Source: Candidatus Magasanikiibacteriota bacterium (GTDB lineage Bacteria; Patescibacteriota; Patescibacteriia; Magasanikbacterales; GWA2-37-8). Taken from it: a DNA stretch of 64,000 nucleotides. Of this stretch, positions 1 to 64,000 are shown one piece after another. The stretch covers positions 13,618 through 77,617 of the forward strand of contig JAHFHV010000001.1 of NCBI GenBank assembly GCA_023246725.1. Reading direction: 5' to 3'. Numbering within the stretch: position 1 is the stretch's first letter; each line of letters opens with the position of its first letter. The translations under genes were made by a program, and so were the position numbers. The notes below the pieces were generated by a model. That model searched no databases. It was not told the DNA's origin and saw only the letters and a program-made list of their open reading frames with translations.

Positions 1-43
1 CACCATGGTTATGAATAGTTCGTAGCCATAGTGAGGACAGCCG

Positions 44-77
44 CAAAAAAACAGACTTTTAAGAAGTCTGTTTTTTT
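44..77. terminator. Bidirectional hairpin terminator (acagactt-ttaa-gaagtctgt flanked by A and T runs)
   Basis: Perfect 8-bp stem, A-run upstream, T7 downstream. Confidence 0.5.
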
Positions 78-94
78 ATGCGTTGCCATAAATA

Positions 95-215
95 CCCCTT
101 CCCTCGCCCTCCCCTTAAGAGGGGGAGGAGAATAGCGAACGAACGACGCTCGTTGTCGCGTTGGCTCCCTCCCCTGTTAGGGGAGGGACAGTGGGAGGGG
201 TATTTGGAGCCATTG
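95..215. repeat. Twin-hairpin CT/GA-rich palindromic element (family 5), same family as insert in recG at 49995-50082
   Basis: Hairpins cctcccc-ttaa-gagggggagg and ctccctcccctgttaggggagggac; sequence architecture shared with recG insert. Confidence 0.5.
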
Positions 216-253
216 CGGAATCCAGGATTATTTGTTAGGATAATCGGGATATA

Positions 254-1150
254 ATGTCTCGCGTAGCTATGCCAGAGATTGAACAATCGCCCGAAAAACA
301 AGCTGAACTCCAGATACTGAAAAAACGGGTTGAAGGAGCCTTGGCAAATCCGGAAACACATGCTAAAGCCAAAGCTGATTTTGAATATACATTTGTGCAG
401 TTGGGCCTGCCCTCTGAAGAAGCTGTCAGTTTATGCCAAGGTATTTTTACCGCCGTTTTGAGTGGTCGGCCACTGGAGCGAATTGAGCAAGACATTTTGA
501 AACAATTTGAATCAATTGTAGTTGGCGCGGGCGACAGCAAGCGTACCTTGGTGGACGTTCTGGAACATCAGCTCAATGGGCGCGCGCAAAAAATATTTTC
601 TCAAGTCGTTTTGCATTTAAAAAATTGTAAAGGAAAAATTATAGATTATGGCGCCGGTGATGGGCAGGTGACACAACTGTTGCGCGACGAAGGCGGATTA
701 GACATTGAAGGGTTTGATGTGCGGACGTATGTGAACCCGGCGGTAACCGTGCCAATTAAATTTTTTGACGGCAAACGATTGCCGGCTCCTGATGGAGCAT
801 ATGAGGCCGCTGTTCTGACGAATGTTTTGCATCACGAAAAAGATAATGAAAAAATATTGGCTGAGTTGGATAGGGTTGTGACCAAGCGTCTGGTGATTTT
901 GGAGACGGTACCGGTTGGCAAAACCGAAGAAGAAATGGAAGCGGATAAAGACCGGACATTTATGAATGATTATTTGTATAATCGTTTGTTTCACAACGCT
1001 GATGTGCCGGTACCCGGGACGTTTGAAACGCCGTCCGGCTGGATTAAGCGTTTAGCTGACCATGGATGGCGTTTGACGTATCAAGAGGATTTGCGGTTTG
1101 ATCAATCAATTATTAAAGACCGTCATTATTTATTAGTATTTGATCGTTAA
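254..1150 (+). CDS. Class I SAM-dependent methyltransferase domain protein
   Basis: Motif I IIDYGAGDGQ, post-I EGFDV, motif II AAVLTNVLHH in translation. Confidence 0.6.
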   Translation: MSRVAMPEIEQSPEKQAELQILKKRVEGALANPETHAKAKADFEYTFVQLGLPSEEAVSLCQGIFTAVLSGRPLERIEQDILKQFESIVVGAGDSKRTLVDVLEHQLNGRAQKIFSQVVLHLKNCKGKIIDYGAGDGQVTQLLRDEGGLDIEGFDVRTYVNPAVTVPIKFFDGKRLPAPDGAYEAAVLTNVLHHEKDNEKILAELDRVVTKRLVILETVPVGKTEEEMEADKDRTFMNDYLYNRLFHNADVPVPGTFETPSGWIKRLADHGWRLTYQEDLRFDQSIIKDRHYLLVFDR

Positions 1151-1155
1151 TTTGT

Positions 1156-3045
1156 ATGTCCACACAGCAACTCACCGAGCTCGCCAAACTTATTCGCTAT
1201 TATTCACTTGTCTCCACCACCGCGGCTGGCTCTGGTCATCCCACATCTTCCCTCTCGGCGGCGGACTTGATGACTGTTTTAATGTTCAACGGATTTTTTA
1301 GAACTGATTTAGATAATCACGCATATATCAATAACGACCGGCTGATTTTTTCTAAAGGCCACGCGTCGCCCTTGTTTTATTCGATTTACGCGGCGGCCGG
1401 CAAAGTGAATGAAGAAGAAATGCTGACGCTCCGCAAGTTTGGAAGTCGCTTAGAAGGGCACCCTACTATGATGTTTCCGTATACCGAAGTGCCGACCGGT
1501 TCTTTGGGACAAGGGTTGTCGGTGGGCGTTGGAATGGCTTTGAACGCTAAACTGGATAAGCTCCCGTATCGTACCTGGGTGCTTTTGGGGGATAGTGAAA
1601 TGGCCGAAGGCAGTGTGTGGGAAGCGATGGCCTGTGCTTCGCATTACAAACTTAATAATTTAGTGGCGATTTTGGATGTGAATCGGCTCGGTCAGCGGGG
1701 GGAAACGATGTACGGGCACCACACCGAAGTGTATGAAGCCAAAGCCAAGGCCTTTGGATGGGAGACGATTGTGATTGATGGGCATAATTATGAGGAAATA
1801 GCGGTGGCGTACGCGACGGCCATAAATCAAAAAAACAATAAATCAAAAAATCAAAGCGAACGGCCGACGATGATAATTGCCAAAACGTTGAAAGGCAAAG
1901 GTGTTTCGTTTATAGAAGATAAAGACGGATGGCACGGGAAGGCGTTGTCGAAAGAGGAGCTTGTATTGGCACTTAAAGAGTTGGGAGAAGTGAATAAAAC
2001 GGTTAAGGGAGAAGTTGTGAAACCGGAAGTGGTGGAAACGAAGAATGAAGAATTAAGAATGAATATCCAATATCCAATATCCAATATCCAATATCCTACC
2101 GACAAGCCGGTAGCGACGCGTAAAGCGTTTGGGAATGCGCTGCTTAATATTTATGCCGAGTTCCCCAACATGGTGGTACTTGACGCGGAAGTAAGCAATT
2201 CAACGTACACGGAATTTTTTAAGAAAGCACACCCGGAGCGATTTTTTGAGATGTACATTGCGGAGCAAAATATGGTTGGCGTGGCAACGGGGTTGGATCG
2301 TCGCGGTAAGTTGGTATTTGCCTCCACGTTTGCCGCATTTTTTGCGCGCGCGTTTGACCAAATTCGAATGAGTCAATACGCAGAGTCAAATATCAAATTT
2401 ATTCAGTCGCATGCCGGCGTATCAATAGGCGAAGATGGCGCGTCGCAGATGGCGCTGGAGGATTTGGCAATGTTTCGGTCGCTTTTAAATATCGTCGTAT
2501 TATATCCGTGTGACGCGATTTCGGAAGAAAAATTAGTTGTTGCGGCGGCTCGGCACAAGGGCAACGTGTATATTCGCAATACCAGAAAAGAAACGCCGAT
2601 TTTATATAGTCCAACTGAAGAATTTCCAATTGGCGGGAGTAAAACGGTACGTTCGAGTGATTCCGATGTGGTGACAGTGATTGGGGCCGGGGTGACGTTA
2701 TTTGAGGTACTGAAGGCGTACGATGAATTACAAAAAGAGGGGATTAATATAAGGGTGGTGGATCTTTACAGTATTAAGCCACTTGATAGTGCGATGCTCG
2801 CGAAAGCGGCGCAAGAGACGAAGGCAATTATTACCGTTGAGGATCATTATGCCGAGGGCGGATTAGGTGAGGCCACCGCGACTGCGGTCGCGGAATTAAG
2901 AATGAAGAATGAAGAATGTCGAATACTGGTGATTCGATTGGCGGTGAGGAAGATGCCCAAGAGCGGCAAACCGGAGGAGTTGTTGGCGTATGAGGAGATT
3001 GATGCGAAGGCGATTGTGAAGAAGGTTAAAGAGATAATTAAATAA
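1156..3045 (+). CDS. tkt: Transketolase, fused N- and C-terminal halves
   Basis: GHPTSSLSAADLMTVLMF (TPP-binding N-term), pyrimidine-binding and C-terminal domains; 629 aa. Confidence 0.85.
   Translation: MSTQQLTELAKLIRYYSLVSTTAAGSGHPTSSLSAADLMTVLMFNGFFRTDLDNHAYINNDRLIFSKGHASPLFYSIYAAAGKVNEEEMLTLRKFGSRLEGHPTMMFPYTEVPTGSLGQGLSVGVGMALNAKLDKLPYRTWVLLGDSEMAEGSVWEAMACASHYKLNNLVAILDVNRLGQRGETMYGHHTEVYEAKAKAFGWETIVIDGHNYEEIAVAYATAINQKNNKSKNQSERPTMIIAKTLKGKGVSFIEDKDGWHGKALSKEELVLALKELGEVNKTVKGEVVKPEVVETKNEELRMNIQYPISNIQYPTDKPVATRKAFGNALLNIYAEFPNMVVLDAEVSNSTYTEFFKKAHPERFFEMYIAEQNMVGVATGLDRRGKLVFASTFAAFFARAFDQIRMSQYAESNIKFIQSHAGVSIGEDGASQMALEDLAMFRSLLNIVVLYPCDAISEEKLVVAAARHKGNVYIRNTRKETPILYSPTEEFPIGGSKTVRSSDSDVVTVIGAGVTLFEVLKAYDELQKEGINIRVVDLYSIKPLDSAMLAKAAQETKAIITVEDHYAEGGLGEATATAVAELRMKNEECRILVIRLAVRKMPKSGKPEELLAYEEIDAKAIVKKVKEIIK
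2041..2096 (+). repeat. Heptanucleotide tandem repeat block (aagaatg/t x3 + aatatcc x5) inside tkt at N/C-domain junction
   Basis: Direct reading: 8 consecutive 7-bp units, encodes ELRMNIQYPISNIQYP. Confidence 0.8.
2899..2919 (+). repeat. Second heptanucleotide tandem repeat (aagaatg x3) inside tkt
   Basis: aagaatgaagaatgaagaatg; preceded by the same gaattaagaatgaa context as the first block. Confidence 0.7.
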
Positions 3046-3049
3046 AAAT

Positions 3050-3084
3050 TTAAAAGACGCCTCATATGAAGGCGTCTTTTAAAT
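3050..3084. terminator. Bidirectional rho-independent terminator between tkt and gyrA
   Basis: aaaagacgcctcatatgaaggcgtctttt hairpin flanked by A/T runs. Confidence 0.7.
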
Positions 3085-3099
3085 TGTGAATAGTAGTAT

Positions 3100-5565
3100 T
3101 TAGATAATAGTGACACTCGCCACTTTATCACCCTCTTCTTTAAAGCGCATCAGGCGAACACCCTGGGTGGCTCTCCCGGTGGTGTTAATTGATTTGAAAG
3201 GTAGGCGGATGACCTGGCCTTTGCCACTCATCATCATTAAGTCTTGGTTTTCCGCATTGGCGCGATTAATAACCTTGGCGTATACAATCGGGCCGGTTTT
3301 GGCGGTAACCTCGGCGGTTTTAATACCACTGCCGCCGCGGCCTTGCACTTTGTATTCATTTAGTTCGGTACATTTGCCAAGGCCATTAGCGCCCACGGTG
3401 AGGAATTCTAGGCTTTGGTTTTTGGGGTCCACAATATCCATGCCAATCACCGTGTCATCACTCCGAAGGCGCATGCCGCGTACGCCGGCAGCCGTGCGGC
3501 CCATACTGCGGACGTCTTTTTCTTTAAAGCGGATGGCCTGGCCACCTTTGGTCGCAATCATAAGTTCATCATTTCCAGTCGATGGCTTGACCCATTCTAA
3601 ATTATCATCGCCCTTAAGTTTAAGAGCGATAAGCCCACTCCGGCGAACATTAGCAAAATCGGCTAGTTCAGTTTTTTTGATGAGTCCTTTGGTTGTGACC
3701 ATCACTAAGTGTTTAATTTTTTCAAGGTTACTCATGGGCAGGAGTGCCGTAATGGTTTCGTTCGGGGCCAATTGTAAAAAGTTAACGAGGGCCTGGCCTT
3801 TGGCGGTGCGGCTGCCTTGGGGAATATCATAGGCCATGAGCTGAAATACCCGGCCGCGGCTGGTGAAAAACAAAATATTGTCGTGCGTGCTCACCGTCAG
3901 GAGTTGGTCCACGGATTCGTCTTCTTTGGTGGTAACACCAATCACGCCTTTGCCGCCGCGCGATTGCTGTTTGAAGGTGTCGGGCGGCAGGCGTTTAATG
4001 TAGCCATCGGTGGTTGTCATTACCATGGTTGGTTCGTTGGGGATCAGGTCTTCGGTAGTAAATTCTTTCACACCGTGGGCAATAATTTGGGTCTTGCGGT
4101 CATTGCCGTATTTCTCTTTGAGCGTTATGGTCTCGGTTTTTACAATGCCGAGAATCTTGCTCTCGGACGCTAAAATTGATTCCAATTCTTTAATGATGAA
4201 TTTTTTTTCTTTTAATTCATCTTCAATTTTTTGGCGCTCTAAGTTGGCTAACTGTTGCAGGCGCATTTCCAAAATCGCCGTAGTTTGCCGGTCGGTGAAT
4301 TTGAATTTTTTCATGAGTTCAACTTTGGCATCGTCTTTGTCTTTGGCCGCCCGGATGGTTTTGATAACCAAATCGATTTTATCCAGCGCCATACTTAAGC
4401 CTTCTAAAATATGGGCGCGGTCTTTATTTTTGACCAAATCAAACTCGGTGCGGCGGCGAATAACCACCTGGCGGTGCTTAATAAATTCCTCTAAAATATT
4501 TTTGATGTTGAGGACGCGCGGCTGAATGCCGTCGACCAGGGCCAGCATGTTGTAGTGGAAGGTGGTTTGAAGAGCGGTGTGGTTGTAGAGTTGGTTTAGA
4601 ATCTTTTTGGGATAAGCGTCTTTTTTCATTTCTATCACCACGCGCACACCGTCTTTATTAGATTCATCCCGAATGTCTTTAATACCTTCAATTTTTTTCT
4701 CTTGGACCAGGCCCGCAATTTTCTCAATCAGTTCCGCCTTGTTCACTTGATAAGGCATTTCGGTAACAATTATGCGGTACTGTCCATTTTTTGTTTCCTC
4801 AATTTCGGCTTTGGCGCGCATTACCACGCCGCCCCGGCCGGTCGCAAAGGCCGCCGCGATATCTTTTTTGCCATACACAATGCCGCCGGTCGGGAAATCT
4901 GGCCCCTGGATAATTTCATCCAGGTCTTCAATGGTAGTTTTGGGTTTGTCAATTAAGGCCACCACGCCGTCACAGAGTTCGCGCAGATTATGTGGGGGGA
5001 TAGACGTGGCCATACCAACCGCGATGCCGACCGTGCCGTTTAAGAGCAGATTGGGAACTTGCGTTGGTAAGACAGTTGGTTCTTGGTGTGAGCCGTCGTA
5101 GTTCGGGATGAAGTTAACGGTATCTTTGTCGATATCGGCGAGCATCTCTTCGGCCAGGGCGGTGAGGCGGGCTTCGGTGTAGCGCATGGCCGCGGCGCTG
5201 TCGCCATCCATACTGCCAAAGTTACCTTGGCCATTTACTAATTGGTGACGCATAGCAAAATCTTGGGCCATGCGAACCATGGAATCGTAAATGGCAGCGT
5301 CGCCGTGGGGGTGGTATTTGGCCATCACCTCACCCACCACGTGCGCGGATTTGCGAAAACGCGCGGTGTGGCGCAGGCCCAAATTGCCCATAGCATAGAG
5401 GATGCGGCGGTGCACGGGCTTGAGGCCGTCGCGTACATCGGGGAGCGCGCGCGAAATAATAACGCTCATGGCGTATTCCAAATATGATTGTTTCACTTCG
5501 TCCACAATCGGGGTGGGAGTAAGGCGGCCGATGTTGTTTTTAATAAGAGGAAGTTGTTCGGACAT
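3100..5565 (-). CDS. gyrA: DNA gyrase subunit A
   Basis: [28 protein letters not shown], active-site Tyr region, C-terminal beta-pinwheel repeats; 821 aa. Confidence 0.92.
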
Positions 5566-5590
5566 AGGATTTATTTATGTGATTTGATTT

Positions 5591-5710
5591 GTCATTCCGA
5601 ATCCCCCGTCACAGGGGGTGAGGAATCTCTGTCCAATCGTTGTCATTCCGACCGTAGTGGAGGAATCTCGCCAACAATCGCGAGATCCCTCGGCTGCGCT
5701 CGGGATGACA
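5591..5710. repeat. MITE-like palindromic element family 1 (GTCATYCYGA...GGATGACA), 1.5 copies
   Basis: Terminal inverted repeats gtcattccga/cgggatgaca; related copies at 13178, 16076, 23146, 25217, 27229, 45026, 49713. Confidence 0.8.
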
Positions 5711-5721
5711 ATTGACAATTA

Positions 5722-6126
5722 TTATTTATTTGTAGTGGTCGCTGTACTTGTTGTGTGCTCGGCCTGTGCCGTAACTGAAGCGGCGTTTAATTTATTCATT
5801 ACATCTTTAATTTGTTCTAGGGCGGCCCCGTGGTCGGCAGCCTGTTCTTTTTGTTTGGCAAAAATATCACCCCACTCTTGTTTGGTTTTGCTCGCCAAGG
5901 CAACTTCCGGCGCTTTGTTCCACTGCAGTCCGGAAATTTGTACAGTGACTGACCATCCCCAGAGCGCGAAAATTATTACGGAAAAACTAATTACTCCAAT
6001 CCACATTAATCGGCGAGCGTGGCGTTCGCGCTCAGTTTCTTTAAAAATAGGGAGCTCTGGGGTAGCCTCTATTGGAGTCTCCGGCGCTTCTTTTTTATGG
6101 CTCATTCGTTTCTTTTTTTGAGGCAT
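5722..6126 (-). CDS. Hypothetical small membrane protein
   Basis: ORF with one predicted TM helix (MWIGVISFSVIIFALWGW); ATG at 6126 preferred over TTG at 6150, which lies in repeat. Confidence 0.45.
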   Translation of the reverse strand: MPQKKKRMSHKKEAPETPIEATPELPIFKETERERHARRLMWIGVISFSVIIFALWGWSVTVQISGLQWNKAPEVALASKTKQEWGDIFAKQKEQAADHGAALEQIKDVMNKLNAASVTAQAEHTTSTATTTNK

Positions 6127-6131
6127 ACCAC

Positions 6132-6236
6132 ACAAAATGACAAAATCCAAATGACAAATGTCAAATCAAATCCAAAATCCCAATTCTAGAATTTGATATT
6201 TGAGCTTGATTTGACGTTTGAAATTTGTCATTTGAT
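6132..6236. repeat. Inverted-repeat element family 2 (caaatgtcaaat / atttgacatttg)
   Basis: Copies at 47992, 50969, 52215 (inside radA), 57313. Confidence 0.7.
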
Positions 6237-6282
6237 ATTAAACTTTAGCTTTAATTTTTTTTACAGCACATAAAAGCTGTTT

Positions 6283-6897
6283 CTAAGTTTTTTCTAATAT
6301 AATTAGCCGTGTTTCTTCCTGCGGCAAATCTTTCTTTTTAATAATAATTTTTTTATCGGTCGTGTCCGGTTTAATTCCCAGCTCTTTAATAAAATCATTC
6401 ACGGGTTTGGCATTCGGGTCGGTGTCGCAATTGTAGGCAATGGGGATGACGATACGCGGTTCAAGGGTAGTCACAATCGCGGCGGCGTCTTCCGCGTTTA
6501 AATAATCGTTCGTGCCGCCCACCGGTACAATGAGGATATCCACGTGGCCTAATTTTTCTAAATCCTCCACGGCGGGTTTTTTAGTCAGCCTCCCTAAGTG
6601 CGCCACGGCCAAACTTTCGGCGTTGATTTTAAACATAACCGTGCCTTCGCTGGTGGGCCAGGTGGTAATCATGGCTTCTTTTAGTTCCACTTCGCCGAGC
6701 GTGGAGAGCACAAACGGACTTTGCGAGAGCGTGGCGGCATTGTCTTCGCCCTTGGAGAACAAGGCGATAGTGGGGGAGAAACTGCGCGGAAACTCTCCCT
6801 TACTAGGTTTGTAGGCGTCAATCAGGACGGTAACATCTTCATCTTGGAATTTGGTTTGGAGTTTAACGCAGGTTTGGCCGAGCCAGGATAAATGCAT
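6283..6897 (-). CDS. Metal-dependent hydrolase, metallo-beta-lactamase fold (UPF0173-like)
   Basis: HVDILIVPVGG...; start moved to MHLSWLGQTCVKL because upstream ORF part lies in repeat family 3. Confidence 0.55.
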   Translation of the reverse strand: MHLSWLGQTCVKLQTKFQDEDVTVLIDAYKPSKGEFPRSFSPTIALFSKGEDNAATLSQSPFVLSTLGEVELKEAMITTWPTSEGTVMFKINAESLAVAHLGRLTKKPAVEDLEKLGHVDILIVPVGGTNDYLNAEDAAAIVTTLEPRIVIPIAYNCDTDPNAKPVNDFIKELGIKPDTTDKKIIIKKKDLPQEETRLIILEKT

Positions 6898-6990
6898 ACA
6901 AGAGTAAAAAGTTTGTAAAGTTATAAAGTTTATAAAGGAAGACAGGACAAGTAACTTTATAAACTTTGAACTTTTCGCCTTTATAAACTC
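6898..6990. repeat. Repeat family 3 (agtttgtaaagttataaagtt...)
   Basis: Near-identical block at 17405-17466. Confidence 0.6.
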
Positions 6991-7102
6991 CAACTATTTT
7001 ACCATAATTTGCCTGGGGTGGCAAGTCCGGCAGAGAGCCTTGACCCGCCCTTATTTTTATGCTAGTCTTGGGCTAACCGGACATATCCGGAGGAGGTGAA
7101 CC

Positions 7103-7486
7103 ATGTACAAGCGAATAGTCCTTCCAGGTAAAATGGGGTCGGCGGGCGGGATCTCTGACGGGCTTTCACTCATGCTCGTGCCCTGTGGGCGGGCCTTCTG
7201 GGTCCACCACAACCTCAATGTGCTGGGATGGAACAGGGCGTGGGCGCCACCGCTCGTCCTCACGCAGAGCCAGGTGCCAGAGGAGTGGCTCGCCAAGGGC
7301 GCTTCGGTCTTGTGGGCTGACCAGGTGACACTCGACGAATGCAACTATTTCTCCAACACCCAACTCGGTGACGGCAGCTACCTCGTCCTGTTCACGCACA
7401 ACCACGGGAGCGGTTCTGATCGCGTGCACAAGATCGATCTGTTTGTCTCGCCGGGGCTCCCAGAGGTCGAACAGACCGAGCCTTGA
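7103..7486 (+). CDS. Hypothetical protein in high-GC island A
   Basis: ggaggaggtgaacc-ATG Shine-Dalgarno; region about 65% GC against about 45% backbone; no recognisable family. Confidence 0.4.
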   Translation: MYKRIVLPGKMGSAGGISDGLSLMLVPCGRAFWVHHNLNVLGWNRAWAPPLVLTQSQVPEEWLAKGASVLWADQVTLDECNYFSNTQLGDGSYLVLFTHNHGSGSDRVHKIDLFVSPGLPEVEQTEP

Positions 7487-7557
7487 TCCCGCTCTTCCAA
7501 TCGGCCAAGGAGGCAGGCATGGCCCGCGCACCGCCGTAAGGCATGCCGACGAAGAAC

Positions 7558-7625
7558 AGAACCACCTTCCGACGCATCATATATATAGTTCGCTGTATGT
7601 ATGGTGCGAGGGTGGTTTTTTGTTT
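7558..7625 (+). terminator. Long-loop hairpin + T-run element (gaaccaccttc...gagggtggtttttt) shared with 34752-34820
   Basis: Stem aaccaccYtc/gagggtggtt, about 40-nt loop, T-run; conserved acgcatc and atggtgcgagggtggtttt in both copies. Confidence 0.55.
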
Positions 7626-7703
7626 TGCCAGGATTCAGACAGATTTTGTGGATCTGCCTGCGGGCAGGGATTACACGGACTGCGACGGAAGATTGCGAAG
7701 TAT

Positions 7704-7732
7704 TGACAACGTAAAGACAGTGTAATACACTA
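7704..7732 (+). promoter_or_regulatory. Sigma70-type promoter of dinJ-yafQ (ttgaca-17-tacact) with flanking imperfect palindrome
   Basis: Exact 17-nt spacing; 16 nt upstream of ATG. Confidence 0.5.
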
Positions 7733-7748
7733 GTAATGTTACTCATAA

Positions 7749-8048
7749 GTGTTATATTCTATGTCTCATACCATCCAAGTTCGTGTTAACCCTAAAACCA
7801 AGCGCGCGGTAGGTAAGATTTTTGCGGAGCTCGGCCTGGACATGAGCACGGGGATTAAAATTTATTTTTCCCAGGTGCTTAAAACAGGCGGCGTGCCGTT
7901 TCCTTTATTAACTGAAAACGGGTTTACTCCGGAACAGGAAAACAAACTTTTGGCTATCGCGCGGCAAACCGAAGCCGACTATGCGAGCGGCAAGTTAAAA
8001 GCGTATTCATCGCTAGCAGAAATGAGAAAAGATATTTTGTCGCGCTAA
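7749..8048 (+). CDS. dinJ: Type II antitoxin, RelB/DinJ family
   Basis: VNPKTKRAVGKIFAELGLDMSTGIKIYFSQV resembles DinJ ribbon-helix-helix N-terminus; 99 aa; immediately precedes toxin. Confidence 0.7.
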   Translation: MLYSMSHTIQVRVNPKTKRAVGKIFAELGLDMSTGIKIYFSQVLKTGGVPFPLLTENGFTPEQENKLLAIARQTEADYASGKLKAYSSLAEMRKDILSR

Positions 8049-8051
8049 GGT

Positions 8052-8336
8052 ATGAGATTAATTATCTTGCCGTCAAAACAATTCAAACGCCAATACAGAC
8101 GCCTGCAAGTTTCCGGAAATGTTAGATTGATACATAAGCTTGATGCGATGATTGAGGCGCTGGCTTGTGGCGAGAAGCTCCCGGAAAGCGCCCGAAGCCA
8201 CAAACTTTTGGGCAATCTCAATAAATATGTAGAATGTCATGTTGAGCCGGACTGGTTATTGATTTATCAAGTTTACGAAGAAAATCTCATACTGGAACTT
8301 TTTGCCACCGGCACACACGCTACCCTGTTTGGATAG
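8052..8336 (+). CDS. yafQ: Type II toxin mRNA interferase, YafQ/RelE family
   Basis: C-terminus HVEPDWLLIYQV...ATGTHATLFG matches YafQ signature (HVEPDWILIYK...RTGTHAALFG). Confidence 0.75.
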   Translation: MRLIILPSKQFKRQYRRLQVSGNVRLIHKLDAMIEALACGEKLPESARSHKLLGNLNKYVECHVEPDWLLIYQVYEENLILELFATGTHATLFG

Positions 8337-8343
8337 GAGGGGT

Positions 8344-8372
8344 GTTGACATTTTCCACCTGTTAAGGTATAC
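8344..8372 (+). promoter_or_regulatory. Consensus promoter ttgaca-17-tatact upstream of rpsA
   Basis: Read directly. Confidence 0.55.
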
Positions 8373-8469
8373 TATCGGCACAATCAATTTTTCAAGCTTT
8401 TCCGCATTTAAGAGAAAAGCCCTCGTCGCCTTTTACGGCCTACGGGTTAAAGAAAAATTTTTGTTTTTT

Positions 8470-9687
8470 ATGACAACTTCTAACAATAAAGACATTGTCA
8501 AAGCCGGCAGTTTTAAAACATTATTCCAGCTTCAGGCCATGGACGTGCCTAAGCCCGGGGACGTGATTAAAGGCAAAGTGATCTCCGTGGATAAAGGCGA
8601 GATCCATATTGATATTGAAGGCATGACGACCGGCGTGGTGCGCGGAGAGGAATTGTTTGCCGAATCCAGCGAGTACGGACATTTAAAAGTGGGAGATGTT
8701 GTGGAAGCCACTTTGGTGGAATTGGAAAACGAAAACGGCGAAATGGAATTGTCGTTCCGCATTGCCGGATTTAAGCGCGCCTGGGAAAACATGAAGAAAT
8801 TCCTTAAAGACGGACTTACCTTAAAAGCTAAAATTACCGGCGCGAATAAAGGCGGACTCATGATTCAGGTGGAAGCCTTGGCCGCGTTTATGCCGGTGTC
8901 ACAATTATCTCCGGATAATTACCCGCGTGTGGCCGGCGGCGACAAGAATCGCATTTTTGAAAAGTTGCGCGAAATGGTGGGCAAGGAAATGGAGGTAAAA
9001 GTGATTGACGTTAATGAGATGGAAGAAAAATTAATTGTGTCCGAGCGCGCCGTGTGGGAAGATTCCCAAAAGGCGGTGCTGGACGCCTATAAAATTGGCG
9101 ATGTGGTAGAGGGCGAAGTGTCCGCGCTTACTTCGTTTGGCGCGTTTATTCGCTTTGGCGAAGGACTGGAAGGCCTGGTGCATATTTCGGAAATTGCTTG
9201 GCAGAGAATTGACCACCCCAAGGATGTTTTAAAAGTTGGCCAAAAGGTAAAAGCGCAAATTATTCAGCTGGATCATTCTAAAATTTATCTCTCCATTAAG
9301 CGCACGATTGATGACCCGTGGAAAAGCGTGAAGGAGAAATATAAGGTAGGGGAGACGGTGAAAGGCAAGGTGCTTAAAATTGAATCATTCGGCCTGATGA
9401 TTGGGCTGGATAAAGATATTCATGGGCTGGCTCACATTTCTGAATTATCCGATGAGCCGATTGCCAACTTGGCGGATAAATTTAAGCCTGGCCAGGAACT
9501 GGAATTGGAAATTGTGTCCTTGGAACCAGCCGAGCACCGCTTGGGGCTTAAACTGGCGGGCGTTAAAGGCCGGAGCGGCCGGCGCAGCGAGGCCAAAGAA
9601 AAAATGGCTAAAGACGAGGGCAAGAAACTCCTTAAAGATGAAACTTTTGTAGGCGAGGAAAGGAAGCCGGAAGAGGTAAAAGAGTAA
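8470..9687 (+). CDS. rpsA: 30S ribosomal protein S1, short 4-domain form
   Basis: Four S1 domains (GDVIKGKVISV..., GDVVEGEVSALTSFGAFIRF..., etc.); start set at MTTSNNKD to avoid overlap with yafQ. Confidence 0.8.
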   Translation: MTTSNNKDIVKAGSFKTLFQLQAMDVPKPGDVIKGKVISVDKGEIHIDIEGMTTGVVRGEELFAESSEYGHLKVGDVVEATLVELENENGEMELSFRIAGFKRAWENMKKFLKDGLTLKAKITGANKGGLMIQVEALAAFMPVSQLSPDNYPRVAGGDKNRIFEKLREMVGKEMEVKVIDVNEMEEKLIVSERAVWEDSQKAVLDAYKIGDVVEGEVSALTSFGAFIRFGEGLEGLVHISEIAWQRIDHPKDVLKVGQKVKAQIIQLDHSKIYLSIKRTIDDPWKSVKEKYKVGETVKGKVLKIESFGLMIGLDKDIHGLAHISELSDEPIANLADKFKPGQELELEIVSLEPAEHRLGLKLAGVKGRSGRRSEAKEKMAKDEGKKLLKDETFVGEERKPEEVKE

Positions 9688-9727
9688 AAATATTAAACAG
9701 ATATTAAGAAAATATTAAACGAATATT

Positions 9728-11608
9728 ATGAGAAATTTTCTTAAAAATTTTATCTTCATTTTTCTCTGCCTATTTTTAATTGCCGGAGTTATTAGCATGG
9801 TTCGCGGCGGCGCTACCACTAAGCCCGAGGTGATTGGCGTTGGCAAACTGGTGGAAGAAATTAATGCCGGAGCCGTGAAGCAAATTGTGGTACAGGGGGA
9901 TATGCTCCAGGTAACGCTGAAAGACGACAAAGCCAAGCCCCAGCAAGTGAAAAAAGAAATGCAAGAATCGTTTGGCGACATTATGAAAAATTACGGGGTG
10001 AGTGATGACGCCCGTAAACAACTCCAGGTAGAAGTAAAAGACGAAAGCTCGTGGAAGTACTGGCTGATTAATTTGCTCCCGAGCATTTTGCCGCTCATTT
10101 TGTTCGTGGTCATCATCTACTTTATGAGCCGCGGGGTGCAGGGCATGAATAACAAGGCCATGGGGTTTGGGCAGAGCAACCCGCGCCAGGTAAAGCCGGA
10201 AGATAATAAAGATAAAAAAACCTTTACGGACGTAGCGGGCGCTAAAGAGGCTAAAGAAGAATTAGTGGAAGTGGTGGACTTCCTCAAGGACCAAAAAAAG
10301 TTTACCGACATGGGCGCGAAGATTCCCAAAGGAGTTTTGCTCACCGGTTCTCCCGGGACGGGCAAGACACTCCTCGCGAAAGCCGTGGCCGGGGAAGCCA
10401 ACGTGCCGTTTTTCCACATGAGCGGATCGGAATTTGTGGAAATGTTTGTGGGTGTTGGGGCCAGCCGCGTGCGTGATTTATTTAGCAAGGCTAAAAAAGC
10501 CGCCCCGGCCATTGTGTTTATAGATGAAATTGATGCCGTGGGTCGACGCCGCGGGGCGGGCATGGGCGGCGGGCACGATGAGCGCGAACAAACCTTAAAC
10601 CAAATTCTGGTGGAGATGGACGGGTTTGAAACTAACCTCGGCGTGATTGTGATGGCCGCCACGAATCGGCCGGATGTTTTGGATCCGGCTTTGCTCCGAC
10701 CAGGACGTTTTGATCGGCGAGTTGTCATCGATCTTCCGGACATTAAAGACCGCGAAGAAATTTTACATATTCACGCCCGTAATAAAAAATTGGCTACCGG
10801 AGTAAGTCTGCGCAATATTGCCGAGCGCACGCCCGGTTTTTCCGGCGCGGATTTAGCCAACCTCTTAAATGAAGCCGCCATTCTCACGGTGCGCCGCACT
10901 TTGCCGGAAATTGGCGAGCCAGAAGTTTTGGAAAGCATTGAAAAAGTACTCTTAGGGCCAGAGCGCAAGAGCCGCATTATTTCCGAGCATGAGAAAAAAG
11001 TTACGGCATATCACGAAGCCGGCCACGCCGTGGTGGGGTATGTGTTGCCGCACGGCGACCCGGTGCGCAAAGTCTCCATTATATCGCGCGGCCAGGCCGG
11101 CGGCTACACTCTTAAGATGCCGGATTATGACCGCCACTATCATACTTTGGCCCAGTTTAAAGATGAACTGGCCATGTCCCTGGGCGGTTACGTGGCCGAA
11201 AAATTATTTTTTGGCGACGCGTATGTGTCTACCGGCCCATCCAGCGATCTTAAAAACGCCACGCATATTGCCCACAACATGATTACGCGCTATGGCATGA
11301 GCGATACGCTTGGCCCGCGCACCTTTGGCGAACAGGAAGACCTGGTATTTATGGGCGGGCGCACCGGCGAAGAGCGCGACTTTAGCGACAAGACTGCCGA
11401 GGTGATTGACGCGGAAATTAAGCGGCTCATGGTAGAAGCGGAAGCGACAGCCAAGAAGACAATTGAGGCGAATCGTGCTACACTAGAAAAGATGGTGGCG
11501 GTACTCCTCCAAAAAGAAACCCTGGAGCAAAGCGAAATTGAGGCCATTATGGGCCGGCCGCAGAAAAAGGCCGTTAGCGGCGCCCCAGGCGTTGTAGTAC
11601 AAGAATAA
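9728..11608 (+). CDS. ftsH: ATP-dependent zinc metalloprotease FtsH
   Basis: N-terminal TM helices, Walker [25 protein letters not shown] zinc site. Confidence 0.92.
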
Positions 11609-11625
11609 TTTTAACTTATAATCAT

Positions 11626-11886
11626 ATGTCAGGCAGAGAAACAGCGGCTATCAATATTCCAGAAATTAGACGCGAGCTTTTTCTGAGAGGACTTCGTGAG
11701 CTTAAAACCATGCCGGCGAAAGATGCGGCGCAGTGGCTGGCGCGGAACGGGTTTACCCGTCAAGACATGCTTGACCCTAAAATGAATTTCGCAGGCACTT
11801 TAAAGTCAGCTCTCGGGAGCAAAGAAGGGGCGGAAGTCATTAGTCAGCTAAGCAGTATTGAGTCGGAAAATAAAGCCGCCGCCTAG
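11626..11886 (+). CDS. Hypothetical protein
   Basis: 86-aa ORF directly after ftsH, followed by terminator. Confidence 0.35.
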   Translation: MSGRETAAINIPEIRRELFLRGLRELKTMPAKDAAQWLARNGFTRQDMLDPKMNFAGTLKSALGSKEGAEVISQLSSIESENKAAA

Positions 11887-11892
11887 AATTCA

Positions 11893-11925
11893 AAAATCCC
11901 TTGCCGAATTGGCGAGGGATTTTTA
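11893..11925 (+). terminator. Rho-independent terminator
   Basis: aaatcccttgcc-gaattg-gcgagggattttt. Confidence 0.75.
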
Positions 11926-12074
11926 ATTCCACTTGAATCTATCTTTTAAGACAAACTCAAGTGGATGACGGAGCTATAAAAAAATAAGATAAATTATGAG
12001 TCCCGCATCCACCCTGCTTACGCAGTCTGTGTGGGCAGTCCCCGCGAGGCTCCGTCAGACTCGTGGGAGGCTGG

Positions 12075-13067
12075 TTAGCGCGCTGGTTCGACGATGCGGA
12101 ATCCAATCCGTTCGTTAGCAGCCCGTCCGGCTTTGGTCGTGTTTGGCAACATTGGCTTAGTACTGCCAAAACCAGCCATCATCAGTCGCCCGGACGGTAC
12201 TCCCATTATTTCCACCAGATATTGCCCAACTGTTTGGGCGCGCTTTAGTGAGAGACCGAGGTTTTTGCCGGCATTACCCCGATTGTTAGTGTGCCCTTCA
12301 ATGCACACAAGGCTTATGTCTTGCCTGGCGATAAGCGCATTGGCGACCGCGCCGAGCACCGGAAAGCTCCGGGGCAGGATGGTTTCTTTGCCTCGCGCGA
12401 ACCTGATCGGCGAGAGCGTCATGATCATTCCGGCCCTGATTTCTACCAGTCCCGGACAGCCATTCTTGCTAGGGTCCGGGTCGGGCGCGCCACGCTGGTC
12501 GGGGCAAGCGTCTAAGTGGTCGAGCACCGTGTCTTCATCGCGGTCGCGAATCGGACACCCCCGGTATTCGGGGCGCTTATCGGGGTGGGGTCCGGCTGGA
12601 ACAGTTTTACATTCGTCAGCTTCGTTCCCGATGCCGTCGCCGTCGCTGTCCGGGTTGGGCGGCGGCTTCGGCACCGCCTCACGCAGGGGCGGAGCCGGAA
12701 TCGCGGCCGTCTTTTGCGTGTCGGCGATTAACCGTTCCATGTCCGCGATCTTGGTTTCCACTTCGTCGCGGTTCGGTGCCTTGGGCGCTCTCCGGATGTA
12801 CGTCCGGTAGAAGCGCAGGGCTTCCAGGTGCTTCCCGGCGAGTCGGAACGACTGCGCGATGTTGTAGAGGAGCACCGGATCGTCCTTGATCTCGTAGGCC
12901 TGCTGGAAGGCCACGATTGCCTCGTTGTACTTGCCTTGGTCGAATAGGCTGGTGCCGCGCTTGTAGTGCTCGCGGGCGGCCGAGGCCTCGTACTGGATGG
13001 GCTGGCCGAAGGCGAGCGAAGAGAAGACGACGAGGGCGGTGGCGAGAGCGATGGCGATGTGGCGCAT
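12075..13067 (-). CDS. Secreted TPR-repeat / thrombospondin type-3 repeat / OmpA-domain protein, in high-GC island
   Basis: Signal peptide, TPR (YNEAIVAFQQAYEI...), TSP3 Asp-rich Ca-binding repeats (DSDGDGIGNEADEC, DRDEDTVLDHLDACPD), C-terminal OmpA-like; about 62% GC. Confidence 0.7.
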   Translation of the reverse strand: MRHIAIALATALVVFSSLAFGQPIQYEASAAREHYKRGTSLFDQGKYNEAIVAFQQAYEIKDDPVLLYNIAQSFRLAGKHLEALRFYRTYIRRAPKAPNRDEVETKIADMERLIADTQKTAAIPAPPLREAVPKPPPNPDSDGDGIGNEADECKTVPAGPHPDKRPEYRGCPIRDRDEDTVLDHLDACPDQRGAPDPDPSKNGCPGLVEIRAGMIMTLSPIRFARGKETILPRSFPVLGAVANALIARQDISLVCIEGHTNNRGNAGKNLGLSLKRAQTVGQYLVEIMGVPSGRLMMAGFGSTKPMLPNTTKAGRAANERIGFRIVEPAR

Positions 13068-13177
13068 GAAATCCTCCTTGGTCCAAGTTGGACACTTTAC
13101 CCTACAATATTTTGGCCAGTTTGTCAAGGTTGTGCTATACTGTAAGCAGGGTTAACTCATAGCCAATCTCATCAACT

Positions 13178-13269
13178 GTCATTCTGACCCCGCACTTGCG
13201 GGGGAAGAATCTCTGTCCAATTGGTCAAATAACGACCGACAGAGATCCTTCACTGCGTTCAGGATGACA
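13178..13269. repeat. MITE family 1 copy
   Basis: gtcattctgaccc...gttcaggatgaca. Confidence 0.8.
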
Positions 13270-13297
13270 GGCCAAAAATAAACCTAATTTTTTAATT

Positions 13298-14254
13298 ATG
13301 CATGAACCAACCTATCGCGCGGCTGTGGGCCACGCCTGGAAATTAACTTGGCACCATAAAAGCTTATGGGTGCTTGGGCTCTTATCGATTTTTTTAGGGC
13401 AGTTTGGACTAGCTAATTTTATTGGGCAATTGGCGAGCAAGATATTTTTTGCGGACAGCTCGTGGTGGCCGGCTTCCTGGGGGGCGGTGCATATTGCCAG
13501 TCCGGATCAATTTGTATGGTTTAGCTGGCTGGCCTTTATAACGGCAGCCCTTACCATGTTTGTGGTGGCGGCGGCCGCCTGCGCCGAAGGGGCGCTGATT
13601 GCTACGGCGGTGCATTATTTTAACGTGCGCACGGTGTTAAGCATTCACAATGCGTGGCGGCAGGGAGTGAAACATTTTTGGCGAATACTAGCGGTGAATG
13701 TGCTAGAAAAATTATCGCTGGCCGTTATTTTAGCAGTGCTGTTAGAACTGATAACTTTTTTTTCCGGAGCGAGCGTGTGGTGGTTTGGTTTTGGAGTGCT
13801 TTTGATTGCCGTTTGTTTGTTCGCGGCGCTGGCAATTTCTACCGTGGCCATTTTTACCTTAGGTTATGTTATGGTTGACAACCAGGGGTTAATTGATGCC
13901 CTGGCCGAAGCGTGGCGTCTGTTTTGCCGCCATATTTTTGTTTCTTTAGAATTGAGCCTGATGCTGTTAGTTTGCAATGCCCTGGTGTTCGCGGCGCTTT
14001 GGCTCGGGTCATTCCTCGTGCTCATTCCCTCATTTTTTATTTCCCTGGCGGCGGGCTTTACCGGGTATTTGACGCTTTTATCTATTTCGGTGGTAGCATA
14101 TGTGTTTTTGTTTGTGCTCGTGGTCGCTTGGCTCGGCGCGATTTTTAACGCCTTTACTACCAGCGCCTGGATGTATTTGTTTATGCATATGTACCATGAG
14201 GGGTTGGGGAGCCGATTGAAACATTGGGCGGGGAAAGTATTAAAGCGAACGTAA
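13298..14254 (+). CDS. Hypothetical polytopic membrane protein
   Basis: At least 6 hydrophobic segments; no family recognised. Confidence 0.5.
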   Translation: MHEPTYRAAVGHAWKLTWHHKSLWVLGLLSIFLGQFGLANFIGQLASKIFFADSSWWPASWGAVHIASPDQFVWFSWLAFITAALTMFVVAAAACAEGALIATAVHYFNVRTVLSIHNAWRQGVKHFWRILAVNVLEKLSLAVILAVLLELITFFSGASVWWFGFGVLLIAVCLFAALAISTVAIFTLGYVMVDNQGLIDALAEAWRLFCRHIFVSLELSLMLLVCNALVFAALWLGSFLVLIPSFFISLAAGFTGYLTLLSISVVAYVFLFVLVVAWLGAIFNAFTTSAWMYLFMHMYHEGLGSRLKHWAGKVLKRT

Positions 14255-14309
14255 TTCTCTCGATTGACCTTTAAATTTCGATATTTGAATTTAGGATTTT
14301 TTACTAGTT

Positions 14310-16061
14310 ATGTCCAATTTTCAGTCAATTAATGATCTGATTCCCTCTGGCGGCAAGCCGCTCGACAATGCTCGAGGCGGGGCGGTTGCTGTTAAAAAAG
14401 GCCAGGCCACGCCAACGCAAAGCGTCAGCCAGGCCTTTAGCCATAAGATGGAAGAAATTACCTTAAAAGAAAAAGAAGCCCTGGTGGCGGCGCAAGCGCA
14501 AAAATTTGGCATTCCGCACATTGATTTAAGCGCGTTTCCGGTTTCCGCCGAAGCGCTGCGCGCTGTGCCCGAGGAATTGGCGCGAGCAAAGAGCCTGGTG
14601 TGTTTTTATTTTACGCCGGAAGAAATGCGCCTTGGCGTGGTTGCCCCAAGCGCAGAGCTGGATGAAGATTTGTATCAGCTGGGTGAAAAGTTTCACGCCA
14701 AGATTGCGCCCTATATTATTTCTCCCCACAGTTTGGAGCGGGTTTTAAAATTGTACGCTAATTTGCCCATTGTGAAGCCGGTAACCAAAGACATTGTCAT
14801 TACTGATGAAAATCTGGAACAATTTTCGGCCGGAGTAAGCTCAATTCAGAGTTTGCAGGAATCATTTAAAAATGTCTCTATTACCGATATTTTAACCTTG
14901 CTTATAGCCTCAGCGCTTAAAGTCAATGCCACCGATATCCACGTGGAAGCCGAGTCGGACGATATCGCCGTTCGCTACCGCATTGATGGCATCCTCCAGG
15001 ACGTAGCGCGTTTAGCCAAAGGAGAATGGAAAAAATTTGTGTCACGCATCAAACTCCTCGCGGCTTTAAAAATTAACGTGATTGACCGCCCGCAGGACGG
15101 CCGCGTCAGTCTGCAGCTCTCGGCCGGGAGCCTGGACGTGCGCGTGTCCACCCTCCCCACCATCCATGGCGAGAGCGTGGTAATGCGTATTTTGCATAGT
15201 GGCAGTAAAGGCGTAAATTTTGACGAGCTGGGTCTACGCGGCAGCGTGGCCGAAGAATTAAGGCGGGAAATTTTACGCCCCAATGGCATGATTATTACGA
15301 CCGGTCCAACGGGTAGCGGTAAAACCACCACGATGTATGCTATCCTTAAGGAGTTGAATAAGCCAGGCGTTAAAATCATTACCCTGGAAGACCCGATTGA
15401 AATTAAAATGGACGGCATTAACCAAAGCCAGGTGGATGTGAGTCATGATTATAGTTTTGCCAAGGGCCTGCGCAGTATTTTGCGGCAAGACCCGGACATT
15501 TGTATGGTTGGTGAAATCAGAGACCTTGAAACCGCGGAAATTGCCATTCAGTCGGCCCTTACCGGGCACCTCATGCTTTCAACTATCCACACTAACAGCG
15601 CGGCTGGAGCGATTCCACGGTTTTTATCCATGGGGGTTAAGCCTTTTTTGTTAGCCCCGGCTTTAAACGCGGTTATTGGCCAGCGCTTGGTGCGGCGCGT
15701 CTGTGAAGAATGCAAAACCGAAGACACCTTGAGCGCGGAGGAGTTAGCCAAAGCCAAGGAAATTCTGGGAGCGTTGCCGGAAAAAGAAAAATTTTCGGCC
15801 GACATCAACAACCTGCATTTTTATAAGGGCAAGGGCTGCGATGCCTGCAGCGGCCTGGGCTACAAGGGCCGCATTAGCATTTACGAAATTTTTCACATGA
15901 CCAAAGAGATTGAAGAAGTGATTTTGAGCGCCAAGGTTTCGGAGTATACCATTCAAGAATTGGCCATAAAACAAGGAATGATCACGATGGCGCAGGACGG
16001 ACTCCTCAAAGCGCTAGATAAGATAACGACGGTAAAAGAAGTGTTTAGAGTGGCGGAGTAA
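14310..16061 (+). CDS. pilB: Type II secretion / type IV pilus assembly ATPase (GspE/PilB family)
   Basis: Walker A GPTGSGKTTT, Asp box, His box LMLSTIHTNSA, C-terminal tetracysteine CxxC...CxxC. Confidence 0.88.
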   Translation: MSNFQSINDLIPSGGKPLDNARGGAVAVKKGQATPTQSVSQAFSHKMEEITLKEKEALVAAQAQKFGIPHIDLSAFPVSAEALRAVPEELARAKSLVCFYFTPEEMRLGVVAPSAELDEDLYQLGEKFHAKIAPYIISPHSLERVLKLYANLPIVKPVTKDIVITDENLEQFSAGVSSIQSLQESFKNVSITDILTLLIASALKVNATDIHVEAESDDIAVRYRIDGILQDVARLAKGEWKKFVSRIKLLAALKINVIDRPQDGRVSLQLSAGSLDVRVSTLPTIHGESVVMRILHSGSKGVNFDELGLRGSVAEELRREILRPNGMIITTGPTGSGKTTTMYAILKELNKPGVKIITLEDPIEIKMDGINQSQVDVSHDYSFAKGLRSILRQDPDICMVGEIRDLETAEIAIQSALTGHLMLSTIHTNSAAGAIPRFLSMGVKPFLLAPALNAVIGQRLVRRVCEECKTEDTLSAEELAKAKEILGALPEKEKFSADINNLHFYKGKGCDACSGLGYKGRISIYEIFHMTKEIEEVILSAKVSEYTIQELAIKQGMITMAQDGLLKALDKITTVKEVFRVAE

Positions 16062-16075
16062 CACTCTACCGTTTG

Positions 16076-16186
16076 TCATCCTGAGCGTAGCGAAGGATCT
16101 CTGTCTTGTTCAATTGTTAAATTGCTGTATTGTTGGTGATTGGTAGAGAGATCCTTCAGTCGCTGCGACGCTTCTTCAGGATGACA
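16076..16186. repeat. MITE family 1 copy
   Basis: tgtcatcctgagcgtagcgaaggatctc ... cttcaggatgaca. Confidence 0.8.
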
Positions 16187-16259
16187 AACGAACACTGGGA
16201 ATTCTGAGATTTTTGTGTTATACTAATAACAAGTCACCCAACAACCAATAACTCCACAT

Positions 16260-17411
16260 ATGATCACCTATCGCCTGGCCACCCAGCCGCCCTTGGAGCC
16301 ATCGGTCAAGTTTTATAAAATTATCGCAGTATCTTTTTTGGCCATCACGATTGTTCTTTTGGCCTTGGTCATTTTTATGACTTCTAAAAAAGCTACCATT
16401 ACTATTGTGGCTAAAAATGATACCAAGAACGTGTCTTTGGCAGTTGGGGTGGGCGCTAAAGTTACCGAGGCCACGAGTATTGGCGGCACGGTAGCTTCTC
16501 AAATTTTTCCCTGGGCCGAGGATTTTCACCCCACGGGCAACAAAATGGTTGACGCCGTGGCTACGGGGGCGGTCGTGATTTACAATAAAACCAATAGCCC
16601 CCAGCCTTTGGTTAAAACCACGCGGGTGCTTACGCCGGCCGGAATCTTATTCCGATTATCCGAAGGCGTAACGGTTCCAGCCAGCGGGCAAGTGACGGCG
16701 CGCGTGTACGCGGATCAAAAAGGCGCGGCTTATAATATCAGTCCGAGCAGGTTTACCATTCCCGGCCTGGACGCGAGCAAACAAAAAGTTATTTATGCCG
16801 AAAGTAGCGCGCCCATGAGCGGCGGCGTGGCCACACTCGGCATTTTAAGCGCCGAGGATATTAAGAGCGCGGAATTGGCTTATAAACAAAAGGCGCAAGA
16901 GGCATTTCTTAAAAATTTAACGCCCACTAATGATGCCGGGCAGGCGCAAATTGTTACCGTAGTTGATACTCACGCCAAAGCTAACCACAAAGCGGGGGAT
17001 GAAGTAACGGTTTTTACCGTGAGTGGTACGAGTACCGTTGTGGTGGTGCGCTACGCTAAAGCCGATTTGACGACGCTGGTTAATAAACAAATTACCGACA
17101 AAGTTAACGCGTCGGCCGAGCGGTTTGTAGCTACCGGCAGCAACGCTCCAGAGGTAAGCGTCGCTAGCTTTGACGCCAAGGCCGGCACGGCCTCACTTAA
17201 TGTTCACCAAAATGTTTCTGTAACTTTGGACGCGAACGTGGACGCGCTGTCGCCGGATCATTTTGCTGGTAAAAAGAAAGCCGATATTGAACGTTATATT
17301 TTAGGGCTGGACCACGTGGCTCAGGTGGACGTGAAATTCTTTCCGTCTTGGATGTTTAGCGCGCCCAGCGTGCCGGACAGGATAAAGGTGATAGTGAAAA
17401 ACGTACAGTAA
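16260..17411 (+). CDS. Hypothetical membrane-anchored exported protein
   Basis: N-terminal TM then Thr/Val/Ala-rich beta-type sequence; downstream of pilB. Confidence 0.45.
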   Translation: MITYRLATQPPLEPSVKFYKIIAVSFLAITIVLLALVIFMTSKKATITIVAKNDTKNVSLAVGVGAKVTEATSIGGTVASQIFPWAEDFHPTGNKMVDAVATGAVVIYNKTNSPQPLVKTTRVLTPAGILFRLSEGVTVPASGQVTARVYADQKGAAYNISPSRFTIPGLDASKQKVIYAESSAPMSGGVATLGILSAEDIKSAELAYKQKAQEAFLKNLTPTNDAGQAQIVTVVDTHAKANHKAGDEVTVFTVSGTSTVVVVRYAKADLTTLVNKQITDKVNASAERFVATGSNAPEVSVASFDAKAGTASLNVHQNVSVTLDANVDALSPDHFAGKKKADIERYILGLDHVAQVDVKFFPSWMFSAPSVPDRIKVIVKNVQ

Positions 17412-17466
17412 GAGTTTGTAAAGTTATCAAGTTATAAAGTTTGTAAAGTTACGACGAACAAGTTAC
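17405..17466. repeat. Repeat family 3 copy (agtttgtaaagttatcaagttataaagtttgtaaagttacgacgaac x2)
   Basis: Matches 6898-6990. Confidence 0.6.
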
Positions 17467-17476
17467 GACGAACGCT

Positions 17477-17505
17477 TGACAGCCAACGTATTATTTTGTA
17501 TAGTA
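17477..17505 (+). promoter_or_regulatory. Consensus promoter ttgaca-17-tatagt driving thrS leader
   Basis: Read directly. Confidence 0.6.
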
Positions 17506-17511
17506 GAAACG

Positions 17512-17690
17512 TTACGGTTGACGCGAGACTACCAACCTCGCTGTGGAAAAATCTATTATAAATTGAGTTAAACTTCGGGTGGAACCGTCCTTCGTCCCGC
17601 ATTGCGGGACTACGGACGGCAGGCCGTCTTGGCTTGCTGTCAAATTAGGACCCCGATATGCCTTTGTTTGGTGTGTCGGGGTATTTTTTT
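17512..17690 (+). promoter_or_regulatory. T-box riboswitch leader (threonine-specific, inferred) with intrinsic terminator
   Basis: T-box core aacttcGGGTGGaACCGtcc, candidate ACC specifier, terminator accccga...tcggggt + T7 just before thrS. Confidence 0.5.
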
Positions 17691-17748
17691 ACACGGATTA
17701 CGCGGACTGCCATTTACCAATCTACTAATAAACTAATCAACATTTACT

Positions 17749-19491
17749 ATGGACAAAGAACACTTAAACAATTTACGCCACTCCTGCGCCCATCTCCTCG
17801 CCGCCGCCGTGCGGAGTATTTGGCCGTCTGCCCAAAATGCCATTGGCCCCTCAATTGACGATGGGTTTTACCAGGATTTTGACATGGGAGAGGTAAAGAT
17901 TTCTGAGGCGGATTTTGAGACCATAGAAGATAAAATGCGGGGGATTTTAAAGACCTGGGATGATTTTAGCATCCACGAGGTGCCGGTGGAGCAAGCGAAA
18001 AAGGATTTCGCGTGGAATGCGTATAAGTCTGAATTGATTGATGAATTTGCCACAGCCGGCAAAATGATTACCGAAACCAGGCAGGGTGATTTTTTGGATT
18101 TATGCAAAGGCGGCCATTTGGAAAAACCAAAAGATGAGATTAAGCACTTTAAACTTCTTTCCGTGGCCGGGGCCTACTGGCGGGGAAATGAGAAAAATAA
18201 AATGTTGACCAGAATTTATGGCACCTGTTTTTTTTCCAAGCAGGAATTGTATGATTATTTGCAGATGATGGAAGAGGCCAAAAAGCGCGACCACCGCAAA
18301 TTGGGCAAAGAACTGGGATTATTTGTTACGTCTGATTTAGTTGGCCCGGGGATGCCTTTATATACTCCCAAAGGCACGATTGTTCGGGCTGAAATTATAA
18401 ATTATTCGCGCGAGCTGAATACCAAGATTGGGTTTGAGGAGGTTCACACCCCCAATATTAATAAAGCGGAATTGTTTAAAATGTCCGGCCACTACGACAA
18501 ATACAAAGATGACATGCTGATGGTGAAATCACATTATTCGGATGAGGAATATTACCTTAAGCCCATGAACTGCCCCCAGCACACGCAGATTTACGCCTCG
18601 CAGATGAGAAGCTACCGGGATTTGCCGATTCGTTTTTCCGATTTTGCCAACTTGTACCGCGATGAGCGTCCCGGGGAATTATCCGGCCTGACGCGCCTGC
18701 GCTGTTTTTGCCAGGATGACGGCCATGCTTTTTGCCGCGAGGATCAATTGGAACAGGAATTTGGCAATGTGCTTAGGGTGATTAAAGAGGCTCTTGCCAC
18801 TTACGGACTTATCTATTGGATTAGACTGTCGCTTCGCGATCCGGCTCAGATGGATAAATTTTTGGGCGATGATGCCACCTGGGAAAAGGCCGAAGCAACA
18901 CTTCGCAAGCTCATGTCACAGAATAATATTACCTGTAAAGAAGCGATTGGTGATGCCGCTTTTTATGGCCCTAAAATGGATATTGTGGCCACGGATTCCT
19001 TGGGGCGCGAATGGCAAATTTCTACCATCCAATTGGATATGCAGATGCCCGGCCGATTTGGTTTAACCTATACTGATGCGGATGGCACGGAAAAGACGCC
19101 TGTGATGATCCACCGCGCGCTGGTTGGCTCGCCCGAGCGATTTATGGCTATTTTGATTGAACATTACGCCGGAGCCTTCCCCGTATGGCTCTCGCCGGTA
19201 CAAGTTATGCTGGCGGCCGTGTCCGAAAAGCACGCGGACGGAGCGCGTAAACTGGCCGAAGAATTTAAACTAGCTGGCATTAGAGTTGAAGTAGACGATG
19301 CCAATGAGTCCATTGGTAAAAAAGTGCGTAATGCCGCCAAGCAAAAAATCCCCTATATTGTGGTAGTGGGGGATAGGGAACTAGAAGGTGGGGAGTGGAC
19401 AGTGCGCGTCCGCGGGCAGGAAGAACAAATTAAGATGAGTAAAAATGAATTTGTGGAAAAGGTTAAAAAGGAAATTACCGAACGAAGTTAA
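17749..19491 (+). CDS. thrS: Threonine--tRNA ligase, lacking N-terminal TGS domain
   Basis: Second additional domain HSCAHLLAAAV, class II motifs, anticodon-binding domain; 580 aa. Confidence 0.9.
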   Translation: MDKEHLNNLRHSCAHLLAAAVRSIWPSAQNAIGPSIDDGFYQDFDMGEVKISEADFETIEDKMRGILKTWDDFSIHEVPVEQAKKDFAWNAYKSELIDEFATAGKMITETRQGDFLDLCKGGHLEKPKDEIKHFKLLSVAGAYWRGNEKNKMLTRIYGTCFFSKQELYDYLQMMEEAKKRDHRKLGKELGLFVTSDLVGPGMPLYTPKGTIVRAEIINYSRELNTKIGFEEVHTPNINKAELFKMSGHYDKYKDDMLMVKSHYSDEEYYLKPMNCPQHTQIYASQMRSYRDLPIRFSDFANLYRDERPGELSGLTRLRCFCQDDGHAFCREDQLEQEFGNVLRVIKEALATYGLIYWIRLSLRDPAQMDKFLGDDATWEKAEATLRKLMSQNNITCKEAIGDAAFYGPKMDIVATDSLGREWQISTIQLDMQMPGRFGLTYTDADGTEKTPVMIHRALVGSPERFMAILIEHYAGAFPVWLSPVQVMLAAVSEKHADGARKLAEEFKLAGIRVEVDDANESIGKKVRNAAKQKIPYIVVVGDRELEGGEWTVRVRGQEEQIKMSKNEFVEKVKKEITERS

Positions 19492-19495
19492 CATA

Positions 19496-19530
19496 AAACC
19501 CCCCTGCCAATTTGGCAAGGGGGTTTCTCA
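19496..19530 (+). terminator. Rho-independent terminator of thrS
   Basis: aaacccccctgcc-aatttg-gcaagggggttt. Confidence 0.75.
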
Positions 19531-19535
19531 AGAAG

Positions 19536-19754
19536 CTAACTTATCCAATCCTTTAATCTATCCTTCCATTCCCGTCTGGGTATCTTAATTGTTTCGTCGT
19601 CAACCCTTTCGCGGTCAGCAGCTTGTTCTCCCGCCACTACAGCAGCTCTGATTTTATCAGTAGACTTTTTAGATTCAACCCCCCTTTTAATGGCTTCTAA
19701 ATTAGTAGATTCAGGAGGCATAAAAACCTCTTGGTGGTGAGAGTGACCTTCCAT
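19536..19754 (-). CDS. Hypothetical small acidic protein
   Basis: 72-aa ORF only; low confidence. Confidence 0.25.
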   Translation of the reverse strand: MEGHSHHQEVFMPPESTNLEAIKRGVESKKSTDKIRAAVVAGEQAADRERVDDETIKIPRREWKDRLKDWIS

Positions 19755-20156
19755 ACTATTTTAAATTAAGAGTAACCATGTTAAGCGGCTGTCTGTTTGC
19801 GCCGTAGTTGCACCGGCTTTTCTGATTCGGAGCGAAGGTCTTTAATTTCGCTTTCCTTTAGCGGCTCACTGCCTTGATCATTTTCAATGCCTTCTTCTTC
19901 CAAAAGACCCTCGATTTTTAGCTCTCGCCCGACATCTCTGTTTTGATCCACCGACCTGCCTCTTTTAAATGATTAAGGCACCAATGACTCAAAATTAATG
20001 GGTTGACTTTCCATATATTTTGCTAAAGTTAGCTAAATTATGTATATAGTATAGCATAAAATAACCTATTTGTCAACCCCCCGCCTTTTGCAAGAGGCCA
20101 GGCAAGCCTTTTTTGTTTAATTGACGCAGGAACACATCACCGCTAGAATACTAGGC

Positions 20157-21095
20157 ATGACACAACGACTTCCAAAATTAGTTGCACTGCTTGGCCCTAC
20201 GGCTTCGGGTAAAACCGATTTGGCCTTGGCTTTTGCCAAGAAATTCAACGGCGAAATTATTTCCGCGGATTCTAGGCAGGTGTTTAAAAAAATGGACATT
20301 GGTACGGCGAAGCCAAAGGGTGAATGGGAAATGGTGAATGGACGAAAGTCGTACATTGTTGAAGGCATTCCGCATTATGGCATGGATATTGTTGACCCGG
20401 GGCAGGCAGTGAGTGTGGCGGATTTTAAAAAATTGGCGCTTGAGGCCGCGAGAGACATTGCCGCTCGCGGTAAAATTCCTTTTTTAGTCGGCGGCACGGG
20501 GTTGTATATTTGGGCGGTGGTGGATAATTTGGATTTCCCTAAAATTACGCCGAATAAAAAATTACGCCGCAGTTTGGAGAAAAAATCCCTGTCTGATTTG
20601 CAAGCCCTCTTAAACACGCTCGATCCAACGGCCGCCGCCGTGGTAGACGTGAAAAATCCGCGACGTTTGATGCGGGCGCTTGAAGTAGCGATTTTGAGCG
20701 GTGAATCATTTGTTAAACAGCGACGAATAGGTCGGCCGATTTTTGACGCGCTTCAAATTGGCATTGCGTGGAATCAATCCGTTTTGCAACAACGTTGGGA
20801 GCATCGTGTGGATGAGCAAATGGCGCGCGGGCTGGTGGGAGAAACACAGGCTCTGGTAAAACAACGCTACTCCGGGAATTTGCCAAGCATGAGCAGTATT
20901 GGATACAAGCAAATTGGGAGTTACCTGCGCGGGGAGTGTACTTTGCCGGAAGCGATTGCTTTAATTAAAATCGAGACGCGGCGGTATGCCAAGCGGCAAG
21001 TGACTTGGTTTAAGCGGGATAAACGTATCCAGTGGATTGCAGGCGATGATATAACAGTAGCCGAAGGATTGGTAAAGGATTTTCTCATACCGTAG
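20157..21095 (+). CDS. miaA: tRNA dimethylallyltransferase
   Basis: LVALLGPTASGKTDLALAFA P-loop, SADSRQVFKKMDIGTAKP; start at MTQRLPKL. Confidence 0.88.
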   Translation: MTQRLPKLVALLGPTASGKTDLALAFAKKFNGEIISADSRQVFKKMDIGTAKPKGEWEMVNGRKSYIVEGIPHYGMDIVDPGQAVSVADFKKLALEAARDIAARGKIPFLVGGTGLYIWAVVDNLDFPKITPNKKLRRSLEKKSLSDLQALLNTLDPTAAAVVDVKNPRRLMRALEVAILSGESFVKQRRIGRPIFDALQIGIAWNQSVLQQRWEHRVDEQMARGLVGETQALVKQRYSGNLPSMSSIGYKQIGSYLRGECTLPEAIALIKIETRRYAKRQVTWFKRDKRIQWIAGDDITVAEGLVKDFLIP

Positions 21096-21134
21096 AGACC
21101 GGTCGCGACCGGTCCACGCATGTTTGATTGTTGT

Positions 21135-23093
21135 TCATTCCGTTAGAAGAGAAACTTCCTCGCCCATAAAGTCCATGGTTTTGCCGGTAACGGTGTCATC
21201 GGCGGTGACATGGACTTTGGAAATAAGCGTATTTTGCGTGGGGTTGTCTTTATTGAGCACAATCGTAAACGGAAGCGCCAGCGTATCCACGCTCACTGGC
21301 ATGTCCGGAATGTGCCAGGTAAGTTTCTGCGTCTTGGCGTCATAGGCAACGCTTCCCGCCGGGATTGAGGAGCTTACATAGGATAAAGCCACGTCGCCAA
21401 ACACGTCAGCCGACAGGGAAATATTCTTGAGCGCGTGGAATGAATTGGCCAGCACCCAATGCCCAGCAAATTGTTTTTTACCGGCCCCGTTTATCAAGCG
21501 CTCGGTTTTTTCGCTAAAAACAAGATCGGAATTGAGCGTAATGGCAAGACGATTGCTCTCCAAGGTTTGTTTAGCGCCGTTGTCATCAGCAAAATCAACC
21601 GCGGCTCTGGCCATAATGGCGCTTGCCGTCAGCGCCGACAGGTCAAAATTCTTGCCATCTTTAATTGGTAATCGTACATCCACCGAAATTTCCTCTCCGG
21701 GTTTTACTTTGGCCAGTTCGGGAATGGTTTGGCTATTCCACGTAATGCTCCCGCGGCGCATTGTGTCCGAAAGTTTTTTGCCAAACACATCAGCATTGTA
21801 CGGTTCGTTCAGCTCGCTCCAATTTAGCACGCTCTGGTTTTTATCATTAGCTGGGGCGTCAAATACCAGCGTTAGGCTAGCATTTTTAAGATTGTGGTCA
21901 GTGTTATTTTTAAGGCGGACCGTGGCGTTTAAGGTGTCGCCGGGCTGGGCGTCAAAATTACCGAGCGTGCCATTAATTGCCAGATTAAAGTCTAAATTAT
22001 TTTTTGACAAGGCGGTGATGATAGTACTGCTCGCCACAGTTAACACGCGGTCTGTGTTTGGGATCGAAAAGGCAATCAGGCCGGATAGTGAACTGGAAAC
22101 CGCGGTGTTGTCTGTAAATTTTCCTACCAGCTTAAATACGGTTTGCGCCAGTGTTGACGTGGCAGTCGCGGCGCTGGCCGGGCTTACTGTCCAGCGATTT
22201 TTATTAAGCCCGGGGGTGGATGAAACGAGCGTGAAACCGCTGGGCAGCTGGGGCATGAGGAAAAGCCCGGGCAGGGCGGTTAGGCCGGTGTTTTTTACAG
22301 TAAAGACATACGCAACAGCTTGGCCAAGGCTCGCCGTGTCTGGTCCGGCTAAGGCCAGGCTTAAAGGCGAGGTGGCCAAAGTAATAGCTAAAGTAGCGGC
22401 GGTTTGCAATTCGGATTTAAAGTTAGTGGGGGAATATTTTATAAACACGCGCCAGCTTTCGCTGGCCCCCAGGGGGGCGAATTCTGCTCCAGTTAAAGTT
22501 AAGGCGCCAGAGGCGCGGGGGGCCAATGTTCCGAGCGCCCATTCATTTTGTTTGGCATTAGTAGCGAGCACAGAGCTTTTGGCGAGCACGAATCCAGCGG
22601 GGTAATTAATATTAAGTCTGACATTATTCATTGCCACCGTGTCGTTATTTTTATACTCGATAGTATAAGTAACTGGAGCTCCCAGACTAACCATGGTTGG
22701 CCCGCTAATAACCACTGCCAAAGTATCTTTAGGCGGCGCTTGATGCGCCGGAGCCAGGCGCGCGCCAATCCAAATTACGATTCCAACAACTACGGCCGCT
22801 ATTAAGAGGCGCGAAAAAAACCGCCCGAAGGCCGATGATTTTTTGATGTCGATTTTTCGAACGTCAGAATCAGCGTTGTTTTTATAGAGCGACGCGAGGG
22901 TTTGATTCATTTCCGAACGCGCTGAACTGGTTTTAGCGGCAGTCATTTTTTTAGTTCTTACGGGAGTTTTGCGCCTCTCGACTACGCTCGAGGGCCGGCG
23001 TTTTTTTCCGCCCAAGGCGGATCCGCCTTGGGCGGAAGGCGGCCTAATTTCTGGTGCCGGAGTAGAAGAAAAAATCGGCGTTTCGTCTGGCAT
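21135..23093 (-). CDS. Hypothetical large exported/anchored protein with repetitive beta-rich regions
   Basis: Low-complexity basic N-terminus, TM, about 550 aa Thr/Ser/Ala/Leu-rich repeats. Confidence 0.5.
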   Translation of the reverse strand: MPDETPIFSSTPAPEIRPPSAQGGSALGGKKRRPSSVVERRKTPVRTKKMTAAKTSSARSEMNQTLASLYKNNADSDVRKIDIKKSSAFGRFFSRLLIAAVVVGIVIWIGARLAPAHQAPPKDTLAVVISGPTMVSLGAPVTYTIEYKNNDTVAMNNVRLNINYPAGFVLAKSSVLATNAKQNEWALGTLAPRASGALTLTGAEFAPLGASESWRVFIKYSPTNFKSELQTAATLAITLATSPLSLALAGPDTASLGQAVAYVFTVKNTGLTALPGLFLMPQLPSGFTLVSSTPGLNKNRWTVSPASAATATSTLAQTVFKLVGKFTDNTAVSSSLSGLIAFSIPNTDRVLTVASSTIITALSKNNLDFNLAINGTLGNFDAQPGDTLNATVRLKNNTDHNLKNASLTLVFDAPANDKNQSVLNWSELNEPYNADVFGKKLSDTMRRGSITWNSQTIPELAKVKPGEEISVDVRLPIKDGKNFDLSALTASAIMARAAVDFADDNGAKQTLESNRLAITLNSDLVFSEKTERLINGAGKKQFAGHWVLANSFHALKNISLSADVFGDVALSYVSSSIPAGSVAYDAKTQKLTWHIPDMPVSVDTLALPFTIVLNKDNPTQNTLISKVHVTADDTVTGKTMDFMGEEVSLLTE

Positions 23094-23145
23094 AGTGATT
23101 GTACAATTTATTAATAATAAAAATTTTAAAAAAATATATCAAATT

Positions 23146-23226
23146 GTCATTCTGAGTGAAACGAAGAATCTGTTTCGATTGGCCAAACAACAACCAACTA
23201 GATCCTTCGCTCTGCTCAGGATGACA
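23146..23226. repeat. MITE family 1 copy
   Basis: gtcattctgagtgaaacgaagaatct...ctgctcaggatgaca. Confidence 0.8.
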
Positions 23227-23230
23227 GACG

Positions 23231-25858
23231 CTATTTTTTCATAAGTAAACTCCACACAGTATCGCGCTCCAAAGGCTGGCTAGGAATTTTTCCGCCGTTG
23301 CTCGCCGGAACCATATCGCTCCCATCCTGCCAGACCGGCCTCCAACCATCCGGAAAAATAATTTGGCTATCAAATTTGCTCTCGGAGCCGGATTGACGCC
23401 CCACGACTAATTGGTATGAAGCGGCCTGTGCACTTGTCGATCGCTCGTTTTGAAAGGCGGTAAAGGGAAGTTTATAGACGAATTCAATGCGGCTGGTTGC
23501 CCCCGGCTCCGTAATTATCCAATTTCCAAAGGCTGTCTTGCCAAACTCTTCGGTAACGCGCGTGCCGGTACGCGCCTCAATGCCGATCTCGGTTTCTTTG
23601 GCAGTTAGGGCGGCGTCGGTTACGGCCCAGGGGTCGGGAACGCGAAAGAGCGTCTCGTTTGGCCAGCTAAAACCGCTGACCGAAATAAGCGCGCTGCCTT
23701 TGGGAACATATAGGCGGAGATAATCTATATTGGCAGTACCGTACAATTTTTCGCCAAAGGCACCAGTATGCTCGCGCATAATGGTGACGGTATTGGTAAT
23801 GGTGCCATTTTCTTCAACCACTGCCTGGTGGCTGATATTTTGTTTAATTTTACTATCGGATTTTTCCCCCTGGATATTGGTATTAATGGCCATGAGAAAA
23901 TCTTGGTCCGCTCGCGTTGTGGGCACAGCTCCGCTCCAGCCTAAGGCAACCAAGGCGCTCTCGGCCTCTTCGTCGGTATTATAGAGCTGAATTTCTTTTT
24001 GCTCCAGCGCGTTTTCAAGCTGGTGTAAAACTCCCAGGAGCGAGCCCAGCGGGGCTTTTTGAATAGTGTCCAAAAGATTAGGCGCCAGATCAGCCAGAAT
24101 TTGTTTGGGAGTATTGGCAGTTTTCTCCGGGCCGGTTTCAATAATTTTTTCTAAGATGGGGAGTGCGCTCTCGGCCGAGAGTGTGAGCGAACGGGAGTTA
24201 TCGGTTAAAGGGCCAAGCACACTAAGAAGCCTTTCCAACACCGTTCCATTAATCGCAATCACCCCATCCAAGGTTACGCCGCGGCTATGGCGGTAAAACC
24301 ACAGCATCTTGTCCGCGCTGGCGGGGAAGTCCGGAAACCAGTTAGCGTCCTGGAATTCCCAGCGCTTGTTGGCAAGGAGCAGAGGCGTGGGCGGTTTTAC
24401 GTACGCGTTGAGCTGTCCTTGCAAATCGTAGCTGCCGCCGGGGGGCAATTTAAAGCTTAACAGCTGGCCATCTTTTACCTCAATTACGGCAAAACTGCCC
24501 ATAAAGCCGCCAGTCGGTCGCAATTCGTGCTGGTTTTGGAAAACCAGCAGAAAGCGCCGCCGGCCAGTCTGCCCTAAAAATTCTTTCAGGGGCCCCGCCA
24601 GCTCTGTAATTACTTCCAGGTCGTGGCTGATCGCATTCACCACTTTTTTAACATTGGCAAAATCGGCCTGATGCTCTGCCGGCAGCACGCTGATATCCAC
24701 GCGCGCTAATTTTTTCTGGGCCGCCTGGTAATGAGGCAAGGTGGCTTTGACGCCAGCCAGAATTGGTTCCAAGTGTCCAAGGAGCGTAGCGCCCGGCGCT
24801 ATGTTTCCTTGGCCAAGAGACGAAAAGAGATAGGAATTTCCGAGAGCAATATCTGCGCCGGCCAGCAGTACGTTTTCTTTACTGGTAATATTGTTGCCTA
24901 CTCTGGGGAGCATCGCGGCCACGGTGGCCAAAAATCCATGCTTGGTTTGCAGCAGGCTCGCGGCTTTGTTAAGCTGCTTAAGGGCAAGGTCTGTAGTTTC
25001 TTCGGCTAAGGAAATATTACCGCCTCTTAAGGCGTCGGTGGAATTTTTTAACGAAGCAAACCCGGCTAAACTTTGCGCGGTAATTTCGTTAGTATCATCT
25101 TTCAGGCTGGTAACATAACCAAAACTGGCGCGCGGCAGAATAATAACCAAGACAATAACAGCGAGCGCCCAGCGGAGTTTAAAATTTTGTTTTGTAATGA
25201 GGCGAGAAAGCAGTGTGTCATTTCGAGTCCTATGGTCCCGCGGCGAGCGGGATCCGCGATCCTTCGGGATCAGGACAATCCCCTCGTTTTCAGAAAGAGC
25301 TCTGTAATCAGTGGGATCGCCACGCCCCGCTTGAGCGGGGCTCGCGATGACAATAGCACGCTTCACCACCTTCTCTTTTTTGTCATGCCACCACTCACCG
25401 CACGCAGTTACCATTTGTTGTAAGTGTGATATTGGTTTTAAAGAATCAAACCTACTAGGACTTGCTTGGTCTTGATCTAAATCTTGATCGACACTTTGTG
25501 CAAACAATCTTTCGGGCGCACTCGGCAGTTTATGATAATAATGGTAGAGCGGATTTTGAGAATCAACGGGAGCCGCGGCGGTAACATTTTTCCACACCTC
25601 TTTTTTATGGTGGCGCATGTCAATAACATAGGGCGAGGCGGCGGACGCGTGACTAACATGGTGCACAAAAAATTTCAGCGGCGTTCTTGAAACAGGCGCT
25701 GGCGGAGGCGTCGTTGAAGTTGGAGCGCTGGGAAGGACAACAACAGGGCAAGTGGCTTTATTGTGGCCAGCTTTTTTACAGCTGCCGCAGCGGCGCAGTT
25801 GGCGAGAGGGTGATTCTTTGGACATGAAAAACAAACAATGGGAATGGAAAATTCTCAT
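23231..25858 (-). CDS. Hypothetical large single-pass membrane protein with N-terminal CCHC zinc-knuckle
   Basis: CGSCKKAGHNKATC (C-X2-C-X4-H-X4-C), TM WALAVIVLVIIL, about 640-aa extracytoplasmic domain; alternative start 25825; possible leaderless (tataat 5 nt before ATG 25858). Confidence 0.55.
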   Translation of the reverse strand: MRIFHSHCLFFMSKESPSRQLRRCGSCKKAGHNKATCPVVVLPSAPTSTTPPPAPVSRTPLKFFVHHVSHASAASPYVIDMRHHKKEVWKNVTAAAPVDSQNPLYHYYHKLPSAPERLFAQSVDQDLDQDQASPSRFDSLKPISHLQQMVTACGEWWHDKKEKVVKRAIVIASPAQAGRGDPTDYRALSENEGIVLIPKDRGSRSPRDHRTRNDTLLSRLITKQNFKLRWALAVIVLVIILPRASFGYVTSLKDDTNEITAQSLAGFASLKNSTDALRGGNISLAEETTDLALKQLNKAASLLQTKHGFLATVAAMLPRVGNNITSKENVLLAGADIALGNSYLFSSLGQGNIAPGATLLGHLEPILAGVKATLPHYQAAQKKLARVDISVLPAEHQADFANVKKVVNAISHDLEVITELAGPLKEFLGQTGRRRFLLVFQNQHELRPTGGFMGSFAVIEVKDGQLLSFKLPPGGSYDLQGQLNAYVKPPTPLLLANKRWEFQDANWFPDFPASADKMLWFYRHSRGVTLDGVIAINGTVLERLLSVLGPLTDNSRSLTLSAESALPILEKIIETGPEKTANTPKQILADLAPNLLDTIQKAPLGSLLGVLHQLENALEQKEIQLYNTDEEAESALVALGWSGAVPTTRADQDFLMAINTNIQGEKSDSKIKQNISHQAVVEENGTITNTVTIMREHTGAFGEKLYGTANIDYLRLYVPKGSALISVSGFSWPNETLFRVPDPWAVTDAALTAKETEIGIEARTGTRVTEEFGKTAFGNWIITEPGATSRIEFVYKLPFTAFQNERSTSAQAASYQLVVGRQSGSESKFDSQIIFPDGWRPVWQDGSDMVPASNGGKIPSQPLERDTVWSLLMKK
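25217..25352. repeat. Two adjacent MITE family 1-type palindromic elements inserted in-frame in CDS 23231..25858
   Basis: gtcatttcgag...ggatcaggaca and ...gccacgccccgcttgagcggggctcgcgatgaca; the latter matches half-copy at 48035-48072; encodes linker between Zn-knuckle and TM. Confidence 0.7.
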
Positions 25859-25993
25859 TCTTTATTATACACTACTTATGCACAATTCCCAAGCCTTGTT
25901 TTAGTGTTGCCATTTCTAGGCGCGGGGAGTATTATTATAGCGGTAGCGGTGTTAGATATTGCGAAGATATTAAGAGAATATTAAAAAAATATT

Positions 25994-27205
25994 ATGTTAT
26001 ATTTAAGCGAGCTTTTAAAACGCCCGATTCGCGACAGTTCGGACACCAAAGTCGGGCGGCTTGTGGATATTGTGATTAGTCCCCGGGCCGGGGAGTATCC
26101 GCCGCTCTTGTTTTTGGTTATGGAAGCAAAGCGGACTGAACAGCGGATTTTTATTTCGTATGCCTATGTGGCTAATGTAAGCCGCGAAGAAATTGCCTTA
26201 AAACATTTGTTTAAAACCATTCCCGAAGGCGCTCCAGCCGACGGAGCGGTGTGGTTGTGCCGCGATATTTTGGACGAACAGATTGTGGATGTGGAAGGCG
26301 CGCGGGTGGTACGCGTCAACGACTTGCGTCTGGGGACTTTTGAAAATCAATTATGCGTGCTGGGGATTGACGTGAGTTTTAAAGGGCTCCTGCGCCGTCT
26401 TGGCCTCTCGGGTATGGATGTGTTTGAGATGTGGCCAGTTAATTTAATTGACTGGCGGAAAGCGCAACTCGTCAAGGGGGTATTAAAGCTGGATACGATT
26501 TTAAAAGATTTGGTAAAAATCCACCCGGCTGACCTGGCTAACATTGTGGAAGATTTGAGTTTGAAGCAAGGTGGCAAACTGGTGAGAAGTTTGGATGCCG
26601 CGGCCGCGGCGCATGTTTTGGAAGAACTGGATCCGCATATTCAAAAAACTCTGGTGCATTATTTGGGGCCGGAGCGGGCCTCCCAGATTGTAGCGCAAAT
26701 GTCGGTTGATGAGACGGTTGATCTGTTAAAAATGCTGCCCAAACAAGAGGCAACGGAATTTTTGTCGTACATCCAGGGCAGCAAGCTGGCCAAGGTTAAA
26801 AAATTGATCAGTTACTCCGAAGACAGCGCCGGCGGGCTTATGACTACTGAGCACGTGGCGGCCCGGCCGGATTGGACCGTACTTCAGACCATTGACGAGG
26901 TACGCCGCTTATCGGACCGCATGCGTTCCATTGTGCATGTGTATATAACCGATGATGAGGGTTATTTTAAAGGTTCGGTGTCGCTCCGGCGCCTGCTGTT
27001 GGCGCGCCCGGGCGACGCGCTTAAAAATATTATGAAACGCCTGCCCAAACGCAACGTATTAAAAATTGATGATTCGATTAATAAAGTAATTAAAATGATG
27101 ACTAAATACGATTTGTACACCGCGGCCGTTTTGGACAAAGAGCATAAACTGGTGGGAGTCGTAACGATTGACGACGTGATGCGACACCTGGTGCCAAATG
27201 CCTAA
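25994..27205 (+). CDS. Soluble PRC-barrel + MgtE-N + CBS-pair protein, no membrane domain
   Basis: MgtE N-domain-like acidic helical region, tandem CBS; lacks MgtE TM helices. Confidence 0.65.
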   Translation: MLYLSELLKRPIRDSSDTKVGRLVDIVISPRAGEYPPLLFLVMEAKRTEQRIFISYAYVANVSREEIALKHLFKTIPEGAPADGAVWLCRDILDEQIVDVEGARVVRVNDLRLGTFENQLCVLGIDVSFKGLLRRLGLSGMDVFEMWPVNLIDWRKAQLVKGVLKLDTILKDLVKIHPADLANIVEDLSLKQGGKLVRSLDAAAAAHVLEELDPHIQKTLVHYLGPERASQIVAQMSVDETVDLLKMLPKQEATEFLSYIQGSKLAKVKKLISYSEDSAGGLMTTEHVAARPDWTVLQTIDEVRRLSDRMRSIVHVYITDDEGYFKGSVSLRRLLLARPGDALKNIMKRLPKRNVLKIDDSINKVIKMMTKYDLYTAAVLDKEHKLVGVVTIDDVMRHLVPNA

Positions 27206-27228
27206 ACACGAGACACAAGAAAACCAGT

Positions 27229-27324
27229 TGTCATTCTGAGCAAAGCGAAGAATCTCTGTCCATCATTCACTTACAATAGAGCAATTGAACGAGACAGAGA
27301 TCCTTCACTGCGTTCAGGATGACA
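27229..27324. repeat. MITE family 1 copy
   Basis: gtcattctgagcaaagcgaagaatctc ... gttcaggatgaca. Confidence 0.8.
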
Positions 27325-27355
27325 GAAAAAAAGCGTTCCGCAGTCCAAAATAAAT

Positions 27356-28618
27356 ATGCCTCAAAAATTAAAAAAACACTGGCCCCGCATCGCGCTCCTT
27401 TTGGCCGTGGTTGGGCCTGGACTCATTACCGCGGTGGCTGATAACGATGCCGGCGGCGTGGCTACCTACACGGTGGCCGCTTCTTTGTTTGGCATGGCCT
27501 CGCAGTATTTTATTATCCCCACCACCCTGCTTTTGGCGGTAACGCAAGAAATTGGCGCCCGCCTGGCGATTGTTACTGGCAAGGGGTTGGGCGGCCTTAT
27601 TCGCGAACGGTTTGGAGTGAAAATCGCGGCCCTGGTCTTTCTCCTCTATTTGATTGTGAACGAAGGCGTGGTCCTGCAAAATATCAGCGGGCTTAAAGCG
27701 GCCCTCCAATTATTTAACGCGCCGTGGCAATGGGGTCTTATTATCACGTGTATTATTCTCACTATCGCCATTATCAAACTCAATTTTCGCCGTCTCCAGC
27801 GGGTTTTTTTAATCATGATTTTGTTCTACCTCGCGTATGTGGTATCGGCCTTTCTCTCGCACCCAGACTGGAGCGAAGCCTTGCAGGAGAGTTTTATTTT
27901 TCCGCGTAAAATAAATATTTGGAATATTAATTATTGGTTCACGCTTATCGCCGTCCTTGGCACCACCATTACGGCTTGGGGGCAGTTTTTTGTGAGCAGT
28001 TTTATTGTCGATAAAGGAATTCACTCTAATCAGCTTGGCGGCGAGCGGGTAGAAATTTTTGGCGGCGCGGTGATTACCAATTTTATTTCCTGGATGATCG
28101 CGCTGTCGGTTACGTACACACTCTTTGCCCACAGCATTAAAGTTACCGACGGCTTTGCCGCGGCCTTGGCCATTAAGCCGTTCGTCGGCGAATTCGCCGG
28201 CACTCTATTCGCGGCGGGCCTGTTTGGCGCGTCGCTTTTGGGCCTCACGATTGTGCCTTTGGCCACGGCCTATGTGTTTACCGAATTGTTTGGCTATGAG
28301 CGCACCTTGAACGCTAGTTTTAAAAAAGGCCGTCCGTTTTATATTTTTTTCATTCTCCAATTATTGGTTGGCCTCTTCGCGGCGCTCATTCCGTCAGTGA
28401 ATTTGTTCCGCGTCACGCTCTACGCCGATTATTTAAACGGCGCCATGCTCCCGTTGATTTTTTATTTTTTAATCACGTTCTCGGAAGACAAAAGCATTAT
28501 GGGCGAAAAGCACGTAGTGAAGGGCTGGATGAGCTGGGTGTTACGTTTTTCCGCGGTGGTGATTATGGCCGCGGTGGCGGTAACATTTTTTGGGAAGCTT
28601 TTGGGATGGGGAGCGTAA
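27356..28618 (+). CDS. NRAMP/SLC11-family divalent cation transporter, divergent (DPGN and MPH motifs absent)
   Basis: GPGLITAVADNDAGGVATYT...EIGARLAIVTGKGL aligns to Nramp TM1-TM2; TM6 reads GLTIVPLATAY. Confidence 0.7.
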   Translation: MPQKLKKHWPRIALLLAVVGPGLITAVADNDAGGVATYTVAASLFGMASQYFIIPTTLLLAVTQEIGARLAIVTGKGLGGLIRERFGVKIAALVFLLYLIVNEGVVLQNISGLKAALQLFNAPWQWGLIITCIILTIAIIKLNFRRLQRVFLIMILFYLAYVVSAFLSHPDWSEALQESFIFPRKINIWNINYWFTLIAVLGTTITAWGQFFVSSFIVDKGIHSNQLGGERVEIFGGAVITNFISWMIALSVTYTLFAHSIKVTDGFAAALAIKPFVGEFAGTLFAAGLFGASLLGLTIVPLATAYVFTELFGYERTLNASFKKGRPFYIFFILQLLVGLFAALIPSVNLFRVTLYADYLNGAMLPLIFYFLITFSEDKSIMGEKHVVKGWMSWVLRFSAVVIMAAVAVTFFGKLLGWGA

Positions 28619-28666
28619 CGTGAAGTGTTGTGCTGTTTTAGTGTTGTGCTTTACCGTGGAGCGCTA

Positions 28667-28717
28667 TTGACAAAATATCCGAATTATAGTATAATTAGGA
28701 TAGTATAGTATCCTAAT
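28667..28717 (+). promoter_or_regulatory. Consensus promoter ttgaca-17-tataat plus perfect palindrome ttaggatagtatagtatcctaa (operator candidate)
   Basis: Read directly upstream of 28729 CDS. Confidence 0.55.
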
Positions 28718-28728
28718 TTAGCTTAAAT

Positions 28729-29853
28729 ATGCTAATTAAACGCATAATTCAGCCAAAAATTGAAGCTTCTCTATTTAAAGGCAAAGCCATTATTATTTAT
28801 GGCGCCCGCCAGGTAGGCAAAACCACCTTGGTTAAAGAAATTCAAAAGAAATTTGTGGCCGCGTCCCTTTACCTGAATTGTGATGAACCAGACATCCGCG
28901 CGGCCCTTACGAACACCACCTCCACCGAGCTCAAGGCGTATTTTGGGACTAAAAAAATAATTATTATTGATGAAGCCCAGCGCGTGGAAAACATCGGCCT
29001 GACGCTTAAACTGCTCGTGGATGCTTTTCCCGAATTGCAAATCATCGCGACCGGATCTTCGTCGTTTGAATTGTCCAACCGCATTGTGGAGCCTTTAACC
29101 GGGCGCGCCTTTGAATTTTTGTTATATCCTTTTTCCAGCGAAGAGCTTGGCGAACAGTACGCGCCCCTGGAAATCAAACGTCTGTTGGAACAGCGGCTTA
29201 TTTATGGGATGTACCCGGAAATTGTGGAACAAACGGAAAATATTGCCACGCGCTTAAAAAACATCGCCCGCAGTTACGCGTACAAAGATATTTTATTCTA
29301 CCAGCATATCCGCAACCCGGATATTTTAGAAAAATTACTGTCGGCCTTGGCTTTGCAAATTGGCCATGAGGTATCGTACAGCGAGCTGGCCAAGCTCCTT
29401 AGCATTAACCGCGTTACCGTGGAAAACTACGTGGCAATTTTAGAAAAAGCGTTTATTATTTTTCGCCTGCGCCCGTACAGCACGAATCCGCGCAAGGAAC
29501 TGGCCAAACTGCGAAAAATTTATTTTTACGACACCGGCATTCGCAATGCTCTCATTAATAACCTTAACCCGCTTAATTTGCGCAGCGATGCTGGCGCGCT
29601 GTGGAAGAATTTTTGGATTCTGGAACGCCTAAAAAATAACCATAATCATGGCCGTGACGCGCGCGCTTATTTTTGGCGTAATTATCAGAAGCAAGAAATT
29701 GATTATATTGAGGAAGCGAATGGGAAGCTGGCGGCCTTTGAATGCAAATGGTCGGTAACCAAACCAGCGCGAGCGCCCTCTGGCTGGCGCGCCCTCTACC
29801 CGGGTGCCTCGTTTACCGCGGTACACCCGGGTAACTTTTTAGAAATTAAATAG
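28729..29853 (+). CDS. AAA+ ATPase, DUF4143 type
   Basis: Walker A GARQVGKTTL, Walker B IIIDEAQ; paralog of 52389..53633. Confidence 0.7.
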   Translation: MLIKRIIQPKIEASLFKGKAIIIYGARQVGKTTLVKEIQKKFVAASLYLNCDEPDIRAALTNTTSTELKAYFGTKKIIIIDEAQRVENIGLTLKLLVDAFPELQIIATGSSSFELSNRIVEPLTGRAFEFLLYPFSSEELGEQYAPLEIKRLLEQRLIYGMYPEIVEQTENIATRLKNIARSYAYKDILFYQHIRNPDILEKLLSALALQIGHEVSYSELAKLLSINRVTVENYVAILEKAFIIFRLRPYSTNPRKELAKLRKIYFYDTGIRNALINNLNPLNLRSDAGALWKNFWILERLKNNHNHGRDARAYFWRNYQKQEIDYIEEANGKLAAFECKWSVTKPARAPSGWRALYPGASFTAVHPGNFLEIK

Positions 29854-29918
29854 GTAGTGTGCCCATTTGCCTTTTCGTAAGAATGAACTTACAAGACAAG
29901 AAACAGATTTTGTCTAGC

Positions 29919-29962
29919 TTGACAAAGGGTACACCTAGGTGTACACTACAGGTACACCTTAT
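29919..29962 (+). promoter_or_regulatory. Promoter ttgaca-17-tacact overlapping palindromic operator gtacacctaggtgtac + repeat aggtacacc
   Basis: Perfect 16-bp palindrome within spacer/-10; typical TA autoregulation layout. Confidence 0.55.
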
Positions 29963-29979
29963 TTTTTAATAGCAAACCT

Positions 29980-30249
29980 ATGAAACCTGTCTCTAAAGCC
30001 CTTAAAACCAAACTCATTGGCGTTAAGGATTTTCGCCAAAACCTGGCGCATTATTATGCGCAGGGAGTCAAAAACGGCTTAAGCTACATTGTTACCAATC
30101 GTGACCGGGCCATTTTTGAAGTCAAGCCGCTGTCTAAAAAAGAAGCCATGCTTAAAAAGTTGGCGGCGGATATCGCGCACGCCGAACAGCAGGTGCGCGA
30201 GGGCAAGGTGTATACCTTGGAACAGGTCAGACAGCGCCTAGGTATTTAA
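29980..30249 (+). CDS. Type II antitoxin (Phd/YefM-like, inferred)
   Basis: 89 aa, immediately upstream of RelE/ParE toxin; weak family resemblance. Confidence 0.5.
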   Translation: MKPVSKALKTKLIGVKDFRQNLAHYYAQGVKNGLSYIVTNRDRAIFEVKPLSKKEAMLKKLAADIAHAEQQVREGKVYTLEQVRQRLGI

Positions 30250-30259
30250 TGATGGATAT

Positions 30260-30529
30260 ATGGAGGTCTTCAGATTACATCTTACCCAAGACGCGGAAGA
30301 TGATTTGGCTAACCTTGACCAGACGATTGCCTCTCGAATAGCGGATAAACTCCAGTGGTTCGTCTCCCAAGAAAATCCACTGTATTTTTCTAGACGCCTT
30401 TCCGGCTTTTTGGGCAAGTATCGTTTTCGCGTAGGGGACTATCGTATTATCTTCAAAGTTGATTATCGAGGCACCATCACTATTCTCGTCATTCTCCGCA
30501 TCCGGCACCGCCGCGAGGTGTACGATTAA
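30260..30529 (+). CDS. Type II toxin, RelE/ParE family
   Basis: YRFRVGDYRIIFKVDYRGTITILVILRIRHRREVY matches RelE/ParE C-terminal signature. Confidence 0.75.
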   Translation: MEVFRLHLTQDAEDDLANLDQTIASRIADKLQWFVSQENPLYFSRRLSGFLGKYRFRVGDYRIIFKVDYRGTITILVILRIRHRREVYD

Positions 30530-30699
30530 AGAATGTTAAAAACAAAGTCGTTCTCTATCCAAAACGGGCGAGTTTTTACAAGCGGTGCTTACCGATGAAG
30601 AAATGAAGCAGGTTATTGGCGGAGAAGCGGACGAGGCAAGATTATTAAAAAGCGCTAAAGACGCGTGGCGTCCAGGGAGCAAAGAATAAATCCCGATTA

Positions 30700-31821
30700 T
30701 TATTGAATCAGGACCGGCTGTGACAGGCCGGTTTTAAATTCTTCGTAGCGGTTATCCACGTACTGCTTTAGATTGGTTTTAAAATTAGCCACGCTGAATT
30801 TTTCGGCCTGGGATTTTATGTTAGCGCTGTTCCAAGCGGTATGGTCAAAATGGAGCACAGCGTCTAACAGCGATTCCCAGGATTGCTTTTGAAAAAATAC
30901 GCCGGTTTCGCCCGGCACAACCGTTTCGGTGGCGCCGCCTTCGCCGTAGGCAATTACCGGCCGCCCGGCGGCCATGGTTTCTACCGGCGTAATCCCAAAA
31001 TCTTCTAGTTGGGGGTGGATAAAGGCTTTGGCGTGGCGCAACAGTTCACCCTTGGCTTCATCCGAAATCCGGCCGACAAATTCTATGTTGGGTTTGGCGT
31101 GTTTTTGCAGATGCTCTAGCTCTGGGCCAGTGCCAAAAATTTTTAAGGGGTACCGCAATCGATTGAAAGCCTGAACCACCATATCCAGCCGCTTGTAAGG
31201 GACAAGGCGCCCGCCGGCAACAAAATAATCTTCCACACTGGCGCTCGGAGAGAATAAATGCGTGTCAGTGGGCGGAAAAATAATATCGCTTTCGCGGCGG
31301 TAATATTTATTGATGCGGTATCGCACGGTGGCGGAATTGGCCACAAAATGGTCCACGCGGTCGGTGCTCATTTTGTCCCACAGGCGCAGACGCGAAATAA
31401 CACCAGGCAGAAGCGCTTTGACAGCGGGATTATAGGGCAAATCGGCCACGTAGGTATGCGTGTCGCTCCACAAGTAGCGCGCCGGGGTGTGGCAATAGGA
31501 AATATGGAGCGTGTTCGGACTGGTTAAGACGCCTTTGGCAAAGCCGCTGGTGGAAGAAACTACGACATCAAAGTCCGATAGATTAAAGCGTTCGGTGGCG
31601 GTGGGCATCAGTGGCAGATACCATTGAAAATGAGATTTGATAAAGGGCATTTTACTAAGCCATGATTCACGAATATTTTCGGCCGGGAAATCTTTAATTT
31701 TAGTTTTGTCGTGGAACAACAAAAAAATTGGCGCTTCTGGCCACAGTTCGCTCATGGCTTTTAAAACGCGTTCGGCGCCGCCGTCTTGGGCCAGGTAATC
31801 GTGAACTAAGGCTAACCGCAT
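30700..31821 (-). CDS. Glycosyltransferase family 4 (GT-B, group 1)
   Basis: EFGITPVETMAAGRPVIA motif. Confidence 0.75.
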   Translation of the reverse strand: MRLALVHDYLAQDGGAERVLKAMSELWPEAPIFLLFHDKTKIKDFPAENIRESWLSKMPFIKSHFQWYLPLMPTATERFNLSDFDVVVSSTSGFAKGVLTSPNTLHISYCHTPARYLWSDTHTYVADLPYNPAVKALLPGVISRLRLWDKMSTDRVDHFVANSATVRYRINKYYRRESDIIFPPTDTHLFSPSASVEDYFVAGGRLVPYKRLDMVVQAFNRLRYPLKIFGTGPELEHLQKHAKPNIEFVGRISDEAKGELLRHAKAFIHPQLEDFGITPVETMAAGRPVIAYGEGGATETVVPGETGVFFQKQSWESLLDAVLHFDHTAWNSANIKSQAEKFSVANFKTNLKQYVDNRYEEFKTGLSQPVLIQ

Positions 31822-31888
31822 ATGTATAATCCTAATTTACGAATTTTGATCCGAATCTACAAAAATCCGAATACTACCAATGACAACC
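31822..31888. repeat. Left half of duplicated intergenic sequence (family 6), matches 33781-33840
   Basis: tataatcctaat(t/c)(t/c)acgaattt...ccgaat. Confidence 0.55.
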
Positions 31889-32275
31889 TTACTCTTTTCC
31901 GGCGCCATTTAGTACACGTCTTGGGTGCAGTCGGTCTTCTCGAAAATTTACCAATATACCCAGCGCTAAATTAAGCGTGGCCAAGTATCGCCTCGTTTGG
32001 TCATAATCGTCCTTAAGCAGATATTTGGGGTATTTAATCTCTAAAATAATTTTGTTGTCAATCAAGAAATCAACTCGATGCCTGCCCGGTTTTTCTCCTT
32101 CGTGTTCACTTAGTAAATTATTTTCTCGTAAGTATTTGAGATCTCTCTCTTTCAATTTTAGTTCAATCAAATCGCAGATTTGTTTTTCACTGGAGAATTT
32201 TCCTAATTCGTTATGAACTTCAAATAAAATTCCGTTAATGATGAACGATAATTCTTTGTGAATTATGTGGGTCAT
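31889..32275 (-). CDS. GxxExxY family protein (PD-(D/E)XK-like)
   Basis: GILFEVHNELG...VDFLIDNKIILEIK...NFRED pattern typical of GxxExxY proteins. Confidence 0.6.
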   Translation of the reverse strand: MTHIIHKELSFIINGILFEVHNELGKFSSEKQICDLIELKLKERDLKYLRENNLLSEHEGEKPGRHRVDFLIDNKIILEIKYPKYLLKDDYDQTRRYLATLNLALGILVNFREDRLHPRRVLNGAGKE

Positions 32276-32342
32276 ATTTCGTTACATTCGTTATTATTCG
32301 GAAATTTGTGGATTCGGCTAAGATTTGTTGATTCGGATTACA
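32276..32342. repeat. Right half of duplicated intergenic sequence (family 6), matches 33845-33910
   Basis: ttcggctaagatttgttgattcggattacatt identical in both. Confidence 0.6.
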
Positions 32343-33770
32343 TTAAACAATGCTTCCCGTTTTTTTAACCACCACAAACGGCGTCTTAACTAGAATTATG
32401 AAGTCAAGATACAAATTCCAATTTTCTATGTAAAACGCGTCCAGTTTTATTTCTTCGGCAAAGGTTAAATGGCTACGGCCGGAAATTTGGGTCAGGCCGG
32501 TAAGGCCGGGTTTAATGGCAAACACAATGCGGTGCTCATTCTCATAGCCAGCCACTTCCCGGGGCTGGTGGGGGCGCGGGCCCACTAAACTCATGTCGCC
32601 TTTTATAACATTCCAAAATTGCGGCAGTTCATCCAAGCTCCAGCGGCGCAGGAAGCGGCCGACCGGCGTGAGGCGCGGATCATTTTTAATTTTGTAAATC
32701 GGGCCGGCCTTGCTGCTGCTGGTTTTAATTAGTTCGGCTTCGGTTTTTAAGGCGGTTTGCCCGTGGCGGCCAAATTGCGGACCGGTGCAGTACTTTTGAT
32801 ACATGGTGCGGAATTTAAGCGTAAAAAATTTCTCATTCAACTGGCCAACGCGTTCGTTTTTATAAATCACCGGGCGGCCGCTTTCTATTAAAATAATCAA
32901 CGTAATAAACAGGTTTAGAGGAATGAAAATAATAAACAGGAGCGTTCCAAAAAACATATCAAACAGGCGTTTTATTATCCGCCCCCAGCCGGTAAGACGC
33001 GTACGGCGCAGTTCAATAATGGGGATGCCGGCAATGGTGGAGACCGTCATGTTGGCGGTAATGGTGGCAAATAAATCGGCCGAATATTTAAAGGTAATGT
33101 GGTTTAGGTTGGCAAATTCAATGGCGGCCAGGGCTTCGGCTTCACTGCCTTTGGGGTCGGTAAAAATAATTTCATCGGGTTTGGTTTTGCGAATAGCCCC
33201 GGCGGATGCGTGGTTAAAATGGTTGAACGTTCCCACGATGTTATAGCCCAGACGTGGTTGACCTAAAAATGCTTCACGGATAGTTTTCGCAATCTTCTCG
33301 TTTCCGATAATCACGGTGCGGCGGAGACCGACGCCAACGCGGTAGAGCAAGGCCTTGCACCCGCGCAGGAGGAGCCGCCCCAGGCTCACCAAGGCAATTG
33401 ACAGCGCCCCACCCACCAAAACCAAAAAGCGCGAATCAAATTTGCTTAGGGTAAAAAAAACATAAATGGTAATGGCCGCAAACCCGGTGGAACAGGCCAT
33501 GACCACGCGAGTTAAATCCCGCGCCAGTTTGCGGTTAGGGTCAGTGTTATAAAGACCGGAGAGGGCAAAAATAATCAGCCAGCCAAAAGCGACCAAGGCG
33601 ACAATGGGCCAGTAGCGCTCCCAGCTTAATTTAGCGGCAAAAGAGACCGGGCGAATGGCAATTATCCACGGCGAAAAACGCAGGGCGTAGGCGGATGCTC
33701 CGGCCAAGAGGAGCATGAGGTAGTCTACCGGCAGTTGGAGAAAGGTGAAGATAAGTTCAAAGCGTTTCAT
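32343..33770 (-). CDS. Polyprenyl-phosphate hexose-1-phosphate transferase (bacterial sugar transferase, EPS/O-antigen priming enzyme)
   Basis: N-terminal TM helices, C-terminal PVIYKNERVGQ...FTLKFRTM...SLVGPRP. Confidence 0.85.
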   Translation of the reverse strand: MKRFELIFTFLQLPVDYLMLLLAGASAYALRFSPWIIAIRPVSFAAKLSWERYWPIVALVAFGWLIIFALSGLYNTDPNRKLARDLTRVVMACSTGFAAITIYVFFTLSKFDSRFLVLVGGALSIALVSLGRLLLRGCKALLYRVGVGLRRTVIIGNEKIAKTIREAFLGQPRLGYNIVGTFNHFNHASAGAIRKTKPDEIIFTDPKGSEAEALAAIEFANLNHITFKYSADLFATITANMTVSTIAGIPIIELRRTRLTGWGRIIKRLFDMFFGTLLFIIFIPLNLFITLIILIESGRPVIYKNERVGQLNEKFFTLKFRTMYQKYCTGPQFGRHGQTALKTEAELIKTSSSKAGPIYKIKNDPRLTPVGRFLRRWSLDELPQFWNVIKGDMSLVGPRPHQPREVAGYENEHRIVFAIKPGLTGLTQISGRSHLTFAEEIKLDAFYIENWNLYLDFIILVKTPFVVVKKTGSIV

Positions 33771-33774
33771 AGTG

Positions 33775-33910
33775 TACGTATAATCCTAATCCACGAATTT
33801 CAATTCGAATCTATCAATTTCCGAATCCTACGAATATTCTTGGTCGTTAAATTCGTTATTATTAGGATATTTGTAGATTCGGCTAAGATTTGTTGATTCG
33901 GATTACATTC
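33775..33910. repeat. Intact copy of family-6 intergenic sequence
   Basis: Contains both halves that flank the GxxExxY gene. Confidence 0.55.
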
Positions 33911-34098
33911 ATTCTACCTGGTTTTATAACTCTTGACAACCAGGCTAAAATATGTTAAGTTAGTATGCTCTTGTGTAGAGCGTTCTTTATTTTTAGCCTT
34001 TCTTTAGTTTTTTAAACTAAAAAATCTGAGAAGGGTTGAAATAATTTCGGATAACAACGCCACGGATCCGGCGCGATGCCGGGGAGGAAATAGAGACG

Positions 34099-34698
34099 AT
34101 GGACATGACCAAGGAAGAGAGCGCGGCCCTCGCGCTCAAGCTTGCCTTGGAAGGGGCCATTGCGGCCAAGGGCGGCGACCCCGGTGTCGTCATGCGACTC
34201 CTCAAGAATGAGTCCTGGCTCGAGCTGGTCGCCGCGCAGCTCATGGAGCTGGCGATCGCCGAGGGTAGCATCTTTACTCTCCTGCTCGACCGGCGTCCCG
34301 GCGTTATCGCGCGGCTGATCGAGGAGGCCGGCTACGAGGGGTACAAGAATCCGGAGATCACCGACGCGAAATACCAGGTCGCGTCCGGGGGGCTGGTCCC
34401 GGTGCGGTTCCGCACCGTCCCGGGCAAGCAGCTCAAGAGCCCCGACGAGTGGGTCTGGCGGAACAACGCCGAGGCCGCCTTCCACAAGATGGGTCTCCAA
34501 TTCCCGGATCCCGCCGAGGCCCTCCTCGTCCCCGCCAAGAACCGGCAGACCGGCCGCGGCAGGCCCTACGTCGCCTTCATCCAGGGCGCCAGCTGCGCGT
34601 TCTACGTAAGCGAGAGAGACCGGAGGCGCAGCCTCGACCTAAGCGGCGGCAACTGGTACCCGGAATACGAGTTCGTCGGCGTCGAGAAGCAGAAGTAG
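34099..34698 (+). CDS. Hypothetical protein in high-GC island B
   Basis: ggggagg SD; about 67% GC; no family recognised. Confidence 0.4.
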   Translation: MDMTKEESAALALKLALEGAIAAKGGDPGVVMRLLKNESWLELVAAQLMELAIAEGSIFTLLLDRRPGVIARLIEEAGYEGYKNPEITDAKYQVASGGLVPVRFRTVPGKQLKSPDEWVWRNNAEAAFHKMGLQFPDPAEALLVPAKNRQTGRGRPYVAFIQGASCAFYVSERDRRRSLDLSGGNWYPEYEFVGVEKQK

Positions 34699-34751
34699 TG
34701 TTCGTGTCTCCTCCCACCCCCCGGAATCGGCCGCGGGGTGGAGAGGCTAAT

Positions 34752-34820
34752 GAGAACCACCCTCTCAACGCATCGTGATTACGAAAATTTCGTAATTATG
34801 GTGCGAGGGTGGTTTTCTTG
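34752..34820 (+). terminator. Second copy of long-loop hairpin + T-run element (aaccaccctc...gagggtggtttt)
   Basis: Perfect 10-bp stem; shares acgcatc and atggtgcgagggtggtttt with 7558-7625. Confidence 0.55.
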
Positions 34821-34846
34821 ATTTAATATTGTTAGAATGGTATAGT
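34818..34846 (+). promoter_or_regulatory. Promoter ttgatt-17-tatagt
   Basis: Read directly. Confidence 0.4.
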
Positions 34847-34853
34847 TTGGCGT

Positions 34854-35153
34854 ATGCAAATAAAAATTTTAAAAATCAATTTACCCGACCCGGAGCGCTC
34901 CATTAAACGTTGTGGGTATGCCGCGCATGTGGACAGGAGAACGCACGAGACCAGTTACGTGCGGCGGCTGGACCGAGATTTATTTCCCCGGTTTCATTTG
35001 TATGTGGAGGAAAAAGGTGAGAATTATTCGCTGAATTTGCATTTAGACCAGCGGGCGCCAATTTACGCTGGCGTTACAGCACATTCGGGGGAATATGATG
35101 GGGTGGTGGTGGAGCGGGAGATGGAACGAATAAGAAAATTGTTGAATTGCTGA
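34854..35153 (+). CDS. Hypothetical protein
   Basis: 99-aa ORF with promoter. Confidence 0.35.
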   Translation: MQIKILKINLPDPERSIKRCGYAAHVDRRTHETSYVRRLDRDLFPRFHLYVEEKGENYSLNLHLDQRAPIYAGVTAHSGEYDGVVVEREMERIRKLLNC

Positions 35154-35224
35154 ATTGTTATATTGTTAGTGATTATTGTCCAACAATTTAGCAATGTAAC
35201 AATTTAACAATCAAGTTTACAATT

Positions 35225-35833
35225 ATGTTCACCGGCATCATCCAAAAAGTCGTAAAAATTAAAAAGTCAGAGCGTCGTGAAGATACGCTTGTTTTAACAA
35301 TCGCGACTCCTCGAGGCTGGAAGTTAAAGCTGGGGGATTCGATTGCGACCGACGGGGTGTGTTTGACGGTTACAAAAATTGGACGAGGATGGTATCAAAC
35401 TGAATTGATGGAGGAGACGCTGGAGCGCACGACGTTTGGACACCATGTCCCTGACAAAGTTAATTTGGAGCGTTCGCTTCGGCCAATTGATTTTCTTGAC
35501 GGGCATATGGTACAGGGGCATGTAGATTGTGTGGGAGAGATTGTGAAGGTTAAAGGTGAAAGGTTGAAAGTTAAAAGTACGACAGAGAGACGTTCTTTGC
35601 TGTATGCCATTCGTTTTCCAAAAAAATATAGTAAGTTGATTGTTGAAAAATGCTCAATTGCGATGGATGGGATAAGTATGACGGTGGTAGATGCTCGGCG
35701 CGATTGGTTTTCCGTGGCGCTCATTCCCTTTACACTTACTCACACGACGATTGGTGCGAAGGAGGTTGGCGATTTGGTTAATTTGGAGTTTGATGTGATT
35801 GCAAAATATGTAAAACGATTATTGGTTGATTAG
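35225..35833 (+). CDS. ribE: Riboflavin synthase alpha chain
   Basis: MFTGIIQ..., two lumazine-binding repeats (GDSIATDGVCLTV / SIAMDGISMTV). Confidence 0.88.
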   Translation: MFTGIIQKVVKIKKSERREDTLVLTIATPRGWKLKLGDSIATDGVCLTVTKIGRGWYQTELMEETLERTTFGHHVPDKVNLERSLRPIDFLDGHMVQGHVDCVGEIVKVKGERLKVKSTTERRSLLYAIRFPKKYSKLIVEKCSIAMDGISMTVVDARRDWFSVALIPFTLTHTTIGAKEVGDLVNLEFDVIAKYVKRLLVD

Positions 35834-35899
35834 TTTAATGGTTTATTGGTGACCAATCGATTAATTAACGAATAATCTAAGAAACTAATCAATTTTATT

Positions 35900-36304
35900 A
35901 TGTCTAAAAATATTGCCATTATCATGGGAGCGTTTCATAAATCAGAAGTAACTGAAATGTTGGCGGAGGCTCGTAAAGTTGCTGCTGAATGTGGTTTGAA
36001 TATTGTGGAAGAAATTTGGGTGCCTGGTTCATACGAGAAACCGTTGGCATTGAAACGAGTTTTGTCGCGCGAAGATATTCTTGGCGCGGTGGTGCTTGGT
36101 ATCATTGAACGCGGCGAGACTAAACATGGGTTGGTAATGGCCGAGGTGGTGATGTCAGCGATTGTGGATTTGGAATTGGCATATATGAAGCCGGTGGGCA
36201 TTGGCATTTTGGGTCCAGAAGTTCTCCCCGATCAAATTCCTTCTCGTCTTATTCCCTTTGCGCGCGCCGCGGTTAGGGCCGCTGCCCACATGATGGGGGT
36301 TTAA
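35900..36304 (+). CDS. ribH: 6,7-dimethyl-8-ribityllumazine synthase
   Basis: Lumazine synthase fold; 134 aa. Confidence 0.8.
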   Translation: MSKNIAIIMGAFHKSEVTEMLAEARKVAAECGLNIVEEIWVPGSYEKPLALKRVLSREDILGAVVLGIIERGETKHGLVMAEVVMSAIVDLELAYMKPVGIGILGPEVLPDQIPSRLIPFARAAVRAAAHMMGV

Positions 36305-36308
36305 TTTC

Positions 36309-36337
36309 TTGACAGTCGATCCAATTTGTGGTATACA
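36309..36337 (+). promoter_or_regulatory. Consensus promoter ttgaca-17-tataca for rnpB
   Basis: Read directly. Confidence 0.55.
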
Positions 36338-36343
36338 ACAAGT

Positions 36344-36895
36344 GTTTATAGCAGATGATCGCCCGCTCAACGCGCAAGCGCCTGAGCGGGAGGAAAGTCC
36401 GAACACCCTCAGTTTTTTCGCTACCTGCTGAGAAAAGGATAGTGGGTAACACCCACCGTTCCGATGGCAACGTCGGAAAAGGGACAGTGGCACAGAGACA
36501 ATACTACTTTGTCGCGCCGCAGCCTTGGCGAAGGCGGAACCATAAGAATCCCCGCCTTCGCCAAAGCTATGGCGCGGCAAAGGAAAGGTGAAAAGTGTAT
36601 GGGAGTTTTGGTTCTTAAGACCAAAGCTACGATACTCCGTCCCGTAGCAATGCGGGATGTGTGCTAAACCCTGTCTGGTGCAAGAGCAGCGTTTTCGTCG
36701 CAAGGCGAATTCGTAAAGTTCGCTCGCATTGCCTCGCCGAAGCCCCGCAACTGCGGGGCGAAGGCAGGCTTGATCCGGTTAGCAATAACCGGGCTAGATA
36801 AATGATCATCACCACGGATTCTTTGCACGGATCAACACAGATATTAGTGAAGATCAGTGTAAAAAATCCGTGGTACAAAATTCGGCTTATCGCTG
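36344..36895 (+). ncRNA. rnpB: RNase P RNA (bacterial type A-like) with expansion hairpins
   Basis: P4 halves gaGGAAAGUCCGaac (bulged U) and acaaaaUUCGGCUUAucg, GGGUAAcaCCCACC, cUAGAUaAAUGAuc; ends in terminator hairpin 36896-36934. Confidence 0.65.
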
Positions 36896-36963
36896 TAAAC
36901 CGCGCACCACGACAAAATTTGTCGTGGTGCGTTTGTTAGTCATAAGAAGTTGGGGACTGGCTA

Positions 36964-38028
36964 TTAACTGCTGGTTGGCTCTTCGACTTGCAGATAGACG
37001 CGCTTGGCATCGCCTGGGCCAAAGGTTTCCTGCCCGCAGGCGCTAAAGAGCCAAGGTTTTTCTATGGGGTCGGGCATGGGCTGGAGCTTACCCACCAAGC
37101 GAATGGTTTTTCCTTGATGGTTATCGGCGGCTTGCATTAGTTCGTAAACATCAATTGTTTGTACTGCCAAAACCTCCGTATCTCCCACGGTAAGCAGAGC
37201 GCCAGCGCGCCAAATGCAATCCTCTATTTTTACCTGCTCGCAGCCGCAGCGAGCCGCTTGAGGGAATTTGAGCGTGCCGTCAAGCCGGACAAAAGCATTG
37301 TTAAATTCCGAATGAACGGCCAGGCCGCCGGCGAATGTCTCGCTATTTACGAGCGGCAGTTTATCAGCCGAATGGTCTAAGCCTTGGAGGCTCATCGCGA
37401 TTAAAATTAAAATCGTCGGGATAGCCGCGATCGTCCAAAGAATAATAATTGGTTTCCAGGCAGAAATTTTTTGTTCGGGCGGCAACGCTAAGCGACGCTT
37501 AAGAATATACCACGAGAAAAGCCGTAACAGCGGGAAGCCCACAGCGAGCCCGAGCGCGGCCCAGGGGAACAGATAGGTTCTTAAATTGCTGCAGCCGGTT
37601 AGGACGGGAGACGCGCCGCCCAAAGCGGAAACAAAAATAAGCGCAATGCCAATCGCGAATAAATCAATAAATACGTAAGCCGGATTAGTGCTGGGAAAGG
37701 GGTACTCAACCCGGGGCAGAGCCAGGTTGGGCAGAACCACTGGAATTATCGCGTTGGGCAACATCAGCGGTCCGGCTTTAAGTACCGGCCGGAAACTGTC
37801 TCTAATTAGCTTGGGCCACAGCGTTCGCCACGCCACCCAGCCGGCGGCCGCCAGTCCGATCAAAACAAAGGCCAAGTCGCTGCCGTCAAATGTCAGCTCG
37901 GGGGGCGGACAGCCAAAAAAATTAAAGCGAGCCAACAGGCGGGCTCCCAGCATGCCAAGGCTCATGATGGCAATAAATTCAAAAAACAGAATTTTGACTA
38001 AACTGGCCGCGCGGTACCAGTGGTTCAT
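36964..38028 (-). CDS. Hypothetical polytopic membrane protein with C-terminal soluble domain
   Basis: ORF + hydrophobicity. Confidence 0.45.
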   Translation of the reverse strand: MNHWYRAASLVKILFFEFIAIMSLGMLGARLLARFNFFGCPPPELTFDGSDLAFVLIGLAAAGWVAWRTLWPKLIRDSFRPVLKAGPLMLPNAIIPVVLPNLALPRVEYPFPSTNPAYVFIDLFAIGIALIFVSALGGASPVLTGCSNLRTYLFPWAALGLAVGFPLLRLFSWYILKRRLALPPEQKISAWKPIIILWTIAAIPTILILIAMSLQGLDHSADKLPLVNSETFAGGLAVHSEFNNAFVRLDGTLKFPQAARCGCEQVKIEDCIWRAGALLTVGDTEVLAVQTIDVYELMQAADNHQGKTIRLVGKLQPMPDPIEKPWLFSACGQETFGPGDAKRVYLQVEEPTSS

Positions 38029-38207
38029 ATGGTTGAAGTGACAGATAGGTTAAGTTAGAGCCTCGGATTTTTTATCTTCAAATTTTATTGACAACCCTGG
38101 TTCGTTCTATTATAGTGCTTGTACTCAACTATGTTGGTTGGGTTAAAGGAGGCGCGCGATGTGCTGGCGTGACAACGTTCGTATGGAGAGGCATTGTTTT
38201 ATGGACG

Positions 38208-40055
38208 TTAGACCTCAATCACTACTGGCAATATCATCGGTCGCTTCTCGGTTTTGGTAAACAGGAACTGCCCCACATAATCGCGAATTTTGTTGCGAAT
38301 ATAATTCGTGTCGGCCCAGGTCATGGGGTTGGATTCAATCACCAGCTTTTTAACGCGGTGGCGCAGGTCTTCAATTAATTCTTTATGTTCTTTCAAAAAG
38401 ACGAATCCGCGCGAGATGATATCCGGGTTTTGCACCAGGCGGCCGGTTTTGCTGTCCACGGTGGCAATAATTACTACCATGCCGTCTTCGGCCAGTACCT
38501 GACGATCGCGCAGGACTACGTTGGTTTCGTCACTCACGCCAAGGCCGTCCACGAACACATAGTCGGAGACGAGTTTTTCTTTGGTGAGCGTGCCTACTCC
38601 AGTTTTAAATTCCATTACTTGGCCGTTGTCGGCAATAAACACGTTTTCTTTCGGCATGCCCATAGCGGTCGCGATGCGGCCGTTAAGGCGCAGCATAAAA
38701 TGGTTGCCGTGCTGGGGCACAAAGTATTTGGGGTTGAGGAGAGAAAGCATAAGCTTTACGTCATCGGCTTTGGCATGGCCGCCGGCGTGCACGTCCATCA
38801 TTTCGTAGTGCACCACTTCAGCGCCTTTACGGTACAGCGTGTCTTTAAGGCGCTGTACGGTGCGTTCGTTGCCGGGGATAACGGATGACGAAAACACCAC
38901 CGTGTCGCCGGGAACGAGCCTGACTTCGCGGTGTTCGCCGGTCGCGATGCGCATTAACGTAGCATTTTTTTCGCCCTGTGCGCCGGTACAAATAATCACT
39001 ACTTTTTCGTGCGGATATTTTTCAATCTGCCGAATGTCCACCAGCGTTTTGGGGCTGAATTTTAGGTAGCCCAGTTCTTTGGCAATTTCCACGTTACTTT
39101 TCATGCTAAAACCTCCGAGCGCCACCACTTTGCCCATTTTTTCCGACATTTCAATGAGTTGTTTAATGCGCGACAGGAGTGATGAGAATACCCCGATGAT
39201 AATGCGCCCTTGGGCTTTCTCAATGAGCCGCTCCAGGTTGACCCCAATTTCGCTTTCGGAAATTTGGTGGCCGGGCTGCATGGCGTTGGTGGAGTCCGAA
39301 AGAAGCGCGGTCACCCCTTGCGTGCCGATTTGGGCGATGCGCTGAAGGTCAGCCGGCGGCTCGCCCACGGGCTGGTAGTCAAATTTCCAGTCGCCGGTGT
39401 GCACAATAGTGCCCTCGGGCGTTTTTACCACAATGCCCATGGAATCGGGAATGTTGTGGTTGACGTGGAAGAATTCTAAGGCTAATTGTCCCAGTTGTAA
39501 TTTATCATTCACGCTGATTTGGTGAATGGTGAGCGGACGCACGCCTTTAAAATCTTCTTGGCGTTTTTTAATAATGCCAATCGTCATGGGCAAGGCGTAA
39601 ATGGGCGGGTAGCCAATGTTTGGCAAAATATGCGGGATGCCGCCAATGTGGTCGTAGTGGCCGTGAGTGATAATAACCCCGCGGATATTTTTTTCTTTGC
39701 CCTTTAGGTAGCCAATGTTGGGGATAATATAATCAATGCCCGGCATGTCCTCTTCCGGAAATTGGAGCCCGAGGTCAATTAAAATAATATCATGGCCGTA
39801 TTCAATAAGAGTGCAGTTGCGGCCCACTTCTTCGAGGCCCCCGAGGACAGCCACCCGGAGTTTATTGCCCCCCTGGCCTCTTGGCGATGAGCTTAAGGCT
39901 GCAGGGGCCAAGTCAAGAGGGGCAGGCAATTGATTTGTTCCATTTGAAAACGGTTGTCCGATTGGTCGCGGGGCATTAAAGCGGCGCGTTTGGTAGGTGC
40001 GGCGGCCACGGCGTTGTCCGCCGTGGGTAGAGGCTGTTTTGTTTTTTTCAATCAT
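38208..40055 (-). CDS. rnj: Ribonuclease J (MBL/beta-CASP)
   Basis: ITHGHYDHIGGIPHIL motif II, beta-CASP motifs; Arg-rich N-terminal extension. Confidence 0.88.
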   Translation of the reverse strand: MIEKNKTASTHGGQRRGRRTYQTRRFNAPRPIGQPFSNGTNQLPAPLDLAPAALSSSPRGQGGNKLRVAVLGGLEEVGRNCTLIEYGHDIILIDLGLQFPEEDMPGIDYIIPNIGYLKGKEKNIRGVIITHGHYDHIGGIPHILPNIGYPPIYALPMTIGIIKKRQEDFKGVRPLTIHQISVNDKLQLGQLALEFFHVNHNIPDSMGIVVKTPEGTIVHTGDWKFDYQPVGEPPADLQRIAQIGTQGVTALLSDSTNAMQPGHQISESEIGVNLERLIEKAQGRIIIGVFSSLLSRIKQLIEMSEKMGKVVALGGFSMKSNVEIAKELGYLKFSPKTLVDIRQIEKYPHEKVVIICTGAQGEKNATLMRIATGEHREVRLVPGDTVVFSSSVIPGNERTVQRLKDTLYRKGAEVVHYEMMDVHAGGHAKADDVKLMLSLLNPKYFVPQHGNHFMLRLNGRIATAMGMPKENVFIADNGQVMEFKTGVGTLTKEKLVSDYVFVDGLGVSDETNVVLRDRQVLAEDGMVVIIATVDSKTGRLVQNPDIISRGFVFLKEHKELIEDLRHRVKKLVIESNPMTWADTNYIRNKIRDYVGQFLFTKTEKRPMILPVVIEV

Positions 40056-40103
40056 AAAAAAATATGATGGTTAGTGAATGAAGAAGAAAAAAGTGAGATA
40101 ATT

Positions 40104-40187
40104 GGTGCGGACGGAGGGACTCGAACCCTCAAGGATTGCTCCATACGCTTCTGAGACGTACGCGTATACCAGTTCCGCCACGTCCGC
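40104..40187 (-). tRNA. tRNA-Leu (anticodon CAG) with long variable arm
   Basis: Manual fold: acceptor GCGGACG/CGTCCGC, anticodon stem TACGT/GCGTA loop CTCAGAA, 13-nt variable arm, T-arm GAGGG-TTCGAGT-CCCTC, 3' ACC(A). Confidence 0.8.
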
Positions 40188-40214
40188 ATGTTTATAATGA
40201 TTTGATTGTACCAC

Positions 40215-40240
40215 GCGTACCATGAACCACAAGGGTTCAT
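40215..40240 (-). terminator. Hairpin catgaacc-acaa-gggttcatg
   Basis: Perfect 8-bp stem; weak U-run. Confidence 0.35.
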
Positions 40241-42162
40241 GGCCTCCAACGCTTCGCTGTATTAATGTACCACTCGCTCAAGGCAGCTAAACGGCCGGCT
40301 GGAGAAAAAATCACTTTAGGCAAGCGAATGCCCTTAATAGTAGTATTAGTGATAAAATTAGCCTGCGGCGAATAGAGAAAAATCGCGGGACGATCAGCGG
40401 CCAGTATCTGCGCAAATTGATTATATAATTTTATTCGTTTGGCTTCATCAGTAGTAGAACGGGCGTCTTCTAAGAGTTTGTCAACGCTGCGATTGGCGTA
40501 GAGGCTTAAATTAAGTCCCGGGAACATTACTTGCGATGAGTGCCAAAAAGCAAAGGGATCAGGGTCCGCGCCGATGATTTCGGCATAGAGGAGAACTTCG
40601 TAATCGCGCGTCTTAATTATTTCTCGTCCAATTTGCCGGGGGCTAATAAGCTGAATTTGGGTGGCCACGCCAATCGCGTGCCAGTAGCGGGCAATCGCTT
40701 CGGCCACGGTCTGGTAATCGGATGTGTCCCCGGTCGTAAGGGTGAGTTTAAGAATAATGCCATCTTTGTTTTTGCGGAAAAATGTTTGGTCGGACGGCAT
40801 TTCTTTGCGGACTGTTTCGGCCAAGCCGCTGGTGTCGGCCGCGGGTTCCATTATGGTTGAAGAAGCGGCCGTTGATGAGGCCTGCGCCGCTCCAAGGTTT
40901 TTTTTGAGTTCACTTTGGCGGAGTGAAAAATATTCTTCGGGCGGAACGCGCGTAAAATATTTGTCGAGCAGGGCGTTCGCGGCGGAAACATCAAACGCGG
41001 AGGATGAAGCCGCGGCATCCGGCGCGGCCATTCCCGAGACGAACGGACCCACGGCCCATTCGCCTTCGCCCTTGAGCGCGCTCTCAATCATCTCGGGTTT
41101 ATTAAGCGCTCTTTCCAGAGCGGCGCGCACGTCGTCGGTTTTAAGAAACGCGTTCTTTGTCTGGTTGAAAAAAAGCGCAACGTATTCGGGCAAGTGGATG
41201 GTGGAAAACGTAAAATTTTTCTGCGGGAGTTTAGCGCTTTCTTCGCTCGGCACAAAACTTAAGCCCAGGGCGGTTTGACTCCGGAGCGCTTCAAGCGCGC
41301 TGGCAAAATCGACAAAGAATTTAAAAGTGACTAATTCCAGATGCGGTTTGATTGCGGGAAAATACGGGTTGTGTTTTAAGGTAAGGGTGGTAATGGTCCC
41401 GCCGTTATCCTTGGTCAATTTGTCAAACATCCATGGGCCCGCGCCAATTGGTTCCAGATTGTTTTTGGCGAGCCGGAGACTCCCGGGAGCCAAATCGCCC
41501 CAGCGGTGTTCTGGTAAAATTCCTACGGTGAGACTGTGTAAAAACGGCGCGAAAGGCTCTTTAAGCGTAAAGCGAATGGTGGCGTCATCAATTTTGTCTA
41601 TTTTAATTCCCTCAAAACTGGAGATAAGCGGGCTGCCGACTTCTGGATTTTGAATTGATTCAAAGGTAAATAAAATGTCATCAGGCGTGACCGGTTCGCC
41701 ATCAGCCCACCGCATATCATTTCGCAGCGTGATGTCGTACAGCCTGCCATCGGCGCTTATGGTGTAGTGCGCGGCCAAAATGGGAATTAATTTTTGGTTG
41801 CTATCATACCCCAATAGTCCGCTGTACGTTAGGCTGGTTATGTCGCTATCAATATCGCTGGTCGAAGCAAAAATCGGGTTGATATATTTTGGCTGGCCAA
41901 CCAGGGCTTCAGAATACGTGCCGCCCGGCCCCGCTCCGCTCACGACATGATGGGAAATAAATAAGCCGATCCACGCGAGCGTGCTTAGCATAACCACCCC
42001 CAAAGCTCCCAGCACTAAGCGTTTTTCCCGCGCGTTAAGAAAGGCGGGCAGATATTTTAATTGCGCAAAATTGGGCAGTGAGCGAACGCGCAAACGGCCG
42101 ACTAATTTTTGATCAAGGCGGCCCCCAGCCACTACTGATTGGTTGGTTCGTTTTGAAAACAC
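40237..42162 (-). CDS. ABC-type substrate-binding protein, family 5 (oligopeptide/nickel-binding fold)
   Basis: Family 5 SBP motifs; N-terminal TM anchor. Confidence 0.7.
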   Translation of the reverse strand: MFSKRTNQSVVAGGRLDQKLVGRLRVRSLPNFAQLKYLPAFLNAREKRLVLGALGVVMLSTLAWIGLFISHHVVSGAGPGGTYSEALVGQPKYINPIFASTSDIDSDITSLTYSGLLGYDSNQKLIPILAAHYTISADGRLYDITLRNDMRWADGEPVTPDDILFTFESIQNPEVGSPLISSFEGIKIDKIDDATIRFTLKEPFAPFLHSLTVGILPEHRWGDLAPGSLRLAKNNLEPIGAGPWMFDKLTKDNGGTITTLTLKHNPYFPAIKPHLELVTFKFFVDFASALEALRSQTALGLSFVPSEESAKLPQKNFTFSTIHLPEYVALFFNQTKNAFLKTDDVRAALERALNKPEMIESALKGEGEWAVGPFVSGMAAPDAAASSSAFDVSAANALLDKYFTRVPPEEYFSLRQSELKKNLGAAQASSTAASSTIMEPAADTSGLAETVRKEMPSDQTFFRKNKDGIILKLTLTTGDTSDYQTVAEAIARYWHAIGVATQIQLISPRQIGREIIKTRDYEVLLYAEIIGADPDPFAFWHSSQVMFPGLNLSLYANRSVDKLLEDARSTTDEAKRIKLYNQFAQILAADRPAIFLYSPQANFITNTTIKGIRLPKVIFSPAGRLAALSEWYINTAKRWRP

Positions 42163-42234
42163 AAATTGAAACTGCAGAAGAATTTAAAAATAGGGAGCGC
42201 GGCAGTCCTGTGTGTACAGAGTGAGAAGTTGAGG

Positions 42235-42453
42235 TTAAATGATTAGGCGCAGAAGGGAGCAGCCAAAAAATACCGCCGCAATCACCATAGTTGCGTAATG
42301 AAGAATTTTATCCACCCCGCGTTTGGTGGAATAGATGTTGCTGGAGCCTCCAAACACGCCGCCAAGCCCAGCGCCTTTTTGCTGGAGGAGAATCACCACG
42401 ATTAGAAGGGAGGCGGCAATAAGCTGGCTAAGAGTAAAAATTGTTTCTTTCAT
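42235..42453 (-). CDS. secG: Preprotein translocase subunit SecG
   Basis: 72 aa, two TM, LLQQKGAGLGGVFGGSS signature. Confidence 0.8.
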   Translation of the reverse strand: MKETIFTLSQLIAASLLIVVILLQQKGAGLGGVFGGSSNIYSTKRGVDKILHYATMVIAAVFFGCSLLRLII

Positions 42454-42577
42454 AATGTTTAGAAGCGGATACGGGCGAATAGTAACGCGGATATACGCAG
42501 AATCATACCAATAAGGATACCACGGGGTTTAATCTTTGTCAACTGCGCGGTTGTGTGTTATGCTACCCCTTAACTGG

Positions 42578-42706
42578 GAAATCCGAATGTCGAATATCGA
42601 AGCACGAAACAAATTCGAATGATCCAATGTACAAATGGTATATTGTTTTGAACATTATAATTTTGGTTATTTGGCATTGTTTCGAACTTCGTGCTTCGGA
42701 TTTTCT
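42578..42706. repeat. Long imperfect palindrome in secG/dsbA divergent intergenic region
   Basis: gaaatccgaa...cgaagcacgaaacaa vs ttgtttcgaacttcgtgcttcggattttc. Confidence 0.5.
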
Positions 42707-42745
42707 AAGTGAGTAGTTTACTTTCGTTTTAGTTGATTATTCTGT

Positions 42746-43510
42746 ATGGAAGATTTTGGTAAGCCAACAAACAGGTGGCATCAAACCTGGTGGGGAGTGG
42801 TATTAATCAGCCTCGTCGCGCTCATTTTTATTATAGTTATAGTTGTGGCCGGCTTTACCAGCTGGTACTGGTGGCAAATTCGCCATGGCGCAGGCGCGTT
42901 TTTAAGCAGGCAATTTGCCGCTCCGTTTACGGTCTCGGTGGCGGGCAATACCGTTAAACCAAGAGCAACGGACCGTGCGGCGTTAGAAATTGCTACGGCG
43001 CCGGCTTTGGGCAGGCAAGGCGCCCCCATTACGATTGTTGAATTTATTGATTTTAAATGCCCGAATTGCCAAGCGGCCGCCCCGATTATGCGCCAGCTTA
43101 TGGCCAAGTATGGCTATACCGCGCGGCTCCTAGTCAGGCATATTCCGCCGGAGTCGATGCATCCGGGCACCACGCGCTTGTCTGAATTTGCTTGGTGCGC
43201 TGGCGCGCAAGGGCGCTTTTGGGAAGCGCATGATTGGCTGTTCAGCCGCCAGGCTGAAATTTCGGACGCGCCAACCCCAGCAGAGCTCGCGGCGCTATCC
43301 CGGGAGGCCGGGCTTGACTCGCAAAAAATGAACGCTTGTTTAAATGGGCCCGCGGCCGAGCGCGCGGTTAAAGCCGATTATTTTGACGCGCTCCGTTTTG
43401 GCGTGCGCGGCACGCCGACGTTTTTTATCAATGGGCAAAAAATTGAAGGCGTCATTCCCTTAAGCGCTTGGGAAAATTATTTTAAGACTATTATTCCAGC
43501 CATTAAATGA
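42746..43510 (+). CDS. DsbA-family thiol:disulfide oxidoreductase, membrane-anchored, CPNC active site
   Basis: ITIVEFIDFKCPNCQAAAP, FAWCAGAQGRFWEAHDWLF. Confidence 0.8.
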   Translation: MEDFGKPTNRWHQTWWGVVLISLVALIFIIVIVVAGFTSWYWWQIRHGAGAFLSRQFAAPFTVSVAGNTVKPRATDRAALEIATAPALGRQGAPITIVEFIDFKCPNCQAAAPIMRQLMAKYGYTARLLVRHIPPESMHPGTTRLSEFAWCAGAQGRFWEAHDWLFSRQAEISDAPTPAELAALSREAGLDSQKMNACLNGPAAERAVKADYFDALRFGVRGTPTFFINGQKIEGVIPLSAWENYFKTIIPAIK

Positions 43511-43525
43511 ACTAAGAATTGAGAT

Positions 43526-44968
43526 ATGCGCGCGTTTTTTTTGCTTATCATTGCCAGTTTTTTTATCGCGGTCTCGCCCCCCACGGCTTTGGCCGCGGAG
43601 CCTAAGATTGATCCGGCGTTTAATCCGATTTGCTGGCAAGAAAAGGACTGCGCTTGCGCCCGCGCTAAATTTTTGCGTCTTGATTGTAAAAATCCCCAGG
43701 ACCCAGCTTTGCAAGGAGGATTTGTGCGCGGCGCGGCCCCGTGCGACGCGACCGGCTGGGGCAAATGTTTGCCGGTTGGCAAAACCGTAACCGAAATTTC
43801 GTTTGGCGGCAAGCGGGAATTTGCCAATGTGGCTGTTTTTATCCAGTTGTTGTACCGTTATGCCATTGGCGTCGCGGCCATTATCGCGGTAGCCATGATT
43901 ATGGTAGCGGGCGCGCAATGGATTACGTCCGCTGGCAACAGCGAGGCCATTGCCAGCGCCAAAAAACGCATTGGAGGCGCCCTCATGGGGTTGTTTCTGG
44001 CGTATCTTTCTTTTTTTATTTTGAACGCGCTTAATCCAGCGCTGGTAAATTTTCGTTTGCCCCAGGTTTTTATGGCCCGCCCAAGCCATGCCGTGCCGCA
44101 GTTTTGTTCCACGGTTTCTTCCACCGGCCAGTTTGAATTCGCGGCCAGCAAGGACAATCAGACCGTTAAGCCCAGCCTGTCGGCCCAGGCTAGTTTTTCT
44201 TTAGCGTATGCCGACCCAGCCGCCCGGGATAAATTTGTCTGCGGCAACCGGCTGTTTATTAAAAATGGCGGCGAGCAGACGTGTTTTGGAGATGTGTGCA
44301 ACCCGGGAGCAATGTGTATTGACTTGGATGATCTGGGAAAGACCGCGCCGTTCCATTGTTCTAGCGTCAGCATTATTGGCCGGATTACCAATGATAAGTT
44401 TACTGATTCAGGCTGCCTGGCAGCCACCGCCGGCCACTTGCTTTCTGGCGAAGGGTGGGAGAGTCCTCTGATTGTAAGCCATTGTAAAGTTTGTTCAAAC
44501 AAACCATGGGTTATTTGTAAGAATGGAACCAAGGTTAAAATTAGCGATGCTCGCGGCGAACTCTATGAGATGGAAGACCAGCAAAGTTATTATTTTTCTC
44601 TGTCCGGTTTAATGATTGATAATGCCGCCAAGCAATGCGGAAACCAAGGAGCAAAAGGAATCGTGATTAATTTTGAAATGAATGAAGACTGTGATATGAC
44701 AAATGAAAATCATTGGATTGGTTATGATGGCGAAGCCGGCGCTAACCAGAACCGAGGCAAGGATTTGGGCGATGATAGATTTTTTGAAAAAAATTCTGCG
44801 ACCATGCCGGAAAAATATTTTATTCCGCTGGATAAGGTTAAAAAAGGCATTATTTTAAATGTGTTTGCCGCGTCGGATATACATGATATTGACTGCCCGG
44901 GAGTGTTTGACAGCAAGGAATGCGACGCGGTGCGCGCAAAATTCTATTCGGACTTGCTTCGAAATTAG
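43526..44968 (+). CDS. Exported Cys-rich protein with internal VirB2/TrbC-pilin-like two-helix hairpin
   Basis: Signal peptide; AIGVAAIIAVAMIMVAGAQWITSAG-NSEAIASAKKRIGG-ALMGLFLAYLSFFILNALNP; 20 Cys; paralogous region in 53848..55422. Confidence 0.55.
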   Translation: MRAFFLLIIASFFIAVSPPTALAAEPKIDPAFNPICWQEKDCACARAKFLRLDCKNPQDPALQGGFVRGAAPCDATGWGKCLPVGKTVTEISFGGKREFANVAVFIQLLYRYAIGVAAIIAVAMIMVAGAQWITSAGNSEAIASAKKRIGGALMGLFLAYLSFFILNALNPALVNFRLPQVFMARPSHAVPQFCSTVSSTGQFEFAASKDNQTVKPSLSAQASFSLAYADPAARDKFVCGNRLFIKNGGEQTCFGDVCNPGAMCIDLDDLGKTAPFHCSSVSIIGRITNDKFTDSGCLAATAGHLLSGEGWESPLIVSHCKVCSNKPWVICKNGTKVKISDARGELYEMEDQQSYYFSLSGLMIDNAAKQCGNQGAKGIVINFEMNEDCDMTNENHWIGYDGEAGANQNRGKDLGDDRFFEKNSATMPEKYFIPLDKVKKGIILNVFAASDIHDIDCPGVFDSKECDAVRAKFYSDLLRN

Positions 44969-45025
44969 TTTTGGGGTATACTGGTTCCTTATTAAATAGT
45001 CTGCATTGCTCAATGCATTTTTACT

Positions 45026-45135
45026 GTCATCCTGAGCGTAGCGAAGGATCTCTGTCCGGTTCAATTCTCACATTGTTCTATTGCTATATTGTTAGTGATT
45101 GAGACAGAGATTCCTCCTTCGTCGTCGGAATGACA
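45026..45135. repeat. MITE family 1 copy
   Basis: gtcatcctgagcgtagcgaaggatctc ... cgtcggaatgaca. Confidence 0.8.
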
Positions 45136-45142
45136 AGACGTT

Positions 45143-47992
45143 ATGAAAGATCAGTTAACTATACGAGGCGCGCGCGTCCACAACCTCAAAAATCTTTCCA
45201 TTACTATCCCCAAGCACAAATTAGTCGTGCTTACGGGTTTATCCGGGTCGGGCAAATCCAGCTTAGCCTTTGACACTATTTATGTGGAAGGCCAGCGCCG
45301 GTACGCCGAATCATTGTCCAGTTACGCCCGGCAGTTTATGGAAGTGCGTGATAAGCCGGATATTGATGGGATTGAGGGATTGTCTCCCACCATCGCGATT
45401 GACCAAAAAGTATCCACCCAGAACCCGCGTTCCACCGTTGGCACGGTAACGGAAATTTATGATTATCTCCGGTTGCTGTTCGCGCGCGCGGGCGTGCAGT
45501 ATTGCCCGGAGTGCCGCGTGGCCGTGGAGGTGTACACCCCTGGGGCGATTAGCGCCAAGTCCAGGGAGCTGGCTCGCAAAACTAAAGAACTGACGATTTT
45601 TGCTCCATTGATTCGGGATGGTCGGGTTGATTCTAAAAGCCTTCTTGAAACCGTGGAAAAATCCGGCTATGAATGGGTGCGGGTTGATGGCGAGCTTTTA
45701 AAAATAAATGATTTAGCCACGTATCGCTTTGCTCCGGAGACGAATTACACAGTGGAACTTTTAATTGGCAAATTAACGGACATTAAAAAAGACGACCCGA
45801 CCAAGTTTATTGAATCTGCCCTGGAGCTTACCAACGGCCTGGTGATTGTGGCAACTGACGATACCAGTCGGCTGTTTGCCACGATTGGCCTCTGTCCGCG
45901 GTGCGGCAAAACCTTGCCCAGCCTTGATCTGCGCAGTTTTAGCTTTAACAGCCCATACGGAGCTTGCCCACGCTGTACCGGCCTGGGGGTTACCATGGAA
46001 GTAGACCCCAATTTAGTAATTCCCAATACGCGGCTAACCTTATCCGAAGGCGCCATTCAGCCCTGGACGCGCATTACCGGCAACCAAAGTTTGTATCAAA
46101 AAATGCTCTCCGCAGTGGCGGAGAGGCACGGGTTTTCCACCAGCATTCCCGTGGCCGATTTGCCGGCAAAAATTTTGGATATTATTTTGTACGGCGGGGG
46201 CGTTGAGCAGTACATGATTGAAAATAAAAAAATTAGCTTTGCCGGGGTGATTCCGGATTTAATGCAAAAGCATTTAGATACCACGTCCGATTACGTGCGC
46301 AAAGAAATTGAACAATACATGCGCGAGAAAATTTGTCCCATCTGCCAGGGAAAACGTTTGCGGCTGGAGTCGCTGGCGGTCCGGGTAGGGGATTTTACGA
46401 TTGCGGAACTGTCTAACTTAAGCGTGGCGGAATGCCGGGCGGCAGTGGAAAGGTTATCCGCTATAGGCGGAGGCGAAAGGTTTAAGGTGATTGAACCGAT
46501 TGCGAAAGAGATTGGCCCGCGCTTAAAAAATTTAGAACGAGTAGGCCTGGGGTATTTAAGTTTAAGCCGCTCCATGAATACCTTGTCGGGCGGTGAAGTT
46601 ACGCGCGTCCGCTTGGCCTCGCAATTGTCGGCCGGTCTTACGGGCGTGATTTATGTTTTGGATGAGCCGTCGGTGGGCCTGCACCCGCGCGACAATGAGC
46701 AGTTGATTGATACCTTAAAATATTTGCGCGACCTAGGCAATTCCGTTATTGTGGTGGAACACGACCCGGCCATGATGCTGGCGGCCGATTACTTAATTGA
46801 TATTGGCCCGGGCGCCGGGGTGTATGGCGGCGAAGTACTCATCGCGGGGAACTTGCGCGAATTTAAAAAAGCCGCGGCTCGCCTAGACTCGGGGCGGGCT
46901 AAAGGAAAATCTGCCAGTGGCCAGCATTCGCTGACAGCCGACTATTTATTTGGTCAAGCGGATTTTAGCGATTTGTACCCCAAAAAATCAGACGGAAAGA
47001 AGCCGCCAACGGGCAAAAGTTTGAGCATTATGGGAGCGAGCGCGTTTAATTTAAAAAATATTGATGTGGAGATTCCGCTCGGCAAGCTTGTTTCCGTCAC
47101 GGGCGTGTCTGGTTCCGGCAAGTCAACTTTAATTATAGATATTTTAGGCAAGGCATTATCCAAATATTTTTACCGCGCCAAAGACGAGCCGGGCGCGCAT
47201 AAAACCATCAAAGGGCTCTCTAACATAGACAAAGTGATTGCCATTGACCAAAGCCCCATTGGCCGCACGCCCCGTTCTAACCCCGCTACCTACACCGGTG
47301 TGTTTACACTTATTCGGGATGTGTTCGCGTCCCTTACCGAAGCCCGCATGCGCGCGTACGACGCCGGTAAATTTAGTTTTAACGTTAAAGGCGGGCGGTG
47401 CGAGGCCTGCGCCGGCGAAGGCTATGTGCGCATCCCCATGCAATTTTTGGCCGATGTGTTTGTGGAGTGTAGCGAGTGCAATGGCCTAAGGTACAATCAA
47501 GAGGCTTTGGAAATTCATTACCACAATAAGCACATTGCCGACGTGTTAAAGATGACGGTGGAAGAAGCGCGCAGTTTTTTTAGCGAGTTTCCGCCTATAG
47601 CCGACAAGCTCAACATTCTGCGCGAAGTGGGCCTGGGCTACGTGGAACTGGGCCAGCCGGCTACCACCATATCGGGCGGCGAGGCCCAGCGCATAAAATT
47701 GGCGCAAGAGTTGTCCCGCCCGTCTACCGGCAAGACACTCTACATTTTGGACGAACCAACGACCGGACTGCATTTTGAAGATACCAAACGACTCTTGCGA
47801 GTGCTTCGTCAGTTAGTCAGCAAAGGTAATTCGGTGGTGATTATTGAACATAACGTGGATGTGATTCGTTGCAGTGATTGGGTAATTGATTTAGGGCCCG
47901 AGGGCGGCAACCAAGGCGGCCTGGTGGTAGCCGAAGGCACGCCAGGTGACGTGAAGAAGAATAAGAAGAGCTGGACGGGACGGTACCTGTGA
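45143..47992 (+). CDS. uvrA: Excinuclease ABC subunit A
   Basis: Two ABC ATPase modules ([20 protein letters not shown]), zinc-finger cysteines; 949 aa. Confidence 0.93.
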
Positions 47993-48017
47993 AATATCAA
48001 ATATCAAATGTCAAAGT
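47992..48017. repeat. Repeat family 2 fragment (atatcaaatatcaaatgtcaaag)
   Basis: Matches 6132/57313. Confidence 0.55.
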
Positions 48018-48034
48018 GAGCGTTGATGGTTTGT

Positions 48035-48072
48035 GTCATTGCGAGCCCCGCTCAAGCGGGGCGTGGCAATCC
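48035..48072. repeat. Half-copy of MITE family 1 variant (gtcattgcgagccccgctcaagcggggcgtggcaatccc)
   Basis: Reverse complement matches 25310-25352. Confidence 0.65.
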
Positions 48073-48096
48073 CGTAACATTCAGAGAGAATTAAAA

Positions 48097-48127
48097 TAAA
48101 GGCGTCCGAAAGGGCGTCTTTTTTTTA
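48097..48127. terminator. Bidirectional terminator between uvrA and rplS
   Basis: aaggcgtccgaaagggcgtcttttttttt with A-run upstream. Confidence 0.7.
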
Positions 48128-48156
48128 ACGACTCCTGGCCCCGCCTCTGGCAGGTT

Positions 48157-48498
48157 CTAGTTTTTCTTTTCCTTCATCTTGCGCTTGAAGTTCGTATTTT
48201 TAATGTAGTTTAGTTTGGCGCGACGGACCTCAAATTCGCGCACAACTTCTATTTTATCAATCACTGGCGAGCGCAAGGGGAAGATGCGTTCCACGCCCAC
48301 GCCATCGGAAACTTTGCGCACCGTAATGGTGGCGCCCACCTCACTGCCGTGTTTGGCAGCTAAAATGAGCCCTTCAAAAATTTGAACGCGCTCTTTTTCT
48401 TCGCCTTTGGCATTTAATTCTTTTACTTTTTGGTGCACTTTAACGATCATGCCGGGCTTGTAAACTGCGGCAGCAGTTGTAACGTTAGCTTCAGTCAT
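48157..48498 (-). CDS. rplS: 50S ribosomal protein L19
   Basis: L19 signature (PGMIVKVHQKV...ERVQIFEGLI...ITVRK...GVERIFPL); start at MTEANV. Confidence 0.85.
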   Translation of the reverse strand: MTEANVTTAAAVYKPGMIVKVHQKVKELNAKGEEKERVQIFEGLILAAKHGSEVGATITVRKVSDGVGVERIFPLRSPVIDKIEVVREFEVRRAKLNYIKNTNFKRKMKEKKN

Positions 48499-48514
48499 AT
48501 GTTTGATTGTGCAA

Positions 48515-48590
48515 AACGATACATGATACACATACAACGATACCAATCGAGTTGTCTCGTTATACGTGTATCGTGTATCCTGCTTTAAGG
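48515..48590. repeat. Palindromic element family 4 (gatacacgatacacgtataacg core)
   Basis: 22-nt exact match (reverse complement) to 61886-61907; imperfect inverted arms. Confidence 0.7.
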
Positions 48591-48668
48591 TCGCCCTATT
48601 CTAGCTAATTTTGGTTTTTTTGTCAAGAGCTCTTTTGGACTGGTATTGTATGCTATAATACCGATTCT

Positions 48669-50939
48669 ATGAACCTCACAACCCCGGTAAGCGAACTCAC
48701 CAAGGTAGGCAAAACCGCGGCCAAGCGCCTGGGGTATCTTGGCATTCACACCGCCCAGGACTTATTGTATTACTTTCCGTTTCGCTACGAAGACTATCGC
48801 CGCGTGGTTTTAATTAAAGATTTGCGAGACGGAGAGAGTGTTACCATTAGTGGAGCAGTGGAACTAATTTCCAATCGGCGCAGTTTCCGCAGCCGCAAGA
48901 TGGTTACCGAGGCGCTCATTCGCGACCACAGCGGGAGCTTGCGCGTGGTGTGGTTTAACCAGCCGTTTATTGGCAAGGCGCTCCGCCCGGGCGATAAAGT
49001 TTATCTCTCGGGCGCTGTTAAAGGCGATCTGCTGGGGGCCCAAATGGTCAGCCCGGCTTATGAAAAAATTACGTCGCGGGAAACTACCTCAACCGCGCGC
49101 CTGGTGCCAATGTACGCGCTTACGGCCGGACTTACCCAAAAACAAATTCGATTTTTAGCCCAGCAAGTAGCGCCGTTGGCCGAGCAGCTGTCTGATTGGC
49201 TGCCAGCCAAAATTTTAGGACAGTATGATTTGATTCCACTGCCCCAGGCTCTCCGCGGCATTCATTTTCCGATTGATGAAGCGGCTCTTAAAAAGAGCAC
49301 CGAGCGATTGAAGTTTGATGAGTTATTGCTGCTCCAGCTTCAGGCTGAAGACAGTCGAAAAAACAGATTAGACCACAGCGCGCCCCAGCTTACTTTTCAC
49401 CAAAGCGCTCTGCAAGAGTTTGTGGGCCGCCTGCCGTTTACGCTTACCAAAACCCAAAAAATCGCGGCCTGGGAAATACTTCAAGACATCCAAAAATCAA
49501 CTCCGATGAACCGCCTGCTCTCGGGCGATGTTGGCTCGGGCAAAACCGTGGTGGCGGCTATGGCGCTGTACTCAGCATTTTTAAATGGTTACCAAGGAGT
49601 GCTCATGGCGCCAACCGAGATACTCGCGGCCCAACACTTTGCGTCTTTGTGTAGATTGTTTAGCGGTCTCCCTATTTCAATTGGGTTACTTACGGCTAAT
49701 CAAGTTTCAACTGTCATTCTGAACGGAGCGCAGCGCAGTGAAGAATCTCTGTCTCAATCAATCAACGGAGAGAGATCCTTCGCTACGCTCAGGATGACAG
49801 TTGCTAAAAAAGAAAAAGAAGGATTTTTGAAAAAATTAGCTATCGGAGAAATAAAGATCATCGTTGGCACGCACGCTTTGCTTTCGGAAGGGGTACATTT
49901 TAAAAAACTCGGCCTGGTGATTGTGGATGAGCAACATCGATTTGGCGTGGAACAGCGGAAGGTTATTAAGGAGAAATCATTGACGACTTCCAGCCAGACC
50001 TCTCTCACCGCTCTCTCCTCTGCAGAGGAGAGAGGTACGGTCACACCCTCTCCTTTGCAAAGGAGAGGGCAGGGAGAGGTCTCGCAATCGGCGCATTTTT
50101 TAAGTATGACGGCCACTCCCATCCCGCGTTCATTGGCTCTTATGTTGTATGGCGACCTCGACATTTCTATCATCAGTGAACTTCCGCCGGGACGCAAGCC
50201 AATTATCACGCGCCTGGTGGAGCCAGCCAAACGGGAAAAAGCCTATGAGTTTATTCGGGCACAGGTGAAAAATGGACGACAAGTATTTGTGGTGTGTCCG
50301 CTGATTGAAGATAAACAGGCTGGTGCGATTGTTGCCCCCCTGCGAGGGGGTGGTTCTAACGACAAAAGATCAGTCTTGAGTGAATATGACAAACTATCCC
50401 AACAAATTTTTCTTGACCTCCGCGTAGGCTATCTACACGGTAAAATGAAAGCTAAAGAAAAAGATGGGGCAATGGAGAAATTTAAACAAGGCGAGACCGA
50501 TATTCTTGTGTCCACGTCGGTCGTAGAAGTCGGCGTGGACATCCCGAACGCCAGTGTGATGATGATTGAAGGCGCGGATAAATTTGGCCTGGCGCAACTG
50601 CACCAATTCCGCGGACGCGTGGGCAGGTCAATCCATCAATCATATTGTTTGCTGTTTACCGATAGTGATTCGTATCGCTCTTCCGAGCGATTAAAATATT
50701 TTGAAACGCACCACGATGGTTTTAAACTAGCGGAAAAAGATTTGGCTATGCGGGGGCCAGGCGAAGTGTATGGCACGGAGCAAAGCGGCCTGCAACAACT
50801 CCGGCTCGCGAAATTGACTGATCAGGGCATAATAAAAAAAGCGCGCGAGGTGGCGCGCGAGGTGGCTCCAGACATTAAGAAATATCCTAAACTTTTAGAA
50901 AAGATTAAAGAGTGGGAGCGAGTGGTGCATTTGGAATAA
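48669..50939 (+). CDS. recG: ATP-dependent DNA helicase RecG, with in-frame palindromic insertions
   Basis: Wedge domain, helicase motifs (GDVGSGKT, DEQHRFG), C-terminal TRG motif; 756 aa. Confidence 0.9.
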   Translation: MNLTTPVSELTKVGKTAAKRLGYLGIHTAQDLLYYFPFRYEDYRRVVLIKDLRDGESVTISGAVELISNRRSFRSRKMVTEALIRDHSGSLRVVWFNQPFIGKALRPGDKVYLSGAVKGDLLGAQMVSPAYEKITSRETTSTARLVPMYALTAGLTQKQIRFLAQQVAPLAEQLSDWLPAKILGQYDLIPLPQALRGIHFPIDEAALKKSTERLKFDELLLLQLQAEDSRKNRLDHSAPQLTFHQSALQEFVGRLPFTLTKTQKIAAWEILQDIQKSTPMNRLLSGDVGSGKTVVAAMALYSAFLNGYQGVLMAPTEILAAQHFASLCRLFSGLPISIGLLTANQVSTVILNGAQRSEESLSQSINGERSFATLRMTVAKKEKEGFLKKLAIGEIKIIVGTHALLSEGVHFKKLGLVIVDEQHRFGVEQRKVIKEKSLTTSSQTSLTALSSAEERGTVTPSPLQRRGQGEVSQSAHFLSMTATPIPRSLALMLYGDLDISIISELPPGRKPIITRLVEPAKREKAYEFIRAQVKNGRQVFVVCPLIEDKQAGAIVAPLRGGGSNDKRSVLSEYDKLSQQIFLDLRVGYLHGKMKAKEKDGAMEKFKQGETDILVSTSVVEVGVDIPNASVMMIEGADKFGLAQLHQFRGRVGRSIHQSYCLLFTDSDSYRSSERLKYFETHHDGFKLAEKDLAMRGPGEVYGTEQSGLQQLRLAKLTDQGIIKKAREVAREVAPDIKKYPKLLEKIKEWERVVHLE
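49713..49799. repeat. MITE family 1 copy inserted in-frame in recG (87 bp = 29 codons)
   Basis: gtcattctgaacggagcgcagcgcagtgaagaatctctgtc...gagatccttcgctacgctcaggatgaca. Confidence 0.85.
49995..50082. repeat. Family 5 twin-hairpin element inserted in-frame in recG
   Basis: ctctcctctgcagaggagag and ccctctcctttgcaaaggagaggg hairpins; encodes SLTALSSAEERGTVTPSPLQRRGQGE. Confidence 0.7.
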
Positions 50940-50968
50940 TCTAAAATGAGGCGATGATAAACAAGTAT

Positions 50969-51018
50969 TGATTTTTTGAGCTTGATTTGTCATTTGACCT
51001 TTGGATTTTGATATTTTA
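50969..51018. repeat. Repeat family 2 copy
   Basis: tttgagcttgatttgtcatttgacctttggattttg, matches 6195-6236. Confidence 0.6.
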
Positions 51019-52377
51019 AGCCGTATGTTTAATCAATTCCTGAATATTCACAACGTCGATAATTTTTAATTTATAATTTATAATTTTCAATTTCTTTCCT
51101 CCGTTCGTAATAACTCTTTTTAATCCAACCAACTCACATTCCTTCAGTCGTTTTTCCATTTGCCCTACTGGCCGTACTTCACCACTTAAACCAATTTCGC
51201 CAAATACTACCAGGTCACTTCCGAGTACCTTGTCTTTATAGGAGCTCGCAATGGATAGCGCCACCGCCAAATCTGCGGCCGGTTCACTGGCTTCCAGGCC
51301 TCCCACCACATTCACATGCACATCATATTGTTCCAGTTTCAGTCCAGCGCGCTTTTGCAAAACCGCTATCAACACGTGCAATCGATTAATATCAAATCCA
51401 CTCGCCTTGCGCGTGGGATACCCAAACGCCGTCTTGGTTACTAGTGCCTGAATTTCCACCAAGAGCGGGCGCGTTCCTTCCAAGAGGCAGGTGAGGACAT
51501 TCCCGGGCGCGTTTTCACCGCGCTCCAGTAAAAATTGCGCGGACGGATTTTTCACTTCTTTGAGTCCTTCAGAGTGCATTGCAAAAATCCCTACTTCATC
51601 CGTGGCGCCAAAACGGTTTTTCACCGTACGCAGAATTCGGTAATCATGGTGGCGGTCGCCCTCGAGGTACAGCACTGTATCTACCACATGCTCCAAAGTT
51701 TTCGGTCCAGTAATCGTCCCATCTTTAGTTACGTGGCTCACCAGGACTACCGCGGTGCCGGTGGTTTTGGTGGCTTCGAGAAGTTTTACCGCGCTGGCGC
51801 GAATCTGGTTCACGTTCCCGGGTTCGCCTTCCACTTCCCCGGAAGAGATGGTTTGGATGGAATCGATAATAGCCAGAGCTGGTTTTGTAGTTTGAATCGT
51901 CGCAATGATCGTTTCAACATCAGTTTCGTTCCCCAGGCGCAGTGTCCCCGAAGAAATATGTAACCGGTCAGCCCGGAGTTTAATTTGCTCAATGGATTCC
52001 TCCGCCGAAAGATACAAGGTGCTGGGGATTGCCGCGGCCAACTGCAAGGCCAAGGTCGATTTTCCAATCCCCGGCTCACCACCCAGCACAATCAAACTCC
52101 CGGGCACCAGGCCCCCGCCCAGCACGCGGTCCAGCTCGCCAATATTGGTTTTAATACGCGTGAGATTTTTTCCTTCAATTTCTTGCAAACCAAACGTCTT
52201 GGCTGTGGGATAATTACTATTTGAATTTTGGTTTTTGGATTTGATTTGGAATTTGACATTTGACATTTGACATTTTTCAATCGTTCCCCATTTACCACAT
52301 TCCAAACACCGGCCCGTCCATTTAGTGAACTGGGCGTCGCAGTTGGCGCAGGCAAAAATGAGGGAGTCTTTGGGCAT
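51016..52377 (-). CDS. radA: DNA repair protein RadA/Sms, with family-2 repeat inserted in linker
   Basis: N-terminal C4 zinc finger CANC...CLEC, RecA-like Walker A GEPGIGKST, KNRFG motif, C-terminal Lon-like domain. Confidence 0.88.
   Translation of the reverse strand: MPKDSLIFACANCDAQFTKWTGRCLECGKWGTIEKCQMSNVKFQIKSKNQNSNSNYPTAKTFGLQEIEGKNLTRIKTNIGELDRVLGGGLVPGSLIVLGGEPGIGKSTLALQLAAAIPSTLYLSAEESIEQIKLRADRLHISSGTLRLGNETDVETIIATIQTTKPALAIIDSIQTISSGEVEGEPGNVNQIRASAVKLLEATKTTGTAVVLVSHVTKDGTITGPKTLEHVVDTVLYLEGDRHHDYRILRTVKNRFGATDEVGIFAMHSEGLKEVKNPSAQFLLERGENAPGNVLTCLLEGTRPLLVEIQALVTKTAFGYPTRKASGFDINRLHVLIAVLQKRAGLKLEQYDVHVNVVGGLEASEPAADLAVALSIASSYKDKVLGSDLVVFGEIGLSGEVRPVGQMEKRLKECELVGLKRVITNGGKKLKIINYKLKIIDVVNIQELIKHTA
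52215..52276. repeat. Repeat family 2 copy in-frame in radA (encodes KCQMSNVKFQIKSKNQNSNSN)
   Basis: atttgacatttgacatttgacattttt on + strand inside minus-strand ORF. Confidence 0.75.
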
Positions 52378-52388
52378 ATTGATACTTT

Positions 52389-53633
52389 TTATATCACCCA
52401 TCGAGGAAGAAAATGCACGGCGGTGTTTTCTATTTTTGTGGCATGGAAGGCGGAATCTCCCAAAAGTAAAGCGTGGGACGGGCGGTATTCCCGTATAAAG
52501 TTGTGAAGCGATCGAGTAACGGTCGCTGTATTGAGCAAACTTTTACTTTCGATGGGAATTACCGTTGGTCCGGTTTTAACAACAAAATCAACCTCCGACT
52601 GGGATTTGCTGCGCCAATAATTGACTGAGCAATTCTGTTTTAAGAGTTGCGTAAAAATAAAATTTTCATATAGCGGCCCCTTGTCGCTCCGCCGGTTAAG
52701 CGGGTTAAAATTTTGCAGGACATAATTTCGCAGACCAGTGTCGAAAAAATACGGCTTAGGATTTTTGGTGATTTCTTTGCGTCGGTTGGAAAACCACGGC
52801 CGCACCAGTTGGCAGATAAAAGTTTTTTCCAGAATATTGAGATATTTTTTTAGGGTTATCTGATCGTATCCGGAAATTTGGCCGAGTTCGTTATAGTTTA
52901 CTAATTGCCCGATTTGCACCGCCAAGGCTTCAATTAGTTTTGAGAGCTTAAAATCATCAATTAGGCCCAAGGTATCCTTAATATCACGCAGAAAATAGGT
53001 GTTGTAAATATTGCTTAAAACAGTCATTTTTTTATCTTCGGTATCTTCTAGTATTACTCGCGGGTAGCCGCCCCAAATAATAAATTCATCGGCCAGCGCT
53101 AAAAGTTGGCTATTAGCAGGGCCGCTAATTTTTAGCGAGGCAATGCTTGGTTTTTTTAAATTAATGTGCTGGCGGCATTCCGCGTATAGCGCCATGAGCG
53201 ATGGATCGCGGAAAGACACGAATTCCTCAAAATCAAGCTCATACAGGTTAAAAATAAAAACCCGGCCGACTAAAAATTTTAGCGCCTTGATGGTTAAATC
53301 AATAGCGCTGGAACCGGAAATTATTATTTTACAGCCCGGGTAAGTGTCATAGAGATATTTAAGATTTTTTCCGCCTTGCTTGGCATATTGGAATTCATCA
53401 ATAAATAGGTATTTGCCTGCTAAGTATTTCTTGGCAAATCCGTCAATATCCCGTTCAAAGTCAGCCAGGGTTTGCATTTTATCAAAACTAATAAAAACCG
53501 CGTCGCTTAAGCCGCCATGGATTTTTTTTAACAACGTGGTTTTGCCGCTTTGCCGCGGGCCGACAATTGCCAAAATTTCTGGGTCTTCTAAATAGCTTAA
53601 AATGGTAGTCTCTAATTTTCGCTTAATATACAT
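52389..53633 (-). CDS. AAA+ ATPase, DUF4143 type (paralog 2)
   Basis: Walker A GPRQSGKTTLL, Walker B LFIDEFQ. Confidence 0.7.
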   Translation of the reverse strand: MYIKRKLETTILSYLEDPEILAIVGPRQSGKTTLLKKIHGGLSDAVFISFDKMQTLADFERDIDGFAKKYLAGKYLFIDEFQYAKQGGKNLKYLYDTYPGCKIIISGSSAIDLTIKALKFLVGRVFIFNLYELDFEEFVSFRDPSLMALYAECRQHINLKKPSIASLKISGPANSQLLALADEFIIWGGYPRVILEDTEDKKMTVLSNIYNTYFLRDIKDTLGLIDDFKLSKLIEALAVQIGQLVNYNELGQISGYDQITLKKYLNILEKTFICQLVRPWFSNRRKEITKNPKPYFFDTGLRNYVLQNFNPLNRRSDKGPLYENFIFTQLLKQNCSVNYWRSKSQSEVDFVVKTGPTVIPIESKSLLNTATVTRSLHNFIREYRPSHALLLGDSAFHATKIENTAVHFLPRWVI

Positions 53634-53847
53634 AAAATTCAGGCATACTTACTAAAATAATATTACAATATCATTTTAGCAGATACAAAAATATATGTCA
53701 AATCTGGGTGTGTATAAATCCAAAACTCCTCTGTTTTTAAGAGGAGTTTTGGGTACCAAATGGTTTCATTATCATTCGTGGCCAAATAACGGAGGCGAAG
53801 TTGGGGTAGATAAAAATTATAGATTTGCCAATTTTTAGTTTAAGATG

Positions 53848-55422
53848 CTAGAAAGGCAGATACCACGAACAGGCGTGGCCTTGTGATGCCGCCTTTTTTT
53901 CTTCATTTTTTAAACCTAACTTTGTCCAATCGAAAGCGCGCGGGTCGCCGTGTCCGTTTGATGGAACTAGTTCACAATGGCCAACAATATTTTTTGAAGC
54001 GAGAGGAATATTATAACGCGCCCTAATATCATCTACCAATTTTTTTAAAGAATCATATTGTGCCGCTGTCGGATCGCATGCTGTGTGTACATCTTGCGCG
54101 GAAGGATTTTTAAGTGAGTTGCATGAATTCCCGCTGGCATCTTTGCCAATATTAAGCTCTATTCCTATGCCATCATTGTTGCCGCCTGGCGCATGGGGGA
54201 CAACACACCTCTCAGCGGCATGTTGAACGATTTTCCCATCCTTGCTAATAGTATAATGCGCGCCAGCAAGTTTGTACTTAATTGGTTTGCCGTTTTTGTC
54301 ATATCTTTCTTTCTCCGGTATCTGATCAGGATTTCTATTGTAAAAACAACCTTTATACCATGTATTCTGGTTCATTTCTAAAGTATAACCACCATTGTGG
54401 ATAACTATTTTTTTAATATTTGATGAATCCCGTGTTTTATAAGTGCAAACATCAACTTTACCAAGAAAAGTTTGTGTATCAACATAGCTACGGTTTTTTT
54501 CTCCGGGAGTAAGTTCTTTCAAAGAATCACATGGGCCAGAGACAGCCTTTATGGCAATAACAGTGGCTTTTTCATCCTCTATATGATTATCTTCTAACGC
54601 TATCTTTGCCACATACTTCACCCGCAAGGCTTTAAAGGCCACTAAATCCGGATTAAGGTAAAACATTATTACGTACGAAAACCACAGAATCATAAGGCCA
54701 ATGACAATCTGCCCAATGCGCTTATAGGCTTCCATTTTGCCTTCGCCGCCGCCGGAAATAACAATGTCAAACCCTTTTTTAATAATAATGGCTACGGCCA
54801 CTACGCTTCCCACGGCCACGCCGAATTTATACACGGCGGCAATGTATTCCCCAATCCACGGGATGTGCAAGAAGCCTTCCGCGTCCACTTGGCCGGACAG
54901 ATCGGAAAATTTAAGCTGGGGAAGGCGGATCATTAGCTTGGGTTTATAGGTGCCGGCGTTAATTTCGTTCTGCAGGCTAAGGCCCCATACCCCGGGGTCG
55001 AGCAAAGCATCAGTGGCGCTGGACTTGCCGGGTTTAAGGGGCGCGCAGATTTCCCCGTGGGTGCTTTCGCAATAGTCTAGGTCTTTTGTGGTGTTAGCGC
55101 CGTCAACACAGCTCCATTCGCCATGGTCGCTGGGAGCGCCGTAGGCGCTAAAACAGTCGTTATCATCGTCGCAGTCGCAATACCATTTGTTTTCAATAAT
55201 GCCACCCTGGTTTTTAAAAACTTCCGTGCTTTTTTCGCAATCGCCGCTAAAACACTGGGAGTCGCCCTGGCATTCTTCGCCAAACTTTTTTTTGCCGCCG
55301 GTAGGAGCCTGTTCGCAGCTGCCGGCCAAGGCCGGCGCTAGCGGCGCGAGAAGAATAAAAATCAAACCGGTTAACCAGCTAACGGCCAGGGCTTTACAGA
55401 TTAATGCTCGTGGGCGCGACAT
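53848..55422 (-). CDS. Exported Cys-rich VirB2/TrbC-pilin-like protein fused to Amidase_2/PGRP peptidoglycan amidase
   Basis: Signal/TM, Cys-rich N-domain, helical hairpin AVAIIIKKGFDIVISGGGEGKMEAYKRIGQIVIGLMILWFSYVIMFYLNPDLVAF parallel to 43526 protein; C-terminal amidase-like block HAPGGNNDGIGIEL...GHCELVPSNGHGDP. Confidence 0.55.
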   Translation of the reverse strand: MSRPRALICKALAVSWLTGLIFILLAPLAPALAGSCEQAPTGGKKKFGEECQGDSQCFSGDCEKSTEVFKNQGGIIENKWYCDCDDDNDCFSAYGAPSDHGEWSCVDGANTTKDLDYCESTHGEICAPLKPGKSSATDALLDPGVWGLSLQNEINAGTYKPKLMIRLPQLKFSDLSGQVDAEGFLHIPWIGEYIAAVYKFGVAVGSVVAVAIIIKKGFDIVISGGGEGKMEAYKRIGQIVIGLMILWFSYVIMFYLNPDLVAFKALRVKYVAKIALEDNHIEDEKATVIAIKAVSGPCDSLKELTPGEKNRSYVDTQTFLGKVDVCTYKTRDSSNIKKIVIHNGGYTLEMNQNTWYKGCFYNRNPDQIPEKERYDKNGKPIKYKLAGAHYTISKDGKIVQHAAERCVVPHAPGGNNDGIGIELNIGKDASGNSCNSLKNPSAQDVHTACDPTAAQYDSLKKLVDDIRARYNIPLASKNIVGHCELVPSNGHGDPRAFDWTKLGLKNEEKKAASQGHACSWYLPF

Positions 55423-55425
55423 ATT

Positions 55426-56073
55426 TTATTTCGCGATTAAACTCATCAGCATCTGCTCAAGATCAACAGCTTGATCTACGCGCACTCGTTTGTTGTTGGC
55501 AAACAAAGCCGGCGGGTTTTTAAGGCCCAGCGCCGCGGCCAGGCTGGCGCCAGCGTCAATCCCCGGCTCCATGGTTCCAGACGACAAGCACTGCTGCCAT
55601 TCAGTAAGGTTAAGTTTAAGCGCCGCGGCCAATTCCCGCAGAGCCTTGGCGCCGGCTTTGGTTGGCCGCGCCGCCAGCTGGTCGGCATACTGCCAAAATT
55701 TGCCTTGCGCGCCAGCGCACCAAGCGGCCACATGCGGGGCAAGATTGGCCGGGGAAAACAGCTGGCTCTTAGGCAAGTCCTTCCAGGCCAGCCGGGCATC
55801 GCTCGGGTGCGCGTCCACAAAGGCAGCGAGCGTCCGCAATATTTTTTTACTAGCCGCATCGCCTAAATCGGCGAAGATCACCAGTGTGAGCGGCGCCCCG
55901 GGGTTGCCGCGCAGGGGGTCGCTGCTTAAAATTGGCAGGGGGTAGTTCTCAAAACTAATTAAAGGAGCGACTTCGGCCGTGGTCACAATTCCTTGCGCGC
56001 GTTTAACCTGACGCCAGAAAATTATGGCCAGGATGATTGTGCAGAGCCCGATAATCAACAATAGTTTTTTCAT
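55426..56073 (-). CDS. DsbA-family thioredoxin-fold protein, CXXC lost (degenerate paralog of 42746 DsbA)
   Basis: LTLVIFADLGDAASK where CPNC expected; AAWCAGAQGKFWQYADQLA conserved with 42746 product. Confidence 0.6.
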   Translation of the reverse strand: MKKLLLIIGLCTIILAIIFWRQVKRAQGIVTTAEVAPLISFENYPLPILSSDPLRGNPGAPLTLVIFADLGDAASKKILRTLAAFVDAHPSDARLAWKDLPKSQLFSPANLAPHVAAWCAGAQGKFWQYADQLAARPTKAGAKALRELAAALKLNLTEWQQCLSSGTMEPGIDAGASLAAALGLKNPPALFANNKRVRVDQAVDLEQMLMSLIAK

Positions 56074-56074
56074 A

Positions 56075-57331
56075 TTATAAGTTTACCTGAAACACCCCCT
56101 GTTTATTGGGATCCGTAAACAGCACCTTATTTTTTTTAGCATCGTAGGATATTGAATTGATGTGAAAGTTATTACCCAAGGGAACATTGGTGGTCAAACC
56201 GGTTTTCAAATCAATTTTGTACATGTCATCGGGCAGAGTGTCGGCAATGGCCGGCGACATGCCCGCTCCTTGGGGCAAGTCGCGCGGCACAGCGCAGAAC
56301 AGGGTGTTGTCATCGCCAAACGAACATTTGTTAGCCCAGGTGTTTAAGCGCAGAGTTTGGCGGTTGCTGCCAATATCATCACCATACGAATTCACCACCC
56401 ACAGCTCTGGTTTAAAATCGCTGCGGGCGCTATCCACGCTGTAAAGCAGTTTTTTACCGGTCGGCGACCACTGCGGCTGAAAATTCAACCCTTCCACGAC
56501 CGTGGATTTAAAATTTTCCCCGTTCAAGCCCACAAATAATACTTCCACCCGGTCGGCCCCTTGCGGCGCCCCGGTGCGGGACAAAGCCACGGTTTGCCGG
56601 CTGGGCGACCAATCCACGGTAACGCGGTCGCCATTATCGCCCAAGGGTTCAATTAGCTTGGTGCCGGTGCCGTCGTCTTTGGCTACCACCAGCCAGCGGT
56701 TTTCCGGTGAGAGTCCTAGGCTTTTGGCCGCTACTTCCGTGCTATCTGGGGAAAAGGAAAAATCTTGCCAGTGTTTGGGCAAGGTAATTTGTTTTTTAAG
56801 ATCAAAATTGTACAAAATTTTGGAGCTGTCGGGGTACTCCAGCACCGCTTTGTTACCAGTTTTTGCCCAGGTAACATTTTGGACGTTATAGAATACTTGG
56901 TCGCTTAAGGCAGTGGTTTGCCCAGCGTCGCCCACGCGGTAAAATTTGCCGTCTTGCGCGTTATGGTAGCGAAAATCGCCGCTCGCCGCCAGAGAAGAAA
57001 AAACGGCCGCGTCAGCATTAAGCTGAGTTACCGGTTCCGGCGTAAAGTAGCTGGGCGTCGCTCCAGGAATGGCGCCTGCCGTCGGCAAGCCTCCTTCCGC
57101 GCCGCCGCTTGGTGTTGCCTCGCCCGCCCCGGGCACGCGTTCTCCCGCGCCCGGCAGCTGGCCAGGCGCTGCGCCCGGGCGAGTTCCGCCGACCGTGGTG
57201 GGGGGCGGCGTGGCCTTAAAAAACAGCGTGAAAATGCCCCAGGCAATTAAAGCCGAGATTGTAAGCAAGCCGAGGATGAGGAGAATTCGTTTGAGTCCAG
57301 AAGACATAGGAAGTGAAATATCAAATGACAA
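56075..57331 (-). CDS. Membrane-anchored PD40 (TolB-like) beta-propeller repeat protein
   Basis: N-terminal TM, Pro/Gly-rich linker, repeated propeller blades. Confidence 0.55.
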   Translation of the reverse strand: MSFDISLPMSSGLKRILLILGLLTISALIAWGIFTLFFKATPPPTTVGGTRPGAAPGQLPGAGERVPGAGEATPSGGAEGGLPTAGAIPGATPSYFTPEPVTQLNADAAVFSSLAASGDFRYHNAQDGKFYRVGDAGQTTALSDQVFYNVQNVTWAKTGNKAVLEYPDSSKILYNFDLKKQITLPKHWQDFSFSPDSTEVAAKSLGLSPENRWLVVAKDDGTGTKLIEPLGDNGDRVTVDWSPSRQTVALSRTGAPQGADRVEVLFVGLNGENFKSTVVEGLNFQPQWSPTGKKLLYSVDSARSDFKPELWVVNSYGDDIGSNRQTLRLNTWANKCSFGDDNTLFCAVPRDLPQGAGMSPAIADTLPDDMYKIDLKTGLTTNVPLGNNFHINSISYDAKKNKVLFTDPNKQGVFQVNL

Positions 57332-57350
57332 ATGTCAAATACCAAATGTG
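57313..57350. repeat. Repeat family 2 copy
   Basis: tatcaaatgacaaatgtcaaataccaaatg. Confidence 0.6.
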
Positions 57351-57367
57351 ATTATCGCCGTGATTTT

Positions 57368-59317
57368 TTATTTCGCGTTGGCGGGTGTCGTAGGCGCGGG
57401 CGCGGGCGGCGGCGCTCCGCCGGTTTTGCCTCCCGCAGAAATTGTCGCCTGGTTTGGCAGGGCTCCGGCCGAGCCCTCGTCGGCCAGTTCTTTGTTAATG
57501 TCAACGAGTTTGTTTTTGAGGTAAACTTTTTTCTTTTCAACGGCCAGCTTTTCTTCCAGCGGCTTAAGTTTTTTGTTAATATCTTCAATCACATCGCCAA
57601 TCGCTTTTACCAGCGGCGCCGCCGGAATGTTTATGGCGCGCAAGGGCTTAATGAACTCCCTGGCTAGAATAAACATCGCGATTGGTATGGCGATGACGGG
57701 CGAGATGATTGCCAAAACAATACCAGCCGGGAAGAATATGCCCAGCAGACGCAAAATCCATTTTAAAACTATCCAGCCGGCGTCAATTTCGGCGCCCGGC
57801 AAAATTTGCGCGAACCGAAGCGACGAACGAGCGCTCTTAAGAATTCCAATCCGCGCTTCCAGGGCCGTTATCATCACTTCGCTCGTTACATTCTCCAGGC
57901 CGTATTTCATGCCTTCTATTTTAGCATAAATGCCGGGAAGAAAAAAGCGGATAATCCGGAGCGAGGTGGTTTTTTTGATGCTGTCCACCTTGCCTTGCAT
58001 TTGGTTTAGCTCTTTCATTATCGCGTCCCGGGCTTTTTTAAGCTTTTGTTTGCGGCTACGAAGAGCGTTGGCAATACCCCCCTGGTCTTTGGATTTGGCG
58101 GCTTCGGGAGGCGCACCATCTTTGCCCGGGGCGCCAGCGGCTTGACCAGCGCCTCCCTCCGAGGGAACTTGCTCGGGCGGGTTGAGCCGCTCATCGTTAG
58201 CCGTGGCCGGCTGGTCATTCGCGCCAGCTGGTTCCGACTGGGCGCCGCGCTCGGCCCCTAACTGGGCGGCTTTATCGCGGTTTAAATCGTTGACGGCTTC
58301 AGGGGGAGCCGCGGGCGGCTCTGTGCCCGGGGCGGAGGGGCCCGCTTCCGGGGCGGCTGGAGAGGCTTCGCCTTCGGTGCCCGGGGCGGCTGGTTGTTCG
58401 CCGTCAGTTGGTGAAGGCTGTTCCCCGCCCGCAGCCTTGTTTGCGGCGTCGGCATCAGAGTCATTTTTTTGTTCAGCGGGATTATCTTCATTTTGATCTT
58501 TTTCCGCTGTTTCATCGGTTGGTTTTTCGTTGTCTGCCGGGGAGCTGGGGGCCTCCGGTGCCGCGTTTTTGGATTGTTCCGGCGGAGTTTCTCCAGGCGC
58601 TGATTCCGTTCCAACCGGCTGTCCAGTCTTGTCATCAGGACCAGCCGTCGGAGTATTGTCGCCACCTTGCGCTGGGCCGCCCTCTGGCTTTGGAGCTGGG
58701 ACGGGCGTCTCTTGGTCGCTTGGCCCGCCAACGCCAGGGGGGACGGTCTGGGCGGTTGGTTTTTCTTTTGTCTCTCCGCCGCTAGCCGCTGGCTGTTCTG
58801 CCTCGCCGCCCTCTGGCGCTGGTTCGCTTTCGGCCGCCCCCCGCTCATACTCGTCACGGGCCGCTGCCCAGGCGGCTTCGTCCAAGGCGTTGCCGCCGTT
58901 GTTTTTTTCCGCCGCTAAAAGTATCTCCTGCCAAGCATCGTCTTGTTCCGGCAAGGGAAGATTAGTTTTTAAGTTCACTATGAGTTTGTTGCCAGAAGTT
59001 TGCGCTTGGTTCCCTGGCCCCGAACTTACTGCGTTAACAACTTCCACTGGGGCACCAGAACCAGAAACTGGAGTAGTAGGTTCGGCTGACACCGGCGCCG
59101 GCTGATCTTTCTCCGGAGCTTTAGAAGCCTGTGCCGCGAGATCGGCAATGGTTCTGTTGTTGTCATGCCTAACGTTTCTGGTTTGCCCAAGTTTCGTGCG
59201 CAAAGCGCGGTGTTTTAAATAATCAGAATAGCCGCTCGAGGCAGGAGTAGCGCCTTCCGCGTCTGGCGCGGCACCCGGCAACTGCGGGGTGGGAGCCGTG
59301 GAAGGGTCAACAGGCAT
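57368..59317 (-). CDS. Hypothetical membrane protein with about 400-aa Pro/Ala/Glu/Gly-rich low-complexity region
   Basis: C-terminal TM segments (IFFPAGIVLAIISPVIAIPIAMFIL); compositional high-GC due to low complexity. Confidence 0.5.
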   Translation of the reverse strand: MPVDPSTAPTPQLPGAAPDAEGATPASSGYSDYLKHRALRTKLGQTRNVRHDNNRTIADLAAQASKAPEKDQPAPVSAEPTTPVSGSGAPVEVVNAVSSGPGNQAQTSGNKLIVNLKTNLPLPEQDDAWQEILLAAEKNNGGNALDEAAWAAARDEYERGAAESEPAPEGGEAEQPAASGGETKEKPTAQTVPPGVGGPSDQETPVPAPKPEGGPAQGGDNTPTAGPDDKTGQPVGTESAPGETPPEQSKNAAPEAPSSPADNEKPTDETAEKDQNEDNPAEQKNDSDADAANKAAGGEQPSPTDGEQPAAPGTEGEASPAAPEAGPSAPGTEPPAAPPEAVNDLNRDKAAQLGAERGAQSEPAGANDQPATANDERLNPPEQVPSEGGAGQAAGAPGKDGAPPEAAKSKDQGGIANALRSRKQKLKKARDAIMKELNQMQGKVDSIKKTTSLRIIRFFLPGIYAKIEGMKYGLENVTSEVMITALEARIGILKSARSSLRFAQILPGAEIDAGWIVLKWILRLLGIFFPAGIVLAIISPVIAIPIAMFILAREFIKPLRAINIPAAPLVKAIGDVIEDINKKLKPLEEKLAVEKKKVYLKNKLVDINKELADEGSAGALPNQATISAGGKTGGAPPPAPAPTTPANAK

Positions 59318-59326
59318 AATGAAGAG

Positions 59327-61870
59327 TTATTTTATTTCCAGATGATTATCATTCATGACAAGCTGATACTGGCGTTTAACTTTATGTTCAAAAATAAGTT
59401 CCGCTATCAGGCTTTCCACATCGCTCCTGACCAGGCGGCGAATTTCGCGCGCGCTTTGGTCAGGCTTTTTAAGGTTTTCAATAATCGTTTGGAGCGTTTC
59501 ATCTTTGGCGGTTACTTTAGTGTGGTAGGCGCTAAGGCGTTCGTTGAGTTCGTTCAGTTCGCGCTCGGCAATGGCCACCAACTCCGGCATTCCCAAATGT
59601 TTAAAGTAGCAAATCGCGTCCAGCCGATTAATTATTTCCGGAGAAAAGAATTTTTTTAAAGTTTCTTTTAAATGGTCTTCTTGTTCGCGGTCGCTGCGTT
59701 CGCTGTTGCCAAATCCCACCAACCCCTTTTTAGCATCGTCCGCTCCCAGCGAGGTCGTTAAAATAATAATGGCGTGCCGGAGGGAGATTTTTTTGCCGGC
59801 CGCGTCCGTAATCGCGCCATTTTCCAGCATCTGGAGCAGGAGCCGCGTCACGTCTTTGTGCGCCTTGTCAATTTCGTCAAATAAAATGACCGAGTAAGGG
59901 TTGAGTTTAATTTTGTCGGAGAATTGGTTGCTTTCTTTGTACCCCACATACCCGGCGGGGGAGCCGAGGAGTTTTGACACGCTGTAGCCTTCGTTAAATT
60001 CGCTCATGTCCAGTTTAATCAGCGCGTCTTGGCCCGGGTAGAGCGTTTTGGCCAGCGTTTTAGCTAGTTCGGTTTTGCCTACCCCGCTTTCGCCCACGAA
60101 TAAAAACGAGACCAAAGGCCGTTCGGCATTGGACAGGCCCAGCTGAGCTTGACGCACTAATTTACTCACCATTTCAATAGCGGTCTTTTGGCCTACTACC
60201 GAGTCCGAGAGATGCTCGGCTAAGCTGCGCATTCCCTGGCTGGTTTCTAAAATAAGTTCGCTTGGCGCGATACCAGTTATTTTGGCTACTTGGGCCACCA
60301 CGTCTTTTTCCGTTACCGTACCCACGCGTTTGATTTTTTTAGTATCAGCCAGCGCCGCTTGTTTTTTAATGACCCCGCTCAGTTCTTCCTCTTCTTTTTT
60401 ATATTTCACGGCGGCTGTAAAATCATCCGCGCCAGCGGCCGCTTCTTTAGCGTTAATCGTTTGTTCTAATTGCTGTTCCAGCCGCCATAGTTTGCTTACG
60501 GCCGGGGAGCCTTTGGCCGTGAGGCGCTTGGCCGCGGCGGTTTCGTCCAAAAGATCAATCGCCTTATCAGGTAGAAATTTACTGGTGATGTAGCGAGTCG
60601 AGAGTCGGACGGCCGCGGCCACCGCCTCGTCAGCAATCGTCACTTGGTGGTACGTTTCATAATTAGCTTTAAGGCCATTCAAAATCGCAATTGTGTCCGC
60701 CACGCTTGGCTCGGGCGTAATAACCGGCTGAAAACGGCGCTCCAAAGCCGGGTCGCTTTCAATATATTTTTTGTACTCGCCCGGAGTGGTGGCGCCAATG
60801 CACCTAAGTTGCCCGCGCGCCAACGCCGGCTTTAACAGGTTGGCCGCGTCCAGAGTGCCTTGGTTAGAGCCAGCGCCCACAATGTTATGAATTTCATCAA
60901 TAAACATAATAATATCCGGCCGGCTCGTTACTTCCTCAATCACTTGTTTTAAGCGGCCTTCAAATTCGCCGCGGTACATCGTTCCGGCTATCAAAAGACC
61001 CATATCAAGGCTGTAAATTTTTTTATTCAATAACAGTTCCGGTACCCGTCCGGCCACAATCCGCTTAGCCAAGCCTTCTACAATCGCGGTTTTTCCCACG
61101 CCCGGCTCGCCTAGGAGAAGCGGGTTGTTTTTGGTGCGCCGGCTTAACACATGAATCACCCGCTCAATTTCTTTGTCACGTCCAATCACCGGGTCAATGT
61201 CGGCCTGCGCTTCGGGAGACGTTAAATTCGTCGCGAACCAATCTAAAGCGGTTTCTTTTTTGCGCCCCGAATTTTGCGCGCTTGATGGCTTGGTTTTTTT
61301 GGCCTCGACGTGGTGAGAATGTTCGGCGTGCCAAGCATCGCCTAAATTTTCTTGGAGCCTTTCTACCACCTCGGCCACTTCCGTGATTCTGGGGAATTGG
61401 CTGGCATTGCTAAGGACGGCATCCAGCTGATGCGCCAGGTCGGAAATTTTTACCATGTTTACTTTTAACACATCATCAATGAGCGCGTCGTTCAGCCGGA
61501 TAATGGCGATGAGAAGGTGCTCGGTGCCAATGTAGGCGTGACTATTTTCCTGGGCGATTAGCATGGCTTTCTCCAGCGCAGTTTTGGTGGCCGGGGATAA
61601 CGGCGTCAAAACGGCTTGAGCCGTCGCTCCCGGGCTGGCTGGAGTCAGAGGTTCGGCGGCCGCCGGCAAGCTTAATACAGCCTGCTCCATGGTTTTAACA
61701 TTCAGCTTAAGGCGATTCAAAATTTCGGAGGCCACCGAGCCTTTTTGAGTGGACAAGGCAAACAAGACGTGGATTGGCTCCACGAGCGGGTTGTTGAGTT
61801 CCGCCGCCACCTGAATACTGCGCGCCAACACATCGCGCAAGTGGCTGGAAAAACGGTCGATGATGTTCAT
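59327..61870 (-). CDS. clpC: Clp/Hsp100 ATPase with N-domain, ClpC-like
   Basis: Clp_N repeats, two AAA modules ([15 protein letters not shown]; [15 protein letters not shown]), short M-domain; 847 aa. Confidence 0.88.
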
Positions 61871-61879
61871 AGATAATCA

Positions 61880-61975
61880 AAATACACGATACACGTATAA
61901 CGATACAAGCGCACGATAGATGATAGATGGAGAGCAACAGACAATCATTATGTATCGTGCTACGTGTATCGTATA
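61880..61975. repeat. Palindromic element family 4 copy upstream of clpC
   Basis: aatacacgatacacgtataacgatac ... gtatcgtgctacgtgtatcgtat. Confidence 0.7.
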
Positions 61976-62044
61976 GGTGATTGATTTTTCAATGCATATA
62001 TTATATAGTATGGGAATCGTTTAGTCAAAGTAATTTTTCTTCGT

Positions 62045-62851
62045 ATGCCCCGTTCAAACATTGCTTCTATAATAAAAAAATTAGACACCAAAAAAGTGTT
62101 TGTGTTTGATTTAGACGGCACCCTCGCGCCTACCAAATCTCCCTTGGAACCCAGCATGACCAAATTGTTTGAACAGCTTTTGACGGTAAAAAAGGTGGCC
62201 GTGATTGGCGGGGGCAAGTACGAACTTTTTCAAATGCAGCTCTTGGATGAATTAAAGCCCACGCCTAAAAAGCTTTTTAACAATCTGTTTCTGTTCCCGA
62301 CTACCGCGACCGCATTTTATCGCTATAACCAAGGCTGGAAACTAATGTACAAATTAAATTTATCCGCCGCCGAGGCGAAAAAAATTAAACACACGTTTGA
62401 AAAAGTGTTTACAGAAATCGGCTACCGGCACCCTAAAAAAATATACGGAGAGTTAATTGAAAATCGCGGCTCGCAAGTCAGCTTTTCCATTTACGGCCAA
62501 GATATTGTGGCGGTTTTAGGCAAACGCGGCATCCGTATGAAAGAGGAGTGGAAGAAAAAACACACGCCGCTAAAAATGAAGATAGCCAAGCTTATGCAAA
62601 AATATTTACCGGAATTCGCGGTGCGCGCCGCCGGGCACACCACCATTGATGTGACCAAAAAAGGTATTAACAAAGCCTACGGCCTGCGCCAAATTGAAAA
62701 ACATATCGGCGTCAAAATTAAAGACATGGTATTTATCGGCGACGCGATTTTCCCTGGTGGCAATGACTATGCCATCACCAAAACTAACATTGATTATATT
62801 CCCGTGAAGGACCCAAAAGAGACGGAAGAAATAATTAGAGAAATACTTTAA
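62045..62851 (+). CDS. HAD-IIB hydrolase (phosphomannomutase-like)
   Basis: VFVFDLDGTLAP motif I; cap domain; 268 aa. Confidence 0.65.
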   Translation: MPRSNIASIIKKLDTKKVFVFDLDGTLAPTKSPLEPSMTKLFEQLLTVKKVAVIGGGKYELFQMQLLDELKPTPKKLFNNLFLFPTTATAFYRYNQGWKLMYKLNLSAAEAKKIKHTFEKVFTEIGYRHPKKIYGELIENRGSQVSFSIYGQDIVAVLGKRGIRMKEEWKKKHTPLKMKIAKLMQKYLPEFAVRAAGHTTIDVTKKGINKAYGLRQIEKHIGVKIKDMVFIGDAIFPGGNDYAITKTNIDYIPVKDPKETEEIIREIL

Positions 62852-62866
62852 ATGTCATAAGTTATT

Positions 62867-63181
62867 ATGGAGGTACAATTCTTTGATGAGGCACTAGTAA
62901 AGTTTATCAGAACACTTGAACAATCAACTGGCGCCAAGATTTTTCGCGCAATTGATTTGCTTGAACGTTTTGGTTCAACGCTAGGGATGCCGCACAGCAA
63001 AAAGATCGCACTTCGGTTATTTGAACTGCGAATCAGAGGTCAGCAAGAAGTGAGGATTTTGTACGCATTCCATAATAATACCGCCATGTTATTGCATGGA
63101 TTTGTTAAAAAAACCGATCGTATTCCCGCCCGGGAATTACGTACTGCCTTACAAAAATTAGCGACACTTGACAAAGTATAA
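62867..63181 (+). CDS. higB: Type II toxin HigB-like (Gp49/RelE superfamily)
   Basis: LFELRIRGQQEVRILYAF...LLHGFVKKTDRIPARE pattern; precedes HTH antitoxin. Confidence 0.7.
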   Translation: MEVQFFDEALVKFIRTLEQSTGAKIFRAIDLLERFGSTLGMPHSKKIALRLFELRIRGQQEVRILYAFHNNTAMLLHGFVKKTDRIPARELRTALQKLATLDKV

Positions 63182-63204
63182 CGTATATGTTATACTGAAT
63201 TTAT

Positions 63205-63477
63205 ATGAAATCATACACTGAAATTAAAAAGGAATTTCTTAAAGATCCTGCTTTCCGCAAAGCCTATGAAGAACTGGGGCCTGAGTTTGAATTGGCCAGC
63301 ATGATTATTGAGAAGCGCCTGCGTAAAGGGCTGACACAAAAAGCGCTGGCTAAAAAAATTGGAACTCAACAGTCAGCTATTGCCCGCCTTGAGTCCGGAG
63401 ATTATAACCCAACAATAGCGTTTTTAGAAAAAGTTTCTAAAGCGCTTGGTGCTCGTTTGTCAATCTCGTTAGGTTAG
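63205..63477 (+). CDS. higA: HigA-like antitoxin, XRE-family HTH
   Basis: LRKGLTQKALAKKIGTQQSAIARLESG helix-turn-helix. Confidence 0.75.
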   Translation: MKSYTEIKKEFLKDPAFRKAYEELGPEFELASMIIEKRLRKGLTQKALAKKIGTQQSAIARLESGDYNPTIAFLEKVSKALGARLSISLG

Positions 63478-64000
63478 TGAATTGTATCGGCAAGTGAGAG
63501 TCCAGAAAAGTTTTTGATATACAATTTGGCTCCAGGGAGTTGCCGTTTGGAGTAGCTGTTCGTAATGGCGATGACCGACATTTTGGCATTCACTCCGGCC
63601 TGTACTCCCAAAATCGCGTCCTCAAACACCACACACTTCTTGGGTGGTGTTTTTAGTTTTTTAGCGGCTTTTAAAAACATGTCGGGCGCTGGTTTGCCAC
63701 GCGTAATGCCGCTGGCGTCAATAATGAAAGAAAAATATTTACGCAGCTTCGTTTTACCCAGCACAAACCGCACGTTTTCCGGTGGCGCCGAGGTCGCTAA
63801 GGCCATCGGAATTTTGGCGCGTCGGGCTGTTTCTAAAAATGTGGTAAGGCCAGACAGTGACGCAATATGTGGCGCGTAGGTTTTACGGTAATAGGCCTCG
63901 CGCTCATCATCCCAGTGCTTCGTTTGCTCTGCCACTGCGGCATTGCCAAACAAATTATGCATTACTTCCGCGCCGCGTCTGCCGTTAATGTGGTTGTTAA
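63474..64000 (-). CDS. HAD-IA hydrolase (beta-phosphoglucomutase-like), 5' end probably beyond window
   Basis: C-terminal HAD motifs CVVFEDAILGVQAGVNAKM; DxDGT motif I not present in window. Confidence 0.6.
   Translation of the reverse strand, partial: NNHINGRRGAEVMHNLFGNAAVAEQTKHWDDEREAYYRKTYAPHIASLSGLTTFLETARRAKIPMALATSAPPENVRFVLGKTKLRKYFSFIIDASGITRGKPAPDMFLKAAKKLKTPPKKCVVFEDAILGVQAGVNAKMSVIAITNSYSKRQLPGAKLYIKNFSGLSLADTIH

Follow-up and report, generated by a model that had tools for sequence, protein, structure and literature searches.

NRMTs are LeuT-fold carriers and make up a fourth class of prokaryotic Mg2+ importers. Most of the genes described as NrmT adjoin an MgtE-like gene, for whose product a role in feedback regulation was proposed, and in a subset of these loci an M-box lies upstream (Shin et al., 2014, PLoS Genet, PMC4072509). 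The MgtE-like gene was dispensable for complementation by Clostridium NrmTs in the same work, and a chaperone role for its product was also raised. Co-expression of the pair from Acidobacterium capsulatum brought no improvement; the transporter of that pair behaved mainly as a Mn2+ importer, which gave full rescue of a Mn2+-transport mutant and rescued a Mg2+-transport mutant only at millimolar Mg2+ (Shin et al., 2014). EleNRMT (structures 7QIA, 7QIC, 7QJI and 7QJJ) moves both Mg2+ and Mn2+ in proteoliposomes on its own. The NRMT signature is DxxG for DxxN in helix 1 and TxxA/T for A/CxxM in helix 6, mutation of T224 in EleNRMT abolishes transport of Mg2+ but not of Mn2+, and Q379 is functionally important (Ramanadane et al., 2022, PMC8806188). 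The dispensability of the neighbour in the 2014 complementation and the activity of EleNRMT alone in liposomes both weigh against the view of the neighbour as a regulator.

The locus described here, in a 64-kb stretch of DNA (the window) that we analysed as a whole, is a new example of the arrangement published in 2014. We read it as an NrmT/NRMT-type two-gene operon of a candidate-phyla-radiation (Magasanikbacteria-like) bacterium in which a Mg2+-sensing partner restrains the importer, and we give this reading a probability of roughly one half. The pairs of Clostridium acetobutylicum (Ca_c0685 and Ca_c3329) and A. capsulatum likewise combine an NRMT-clade transporter with a homologue of the MgtE cytoplasmic domain; the partner of Ca_c0685 is split, whereas that in the window is a single gene. 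The window also differs from the 2014 pairs in having no M-box, in the palindromic repeat between its genes and in its candidate-phyla-radiation lineage. The earlier note on this DNA suggested that an MgtE sensor regulates the transporter in trans, an idea already put forward, as feedback regulation, by Shin et al. (2014). An ORF listing of the window confirmed exactly the two reading frames that the note had described, 25994-27205 (+; 403 aa) and 27356-28618 (+; 420 aa), and the features of the locus are as follows.

25907..25935, + strand: promoter-like site TTGCCA-17-TATTAT 5' of the partner gene (consensus scan, 10/12 matches; consensus match only)
25994..27205, + strand: partner gene, encoding a 403-aa soluble PRC / beta-domain / MgtE_N / CBS-pair protein (ORF, Pfam, PDB match, AF2, Foldseek)
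25994..26203, + strand: PRC-barrel domain, partner residues 1-70 (Pfam PF05239; AF2 beta strands)
26246..26473, + strand: second beta domain, partner residues ~85-160, with the motif RD-LDxQIVDxxGxRVVRVND...GxLRRLG (AF2, conservation)
26489..26824, + strand: MgtE_N helical domain, partner residues 166-277 (Pfam; alignment to 2yvy)
26828..27190, + strand: CBS pair, partner residues 279-399 (Pfam; alignment to 2yvy)
27229..27324, no strand assigned: palindromic repeat element, REP/MITE-like, in the 150-bp spacer (32-nt arms, MFE, copies in the window)
27356..28618, + strand: NRMT-clade SLC11 transporter gene, 420 aa (Pfam Nramp, EleNRMT match, MntH control, NJ tree)
27446..27457, + strand: helix-1 metal site D31-A-G-G34, DxxG replacing DPGN (alignment to EleNRMT D55-A-G-G58)
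27962..27979, + strand: helix-6 metal site T203-T-I-T206-A207-W208, TxxT replacing AxxMPH (alignment to EleNRMT T224-T-I-A227-P-W229)
28427..28429, + strand: D358 in helix 10, a subclade-specific Asp at the position of EleNRMT Q379 (alignment)
28612..28644, + strand: terminator-like hairpin with T-rich tail, overlapping the NRMT stop codon (consensus match only)

Pfam places the 420-aa protein in the Nramp family (PF01566, E 6.6e-58), with residues 35-385 matched to positions 1-353 of the 357-position profile. Among proteins of known structure, EleNRMT is the closest to it (7qia; 246 bits, E 6e-72, residues 6-408), whereas canonical Nramp structures reach 49 bits or less (E 4e-12 or weaker), and E. 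coli MntH used as query in a reciprocal control showed the opposite score pattern. In an NJ tree built without bootstrap, the window transporter groups with EleNRMT. Together with the DxxG/TxxT signature, these results support the assignment of the transporter to the NRMT clade of SLC11 rather than to canonical Mn2+/Fe2+ MntH, and the NRMT-like identity claimed in the earlier note therefore stands. Its description of the system as a channel analog is loose, since an NRMT is a LeuT-fold carrier. With the Mn2+/Fe2+:H+ symporters of the MntH/Nramp type (E. coli MntH, DraNramp and ScaDMT), the protein shares PF01566, the LeuT fold and the helix-1 Asp. The canonical Nramps have DPGN and AxxMPH motifs, both of which are missing here, and the protein scores 41-49 bits against the best canonical structures, compared with 177-449 bits among the canonical members themselves. 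At the E. coli mntH locus, the 4 kb of sequence inspected has no MgtE-like neighbour annotated.

The metal-site residues carry the same signal. At the DPGN position of helix 1, the aligned residues are D31-A32-G33-G34, preceded directly by D29-N30, which bears out the earlier statement that DPGN is lost. D31 and G34 are each kept in 120/120 close homologues, and in an alignment of 81 diverse sequences the helix-1 D is present in 77 and the G in 64. The MPH motif is absent, as the earlier note had also stated, with TTITAW at helix 6 in its place. The segment GLTIVPLATAY, previously taken for TM6, was misplaced: it aligns with EleNRMT residues ~318-327, about 95 residues downstream of helix 6, and the true helix-6 segment is G202-T-T-I-T-A-W-G-Q210, which aligns with G223-TTIAPWMM of EleNRMT and ATIMPH of E. 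coli MntH. Among the close homologues, T203 is conserved in 119/120, T206 and W208 in 120/120 each and A207 in 108/120. W208 and V213 occupy the two helix-6b His positions in the alignment, and N109 replaces the helix-3 Glu; EleNRMT likewise has Trp for the first His and a non-protonatable residue for the second. Loss of the helix-6b histidines and of the helix-3 Glu fits uncoupled transport as in EleNRMT, to judge from the aligned residues.

Beyond the shared DxxG and TxxA/T signature, the window protein differs from EleNRMT at several positions: E133 is replaced by N109, the helix-6 Pro by A207, M-M by G209-Q210 and Q379 by D358. All of these substitutions are kept throughout the 120 closest clusters and are rare among diverse NRMTs; the close relatives, which their sequence sources name as candidate-phyla-radiation bacteria, have N109/A207/D358 in common. 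At the D358 position, the close homologues carry D (103/120) or N (17/120), and Q is found in 54/81 sequences of the diverse alignment. We considered whether helices 3 and 10 had strictly exchanged charges (E to N in the former, Q to D in the latter) and rejected the idea, as 18 close homologues carry Asp at both positions, which makes the change a subclade trait and not clean covariation. With an extra carboxylate at D358 and no helix-6 proline, the selectivity of this transporter cannot be read off from EleNRMT, and the departure of the subclade at the three site-proximal positions N109, A207 and D358 counts against our best explanation.

The 403-aa partner combines four domains. Pfam detects PRC at residues 2-61 (28.4 bits; cutoff 21.2), MgtE_N at residues 176-277 (E 8.9e-24) and the CBS pair (E 1.5e-14), and a profile of the N-terminal region gave weak matches in the PDB, four of five of them to PRC-barrel proteins (E 0.016-0.66). 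The best PDB sequence match of the partner is the cytosolic domain of Thermus thermophilus MgtE (2YVX, 2YVY, 2ZY9; E 1.7e-32). Its AF2 model (mean pLDDT 85.7) has no membrane helices and matches MgtE cytosolic domains in Foldseek with TM 0.85-0.90, normalised to target length, at an rmsd of 1.8-2.6 A (T. thermophilus MgtE, target-normalised TM 0.85). The protein stops five residues beyond the CBS pair and has no plug helix, no 5-TM pore and no Mg1 site. TIGR00400 covers it only at profile positions 20-249 of 450, at 150.5 against a cutoff of 232.75. The early end, the sub-cutoff score and the lack of predicted membrane helices indicate that the partner is not an MgtE channel, and the domain content given in the earlier note (MgtE N-domain, CBS pair and PRC barrel without a pore) was correct. 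The term "split" is loose, since the partner, which carries two additional beta domains at its N-terminus, represents a family of its own and not a broken MgtE; its homologues fall into at least 120 clusters, ~400 aa long and 50-84% identical to it along virtually the whole length.

These ~165 additional N-terminal residues consist of the PRC barrel and the second beta domain, for which AF2 predicts strands at residues 96-126 within a block of pLDDT 80-92. Of the 26 columns conserved at 90% or more among 58 diverse partners, 12 fall in residues 94-154. The second beta domain is thus the best-conserved part of the partner family, and it is missing from MgtE. Its conservation makes this non-MgtE domain the part most likely to touch the transporter, as far as family alignments can suggest. 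A Pfam search with the domain gave no match, and comparison with domain 1 by hhalign gave no significant sign of a PRC duplication within the protein (E 0.042, probability 1.25%), so that "tandem PRC barrels" stays a guess from the PRC-like start motif. The part of Shin et al. (2014) available to us contains no mention of N-terminal beta domains, and a full-text literature search found no paper combining "MgtE" and "PRC-barrel".

Several of the MgtE Mg2+ sites, following the carboxylate definitions of Mg2-Mg7 in PMC5882242, can be traced in the partner. D239 corresponds to D91 of T. thermophilus MgtE (Mg4) and is present in 112/121 close and 45/58 diverse partners, D394 to D247 (Mg4; 121/121 and 47/58) and D243 to D95 (Mg6; 117/121 and 57/58). 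D373, at the position of D226 (Mg5), is D or N in the family, and R397 replaces D250, leaving Mg5 half kept. Mg7 is lost (H207), and Mg2 and Mg3, which belong to the plug-helix link, are absent. The acidic residues of Mg4 and Mg6, which in MgtE hold the N domain against the CBS pair, thus appear to be kept. The modelled fold and the equivalents of D91/D247 and D95 favour a putative sensor role; the absence of Mg2/Mg3, the loss of Mg7 and the halved Mg5 stand against the regulator view.

The two genes travel together far beyond this locus. A genome-contig scan with the lone transporter protein yielded three close loci, and a search with a 16-sequence alignment yielded 80; the patterns of the latter search were the helix-1 and helix-6 motifs, which makes motif conservation among its loci circular and leaves the adjacency result alone as independent. 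Of the 63 related NRMT loci (33-79% identity) in which 1300 bp or more of upstream DNA was available, 54 have an MgtE_N gene upstream on the same strand. It lies within 400 bp in 47 loci, no locus has it downstream or on the opposite strand, and it encodes CBS in every case but one, whose ORF is cut short. In the other nine loci, no partner was found within the available upstream DNA. Reverse look-ups returned an Nramp gene following the partner gene in 5/5 loci. In several loci the reading frames abut or share a few bases, and in some an unrelated gene intervenes, yet both genes and their order are retained. Adjacency of partner and NRMT is therefore supported as conserved far beyond chance, the outcome on which the earlier note had made its pairing depend.

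In a relative with 41% identity (L031), an M-box Mg2+ riboswitch lies directly 5' of the partner gene (135.5 bits), which matches the account of Shin et al. (2014) and links the gene pair to Mg2+. This was the only M-box among 39 related loci scanned. In the window, RF00380 gave no match at the gathering threshold, nor any in 25700-27500 even at E up to 5. The missing M-box and its rarity among related loci (1/39) are observations against the regulator view.

A consensus scan brackets the gene pair between promoter-like and terminator-like sites. The former sits in a 135-bp divergent intergenic region; 3' of the terminator-like hairpin, at 28667-28695, lies a sequence that matches the promoter consensus perfectly and would serve the next gene. 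No promoter-like site was found on the + strand of the spacer by the same scan, and no T-tract occurs 3' of the spacer hairpin. We treat the locus as a two-gene operon on the assumption of co-transcription across the spacer, an assumption and not a demonstrated fact because a very stable hairpin lies between the genes.

The results above establish the clade of the transporter, the domain anatomy and the conserved adjacency of the two co-directional genes; substrate, physical contact and direction of regulation at such an operon are inferred as follows. By homology to EleNRMT, the carrier would bring in Mg2+ as well as Mn2+, driven by the membrane potential and without proton coupling, through a widened binding site formed by D31, G34, T203, T206 and probably D358. 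The cytosolic partner, with an MgtE-type N-domain and CBS module in its C-terminal two thirds and the PRC barrel and beta domain in its N-terminal third, may sense cytosolic Mg2+, possibly together with nucleotide, through an MgtE-like clamp. The N-terminal beta domains specific to the partner could then pass the signal on to the transporter, and plentiful Mg2+ would lead to reduced uptake. A bolder version, which we put forward tentatively and consider somewhat less probable than not, holds that the partner is an obligate regulatory subunit in vivo, that its second beta domain docks onto the cytosolic face of the NRMT, that the Mg4/Mg6 clamp locks the carrier at high Mg2+ and that, in the subclade of close relatives, N109/A207/D358 shifts selectivity further towards Mg2+. 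If true, a carrier of the LeuT fold would here be controlled in trans by a sensing module borrowed from channels of an unrelated family.

The partner could instead be tied to the NRMT without being a Mg2+-gated inhibitor, serving as a nucleotide or energy sensor, as a metallochaperone receiving the imported ion or as an assembly or stability factor that docks via its PRC-like domains. CBS pairs commonly bind adenosine nucleotides. Many of the Foldseek matches are CBS proteins with a bound nucleotide and ATP is a ligand of MgtE as well (5x9g), the chaperone role raised by Shin et al. (2014) points the same way, the best-conserved region of the partner is its non-MgtE beta domain, and the partner has lost several of the Mg2+ sites of MgtE. 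Unless divalent cations bind at the interface of the N-domain and CBS pair, it is nevertheless difficult to account for the conservation of the Mg4 pair and of Mg6, and the M-box that controls the entire operon in certain lineages, as at the L031 locus and in Shin et al. (2014), ties both genes to Mg2+. We consider such a role unlikely, yet the strongest competitor to a restraining Mg2+ sensor.

Slightly less likely still is a transporter that physiologically imports Mn2+ or another transition metal, with a partner that answers to Mn2+ or serves a purpose that has nothing to do with Mg2+. The A. capsulatum NrmT, which has an MgtE-like neighbour and rescued the Mn2+ mutant more fully than the Mg2+ mutant (Shin et al., 2014), is a precedent; EleNRMT carries Mn2+ too (Ramanadane et al., 2022), the M-box was not found at the window locus, and the subclade has the extra carboxylate D358 and no helix-6 proline. 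Set against these points are the conserved T203, equivalent to the T224 that EleNRMT needs for Mg2+ but not for Mn2+, the absence of the thioether Met that favours transition metals, the Mg4/Mg6 carboxylates of the partner and the M-box control of the 41%-identical relative. That the two genes are functionally unrelated and adjacent by accident, for which one could cite the 150-bp separation with its stable hairpin and the nine loci without a partner, is contradicted and effectively refuted by the strict order and orientation of the pair in loci from very different environments, by the reverse look-ups, by its survival of an intervening gene and by its independent report in 2014.

An MgtE-like neighbour is near-universal beside NRMTs, as noticed in 2014, and the Mg2+-sensor operon favoured here leaves that picture unchanged. 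With this locus, the pair reaches bacteria labelled as candidate phyla radiation by the sequence sources, a group in which a literature search found no paper placing an NRMT, and the comparative data put numbers on the linkage (54/63 loci) and on the MgtE Mg2+ sites that survive in the partner. The conserved beta domain and the retained sites offer concrete mutants and constructs that bear on trans-regulation.

The spacer element is a 96-nt imperfect palindrome with 32-nt arms that are 81% complementary (MFE -45.6 kcal/mol, z = -5.9), followed on the + strand by an A-run and not a T-run. Matches to miRNA families fell far below gathering scores and were rejected as merely reflecting a long hairpin. 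The 89-bp spacer of the closest relative (L004) lacks this element, which fits either insertion or loss. The name MITE given in the earlier note is reasonable and unproven: no target-site duplication was seen on reading the flanks of all six hairpin copies, whereas the terminal inverted repeats and the dispersal of six copies agree with it. The arm motif occurs six times in the 64-kb window at up to three mismatches, against 0 expected, and a looser scan recovers eight arms that form the six hairpin elements.

The locus is securely annotated as a pair, presumably an operon, of an NRMT, that is, a member of the NRAMP-related Mg2+ transporter clade of SLC11, and an MgtE-like partner. The two open reading frames have exactly the coordinates and lengths given in the earlier note:

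25994-27205, + strand: partner gene, 403 aa
27356-28618, + strand: NRMT transporter gene, 420 aa

In Pfam, the transporter matches Nramp (PF01566, E 6.6e-58), while the partner matches a PRC barrel (residues 2-61, above the gathering threshold), MgtE_N (residues 176-277, E 8.9e-24) and CBS. The NCBIfam mgtE model covers the partner with its first half alone (profile positions 20-249 of 450, under the cutoff), and the NCBIfam MntH/Nramp models score the transporter below threshold. For both proteins, the nearest database relatives come from metagenome-assembled genomes of Candidatus Magasanikbacteria and other Patescibacteria.

Several lines of evidence agree that the transporter is of the NRMT type rather than an MntH. 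Its top match among PDB sequences is the Eggerthella lenta protein EleNRMT (7QIA; E 6e-72, 246 bits, residues 6-408), and all canonical Nramps among the PDB sequences compared score at most 49 bits. With E. coli MntH as a control, the pattern was reversed (177-449 bits to canonical members, 77 bits to EleNRMT). NRMTs are defined by DxxG in place of DxxN in helix 1 and TxxA/T in place of A/CxxM in helix 6 (Ramanadane et al., 2022, PMC8806188); the aligned positions here read D31-A-G-G34 and T203-T-I-T206. When 78 diverse full-length representatives were arranged in a distance tree (without bootstrap), the protein fell with EleNRMT in the DAGG/TTI[TA]PW group, within a small subclade distant from E. 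coli MntH. The affinity to EleNRMT and the tree position thus place it away from canonical MntH, the clustering that the earlier note had set against its own proposal. That note was mistaken in reading GLTIVPLATAY as TM6, since this segment aligns to EleNRMT residues ~318-327; the actual helix-6 segment is GTTITAWGQ. The helix-6b histidine positions are occupied by W208 and V213 and the helix-3 Glu position by N109, which fits proton-uncoupled transport as in EleNRMT, a property predicted here from sequence.

The pairing of the two genes is conserved. The survey covered 3 genome loci and 80 from metagenomes, each with an NRMT relative (33-79% identity); their ORFs in all six frames were searched with partner-family HMMs. 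Upstream DNA reached at least 1300 bp in 63 loci, and in 54 of these an MgtE_N gene precedes NRMT on the same strand, accompanied by CBS in 53 (the exception is an ORF cut short) and lying less than 400 bp from the NRMT gene in 47. Nearly every complete partner gene includes the N-terminal module. A partner was missing in 9 of the 63, some of which have too little upstream DNA for an arrangement with one gene between, and was never found downstream or on the opposite strand. In the reverse look-up, an Nramp gene follows the partner gene in 5/5 cases. These counts run against a chance, non-conserved adjacency, which the earlier note had also named as evidence against its proposal.

In about six soil-metagenome loci (among them L019, L026, L028, L036 and L050), a single conserved gene of ~360 aa, which by eye may be glycosyltransferase- or CgeB-like, lies between the two genes (gaps ~1.2-1.5 kb), and in another relative (L090, 4549-4920) a small DUF559 gene does; order and orientation are unchanged. 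Two partial proteins in a 50%-identity representative library carry CBS and Nramp domains in one reading frame, with a linker of ~95 residues (P0274) or with CBS running directly into TM1 (P0383). These may represent either uncommon natural partner-transporter fusions or artefacts of frameshifts or gene calling.

An AF2 model of the partner (70-sequence alignment, mean pLDDT 85.7) comprises the following parts:

Residues 1-70: beta domain, equivalent to the Pfam PRC barrel
Residues ~85-160: second beta domain
Residues 162-170: linker, low confidence
After the linker: helical MgtE_N domain
C-terminal end: CBS pair

The C-terminal 230-245 residues superimpose on MgtE cytosolic domains in Foldseek (target-normalised TM 0.85-0.90, rmsd 1.8-2.6 A); the plug helix and pore of MgtE are both absent. 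This domain content agrees with the earlier description of an MgtE N-domain, CBS pair and PRC barrel without a pore. Unexpectedly, conservation in the partner family is highest in the second beta domain: of the 26 columns with at least 90% conservation across 58 diverse partners, it contains 12 (D94, Q96, D99, G102, R107, V108, N109, D110, G131, R134, R135 and W154). This domain has no Pfam match and no significant similarity to the first, and no paper combining "MgtE" with "PRC-barrel" was found in the literature library searched.

The Mg2+ ligands of Thermus thermophilus MgtE (PMC5882242) were mapped onto the partner via a phmmer alignment.

MgtE Mg2+ sites and the corresponding partner residues (close partners, n=121; diverse partners, n=58)
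Mg4: D91/D247; partner D239/D394; 112/121 and 121/121 close, 45/58 and 47/58 diverse
Mg6: D95; partner D243; 117/121 close, 57/58 diverse
Mg5: D226/D250; partner D373/R397; D or N at the D373 position in the family, R397 non-acidic
Mg7: E59; partner H207; mostly K, Q, H or R in close relatives, E in 34/58 diverse
Mg2/Mg3: E258/D259; none, as the partner stops before these positions

Mg7 is lost in this partner and its close relatives. With Mg4 and Mg6 kept and Mg2 and Mg3 missing, the partner retains the clamp sites between N-domain and CBS and lacks those for pore coupling.

The best available reading, to which we give a probability of about one half, is that a Mg2+-sensing partner would throttle an uncoupled Mg2+/Mn2+ carrier. 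The idea is not novel: the association made in the earlier note is an independent rediscovery of a published pairing. Shin et al. (2014, PMC4072509), who named the NrmT group, reported such a neighbour for most NrmT genes and speculated that the MgtE-like gene product provides "cytoplasmic feedback regulation of transport" or acts as a chaperone. They also found that complementation works without the MgtE-like gene, and that the A. capsulatum transporter, which resembled a Mn2+ importer, gained nothing from its co-expression. No later paper addressing the partner was found in the library searched. What has been gained is a set of testable specifics: conservation of the second beta domain, the Mg4 and Mg6 ligands that the partner keeps, and the N109/A207/D358 site of the subclade.

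This site was surveyed in the 120 closest clusters (61-100% identity), which have four features in common at the metal site or close to it. The motifs D29-N-D-A-G/S/A-G34 and T-T-[VI]-T-A-W-G-Q are two of them; position 109 is N or D throughout, and position 358 is D in 103/120 and otherwise N. The codons on the + strand are:

27680-27682: N109
27974-27976: A207
28427-28429: D358

The variant replaces helix-3 Glu with Asn/Asp, helix-6 Pro with Ala/Leu and helix-10 Gln with Asp/Asn, and is seldom seen elsewhere among NRMTs; in the diverse alignment, position 207 is usually Pro (74/81) and position 358 usually Gln (54/81). Position 358 corresponds to Q379 of EleNRMT, mutation of which strongly impairs transport (PMC8806188). 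A clean charge swap was rejected as a reading of this subclade-specific trait.

At one related locus (L031, 2430-2605, + strand), whose NRMT is 41% identical to that of the window, the partner gene is immediately preceded by an M-box Mg2+ riboswitch (RF00380, 135.5 bits). Scans of the remaining 38 of 39 related loci, and of the window, detected no further M-box. The operon anatomy in the window is putative, resting on consensus matches and what we infer from them:

25907-25935: promoter-like site
28612-28634: terminator-like hairpin overlapping the NRMT stop codon
28667-28695: perfect match to the promoter consensus, ahead of the gene after NRMT

The 150-bp spacer between the genes contains a 96-nt palindrome, after which the coding strand continues with A's rather than T's. 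The closest relative has an 89-bp spacer without the palindrome, and spacers of 2 and 58 bp occur in others. The palindrome is one of six similar elements in the 64 kb of the window, centred near 13256, 16087, 23185, 27277, 45038 and 49786. Members of this family are ~95-125 nt long and have the termini TGTCATYCTGA...TCAGGATGACA and inner arms GAAGRATCTCTGTC/GACAGAGATCCTTC, and each copy is centred on a long hairpin (MFE -46 to -77 kcal/mol for the surrounding 220-nt stretch). Read by eye, the flanks of the six copies showed no target-site duplication.

In the window (23231-31821) and four candidate-phyla-radiation relatives (L088, L089, L091, L092), the pair lies within a conserved envelope-glycan neighbourhood in the order DUF4012, GT4 in some, partner, NRMT, GT4 and Bac_transf sugar transferase. 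A functional tie to the glycan genes, such as a transferase metal requirement, is possible. The GT4 glycosyltransferase gene directly follows NRMT in L004, L089, L091 and L092. In the window an insertion (28729-30529) separates them, comprising an AAA_14/DUF4143 ATPase gene (28729-29853), then an 89-aa ORF and a ParE-toxin-family gene (29980-30529), possibly an antitoxin/toxin pair; a PDDEXK_3 gene lies beyond GT4. Four other relatives have an oppositely oriented 16S rRNA gene just 3' of NRMT, with tRNA genes just 5' of the partner:

L008, 6718-8244, - strand: 16S match
L010, 5293-6972, - strand: 16S match, spanning 1680 nt and suggesting an insertion
L013, 6096-7616, - strand: 16S match
L009, 6062-6298, - strand: 16S match

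Elsewhere in the window are a tRNA (40106-40187, - strand) and a bacterial class A RNase P RNA match (36343-36905, + strand; 134 bits), whose 563 nt for a 367-position model suggest large insertions.

Follow-up and report, generated by a model that had tools for sequence, protein, structure and literature searches.

The window analysed here, a stretch of 64,000 nucleotides from a Candidatus Magasanikiibacteriota bacterium, carries on its plus strand, at 34099-34698, a 199-aa ORF belonging to a GC-rich segment called island B. The ORF described in an earlier note on this DNA was confirmed, with a GC content of 66.2% and values of 0.66, 0.43 and 0.90 at the first, second and third codon positions. 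The mean GC3 of the window is 0.545 (sd 0.094; 43 ORFs) and the island B ORF is the most extreme of all (z about 3.8), the value of 0.90 extending across the whole gene in a source genome of about 49% GC. Since the anomaly concerns the synonymous sites, the GC content of island B is not due to the amino-acid composition of its product, the explanation that the earlier note had set against its own. The proposed position between an EPS locus and riboflavin genes has to be corrected: the flanking gene at 32343-33770 is a Bac_transf sugar transferase gene, and ribE and ribH come only beyond a 99-aa ORF that starts at 34854. Directly 5' of the latter, a TTGATT-17-TATAGT promoter with an upstream TG is present at 34818-34846, as had been reported for the next native gene. 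Six independent contigs from other samples, all of the same strain, carry the island B sequence at 99.8-100% identity, which rules out an assembly chimera or artefact.

The SD sequence GGGGAGG, already recognised before, is located at 34081-34087 with a spacing of 11 nt to the ATG. Further upstream, a probable promoter (33933..33961, plus strand) is composed of TTGACA at 33933-33938, a 17-nt spacer, TG at 33953-33954 and TAAGTT at 33956-33961; it escaped a simple promoter scan, the -10 hexamer matching at only 3/6 positions. At the equivalent position, TTGACA-17-TATACT is found in two comparable units, namely L001, a locus of a Patescibacteria relative that carries the closest homolog of the gene outside the species, and island C, at the left end of the window. 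We infer that TTGACA-17-TAAGTT is the promoter of the island B unit, with a leader of about 130 nt. When aligned with the L001 leader, the conserved part of this leader (34030..34098, plus strand) comprises GAAATAATTTC, CAACGCC, a small hairpin (CCGGC-gcgat-GCCGG, 34068-34082) and the SD. The climb in GC begins at about 34055 in island B and begins alike in the three units (B, L001 and C), at a shared CAACGC motif about 45-60 nt upstream of the ATG, the AT-rich promoter and leader upstream of the climb being part of the conserved unit.

Two hairpins follow the stop codon. The first one, small and GC-rich (34710..34746, plus strand), lies 12 nt past the stop and has a 7-bp GC core, CCACCCC/GGGGTGG. 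The second one (34752..34817, plus strand) is a long bipartite hairpin with a 13-bp outer stem, a 5-nt bulge on the 5' side, a 16-bp inner stem and a 3-nt loop; it includes four G.U pairs and is followed by UUUUCUU. The perfect 10-bp stem noted earlier was recovered in it, with the arms AACCACCCTC (34755-34764) and GAGGGTGGTT (34805-34814), and the window contains this 10-mer 3 times for 0.03 expected. In contrast, the 41-nt loop ascribed to this stem has to be replaced by the bulge, inner stem and small loop of a structure of 29 pairs in total, and the announced U-tract exists as a U-rich run which is not a clean one. The folding energy is -40.9 kcal/mol on the plus strand (z = -9.3) against -25.7 kcal/mol on the minus strand.

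A hairpin of the same type is found in island A at 7558..7619 (plus strand), downstream of a 127-aa ORF (7103..7486, plus strand; GC3 0.77). It is made of a 12-bp outer stem, a 4-nt bulge, a 15-bp inner stem and a UUCG loop, with five G.U pairs, is followed by UUUUUUGUUUU, and folds at -35.2 kcal/mol in the sense orientation against -17.6 kcal/mol on the opposite strand. Both islands contain the same 17-mer, GGTGCGAGGGTGGTTTT, at 7603 and at 34800, which supports the previous view of a second copy in island B and the grouping of the two islands; with 4-5 G.U pairs in each hairpin, the inner stem has been preserved through compensatory changes. In island C, the 3' half of a hairpin of the same build occupies positions 1..44 (plus strand), the remainder being located just left of the window together with a 55-aa high-GC ORF (L013 3390-3750), and its base GCGGC...GCCGC is followed by AAAA, with no U tract. 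Long hairpins are also present 60-70 nt past the stop codon in L001 and in another locus, L017. A kinship of the island A protein with that of island B was rejected (BLASTP E = 0.04; hhalign probability 0.3%); no homolog of the island A ORF was found outside the species and its structure model was unusable (pLDDT 36). The long hairpin represents a structural class found at the end of three or more unrelated high-GC mini-genes of the source genome. The grouping of island B with the OmpA island and with Ala/Pro-rich stretches was not retained: the OmpA/TPR gene (GC3 0.73) is devoid of the long bipartite hairpin, and the GC peaks at 57-59 kb correspond to an ORF with a Pro/Ala/Gly-rich translation and can be explained by amino-acid composition, because GC3 is ordinary (0.56) while GC1 and GC2 are raised.

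The sense-strand hairpin followed by a U-rich sequence in islands A and B is a feature of Rho-independent terminators, of hairpins that stabilise 3' ends and of phage 'moron'-type units (a promoter, an ORF and a terminator), and island B shares with the latter its own promoter and a composition differing from that of its neighbours. However, the island stems (25-29 bp, with a fixed bulge) are much longer than the short simple terminators of the neighbouring native genes, and a simple terminator scanner misses the A and B hairpins because of the bulge and of the stem length. Moreover, 'terminator' cannot be the whole story, since the island C hairpin has no U tract. We infer from the strand asymmetry and the compensatory changes a role of the long hairpin at the RNA level, where the sense-strand structure would serve to terminate transcription and/or to stabilise or process the 3' end.

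The bipartite hairpin could alternatively be the recombination end of a mobile cassette, attC-like or IS200/IS605-like, whose enzyme would be encoded elsewhere. Such a proposal accounts for three short units ending with the same 3' architecture (outer stem, one-sided 4-5 nt bulge, inner stem, small loop) despite unrelated ORFs of atypical composition, and the strand asymmetry and extrahelical bases recall sites that are read as folded single strands. The attC sites of integrons possess an R''/R' core, RYYYAAC ... GTTRRRY, and are found in cassette arrays with IntI nearby. On reading the sequences, neither a RYYYAAC/GTTRRRY core, nor a cassette array, nor an adjacent integrase or transposase was seen at any copy, and an integron attC was rejected in view of the hairpin bases (AACCACC...GGTGGTT then TTTC/TTTT), the gene organisation and the distance of at least 27 kb between copies. 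Every unit carries a promoter, which sets the islands apart from typical integron cassettes, the six same-strain contigs show no presence/absence polymorphism, and a covariance model of the hairpin detected no additional copy in about 76 kb. A cassette end is thus, in our opinion, highly improbable. When the hairpin pattern was searched in three public collections, the one match obtained lay inside a Flavobacteriia coding region (L012) and was attributed to chance.

The 199-aa product, considered until now as an anonymous protein, was connected by homology search to a family of DGR type, and its predicted fold is that of a lectin. Its closest homolog outside the species, P0002 from L001, shares 55% identity with it (E = 4e-54), and the profile search yielded 56 family representatives, with lengths of 137-338 aa, and in addition a weak match of 1194 aa. 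Neither the ORF nor its family matched any entry in Pfam, PHROGs, Rfam or the PDB sequence search, nor in phage and plasmid sequences (tblastn) or IMG/VR; a PRESAN match in Pfam obtained with a single family member (E = 0.0025) and a PDB match at E = 0.095 were dismissed. The AlphaFold model, built on six sequences only, matches C-type lectin folds, including those of the DGR proteins TvpA and Mtd. In this model, the C-type-lectin-fold domain would span residues about 56-199, preceded at the N-terminus by a helical part. Since no signal peptide or membrane segment is evident at the N-terminus, as judged by eye and with no predictor, the protein is probably cytoplasmic.

In DGRs, a complex of RT and Avd copies the TR into a cDNA, adenines being misread, and this cDNA replaces the VR at the 3' end of the target gene, leading to the rewriting of the ligand-binding face of a lectin fold. 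Such a system is complete in L001, where the gene of P0002 is directly upstream of the TR and where a bAvd gene and an RVT_1 gene (LGNLTSQ and YADD motifs) are located downstream of it. The L001 VR (6474-6582) and TR (6954-7062) present 11 differences, 11/11 at TR adenines. In island B, the segment 34584..34686 (plus strand) is homologous to this VR and shows scaffold codons alternating with NNC codons: eight of the nine codons aligned to the AAC codons of the L001 TR are NNC (chance P about 0.02, the NNC background being 51%), and the DNA of the scaffold is conserved between both genes (GCGTTCTACGT, GACCGGAGGCGC, TACGAGTTCGT). At the scale of the family, the C-termini contain near-invariant scaffold residues (R177 in 43/44, V195 in 42/44 and C196 in 33/42), with an entropy at scaffold positions mostly of 0.2-1.6 bits (2.3 bits for A167), and the variable columns, at 3.1-3.7 bits, fall exactly at the AAC codons of the L001 TR. 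The family ends in GVCE*, a motif overlapping the IMH-like end in L001, whereas the island B protein ends in GVEKQK*, the conserved terminal Cys being lost. These sequence data suggest that the family is a small unnamed group of DGR variable proteins, the link coming from L001, the single relative in which the cassette is complete; the remaining ones lie on short contigs or show no TR over 11.7 kb. The VR is identical across the six contigs of the strain, which agree with one another at 99.96-100%. A variant at 98%, P0001, differs from the island B protein by 3 residues, 1 of them in the VR; their interpretation as an A-to-N signature of DGR activity was rejected, since 2/3, when polarised against the family consensus, are C-to-A changes of the window lineage located outside the VR.

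The fold predicted from the model would be shared with Mtd of Bordetella phage BPP-1, TvpA of Treponema denticola and CLec of CPR/DPANN. As in these DGR lectin-fold proteins, the VR of island B is at the extreme C-terminus, its scaffold residues alternate with what would be AAC-derived codons, a GC-rich candidate inverted repeat lies 3' of it, and a homolog belongs to a full cassette, whose VR and TR differ at adenines only and which includes bAvd and an RT with (I/L)GxxxSQ. Differences also exist: the protein is very small (150-230 aa), apparently without N-terminal export or membrane signals, belongs to a family with no Pfam, PHROG or PDB match, and is encoded by a copy with a GC3 of 0.90 in a genome of about 49% GC, without the terminal Cys and without neighbouring DGR genes. 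In the window, the TR searches (blastn-short and an adenine-tolerant IUPAC pattern) returned the VR alone. The adenine-tolerant A/M/R/W pattern had no match in L013, L018 and L019, nor in the genome_contigs, metagenome_contigs and viral_contigs collections, from which the VR itself is also absent. The RT and Avd proteins of L001 gave no tblastn match in the window or in L013, and the called genes of the flanks L013 and L018 encode no RT or Avd Pfam domain. With L013 (left, about 3.7 kb) and L018 (right, about 9 kb), both devoid of DGR parts, about 76 kb of the genome were covered, and no TR, Avd or RT was found at less than about 37 kb from the island B gene in either direction.

Because of this absence and of the loss of the terminal Cys, the gene would be either the remote target of a distant DGR or an orphan. 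Remote or non-adjacent targets occur, as in Treponema and Legionella, and some lying more than 100 kb away are documented (Wu et al. 2018, PMC5758913), and island B is likewise a VR-bearing gene far from any RT; its cognate TR is absent from the DNA covered, and this comparison does not distinguish an orphan from a remote target. An orphan that is no longer diversified appears somewhat more likely than a target of a DGR present elsewhere in the genome.

The vicinity of the VR raises the question of whether the long hairpin could be the hairpin or cruciform by which a DGR recognises its target for retrohoming, islands A and C being then further targets. Inverted repeats 3' of the VR are needed for efficient homing in BPP-1, where the structure of the stem matters more than its sequence (PMC3240598), and the long hairpin likewise lies 3' of a VR with a conserved structure and a varying sequence; the long hairpins of L001 and L017 could be read in the same sense, as could the presence of the same element after three different small ORFs. 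However, the DGR hairpins described (Guo et al. 2011, PMC3240598) lie 4-34 bp past the VR and have a 7-10 bp GC-rich stem with a 4-nt GRNA loop, whereas the long hairpin of island B has 29 pairs with an AT-rich apical half, a different loop, and starts 54 nt past the stop. Its G.U pairs, which lower the stability on the opposite strand by 15-18 kcal/mol in A and B, argue against a symmetric DNA cruciform. It also occurs after genes without a VR, and since islands A, B and C have no VR-like DNA in common, one TR cannot serve the three of them. Finally, the separate small hairpin at 34710-34746 is nearer to the VR and fits the criteria of Guo et al. for stem length and position, but not for the 4-nt GRNA loop; it is likely the counterpart of the DGR target inverted repeat and a better candidate than the long hairpin, for which we regard a function in target recognition as very unlikely.

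The origin of the high GC was attributed previously to the uptake of foreign DNA. In this hypothesis, island B would be a generic horizontally acquired fragment from a high-GC donor (an ORFan with its terminator) inserted between the sugar transferase and riboflavin genes, and the same source would have supplied islands A and C in further uptake events. The GC3 of islands B and A relative to the window mean, the 3'-end sequence common to both, and the unrelated neighbourhoods of the island B gene and its L001 homolog are in agreement with it, and a deviation of GC in DGRs has been taken as a mark of recent transfer (Wu et al. 2018, PMC5758913). Against it, searches of 5.8 billion and 1.84 billion proteins revealed no high-GC donor, phage, plasmid and viral collections contain no match, and neither a mobility gene nor a flanking direct repeat was found at island B. 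The homolog loci with readable DNA are all in low-GC contigs (flanks 0.37-0.49), those with a name being of Patescibacteria type. The L001 copy has the same GC3 of 0.90 as island B although the synonymous sites between them are saturated, whereas a single old transfer would have ameliorated, and the RT and Avd genes of L001 have a host-like GC3. The similar position of the GC climb in B, L001 and C, 3' of a conserved AT-rich promoter and leader, also goes against a generic fragment. The uptake of high-GC DNA is thus not demonstrated, and we hold it to be unlikely.

Another possibility would be that islands A, B and C belong to a hitherto undescribed class of autonomous high-GC mini-genes in Patescibacteria, their GC3 being actively maintained by a process tied to the hairpin and DGR proteins being one type of cargo. 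This seems to us rather improbable. The 3' hairpin that would define the class has a 10-13 bp outer stem, a 4-5 nt bulge, a 15-16 bp inner stem and a small loop, and candidate processes are copying mediated by an RT or by a single-strand recombinase, or gene conversion.

Taken together, our data make it probable that island B is a single autonomous transcription unit, with its promoter, a leader of about 130 nt, the ORF and the 3' hairpins, and that its product is a DGR-type lectin-fold protein. In this explanation, the gene would have kept the VR scaffold and the NNC codons left by AAC-rich templates; the explanation does not account for the high GC3. What was considered an anonymous "foreign island" becomes a recognisable DGR-type lectin-fold variable protein of a small family present in no domain database, and this stand-alone target, without a signal peptide as judged by eye, adds to the poorly described DGR repertoire of the Patescibacteria. 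Single adjacent DGR targets are regarded as the rule in CPR bacteria; if the island B gene is truly a remote target, remote DGR targeting would extend to these bacteria. The maintenance of a GC3 of 0.90 across saturated divergence in low-GC hosts, together with the shared hairpin, are observations which may hint at something more general about how these reduced genomes hold and express accessory genes.

The 199-aa ORF of island B, the high-GC unit with 3' hairpins, occupies 34099-34698 (+) between a sugar-transferase gene (Bac_transf in Pfam, 32343-33770, -) and a 99-aa ORF, after which come ribE and ribH. As the earlier note had described, it is GC-rich and carries its own SD sequence (GGGGAGG at 34081-34087). 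Its GC content is 66.2% in a window of 48.8%, with GC1/GC2/GC3 values of 0.66/0.43/0.90, and it is the most extreme of the 43 window ORFs, for which the mean GC3 is 0.545 (sd 0.094). The excess therefore lies at synonymous sites and is no by-product of amino-acid composition, the explanation against which the earlier note had proposed to check it. Since the region recurs at 99.8-100% identity in 6 contigs from other samples, it is not an assembly artefact. A terminator-like hairpin with a T tract (ATGCTCTtgtgtAGAGCGT TCTTTATTTTT, 33965-33992, +) was observed in the leader of about 130 nt, just 3' of the promoter presumed for island B, where it may act as an attenuator. The "OmpA island", previously grouped with islands A and B, turned out to be a different case, with a GC3 of 0.73, a short terminator of ordinary type (about 11890-11930) and no bipartite hairpin; it encodes a protein with TPR, thrombospondin-type-3 and OmpA domains (12075-13127, -). 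Two further GC peaks both fall inside ORFs. The one at 56899-57326 covers the Pro/Gly/Ala-rich N-terminal region of a 418-aa ORF (56075-57331, -), and the one at 58003-58981 belongs to a 649-aa ORF (57368-59317, -) whose Pro/Ala/Gly/Glu-rich translation, raised GC1/GC2 (0.66/0.51) and GC3 of only 0.56 mean that amino-acid composition can explain this peak.

Several other features were recorded around the islands. Upstream of the sugar-transferase gene, the intergenic sequence is present in duplicate (31821-32344 and 33775-33909, 66 nt at 94% and 61 nt at 80% identity). The repeat halves of the second copy are separated exactly by a low-GC PDDEXK_3 gene (31889-32275, GC3 0.37), which looks as if it had been inserted into a copy of this promoter region; in the right flank (L018), pheS and pheT have another PDDEXK_3 gene between them. 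Palindromic repeats of about 30-60 nt (TGTCATCCTGAGCGTAGCGAAGGATCTCTGTC and variants) occur in intergenic regions, in both orientations, at 5640, 13238, 16074, 23195, 27229-27332, 45025, 45107 and 49768, and a second family (GGGATCGCCACGCCCCGCTTGAGCGGGGCTCGCGATGACA) at 25313 and 48034. Bacterial RNase P RNA of class A was found at 36343-36905 (+, 134 bits); its span of 563 nt for a 367-position model implies large insertions, and the ORFs called across it are spurious. Toxin-antitoxin pairs were present directly 3' of island A (RelB/YafQ type, 7749-8336) and, near island B, 5' of the EPS genes (ParE type, L006 5882-6431).

The island B ORF has no match in Pfam, PHROGs, PDB sequences or Rfam. 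A word-index search with its protein retrieved only 5 relatives, and an exhaustive profile search over 1.84 billion proteins retrieved 56 representatives, almost all with lengths of 137-338 aa. One homolog, 55% identical, lies at 6001-6588 of the 1.03-Mb contig L001, from a MAG labelled "bacterium", and its last 109 bp are repeated downstream. The variable repeat (VR, 6474-6582) and the template repeat (TR, 6954-7062) show 11 differences, 11/11 at TR adenines, and the TR is followed by a bAvd gene and an RVT_1 gene with LGNLTSQ and YADD motifs. L001 therefore carries a complete diversity-generating retroelement (DGR) with the island B homolog as its variable protein; the arrangement of its cassette (6954-8502) is uncommon. 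Across the C-terminal 35 residues of 44 aligned family members, a near-invariant scaffold, including F168, V170, R177 (43/44), L179, W186, V195 (42/44) and C196, alternates with variable columns of 3.1-3.7 bits that coincide with the 9 codons reading AAC in the TR of L001. In the window VR (34584-34686), 8 of the 9 codons aligned to these AAC codons are NNC (TGC, AGC, AGC, GAC, AGC, GGC, AAC, TAC), with a chance probability of about 0.02 at the 51% NNC background. The island B ORF thus encodes a small protein of predicted lectin fold and of the DGR variable-protein kind. Judged by eye, it has no N-terminal signal peptide or membrane segment and is probably cytoplasmic. The reading as anonymous foreign DNA does not hold, the gene being a recognisable member of a Patescibacteria family.

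No TR, reverse transcriptase (RT) or Avd was found in the 64-kb window by blastn-short, by an adenine-tolerant pattern in which every non-A base of the VR may be itself or A, or by tblastn with the L001 RT and Avd. The called genes of the flanks, about 3.7 kb on the left (L013) and about 9 kb on the right (L018), have no RT or Avd domain, and no TR-like sequence was seen there; tblastn with the same queries over L013 gave no match. This places any DGR beyond about 37 kb in either direction, the source genome being absent from the searchable DNA collections, in which even the VR had no match. The VR is identical across the same-strain contigs, which carries little weight as the whole region is 99.96-100% identical, and in a 98% variant of the protein 1 of the 3 changes is in the VR. 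The C-terminus reads FVGVEKQK* where the family has GVCE*; the conserved Cys is lost within the stretch that corresponds to the IMH-like VR end in L001. Island B is best read as a remote or orphan DGR target, with a slight preference for the orphan state; remote targets have been documented for the most part in non-CPR lineages (PMC5758913).

The L001 homolog also has a GC3 of 0.90, with 0.41-0.52 for the other genes of that locus and 0.42 for the adjacent RT. The members at L017, L016 and L002 have GC3 values of 0.83, 0.67 and 0.46 in flanks of 0.37, 0.455 and 0.44 GC, respectively. Two of these genes adjoin Hammerhead_3-like motifs (CUGAUGAGUCC...GGACGAAAGG; L002 6530-6585, +, and L016 85-151, +), one about 100 nt downstream and the other about 120 nt upstream, scoring 31.3 and 25.9 bits, under the gathering score of 48.5; no such motif is in the window, and a literature search found no hammerhead-DGR association. 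At fourfold sites under identical amino acids, 23/44 match between the window and L001 genes, where composition alone predicts 0.46, so their synonymous divergence is saturated. One old transfer should have ameliorated, yet both genes stand at 0.90, and repeated recent transfers need a high-GC reservoir, of which neither the protein searches nor the phage, plasmid and viral searches gave any indication. The uptake of high-GC DNA proposed earlier is only partly supported: the composition is truly atypical, but these results do not demonstrate a high-GC donor. In B, L001 and island C, a third high-GC mini-gene unit, GC rises at a common CAACGC motif about 45-60 nt 5' of the ATG. Upstream of this rise are a promoter rich in AT, TTGACA-17-TA(A/T)(G/A)(T/C)T, and a leader partly conserved between B and L001; the whole unit is therefore no block of foreign composition. 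Simple adenine avoidance was rejected as a cause, as coding-strand A is not below T (0.19 vs 0.15).

The 10-bp inverted repeat of island B (34755-34764/34805-34814) was confirmed, its 10-mer occurring 3 times in the window for 0.03 expected, but the "41-nt loop" assigned to it is itself paired. The full hairpin (34752-34817) has a 13-bp outer stem, a 5-nt 5' bulge, a 16-bp inner stem and a 3-nt loop, in total 29 pairs over 66 nt (-40.9 kcal/mol; -42.1 kcal/mol and z = -9.3 for the surrounding 81-nt stretch). In its counterpart 3' of the 127-aa ORF of island A (7558-7619), a 4-nt bulge separates an outer stem of 12 bp from an inner stem of 15 bp, which is closed by a UUCG loop. Both copies have the outer stem and the inner-stem base in common, the 17-mer GGTGCGAGGGTGGTTTT being identical at 7603 and 34800; the apical stems differ in sequence yet stay paired. 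Owing to 4-5 G.U pairs in each copy, folding of the sense strand is 15-18 kcal/mol more stable than that of the antisense (-40.9 vs -25.7 for B, -35.2 vs -17.6 kcal/mol for A), which points to selection on sense-strand RNA and not on a symmetric DNA cruciform. A promoter-like TTGATT-17-TATAGT with TG (34818-34846) was retrieved where the earlier note had placed it; its -35 hexamer starts at the hairpin end, inside the U-rich tail, and it ends 7 nt 5' of the ATG of the 99-aa ORF (region 34818-35153, no Pfam or PHROG match), suggesting that this mRNA is leaderless.

Hairpins A and B were combined in a covariance model, which matched L013 3685-3755 (26 bits, E about 5e-5), a stretch of this genome that adjoins the window on the left. 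The first 45 bases or so of the window are the 3' half of this third hairpin. It belongs to island C (L013 3390-3750, GC 0.67-0.725), which comprises a 55-aa ORF (3448-3615) with a hydrophobic N-terminus and several Cys, a small GC-rich hairpin and the long bipartite one (outer stem of 10 bp, 5-nt bulge on the 5' side, about 15 bp in the inner stem, 3-nt loop; -38.2 kcal/mol, with z = -9.0 for a stretch of 81 nt). The sequence of the outer stem is wholly different from that of A and B, so the architecture is conserved and not the sequence; the hairpin is followed by A7, without a U tract, beyond which comes a short terminator of its own. Long hairpins with interruptions were also seen 60-70 nt past the stop codons of the L017 and L001 genes. 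The terminators of native genes nearby are short and simple. Long hairpins of this kind thus form a class of 3' structure that accompanies high-GC mini-genes. Terminator activity is plausible in A and B but cannot account for everything; protection of RNA 3' ends or RNase III-type processing would be a reasonable alternative. In the DGR target hairpin as defined experimentally (PMC3240598), a GC-rich stem of 7-10 bp with a GRNA tetraloop lies at a distance of 4-34 bp from the VR. The long element differs from that hairpin on every count, and a second, small GC-rich hairpin between the island B stop codon and the long hairpin (34710-34746) agrees in stem and position only.

Taken together, island B is a DGR-type variable-protein gene that has a GC3 of 0.90 despite saturated synonymous divergence and bears a conserved bipartite 3' hairpin common to unrelated mini-genes.

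Follow-up and report, generated by a model that had tools for sequence, protein, structure and literature searches.

Paired genes for DsbA-like proteins and exported cysteine-rich hairpin proteins in a Magasanikbacteria genome

Gene content of the two cassettes

We analyzed a 64,000-nt stretch (hereafter, the window) of the Candidatus Magasanikiibacteriota bacterium assembly GCA_023246725.1 (contig JAHFHV010000001.1, positions 13,618 to 77,617, forward strand). The window holds two cassettes, each composed of a gene for a membrane-anchored DsbA-like protein and a gene for an exported, cysteine-rich protein with a helical hairpin (Table 1). The end of dsbA1 is separated from the start of pil1 by 15 bp, and dsbA2 lies 3 bp upstream of pil2 in the second cassette (53848-56073). 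No other thioredoxin-fold or hairpin gene was found in the 64 kb, and the two of each kind are pairwise adjacent and co-oriented; given this arrangement and its recurrence across species, the pairing exceeds chance. A preliminary description of this DNA had reported a membrane-anchored DsbA with a CPNC site 15 bp ahead of a 480-aa, 20-cysteine signal-peptide protein containing a hydrophobic hairpin, and the ORFs are as it stated. Its further claim that the cassette recurs at the second locus holds for gene order and hairpin, but there dsbA2 has no CxxC, pil2 carries an amidase domain and the domains flanking the two hairpins are unrelated. Only the thioredoxin fold (26% identity, E 2e-13) and the hairpin (27/80 residues identical, 34%, E 4e-8) are common to both copies.

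Table 1. Features of the two cassettes and of the copy-2 operon, in window coordinates
Feature	Position (nt)	Strand	Details and basis
dsbA1, DsbA/BdbD-type thioredoxin-fold protein	42746..43510	+	254 aa; PF13462 and PF01323 matches
dsbA1 CPNC site, aa 105-108	43058-43069	+	
pil1, exported hairpin protein	43526..44968	+	480 aa, exactly 20 Cys
pil1 predicted Sec signal peptide, aa 1-23	43526..43594	+	A-L-A site; sequence and hydropathy
pil1 N-terminal Cys-rich ectodomain, aa 24-97	43595..43816	+	Alignment A1, Cys parity, AF2
pil1 pilin-type helical hairpin module, aa 98-182	43817..44071	+	PF18895, AF2, conservation
pil1 C-terminal Cys-rich ectodomain, aa 183-480	44072..44968	+	14 Cys, beta-rich, lineage-specific
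pil2, exported hairpin protein	53848..55422	-	524 aa; Pfam, NCBIfam
pil2 C-terminal Amidase_2 domain, aa 334-495	53938-54423	-	
pil2 hairpin, aa 184-272	54607-54873	-	
dsbA2, paralogous membrane-anchored thioredoxin-fold protein	55426..56073	-	215 aa; PF13462 1.7e-6
Upstream genes of copy-2 operon, conserved block	56075..61870	-	Pfam, relatives' gene order
TM and beta-propeller protein	56075-57331	-	418 aa; upstream in copy-2 operon
Cys-free low-complexity protein with C-terminal TM pair	57368-59317	-	649 aa; upstream in copy-2 operon
clpB	59327-61870	-	Upstream gene of copy-2 operon; Pfam

The assignment of both partners to the DsbA group is borne out by profile searches, dsbA1 matching Thioredoxin_4 (PF13462, 1.8e-21) and DSBA (PF01323, 5.8e-18) and dsbA2 matching PF13462. 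The Pfam matches of dsbA1 and its relatives in the PDB, which include BdbD and DsbA proteins, identify a thioredoxin fold with the DsbA helical insertion; the nearest solved structures are 3gyk, BdbD (3eu3) and Corynebacterium diphtheriae DsbA (4pwp). Hydropathy places a TM helix at aa 16-37, preceded by basic residues, and this N-terminal anchor would fit an outward-facing domain. The protein has a second cysteine pair (C151/C198) and a GTP loop at P224, whose conformation is presumably cis; C151, C198 and P224 are invariant in every DsbA-like ORF detected, both in the window and at the loci of the GTDB species, as well as in alignment A2. In dsbA2 the position of CPNC is occupied by LGDAAS (DAAS in the aligned columns of A2), which leaves the protein with no redox site, and the C119/C162 pair and cis-Pro are retained. 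No DsbB- or VKOR-like re-oxidant was recognized among the window ORFs; one candidate with two CxxC motifs (5618-6121) was set aside as a probable non-coding ORF, having no Pfam match and an implausible sequence. A structured 5' leader of dsbA1 was likewise rejected as a conserved regulatory RNA, being unconserved in relatives and having no Rfam match at the gathering score.

Predicted cleavage of pil1 after A23 yields a mature protein of ~457 aa. The signal-peptide region is devoid of cysteine in most pil1 orthologues, and the N-terminal ectodomain contains six cysteines, four of which (C36, C42, C73 and C81) are nearly invariant in alignment A1; AF2 models this domain with a pLDDT of ~88-93 at aa 31-80 and 80-84 at aa 81-100. 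In the hairpin, hydropathy delineates two hydrophobic helices (aa 102-137 and 148-174) that include the sequences quoted in the preliminary description, AF2 predicts helices at aa 102-134 and 139-169 with pLDDT above 90, the turn bears a nearly invariant KKR (146-148), and the NPALVNFRLPQV motif comes after the second helix. Conservation of pil1 peaks in the hairpin, with 63% mean pairwise identity versus 26% in the C-terminal ectodomain.

In all 66 pil1 orthologues each of the two ectodomains has an even number of cysteines, the hairpin is free of cysteine in 65 of them, and variable cysteines are gained and lost pairwise (297 with 389, phi 0.82). The signal peptide and two TM helices place both Cys-rich domains outside the cytoplasm, and the even counts make full disulfide bonding almost certain. 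Of the structure prediction and disulfide mapping proposed in the preliminary description, the former yielded confident AF2 helices, and the latter draws on cysteine parity and co-variation across orthologues. Foldseek returned no match in the PDB at E<1e-3 (MexA/AcrA-like rows at E ~1 were dismissed), NCBIfam provided none for pil1, and PHROGs had no match for pil1 or for the 418-aa and 649-aa proteins.

The product of pil2 contains 19 cysteines, 18 of them in the mature protein of ~491 aa, and consists of a signal peptide (aa 1-33), a Cys-rich N-terminal ectodomain, the hairpin and a peptidoglycan amidase domain that matches Amidase_2 (PF01510, 7.1e-19; 68.9 bits against a cut-off of 26), an AmpD-like NCBIfam family (2e-8) and PHROG endolysin/amidase families (9.7e-13). 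All 14 relatives compared share H342, H482, C483, H491 and D493, which we take to be metal ligands by analogy with AmpD and T7 lysozyme. VanY or NlpC/P60 replaces Amidase_2 in syntenic orthologues, which keep the N-terminal module. The order ClpB, variable protein, ~412-aa protein, Thioredoxin_4, hairpin-hydrolase and RadA is found in three of four relatives (L009, L010 and L012), with a second hairpin gene before RadA in L010. In the fourth (L011), the contig end falls before ClpB. A metagenome scan with the 14-sequence pil2 alignment recovered 12 loci, four of them with the hairpin.

The endolysin and amidase matches of pil2 raise the idea of a phage lysis cassette, domesticated or resident, in which copy 2 would be an endolysin fused to a holin-like segment of two TM helices and copy 1 a diverged relative. 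Class II holins do have two TM helices, but the cleavable signal peptide and Cys-rich N-terminal ectodomain of pil2, the lack of a PHROG match for pil1, the swapping of hydrolase type behind a constant N-terminal module, and the core clpB-radA synteny, seen in three of the four relatives looked up (the fourth being cut by a contig end) and with phage genes absent, make this origin extremely improbable.

Conserved adjacency and active-site variation

A DsbA-like ORF lies upstream of the copy-1 hairpin gene, on the same strand, in all 61 testable GTDB species, and is directly adjacent to it in 60. Apparent gaps are mostly between -37 and +39 bp, with a few of 70-282 bp and one of ~800 bp (L070), which possibly accommodates a small ORF. 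All seven gene-call look-ups confirmed the adjacency (28-100% identity), and the pair is intact even in L005, where the upstream flank holds Lactamase_B_3/gyrA instead of secG. At the second locus the paralogous pair is kept in 8/8 loci, and extra hairpin genes occur inside the same DsbA-led operons in L010 and L022. The DsbA adjacency highlighted in the preliminary description is, therefore, conserved in relatives for both copies. However, uvrA is just as constantly adjacent to pil1 on its downstream side, often 3-12 bp away; synteny can hence persist without shared function, and adjacency alone proves little.

The active site of the partner is far less constant than its position. Copy-1 partners carry CxxC in 36 of 61 cases and a monothiol Cxx[S/T] site (CPx[S/T]) in the remaining 25, and always keep the first cysteine, the cis-Pro and the adjacency. 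Copy-2 partners have CxxC in five of eight loci and have lost the active site wholly in three. The preliminary description had envisaged a dedicated disulfide-forming partner; the conserved association stands, but disulfide formation is not a sufficient account of it. Judging from the monothiol copy-1 sites and the lost copy-2 sites, isomerase or chaperone activity must be part of what is conserved in the partner, and a copy-1 active site that drifts while first cysteine, cis-Pro and adjacency stay fits a client-specific factor better than a general oxidase.

These observations bear on a rival account, in which dsbA1 and dsbA2 are general housekeeping oxidoreductases, the hairpin is a two-pass anchor and the adjacency reflects rigid synteny and operon packing in a streamlined genome. 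Besides the invariance of uvrA, this account draws on the resemblance of dsbA1 to general monoderm oxidoreductases (BdbD and C. diphtheriae DsbA) and on the window, where no further DsbA-type gene was seen; dsbA1 and dsbA2 may be the main or only extracytoplasmic DsbA proteins of this organism, with many substrates. A general oxidase, on the other hand, should not lose its resolving cysteine, or the whole copy-2 site, beside the same client, and in two loci (L065 and L068) a second DsbA-domain protein with CPYC is encoded nearby while the client-adjacent one has CPYS. Two paralogous pairs have both been retained, and within the client conservation is highest in the hairpin, which is unlike a passive anchor. 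We therefore regard a housekeeping coincidence as unlikely.

The hairpin family and type IV secretion genes

The hairpin was described in the preliminary analysis as having the layout of conjugative pilins of the VirB2/TrbC type. Pilin likeness is supported by the T4SS_pilin family PF18895, which pil1 matches at aa 105-169 with 23.4 bits, below the cut-off of 26.6 (E 6.5e-5), and which matches 65/66 pil1 orthologues at E<=1e-3 (best 4.2e-10). For pil2 there is no PF18895 match at E<=1, and a precomputed match is present in 6/20 of its relatives. For some homologues the source annotation reads 'pilin' or 'TrbC/VirB2 family'. The PF18895-type layout, in which a two-helix hydrophobic hairpin comes after a signal peptide and both ends face outward, is also found here, as indicated by hydropathy, AF2 and flanking Cys-rich domains with even cysteine counts.

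Direct membership in TrbC/VirB2 did not hold up. PF04956 matches neither hairpin protein of the window at E<=1, and only 4/66 pil1 orthologues weakly (best 2.3e-5). Using hhalign, the hairpin profile (A6) aligned to a single VirB2 and to a 27-sequence VirB2 profile (A7) with ~1% probability and E 0.05, a weak test given that A7 is narrow (Rhizobiales). The hairpin profile retrieved no pilin among PDB sequences, tblastn of the hairpin against 72,556 plasmids gave no match, and neither solved nor Agrobacterium-type VirB2 showed a significant profile or structure match to the hairpin proteins. The tie to real conjugative pilins would thus run only through the predicted Pfam family PF18895. Known conjugative pilins, moreover, are roughly 70-100 aa when mature, and pil1 and pil2, with their large ectodomains, lack the small mature subunit of T4SS pilins.

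As the preliminary description had it, VirB4 and VirD4 are absent from the window, with no Pfam match among ORFs of at least 150 aa, nor within ~9 kb beyond its 3' end. Its suggestion to look for T4SS ATPases around homologues also came up empty: no VirB4, VirB3, VirB6 or other T4SS gene lies within 10 kb on either side of the loci in 63 species. VirB4 was sought there by clustering of Walker-A proteins and Pfam annotation of the candidates, which were only UvrA, RecG, RadA, ClpB, FtsH and AAA_14, and phmmer searches around the loci with VirB2/3/4/6/8 of pTiC58 found nothing. VirB4 is recorded, however, for five of the six Magasanikbacteria genomes of the locus set that were looked up by name (Table S1, PMC12102498), and most Magasanikbacteria are scored VirB4-positive with the gene elsewhere in the genome; GCA_009694865.1, the nearest relative with a name, is listed there as VirB4-negative.

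Alternatively, pil1 and pil2 could be conceived as true pilus subunits, extracted from the membrane and polymerized, or set at the tip or base of a conjugative-type filament, by a VirB4-type T4SS and endowing the filament with disulfide-stabilized adhesin and wall-hydrolase domains, with the DsbA-like proteins as TrbB/TraF-like assembly factors. The PF18895 and sporadic TrbC matches, the VirB2 layout with its basic loop, the strong conservation of the hairpin, the VirB4-positive status of most Magasanikbacteria and the thioredoxin-fold assembly factors of F-type systems speak for such a role, as do VirB2-like pilins reported to be essential and often multi-copy in Patescibacteria (PMC10633639, PMC12102498). 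Nevertheless, a subunit several times the usual size, with a 300-aa domain, would be hard to pack helically, T4SS genes are missing around the loci, the closest relative is listed as VirB4-negative, and VirB2 itself is not matched significantly. We consider this role improbable.

A proposed folding factor and its client, and comparison with known systems

In the interpretation that we favor, with a probability of about 55%, the two genes of each cassette specify a client, which is a disulfide-locked surface protein held by its hairpin, and the factor that folds it, a dedicated thioredoxin-fold protein that most likely acts as oxidase, isomerase or chaperone. The proteins pil1 and pil2 would be exported by Sec and relieved of their signal peptides, and their two long PF18895-type helices would insert as a hairpin with the short, KKR-tipped turn in the cytoplasm, so that both flanking domains would come to lie outside the membrane of a monoderm cell. 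Disulfides (3 + 7 bonds in pil1) would lock the ectodomains, and the upstream DsbA/BdbD-type protein, with its catalytic domain facing outward, would act on them as they emerge. The CPNC form (dsbA1) could be an oxidase, the CPx[S/T] form could only be an isomerase or mixed-disulfide chaperone, and the site-less form (dsbA2) only a redox-independent chaperone or assembly factor. Copy 2 would display a peptidoglycan hydrolase, cutting the wall of the cell itself or of a host, and copy 1 a beta-rich, lineage-specific domain that contains an adhesin-like sandwich and probably serves in binding. The hairpin is conserved far above the need of a passive anchor. Its probable role is to self-associate or to dock on a membrane machine, which may be the T4SS encoded elsewhere in most Magasanikbacteria. 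What the analysis establishes is gene structure, domain content, topology logic, even cysteine counts, conserved adjacency and active-site variation; that the hairpin protein is the client of the DsbA-like protein, that it is displayed on the surface and that it oligomerizes or docks is what we infer.

A bolder version, which we put forward as speculation with the odds well against it, is that, in an epibiotic CPR bacterium, the hairpin proteins would enter a T4SS-type filament or channel or be mounted on its tip or base. The organelle would then display disulfide-hardened cargo, namely a swappable hydrolase breaching the host wall and a fast-evolving host-recognition domain, each with its own thioredoxin-fold chaperone partly past redox chemistry. 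If true, this would constitute an enzyme-armed conjugative-type pilus, a surface organelle so far undescribed.

A large part of bacterial diversity belongs to the Patescibacteria, whose cells seem to live attached to those of hosts. In the one species tested genetically, the T4SS and 'pilin arrays' are reported as essential (PMC10633639). Our results indicate that the database 'pilins' of this phylum include proteins in which a conserved hairpin module bears large, apparently disulfide-locked extracellular domains, among them interchangeable cell-wall hydrolases, with a DsbA-like partner for each hairpin protein. They counsel caution in counting every PF18895 match as a pilus subunit and nominate the hairpin proteins as candidates for molecules that touch or cut the host envelope, candidates that should be amenable to recombinant expression, given that their ectodomains model confidently. 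The progression from CxxC to Cxx[S/T] to no cysteine offers a natural series for a DsbA-type oxidase turning into a client-specific chaperone, in parallel to TrbB/TraF of F plasmids.

Compared with known systems, pil1 resembles TrbC/VirB2 proteins (PF04956; Agrobacterium tumefaciens VirB2, RP4 TrbC) in layout, with a pair of hydrophobic helices behind a signal peptide, a basic loop between the helices and termini on the outside, but pil1 and pil2 are about five times larger, have no T4SS genes nearby and give no PF04956 match. Like the wall hydrolases of Gram-positive T4SSs (the VirB1-like PrgK, TcpG and CwlT), pil2 is a TM-anchored extracellular hydrolase of a monoderm, and the kind of hydrolase (amidase, VanY or NlpC/P60) differs from relative to relative. 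Its anchor, however, is a PF18895 hairpin behind a Cys-rich ectodomain instead of a single TM helix, its domain is Amidase_2 instead of SLT/CHAP, and it is encoded outside a T4SS cluster.

To our knowledge, MdbA and BdbD are general oxidases that are not encoded beside pilin clients. They resemble dsbA1 in their N-terminal membrane anchor, extracytoplasmic DsbA fold, CxxC and pilus-subunit clients, but those clients are sortase pilins or a type IV pseudopilin rather than VirB2-type hairpins, and MdbA and BdbD keep CxxC where many partners here do not. Both are monoderm DsbA-type oxidoreductases with pilins among the proteins they fold, MdbA in Actinomyces and Corynebacterium (PMC5478893, PMC9974433) and BdbD in B. 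subtilis.

The TrbB and TraF proteins of F-like T4SSs are thioredoxin-fold pilus/T4SS assembly factors with redox-active and redox-dead forms: one has CXXC and is a disulfide isomerase/chaperone, and the other has no CXXC yet is needed for pilus extension (PMC11315126). This pair mirrors the CxxC, Cxx[S/T] and no-cysteine series of the Magasanikbacteria partners. TrbB and TraF, however, belong to diderm plasmids, are periplasmic and have a DsbC-like/TraF fold, whereas the partners here are membrane-anchored and of DsbA/BdbD type with the helical insertion. As dsbA1 scores below the cut-offs of both TraF (PF13728; 16.8 bits against 23, E 0.0065) and TrbB (TIGR02738; 12.9 bits against 132, E 0.065), we read the likeness as functional analogy, not homology.

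Among the closest counterparts of pil1 and pil2 are the VirB2-like 'T4SS pilins' (PF18895) of Patescibacteria (Wang et al. 2023, PMC10633639; Quinonero-Coronel et al. 2025, PMC12102498), with which they share hairpin family by HMM, phylum, a pair of helices after a Sec signal peptide and, often, the presence of several paralogues per genome. The preliminary description knew of no DsbA-pilin-like cassette of this architecture. VirB2-like pilins had in fact been published as widespread in Patescibacteria (PMC12102498, PMC10633639 and PMC12857230), but the papers that could be searched contained no description of the DsbA pairing, the large ectodomains or the swapping of hydrolases. The examples in the abstract and text passages of PMC10633639 and PMC12102498 take the form of pilin subunits and arrays within or close to virB4 clusters, and their main text mentions neither DsbA nor disulfides; pil1 and pil2, by contrast, lie in core housekeeping synteny, are always DsbA-led and embed the hairpin in proteins of 480-524 aa, between disulfide-rich ectodomains or before a peptidoglycan hydrolase. 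The DsbA-paired hairpin proteins add a variant to the pilin-like proteins already known from CPR bacteria.

Two copies of a thioredoxin-fold gene and a hairpin protein

The preliminary description proposed that a membrane-anchored DsbA with an intact CPNC site directly precedes an exported protein of 480 residues with 20 cysteines and a hydrophobic two-helix hairpin. The ORF map, hydropathy and Pfam matches confirm this arrangement for copy 1. The DsbA-like protein, dsbA1, has a single N-terminal transmembrane helix, CPNC at residues 105-108 and matches to Thioredoxin_4 (1.8e-21) and DSBA (5.8e-18), while its putative client, pil1, combines a signal peptide ending in A-L-A with exactly 20 cysteines and two hydrophobic helices, both of which contain the sequences originally quoted. 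The duplication is confirmed as well: a thioredoxin-fold gene and a hairpin module are present twice, but the whole proteins are not duplicated. Identity between dsbA1 and dsbA2 is 26% (E 2e-13), and similarity between pil1 and pil2 is limited to the hairpin region, about 80 residues at 34% identity (E 4e-8). At the CxxC position dsbA2 reads LGDAAS, and the C-terminal end of pil2 is an Amidase_2 domain (Pfam, 7e-19).

Features of the window discussed in the text (dsbA1 and pil1 from the ORF map)
Feature	Position	Strand	Description
dsbA1	42746-43510	+	254 aa
pil1	43526-44968	+	480 aa; starts 15 bp after dsbA1
pil1-uvrA region	43526-47992
dsbA2	55426-56073	-	215 aa; 3 bp upstream of pil2
pil2	53848-55422	-	524 aa, 19 Cys
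Inverted repeat	42573-42710		secG/dsbA1 intergenic; long, imperfect; 26-nt arms, 73 nt apart
Cys-free protein	57368-59317		649 aa
AAA_14/DUF4143 ATPase gene	52389-53633
AAA_14/DUF4143 ATPase gene	28729-29853
Type IV pilus-type ATPase	14310-16061		T2SSE, 1.7e-117; within 13298-17411
RNase P RNA	36343-36905		class A; match spans 563 nt vs 367-position model, 134 bits
OmpA-family protein	12075-13127		TPR + thrombospondin-type-3 + OmpA
Small gene pair	62867-63477		Gp49 (HigB-like) + HTH_3 protein in L076 gene calls
Small gene pair	29980-30529
Small gene pair	7749-8336

The inverted repeat ahead of dsbA1 folds as RNA at -50.9 kcal/mol (z = -4.9). It has no second copy within the window and no Rfam match at gathering score, and the dsbA1 leaders of relatives do not conserve it. 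Possible explanations are a small insertion, a MITE-like hairpin or a leader specific to the strain.

Conservation and genomic neighbourhood

To survey copy 1 we scanned one genome per GTDB species, which gave 63 loci, and applied our own ORF calling and HMMs to them. Contig ends truncate two loci; in 61/61 testable ones the hairpin gene is preceded by a DsbA-like ORF of the same orientation. The two are direct neighbours in 60, and in the exception (locus L070) they stand about 800 bp apart, perhaps with a small ORF in between. The copy-2 pairing is kept in 8/8 loci (four lookups, one GTDB locus, two distinct metagenome loci and the window), so that the DsbA adjacency first noted here is conserved among homologues. 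The order Thioredoxin_4/DSBA, hairpin protein, UvrA recurs in all seven homologues looked up (28-100% identity), even with a different upstream flank. For copy 2, three of four lookups share the order clpB, variable protein, ~412-aa protein, thioredoxin-fold gene, hairpin-hydrolase, radA, and the fourth ends at a contig edge before clpB. Extra hairpin genes stand directly downstream in the same operons at L010:9477-10976, ahead of radA, and L022:17300-18535.

Because uvrA is as constant a neighbour of pil1 as the DsbA gene, synteny alone is weak evidence for partnership, and retention of the paralogous pair argues more strongly for it. The constancy of uvrA favours, and the retained pair opposes, a housekeeping DsbA lying beside a passive membrane anchor, a reading that we consider unlikely. 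The gene uvrA stands behind pil1 in every relative looked up, often 3-12 bp away, a tight spacing that suggests a dsbA-pil1-uvrA co-transcript joining envelope and DNA-repair genes.

The Magasanikbacteria-type dsbA-pil1-uvrA locus also occurs in many GTDB-representative records entitled 'uncultured Gammaproteobacteria bacterium' (L014, L016-L018, L021, L022, L037 and others). These are TPA_asm MAGs, among them the 1.23-Mb chromosome OZ246405.1, and their titles look taxonomically wrong. Between clpB and the gene for the propeller protein there is always one gene, whose product ranges from 262 to 649 aa (lookups L009, L010, L012 and the window). The 649-aa Cys-free protein, with some 400 low-complexity, Pro/Ala/Glu-rich N-terminal residues and a C-terminal transmembrane pair, has no match in Pfam or PHROG. 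The site between pil2 and radA holds one of the two AAA_14/DUF4143 genes in the window, is also occupied in L011 and is empty in L009, L010 and L012, and such a gene adjoins pil1 in L036; it looks variable and possibly mobile.

Hairpin, ectodomains and secretion-system context

The pil1 score against Pfam PF18895 (T4SS_pilin), 23.4 bits, falls just under the 26.6 cut-off. Of the 66 orthologues in the alignment, 65 match PF18895 at E<=1e-3, the best of them at 4e-10, and at family level the assignment is solid. DUF6112 is matched in 11 of the 66 and TrbC/VirB2 (PF04956) in four. The pilin-type hairpin originally described is supported through PF18895, and PF04956 does not match pil1 itself. Source names of several homologues include 'pilin', 'TrbC/VirB2 family protein' and 'Type IV secretion system pilin'.

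The AlphaFold2 model of pil1 (66-sequence alignment; pLDDT 88, pTM 0.76) places helices at 102-134 and 139-169, between a small N-terminal and a large beta-rich C-terminal domain; both would lie outside, since a cleaved signal peptide precedes two transmembrane helices. The turn of the hairpin carries a nearly invariant K146-K147-R148. Cysteine number is even in each ectodomain in 66/66 orthologues, all but one of which lack cysteine in the hairpin, and variable cysteine columns are gained and lost pairwise (297 with 389, col489 with 313; phi 0.82 each). Even counts and paired turnover provide strong indirect evidence that every cysteine is disulfide-bonded, which in pil1 would give 3 + 7 bonds. 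Mean pairwise identity is highest in the hairpin (63%), followed by the N-ectodomain (43%) and C-ectodomain (26%).

Relatives of pil2 share a Cys-rich N-ectodomain, a pre-hairpin strand (IPWIGEYIAAVY), the hairpin, an NPxLVxF motif, a DDHxCDDPxxC linker and a hydrolase. This is mostly Amidase_2, whose candidate metal and catalytic residues are invariant, with VanY instead in P0131, which occupies the syntenic position in the closest named relative (GCA_009694865.1), and NlpC/P60 in P0140, another pil2 relative. That the domain cleaving the wall is exchanged while the locus stays fixed suggests selection on bond specificity. Such hydrolases might recall a phage lysis cassette, a highly improbable reading. 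The window as a whole is a normal piece of chromosome, with gyrA, ftsH, thrS, uvrA, recG, radA, clpB, secG, RNase J, RNase P RNA and an ATPase of the type IV pilus kind. Within it, the RNase P RNA is unusually long, its span implying about 200 inserted nt; the OmpA-family protein is encoded although the organism is presumed to have no outer membrane; and the small pairs of neighbouring genes resemble toxin-antitoxin modules.

The identical protein to pil1 and its best homologues come from groundwater and freshwater metagenome bins named Candidatus Magasanikbacteria or Patescibacteria, assigned by GTDB to class ABY1 (Table S1 of PMC12102498). In freshwater-specific structure clusters, too, PF18895 is the Pfam domain that dominates. 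VirB2-like pilins, reviewed in PMC12857230, are reported as widespread in Patescibacteria (found in 1,948 assemblies, close to virB4 in 1,135, and frequently arrayed; PMC12102498) and as essential in Southlakia epibionticum (PMC10633639). ABY1 T4SS loci reportedly lie near recG, radA and comF, the first two of which are situated here between one cassette and the other. The absence of VirB4/VirD4 is upheld for window ORFs of at least 150 aa and for about 9 kb past the 3' end. A VirB4-like gene was found within about 10 kb of the locus in none of 63 species. Five of six locus-set genomes looked up by name are VirB4-positive in Table S1 of PMC12102498; the closest named relative, looked up separately, is negative there, although it is a draft bin. 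A functional tie to a T4SS is thus possible and unsupported. That pil1 and pil2 are genuine pilus subunits, as their family would suggest, seems quite doubtful beside this lack of nearby VirB4. The T2SSE-type pilus system is separate from the VirB2-type hairpins; the 318-aa and 383-aa ORFs flanking its ATPase have no family match.

Role of the partner and comparison with known systems

A dedicated disulfide-forming partner had been proposed, and the CPNC site of dsbA1 agrees with it, but this does not extend to all partners: at copy 1 the aligned site is CxxC in 36 species, with CPx[S/T] in the other 25, and at copy 2 CxxC is found in five loci and both cysteines are lost in three, including dsbA2. 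The first active-site cysteine is invariant among copy-1 partners, the cis-proline (P224) and a second cysteine pair (C151/C198) are invariant in both clades, and client Cys-richness is kept whatever the active site. A monothiol thioredoxin-fold site attacks and shuffles disulfides and cannot donate one; a thioredoxin-fold protein without the site can only bind. A few kb from pil1 in two loci (L065:1238-2701, L068:1-1435), where the adjacent DsbA is CPYS, lies a gene for a secreted ~480-aa protein that joins an unknown N-terminal domain to a CPYC DsbA domain at its C-terminus; this protein could be the real oxidase there. Site drift and this separate protein make client-specific folding or assembly help the better description of the conserved role, with oxidation one variant that plausibly holds for dsbA1.

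We propose, with a probability of roughly 0.55 for the whole, that pil1 and pil2 would be exported by Sec, held by the hairpin and locked by disulfides in their ectodomains, each folding with the help of its co-transcribed, membrane-anchored thioredoxin-fold partner. The cargo would be a wall hydrolase in copy 2 and probably a binding domain in copy 1, and the unusually conserved hairpin probably serves self-association or docking.

Full-text literature searches found no paper uniting Candidate Phyla Radiation (CPR), DsbA and disulfide, or Patescibacteria, cysteine-rich and pilin, and the main text of PMC12102498 and PMC10633639 mentions neither DsbA nor disulfides. The supposed novelty of the cassette appears to hold for the DsbA pairing but not for CPR pilin-like hairpin proteins, a class already published. 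Three elements are apparently new: a cassette headed by DsbA, an architecture that bears ectodomains and exchanges its hydrolase, and a redox site lost by degrees. The nearest functional analogues of the partners belong to F-like T4SS: TrbB, a CXXC isomerase/chaperone, and TraF, a thioredoxin fold without CXXC that is required for pilus extension (PMC11315126). Comparable, too, are MdbA and BdbD, monoderm oxidoreductases that fold pilins.
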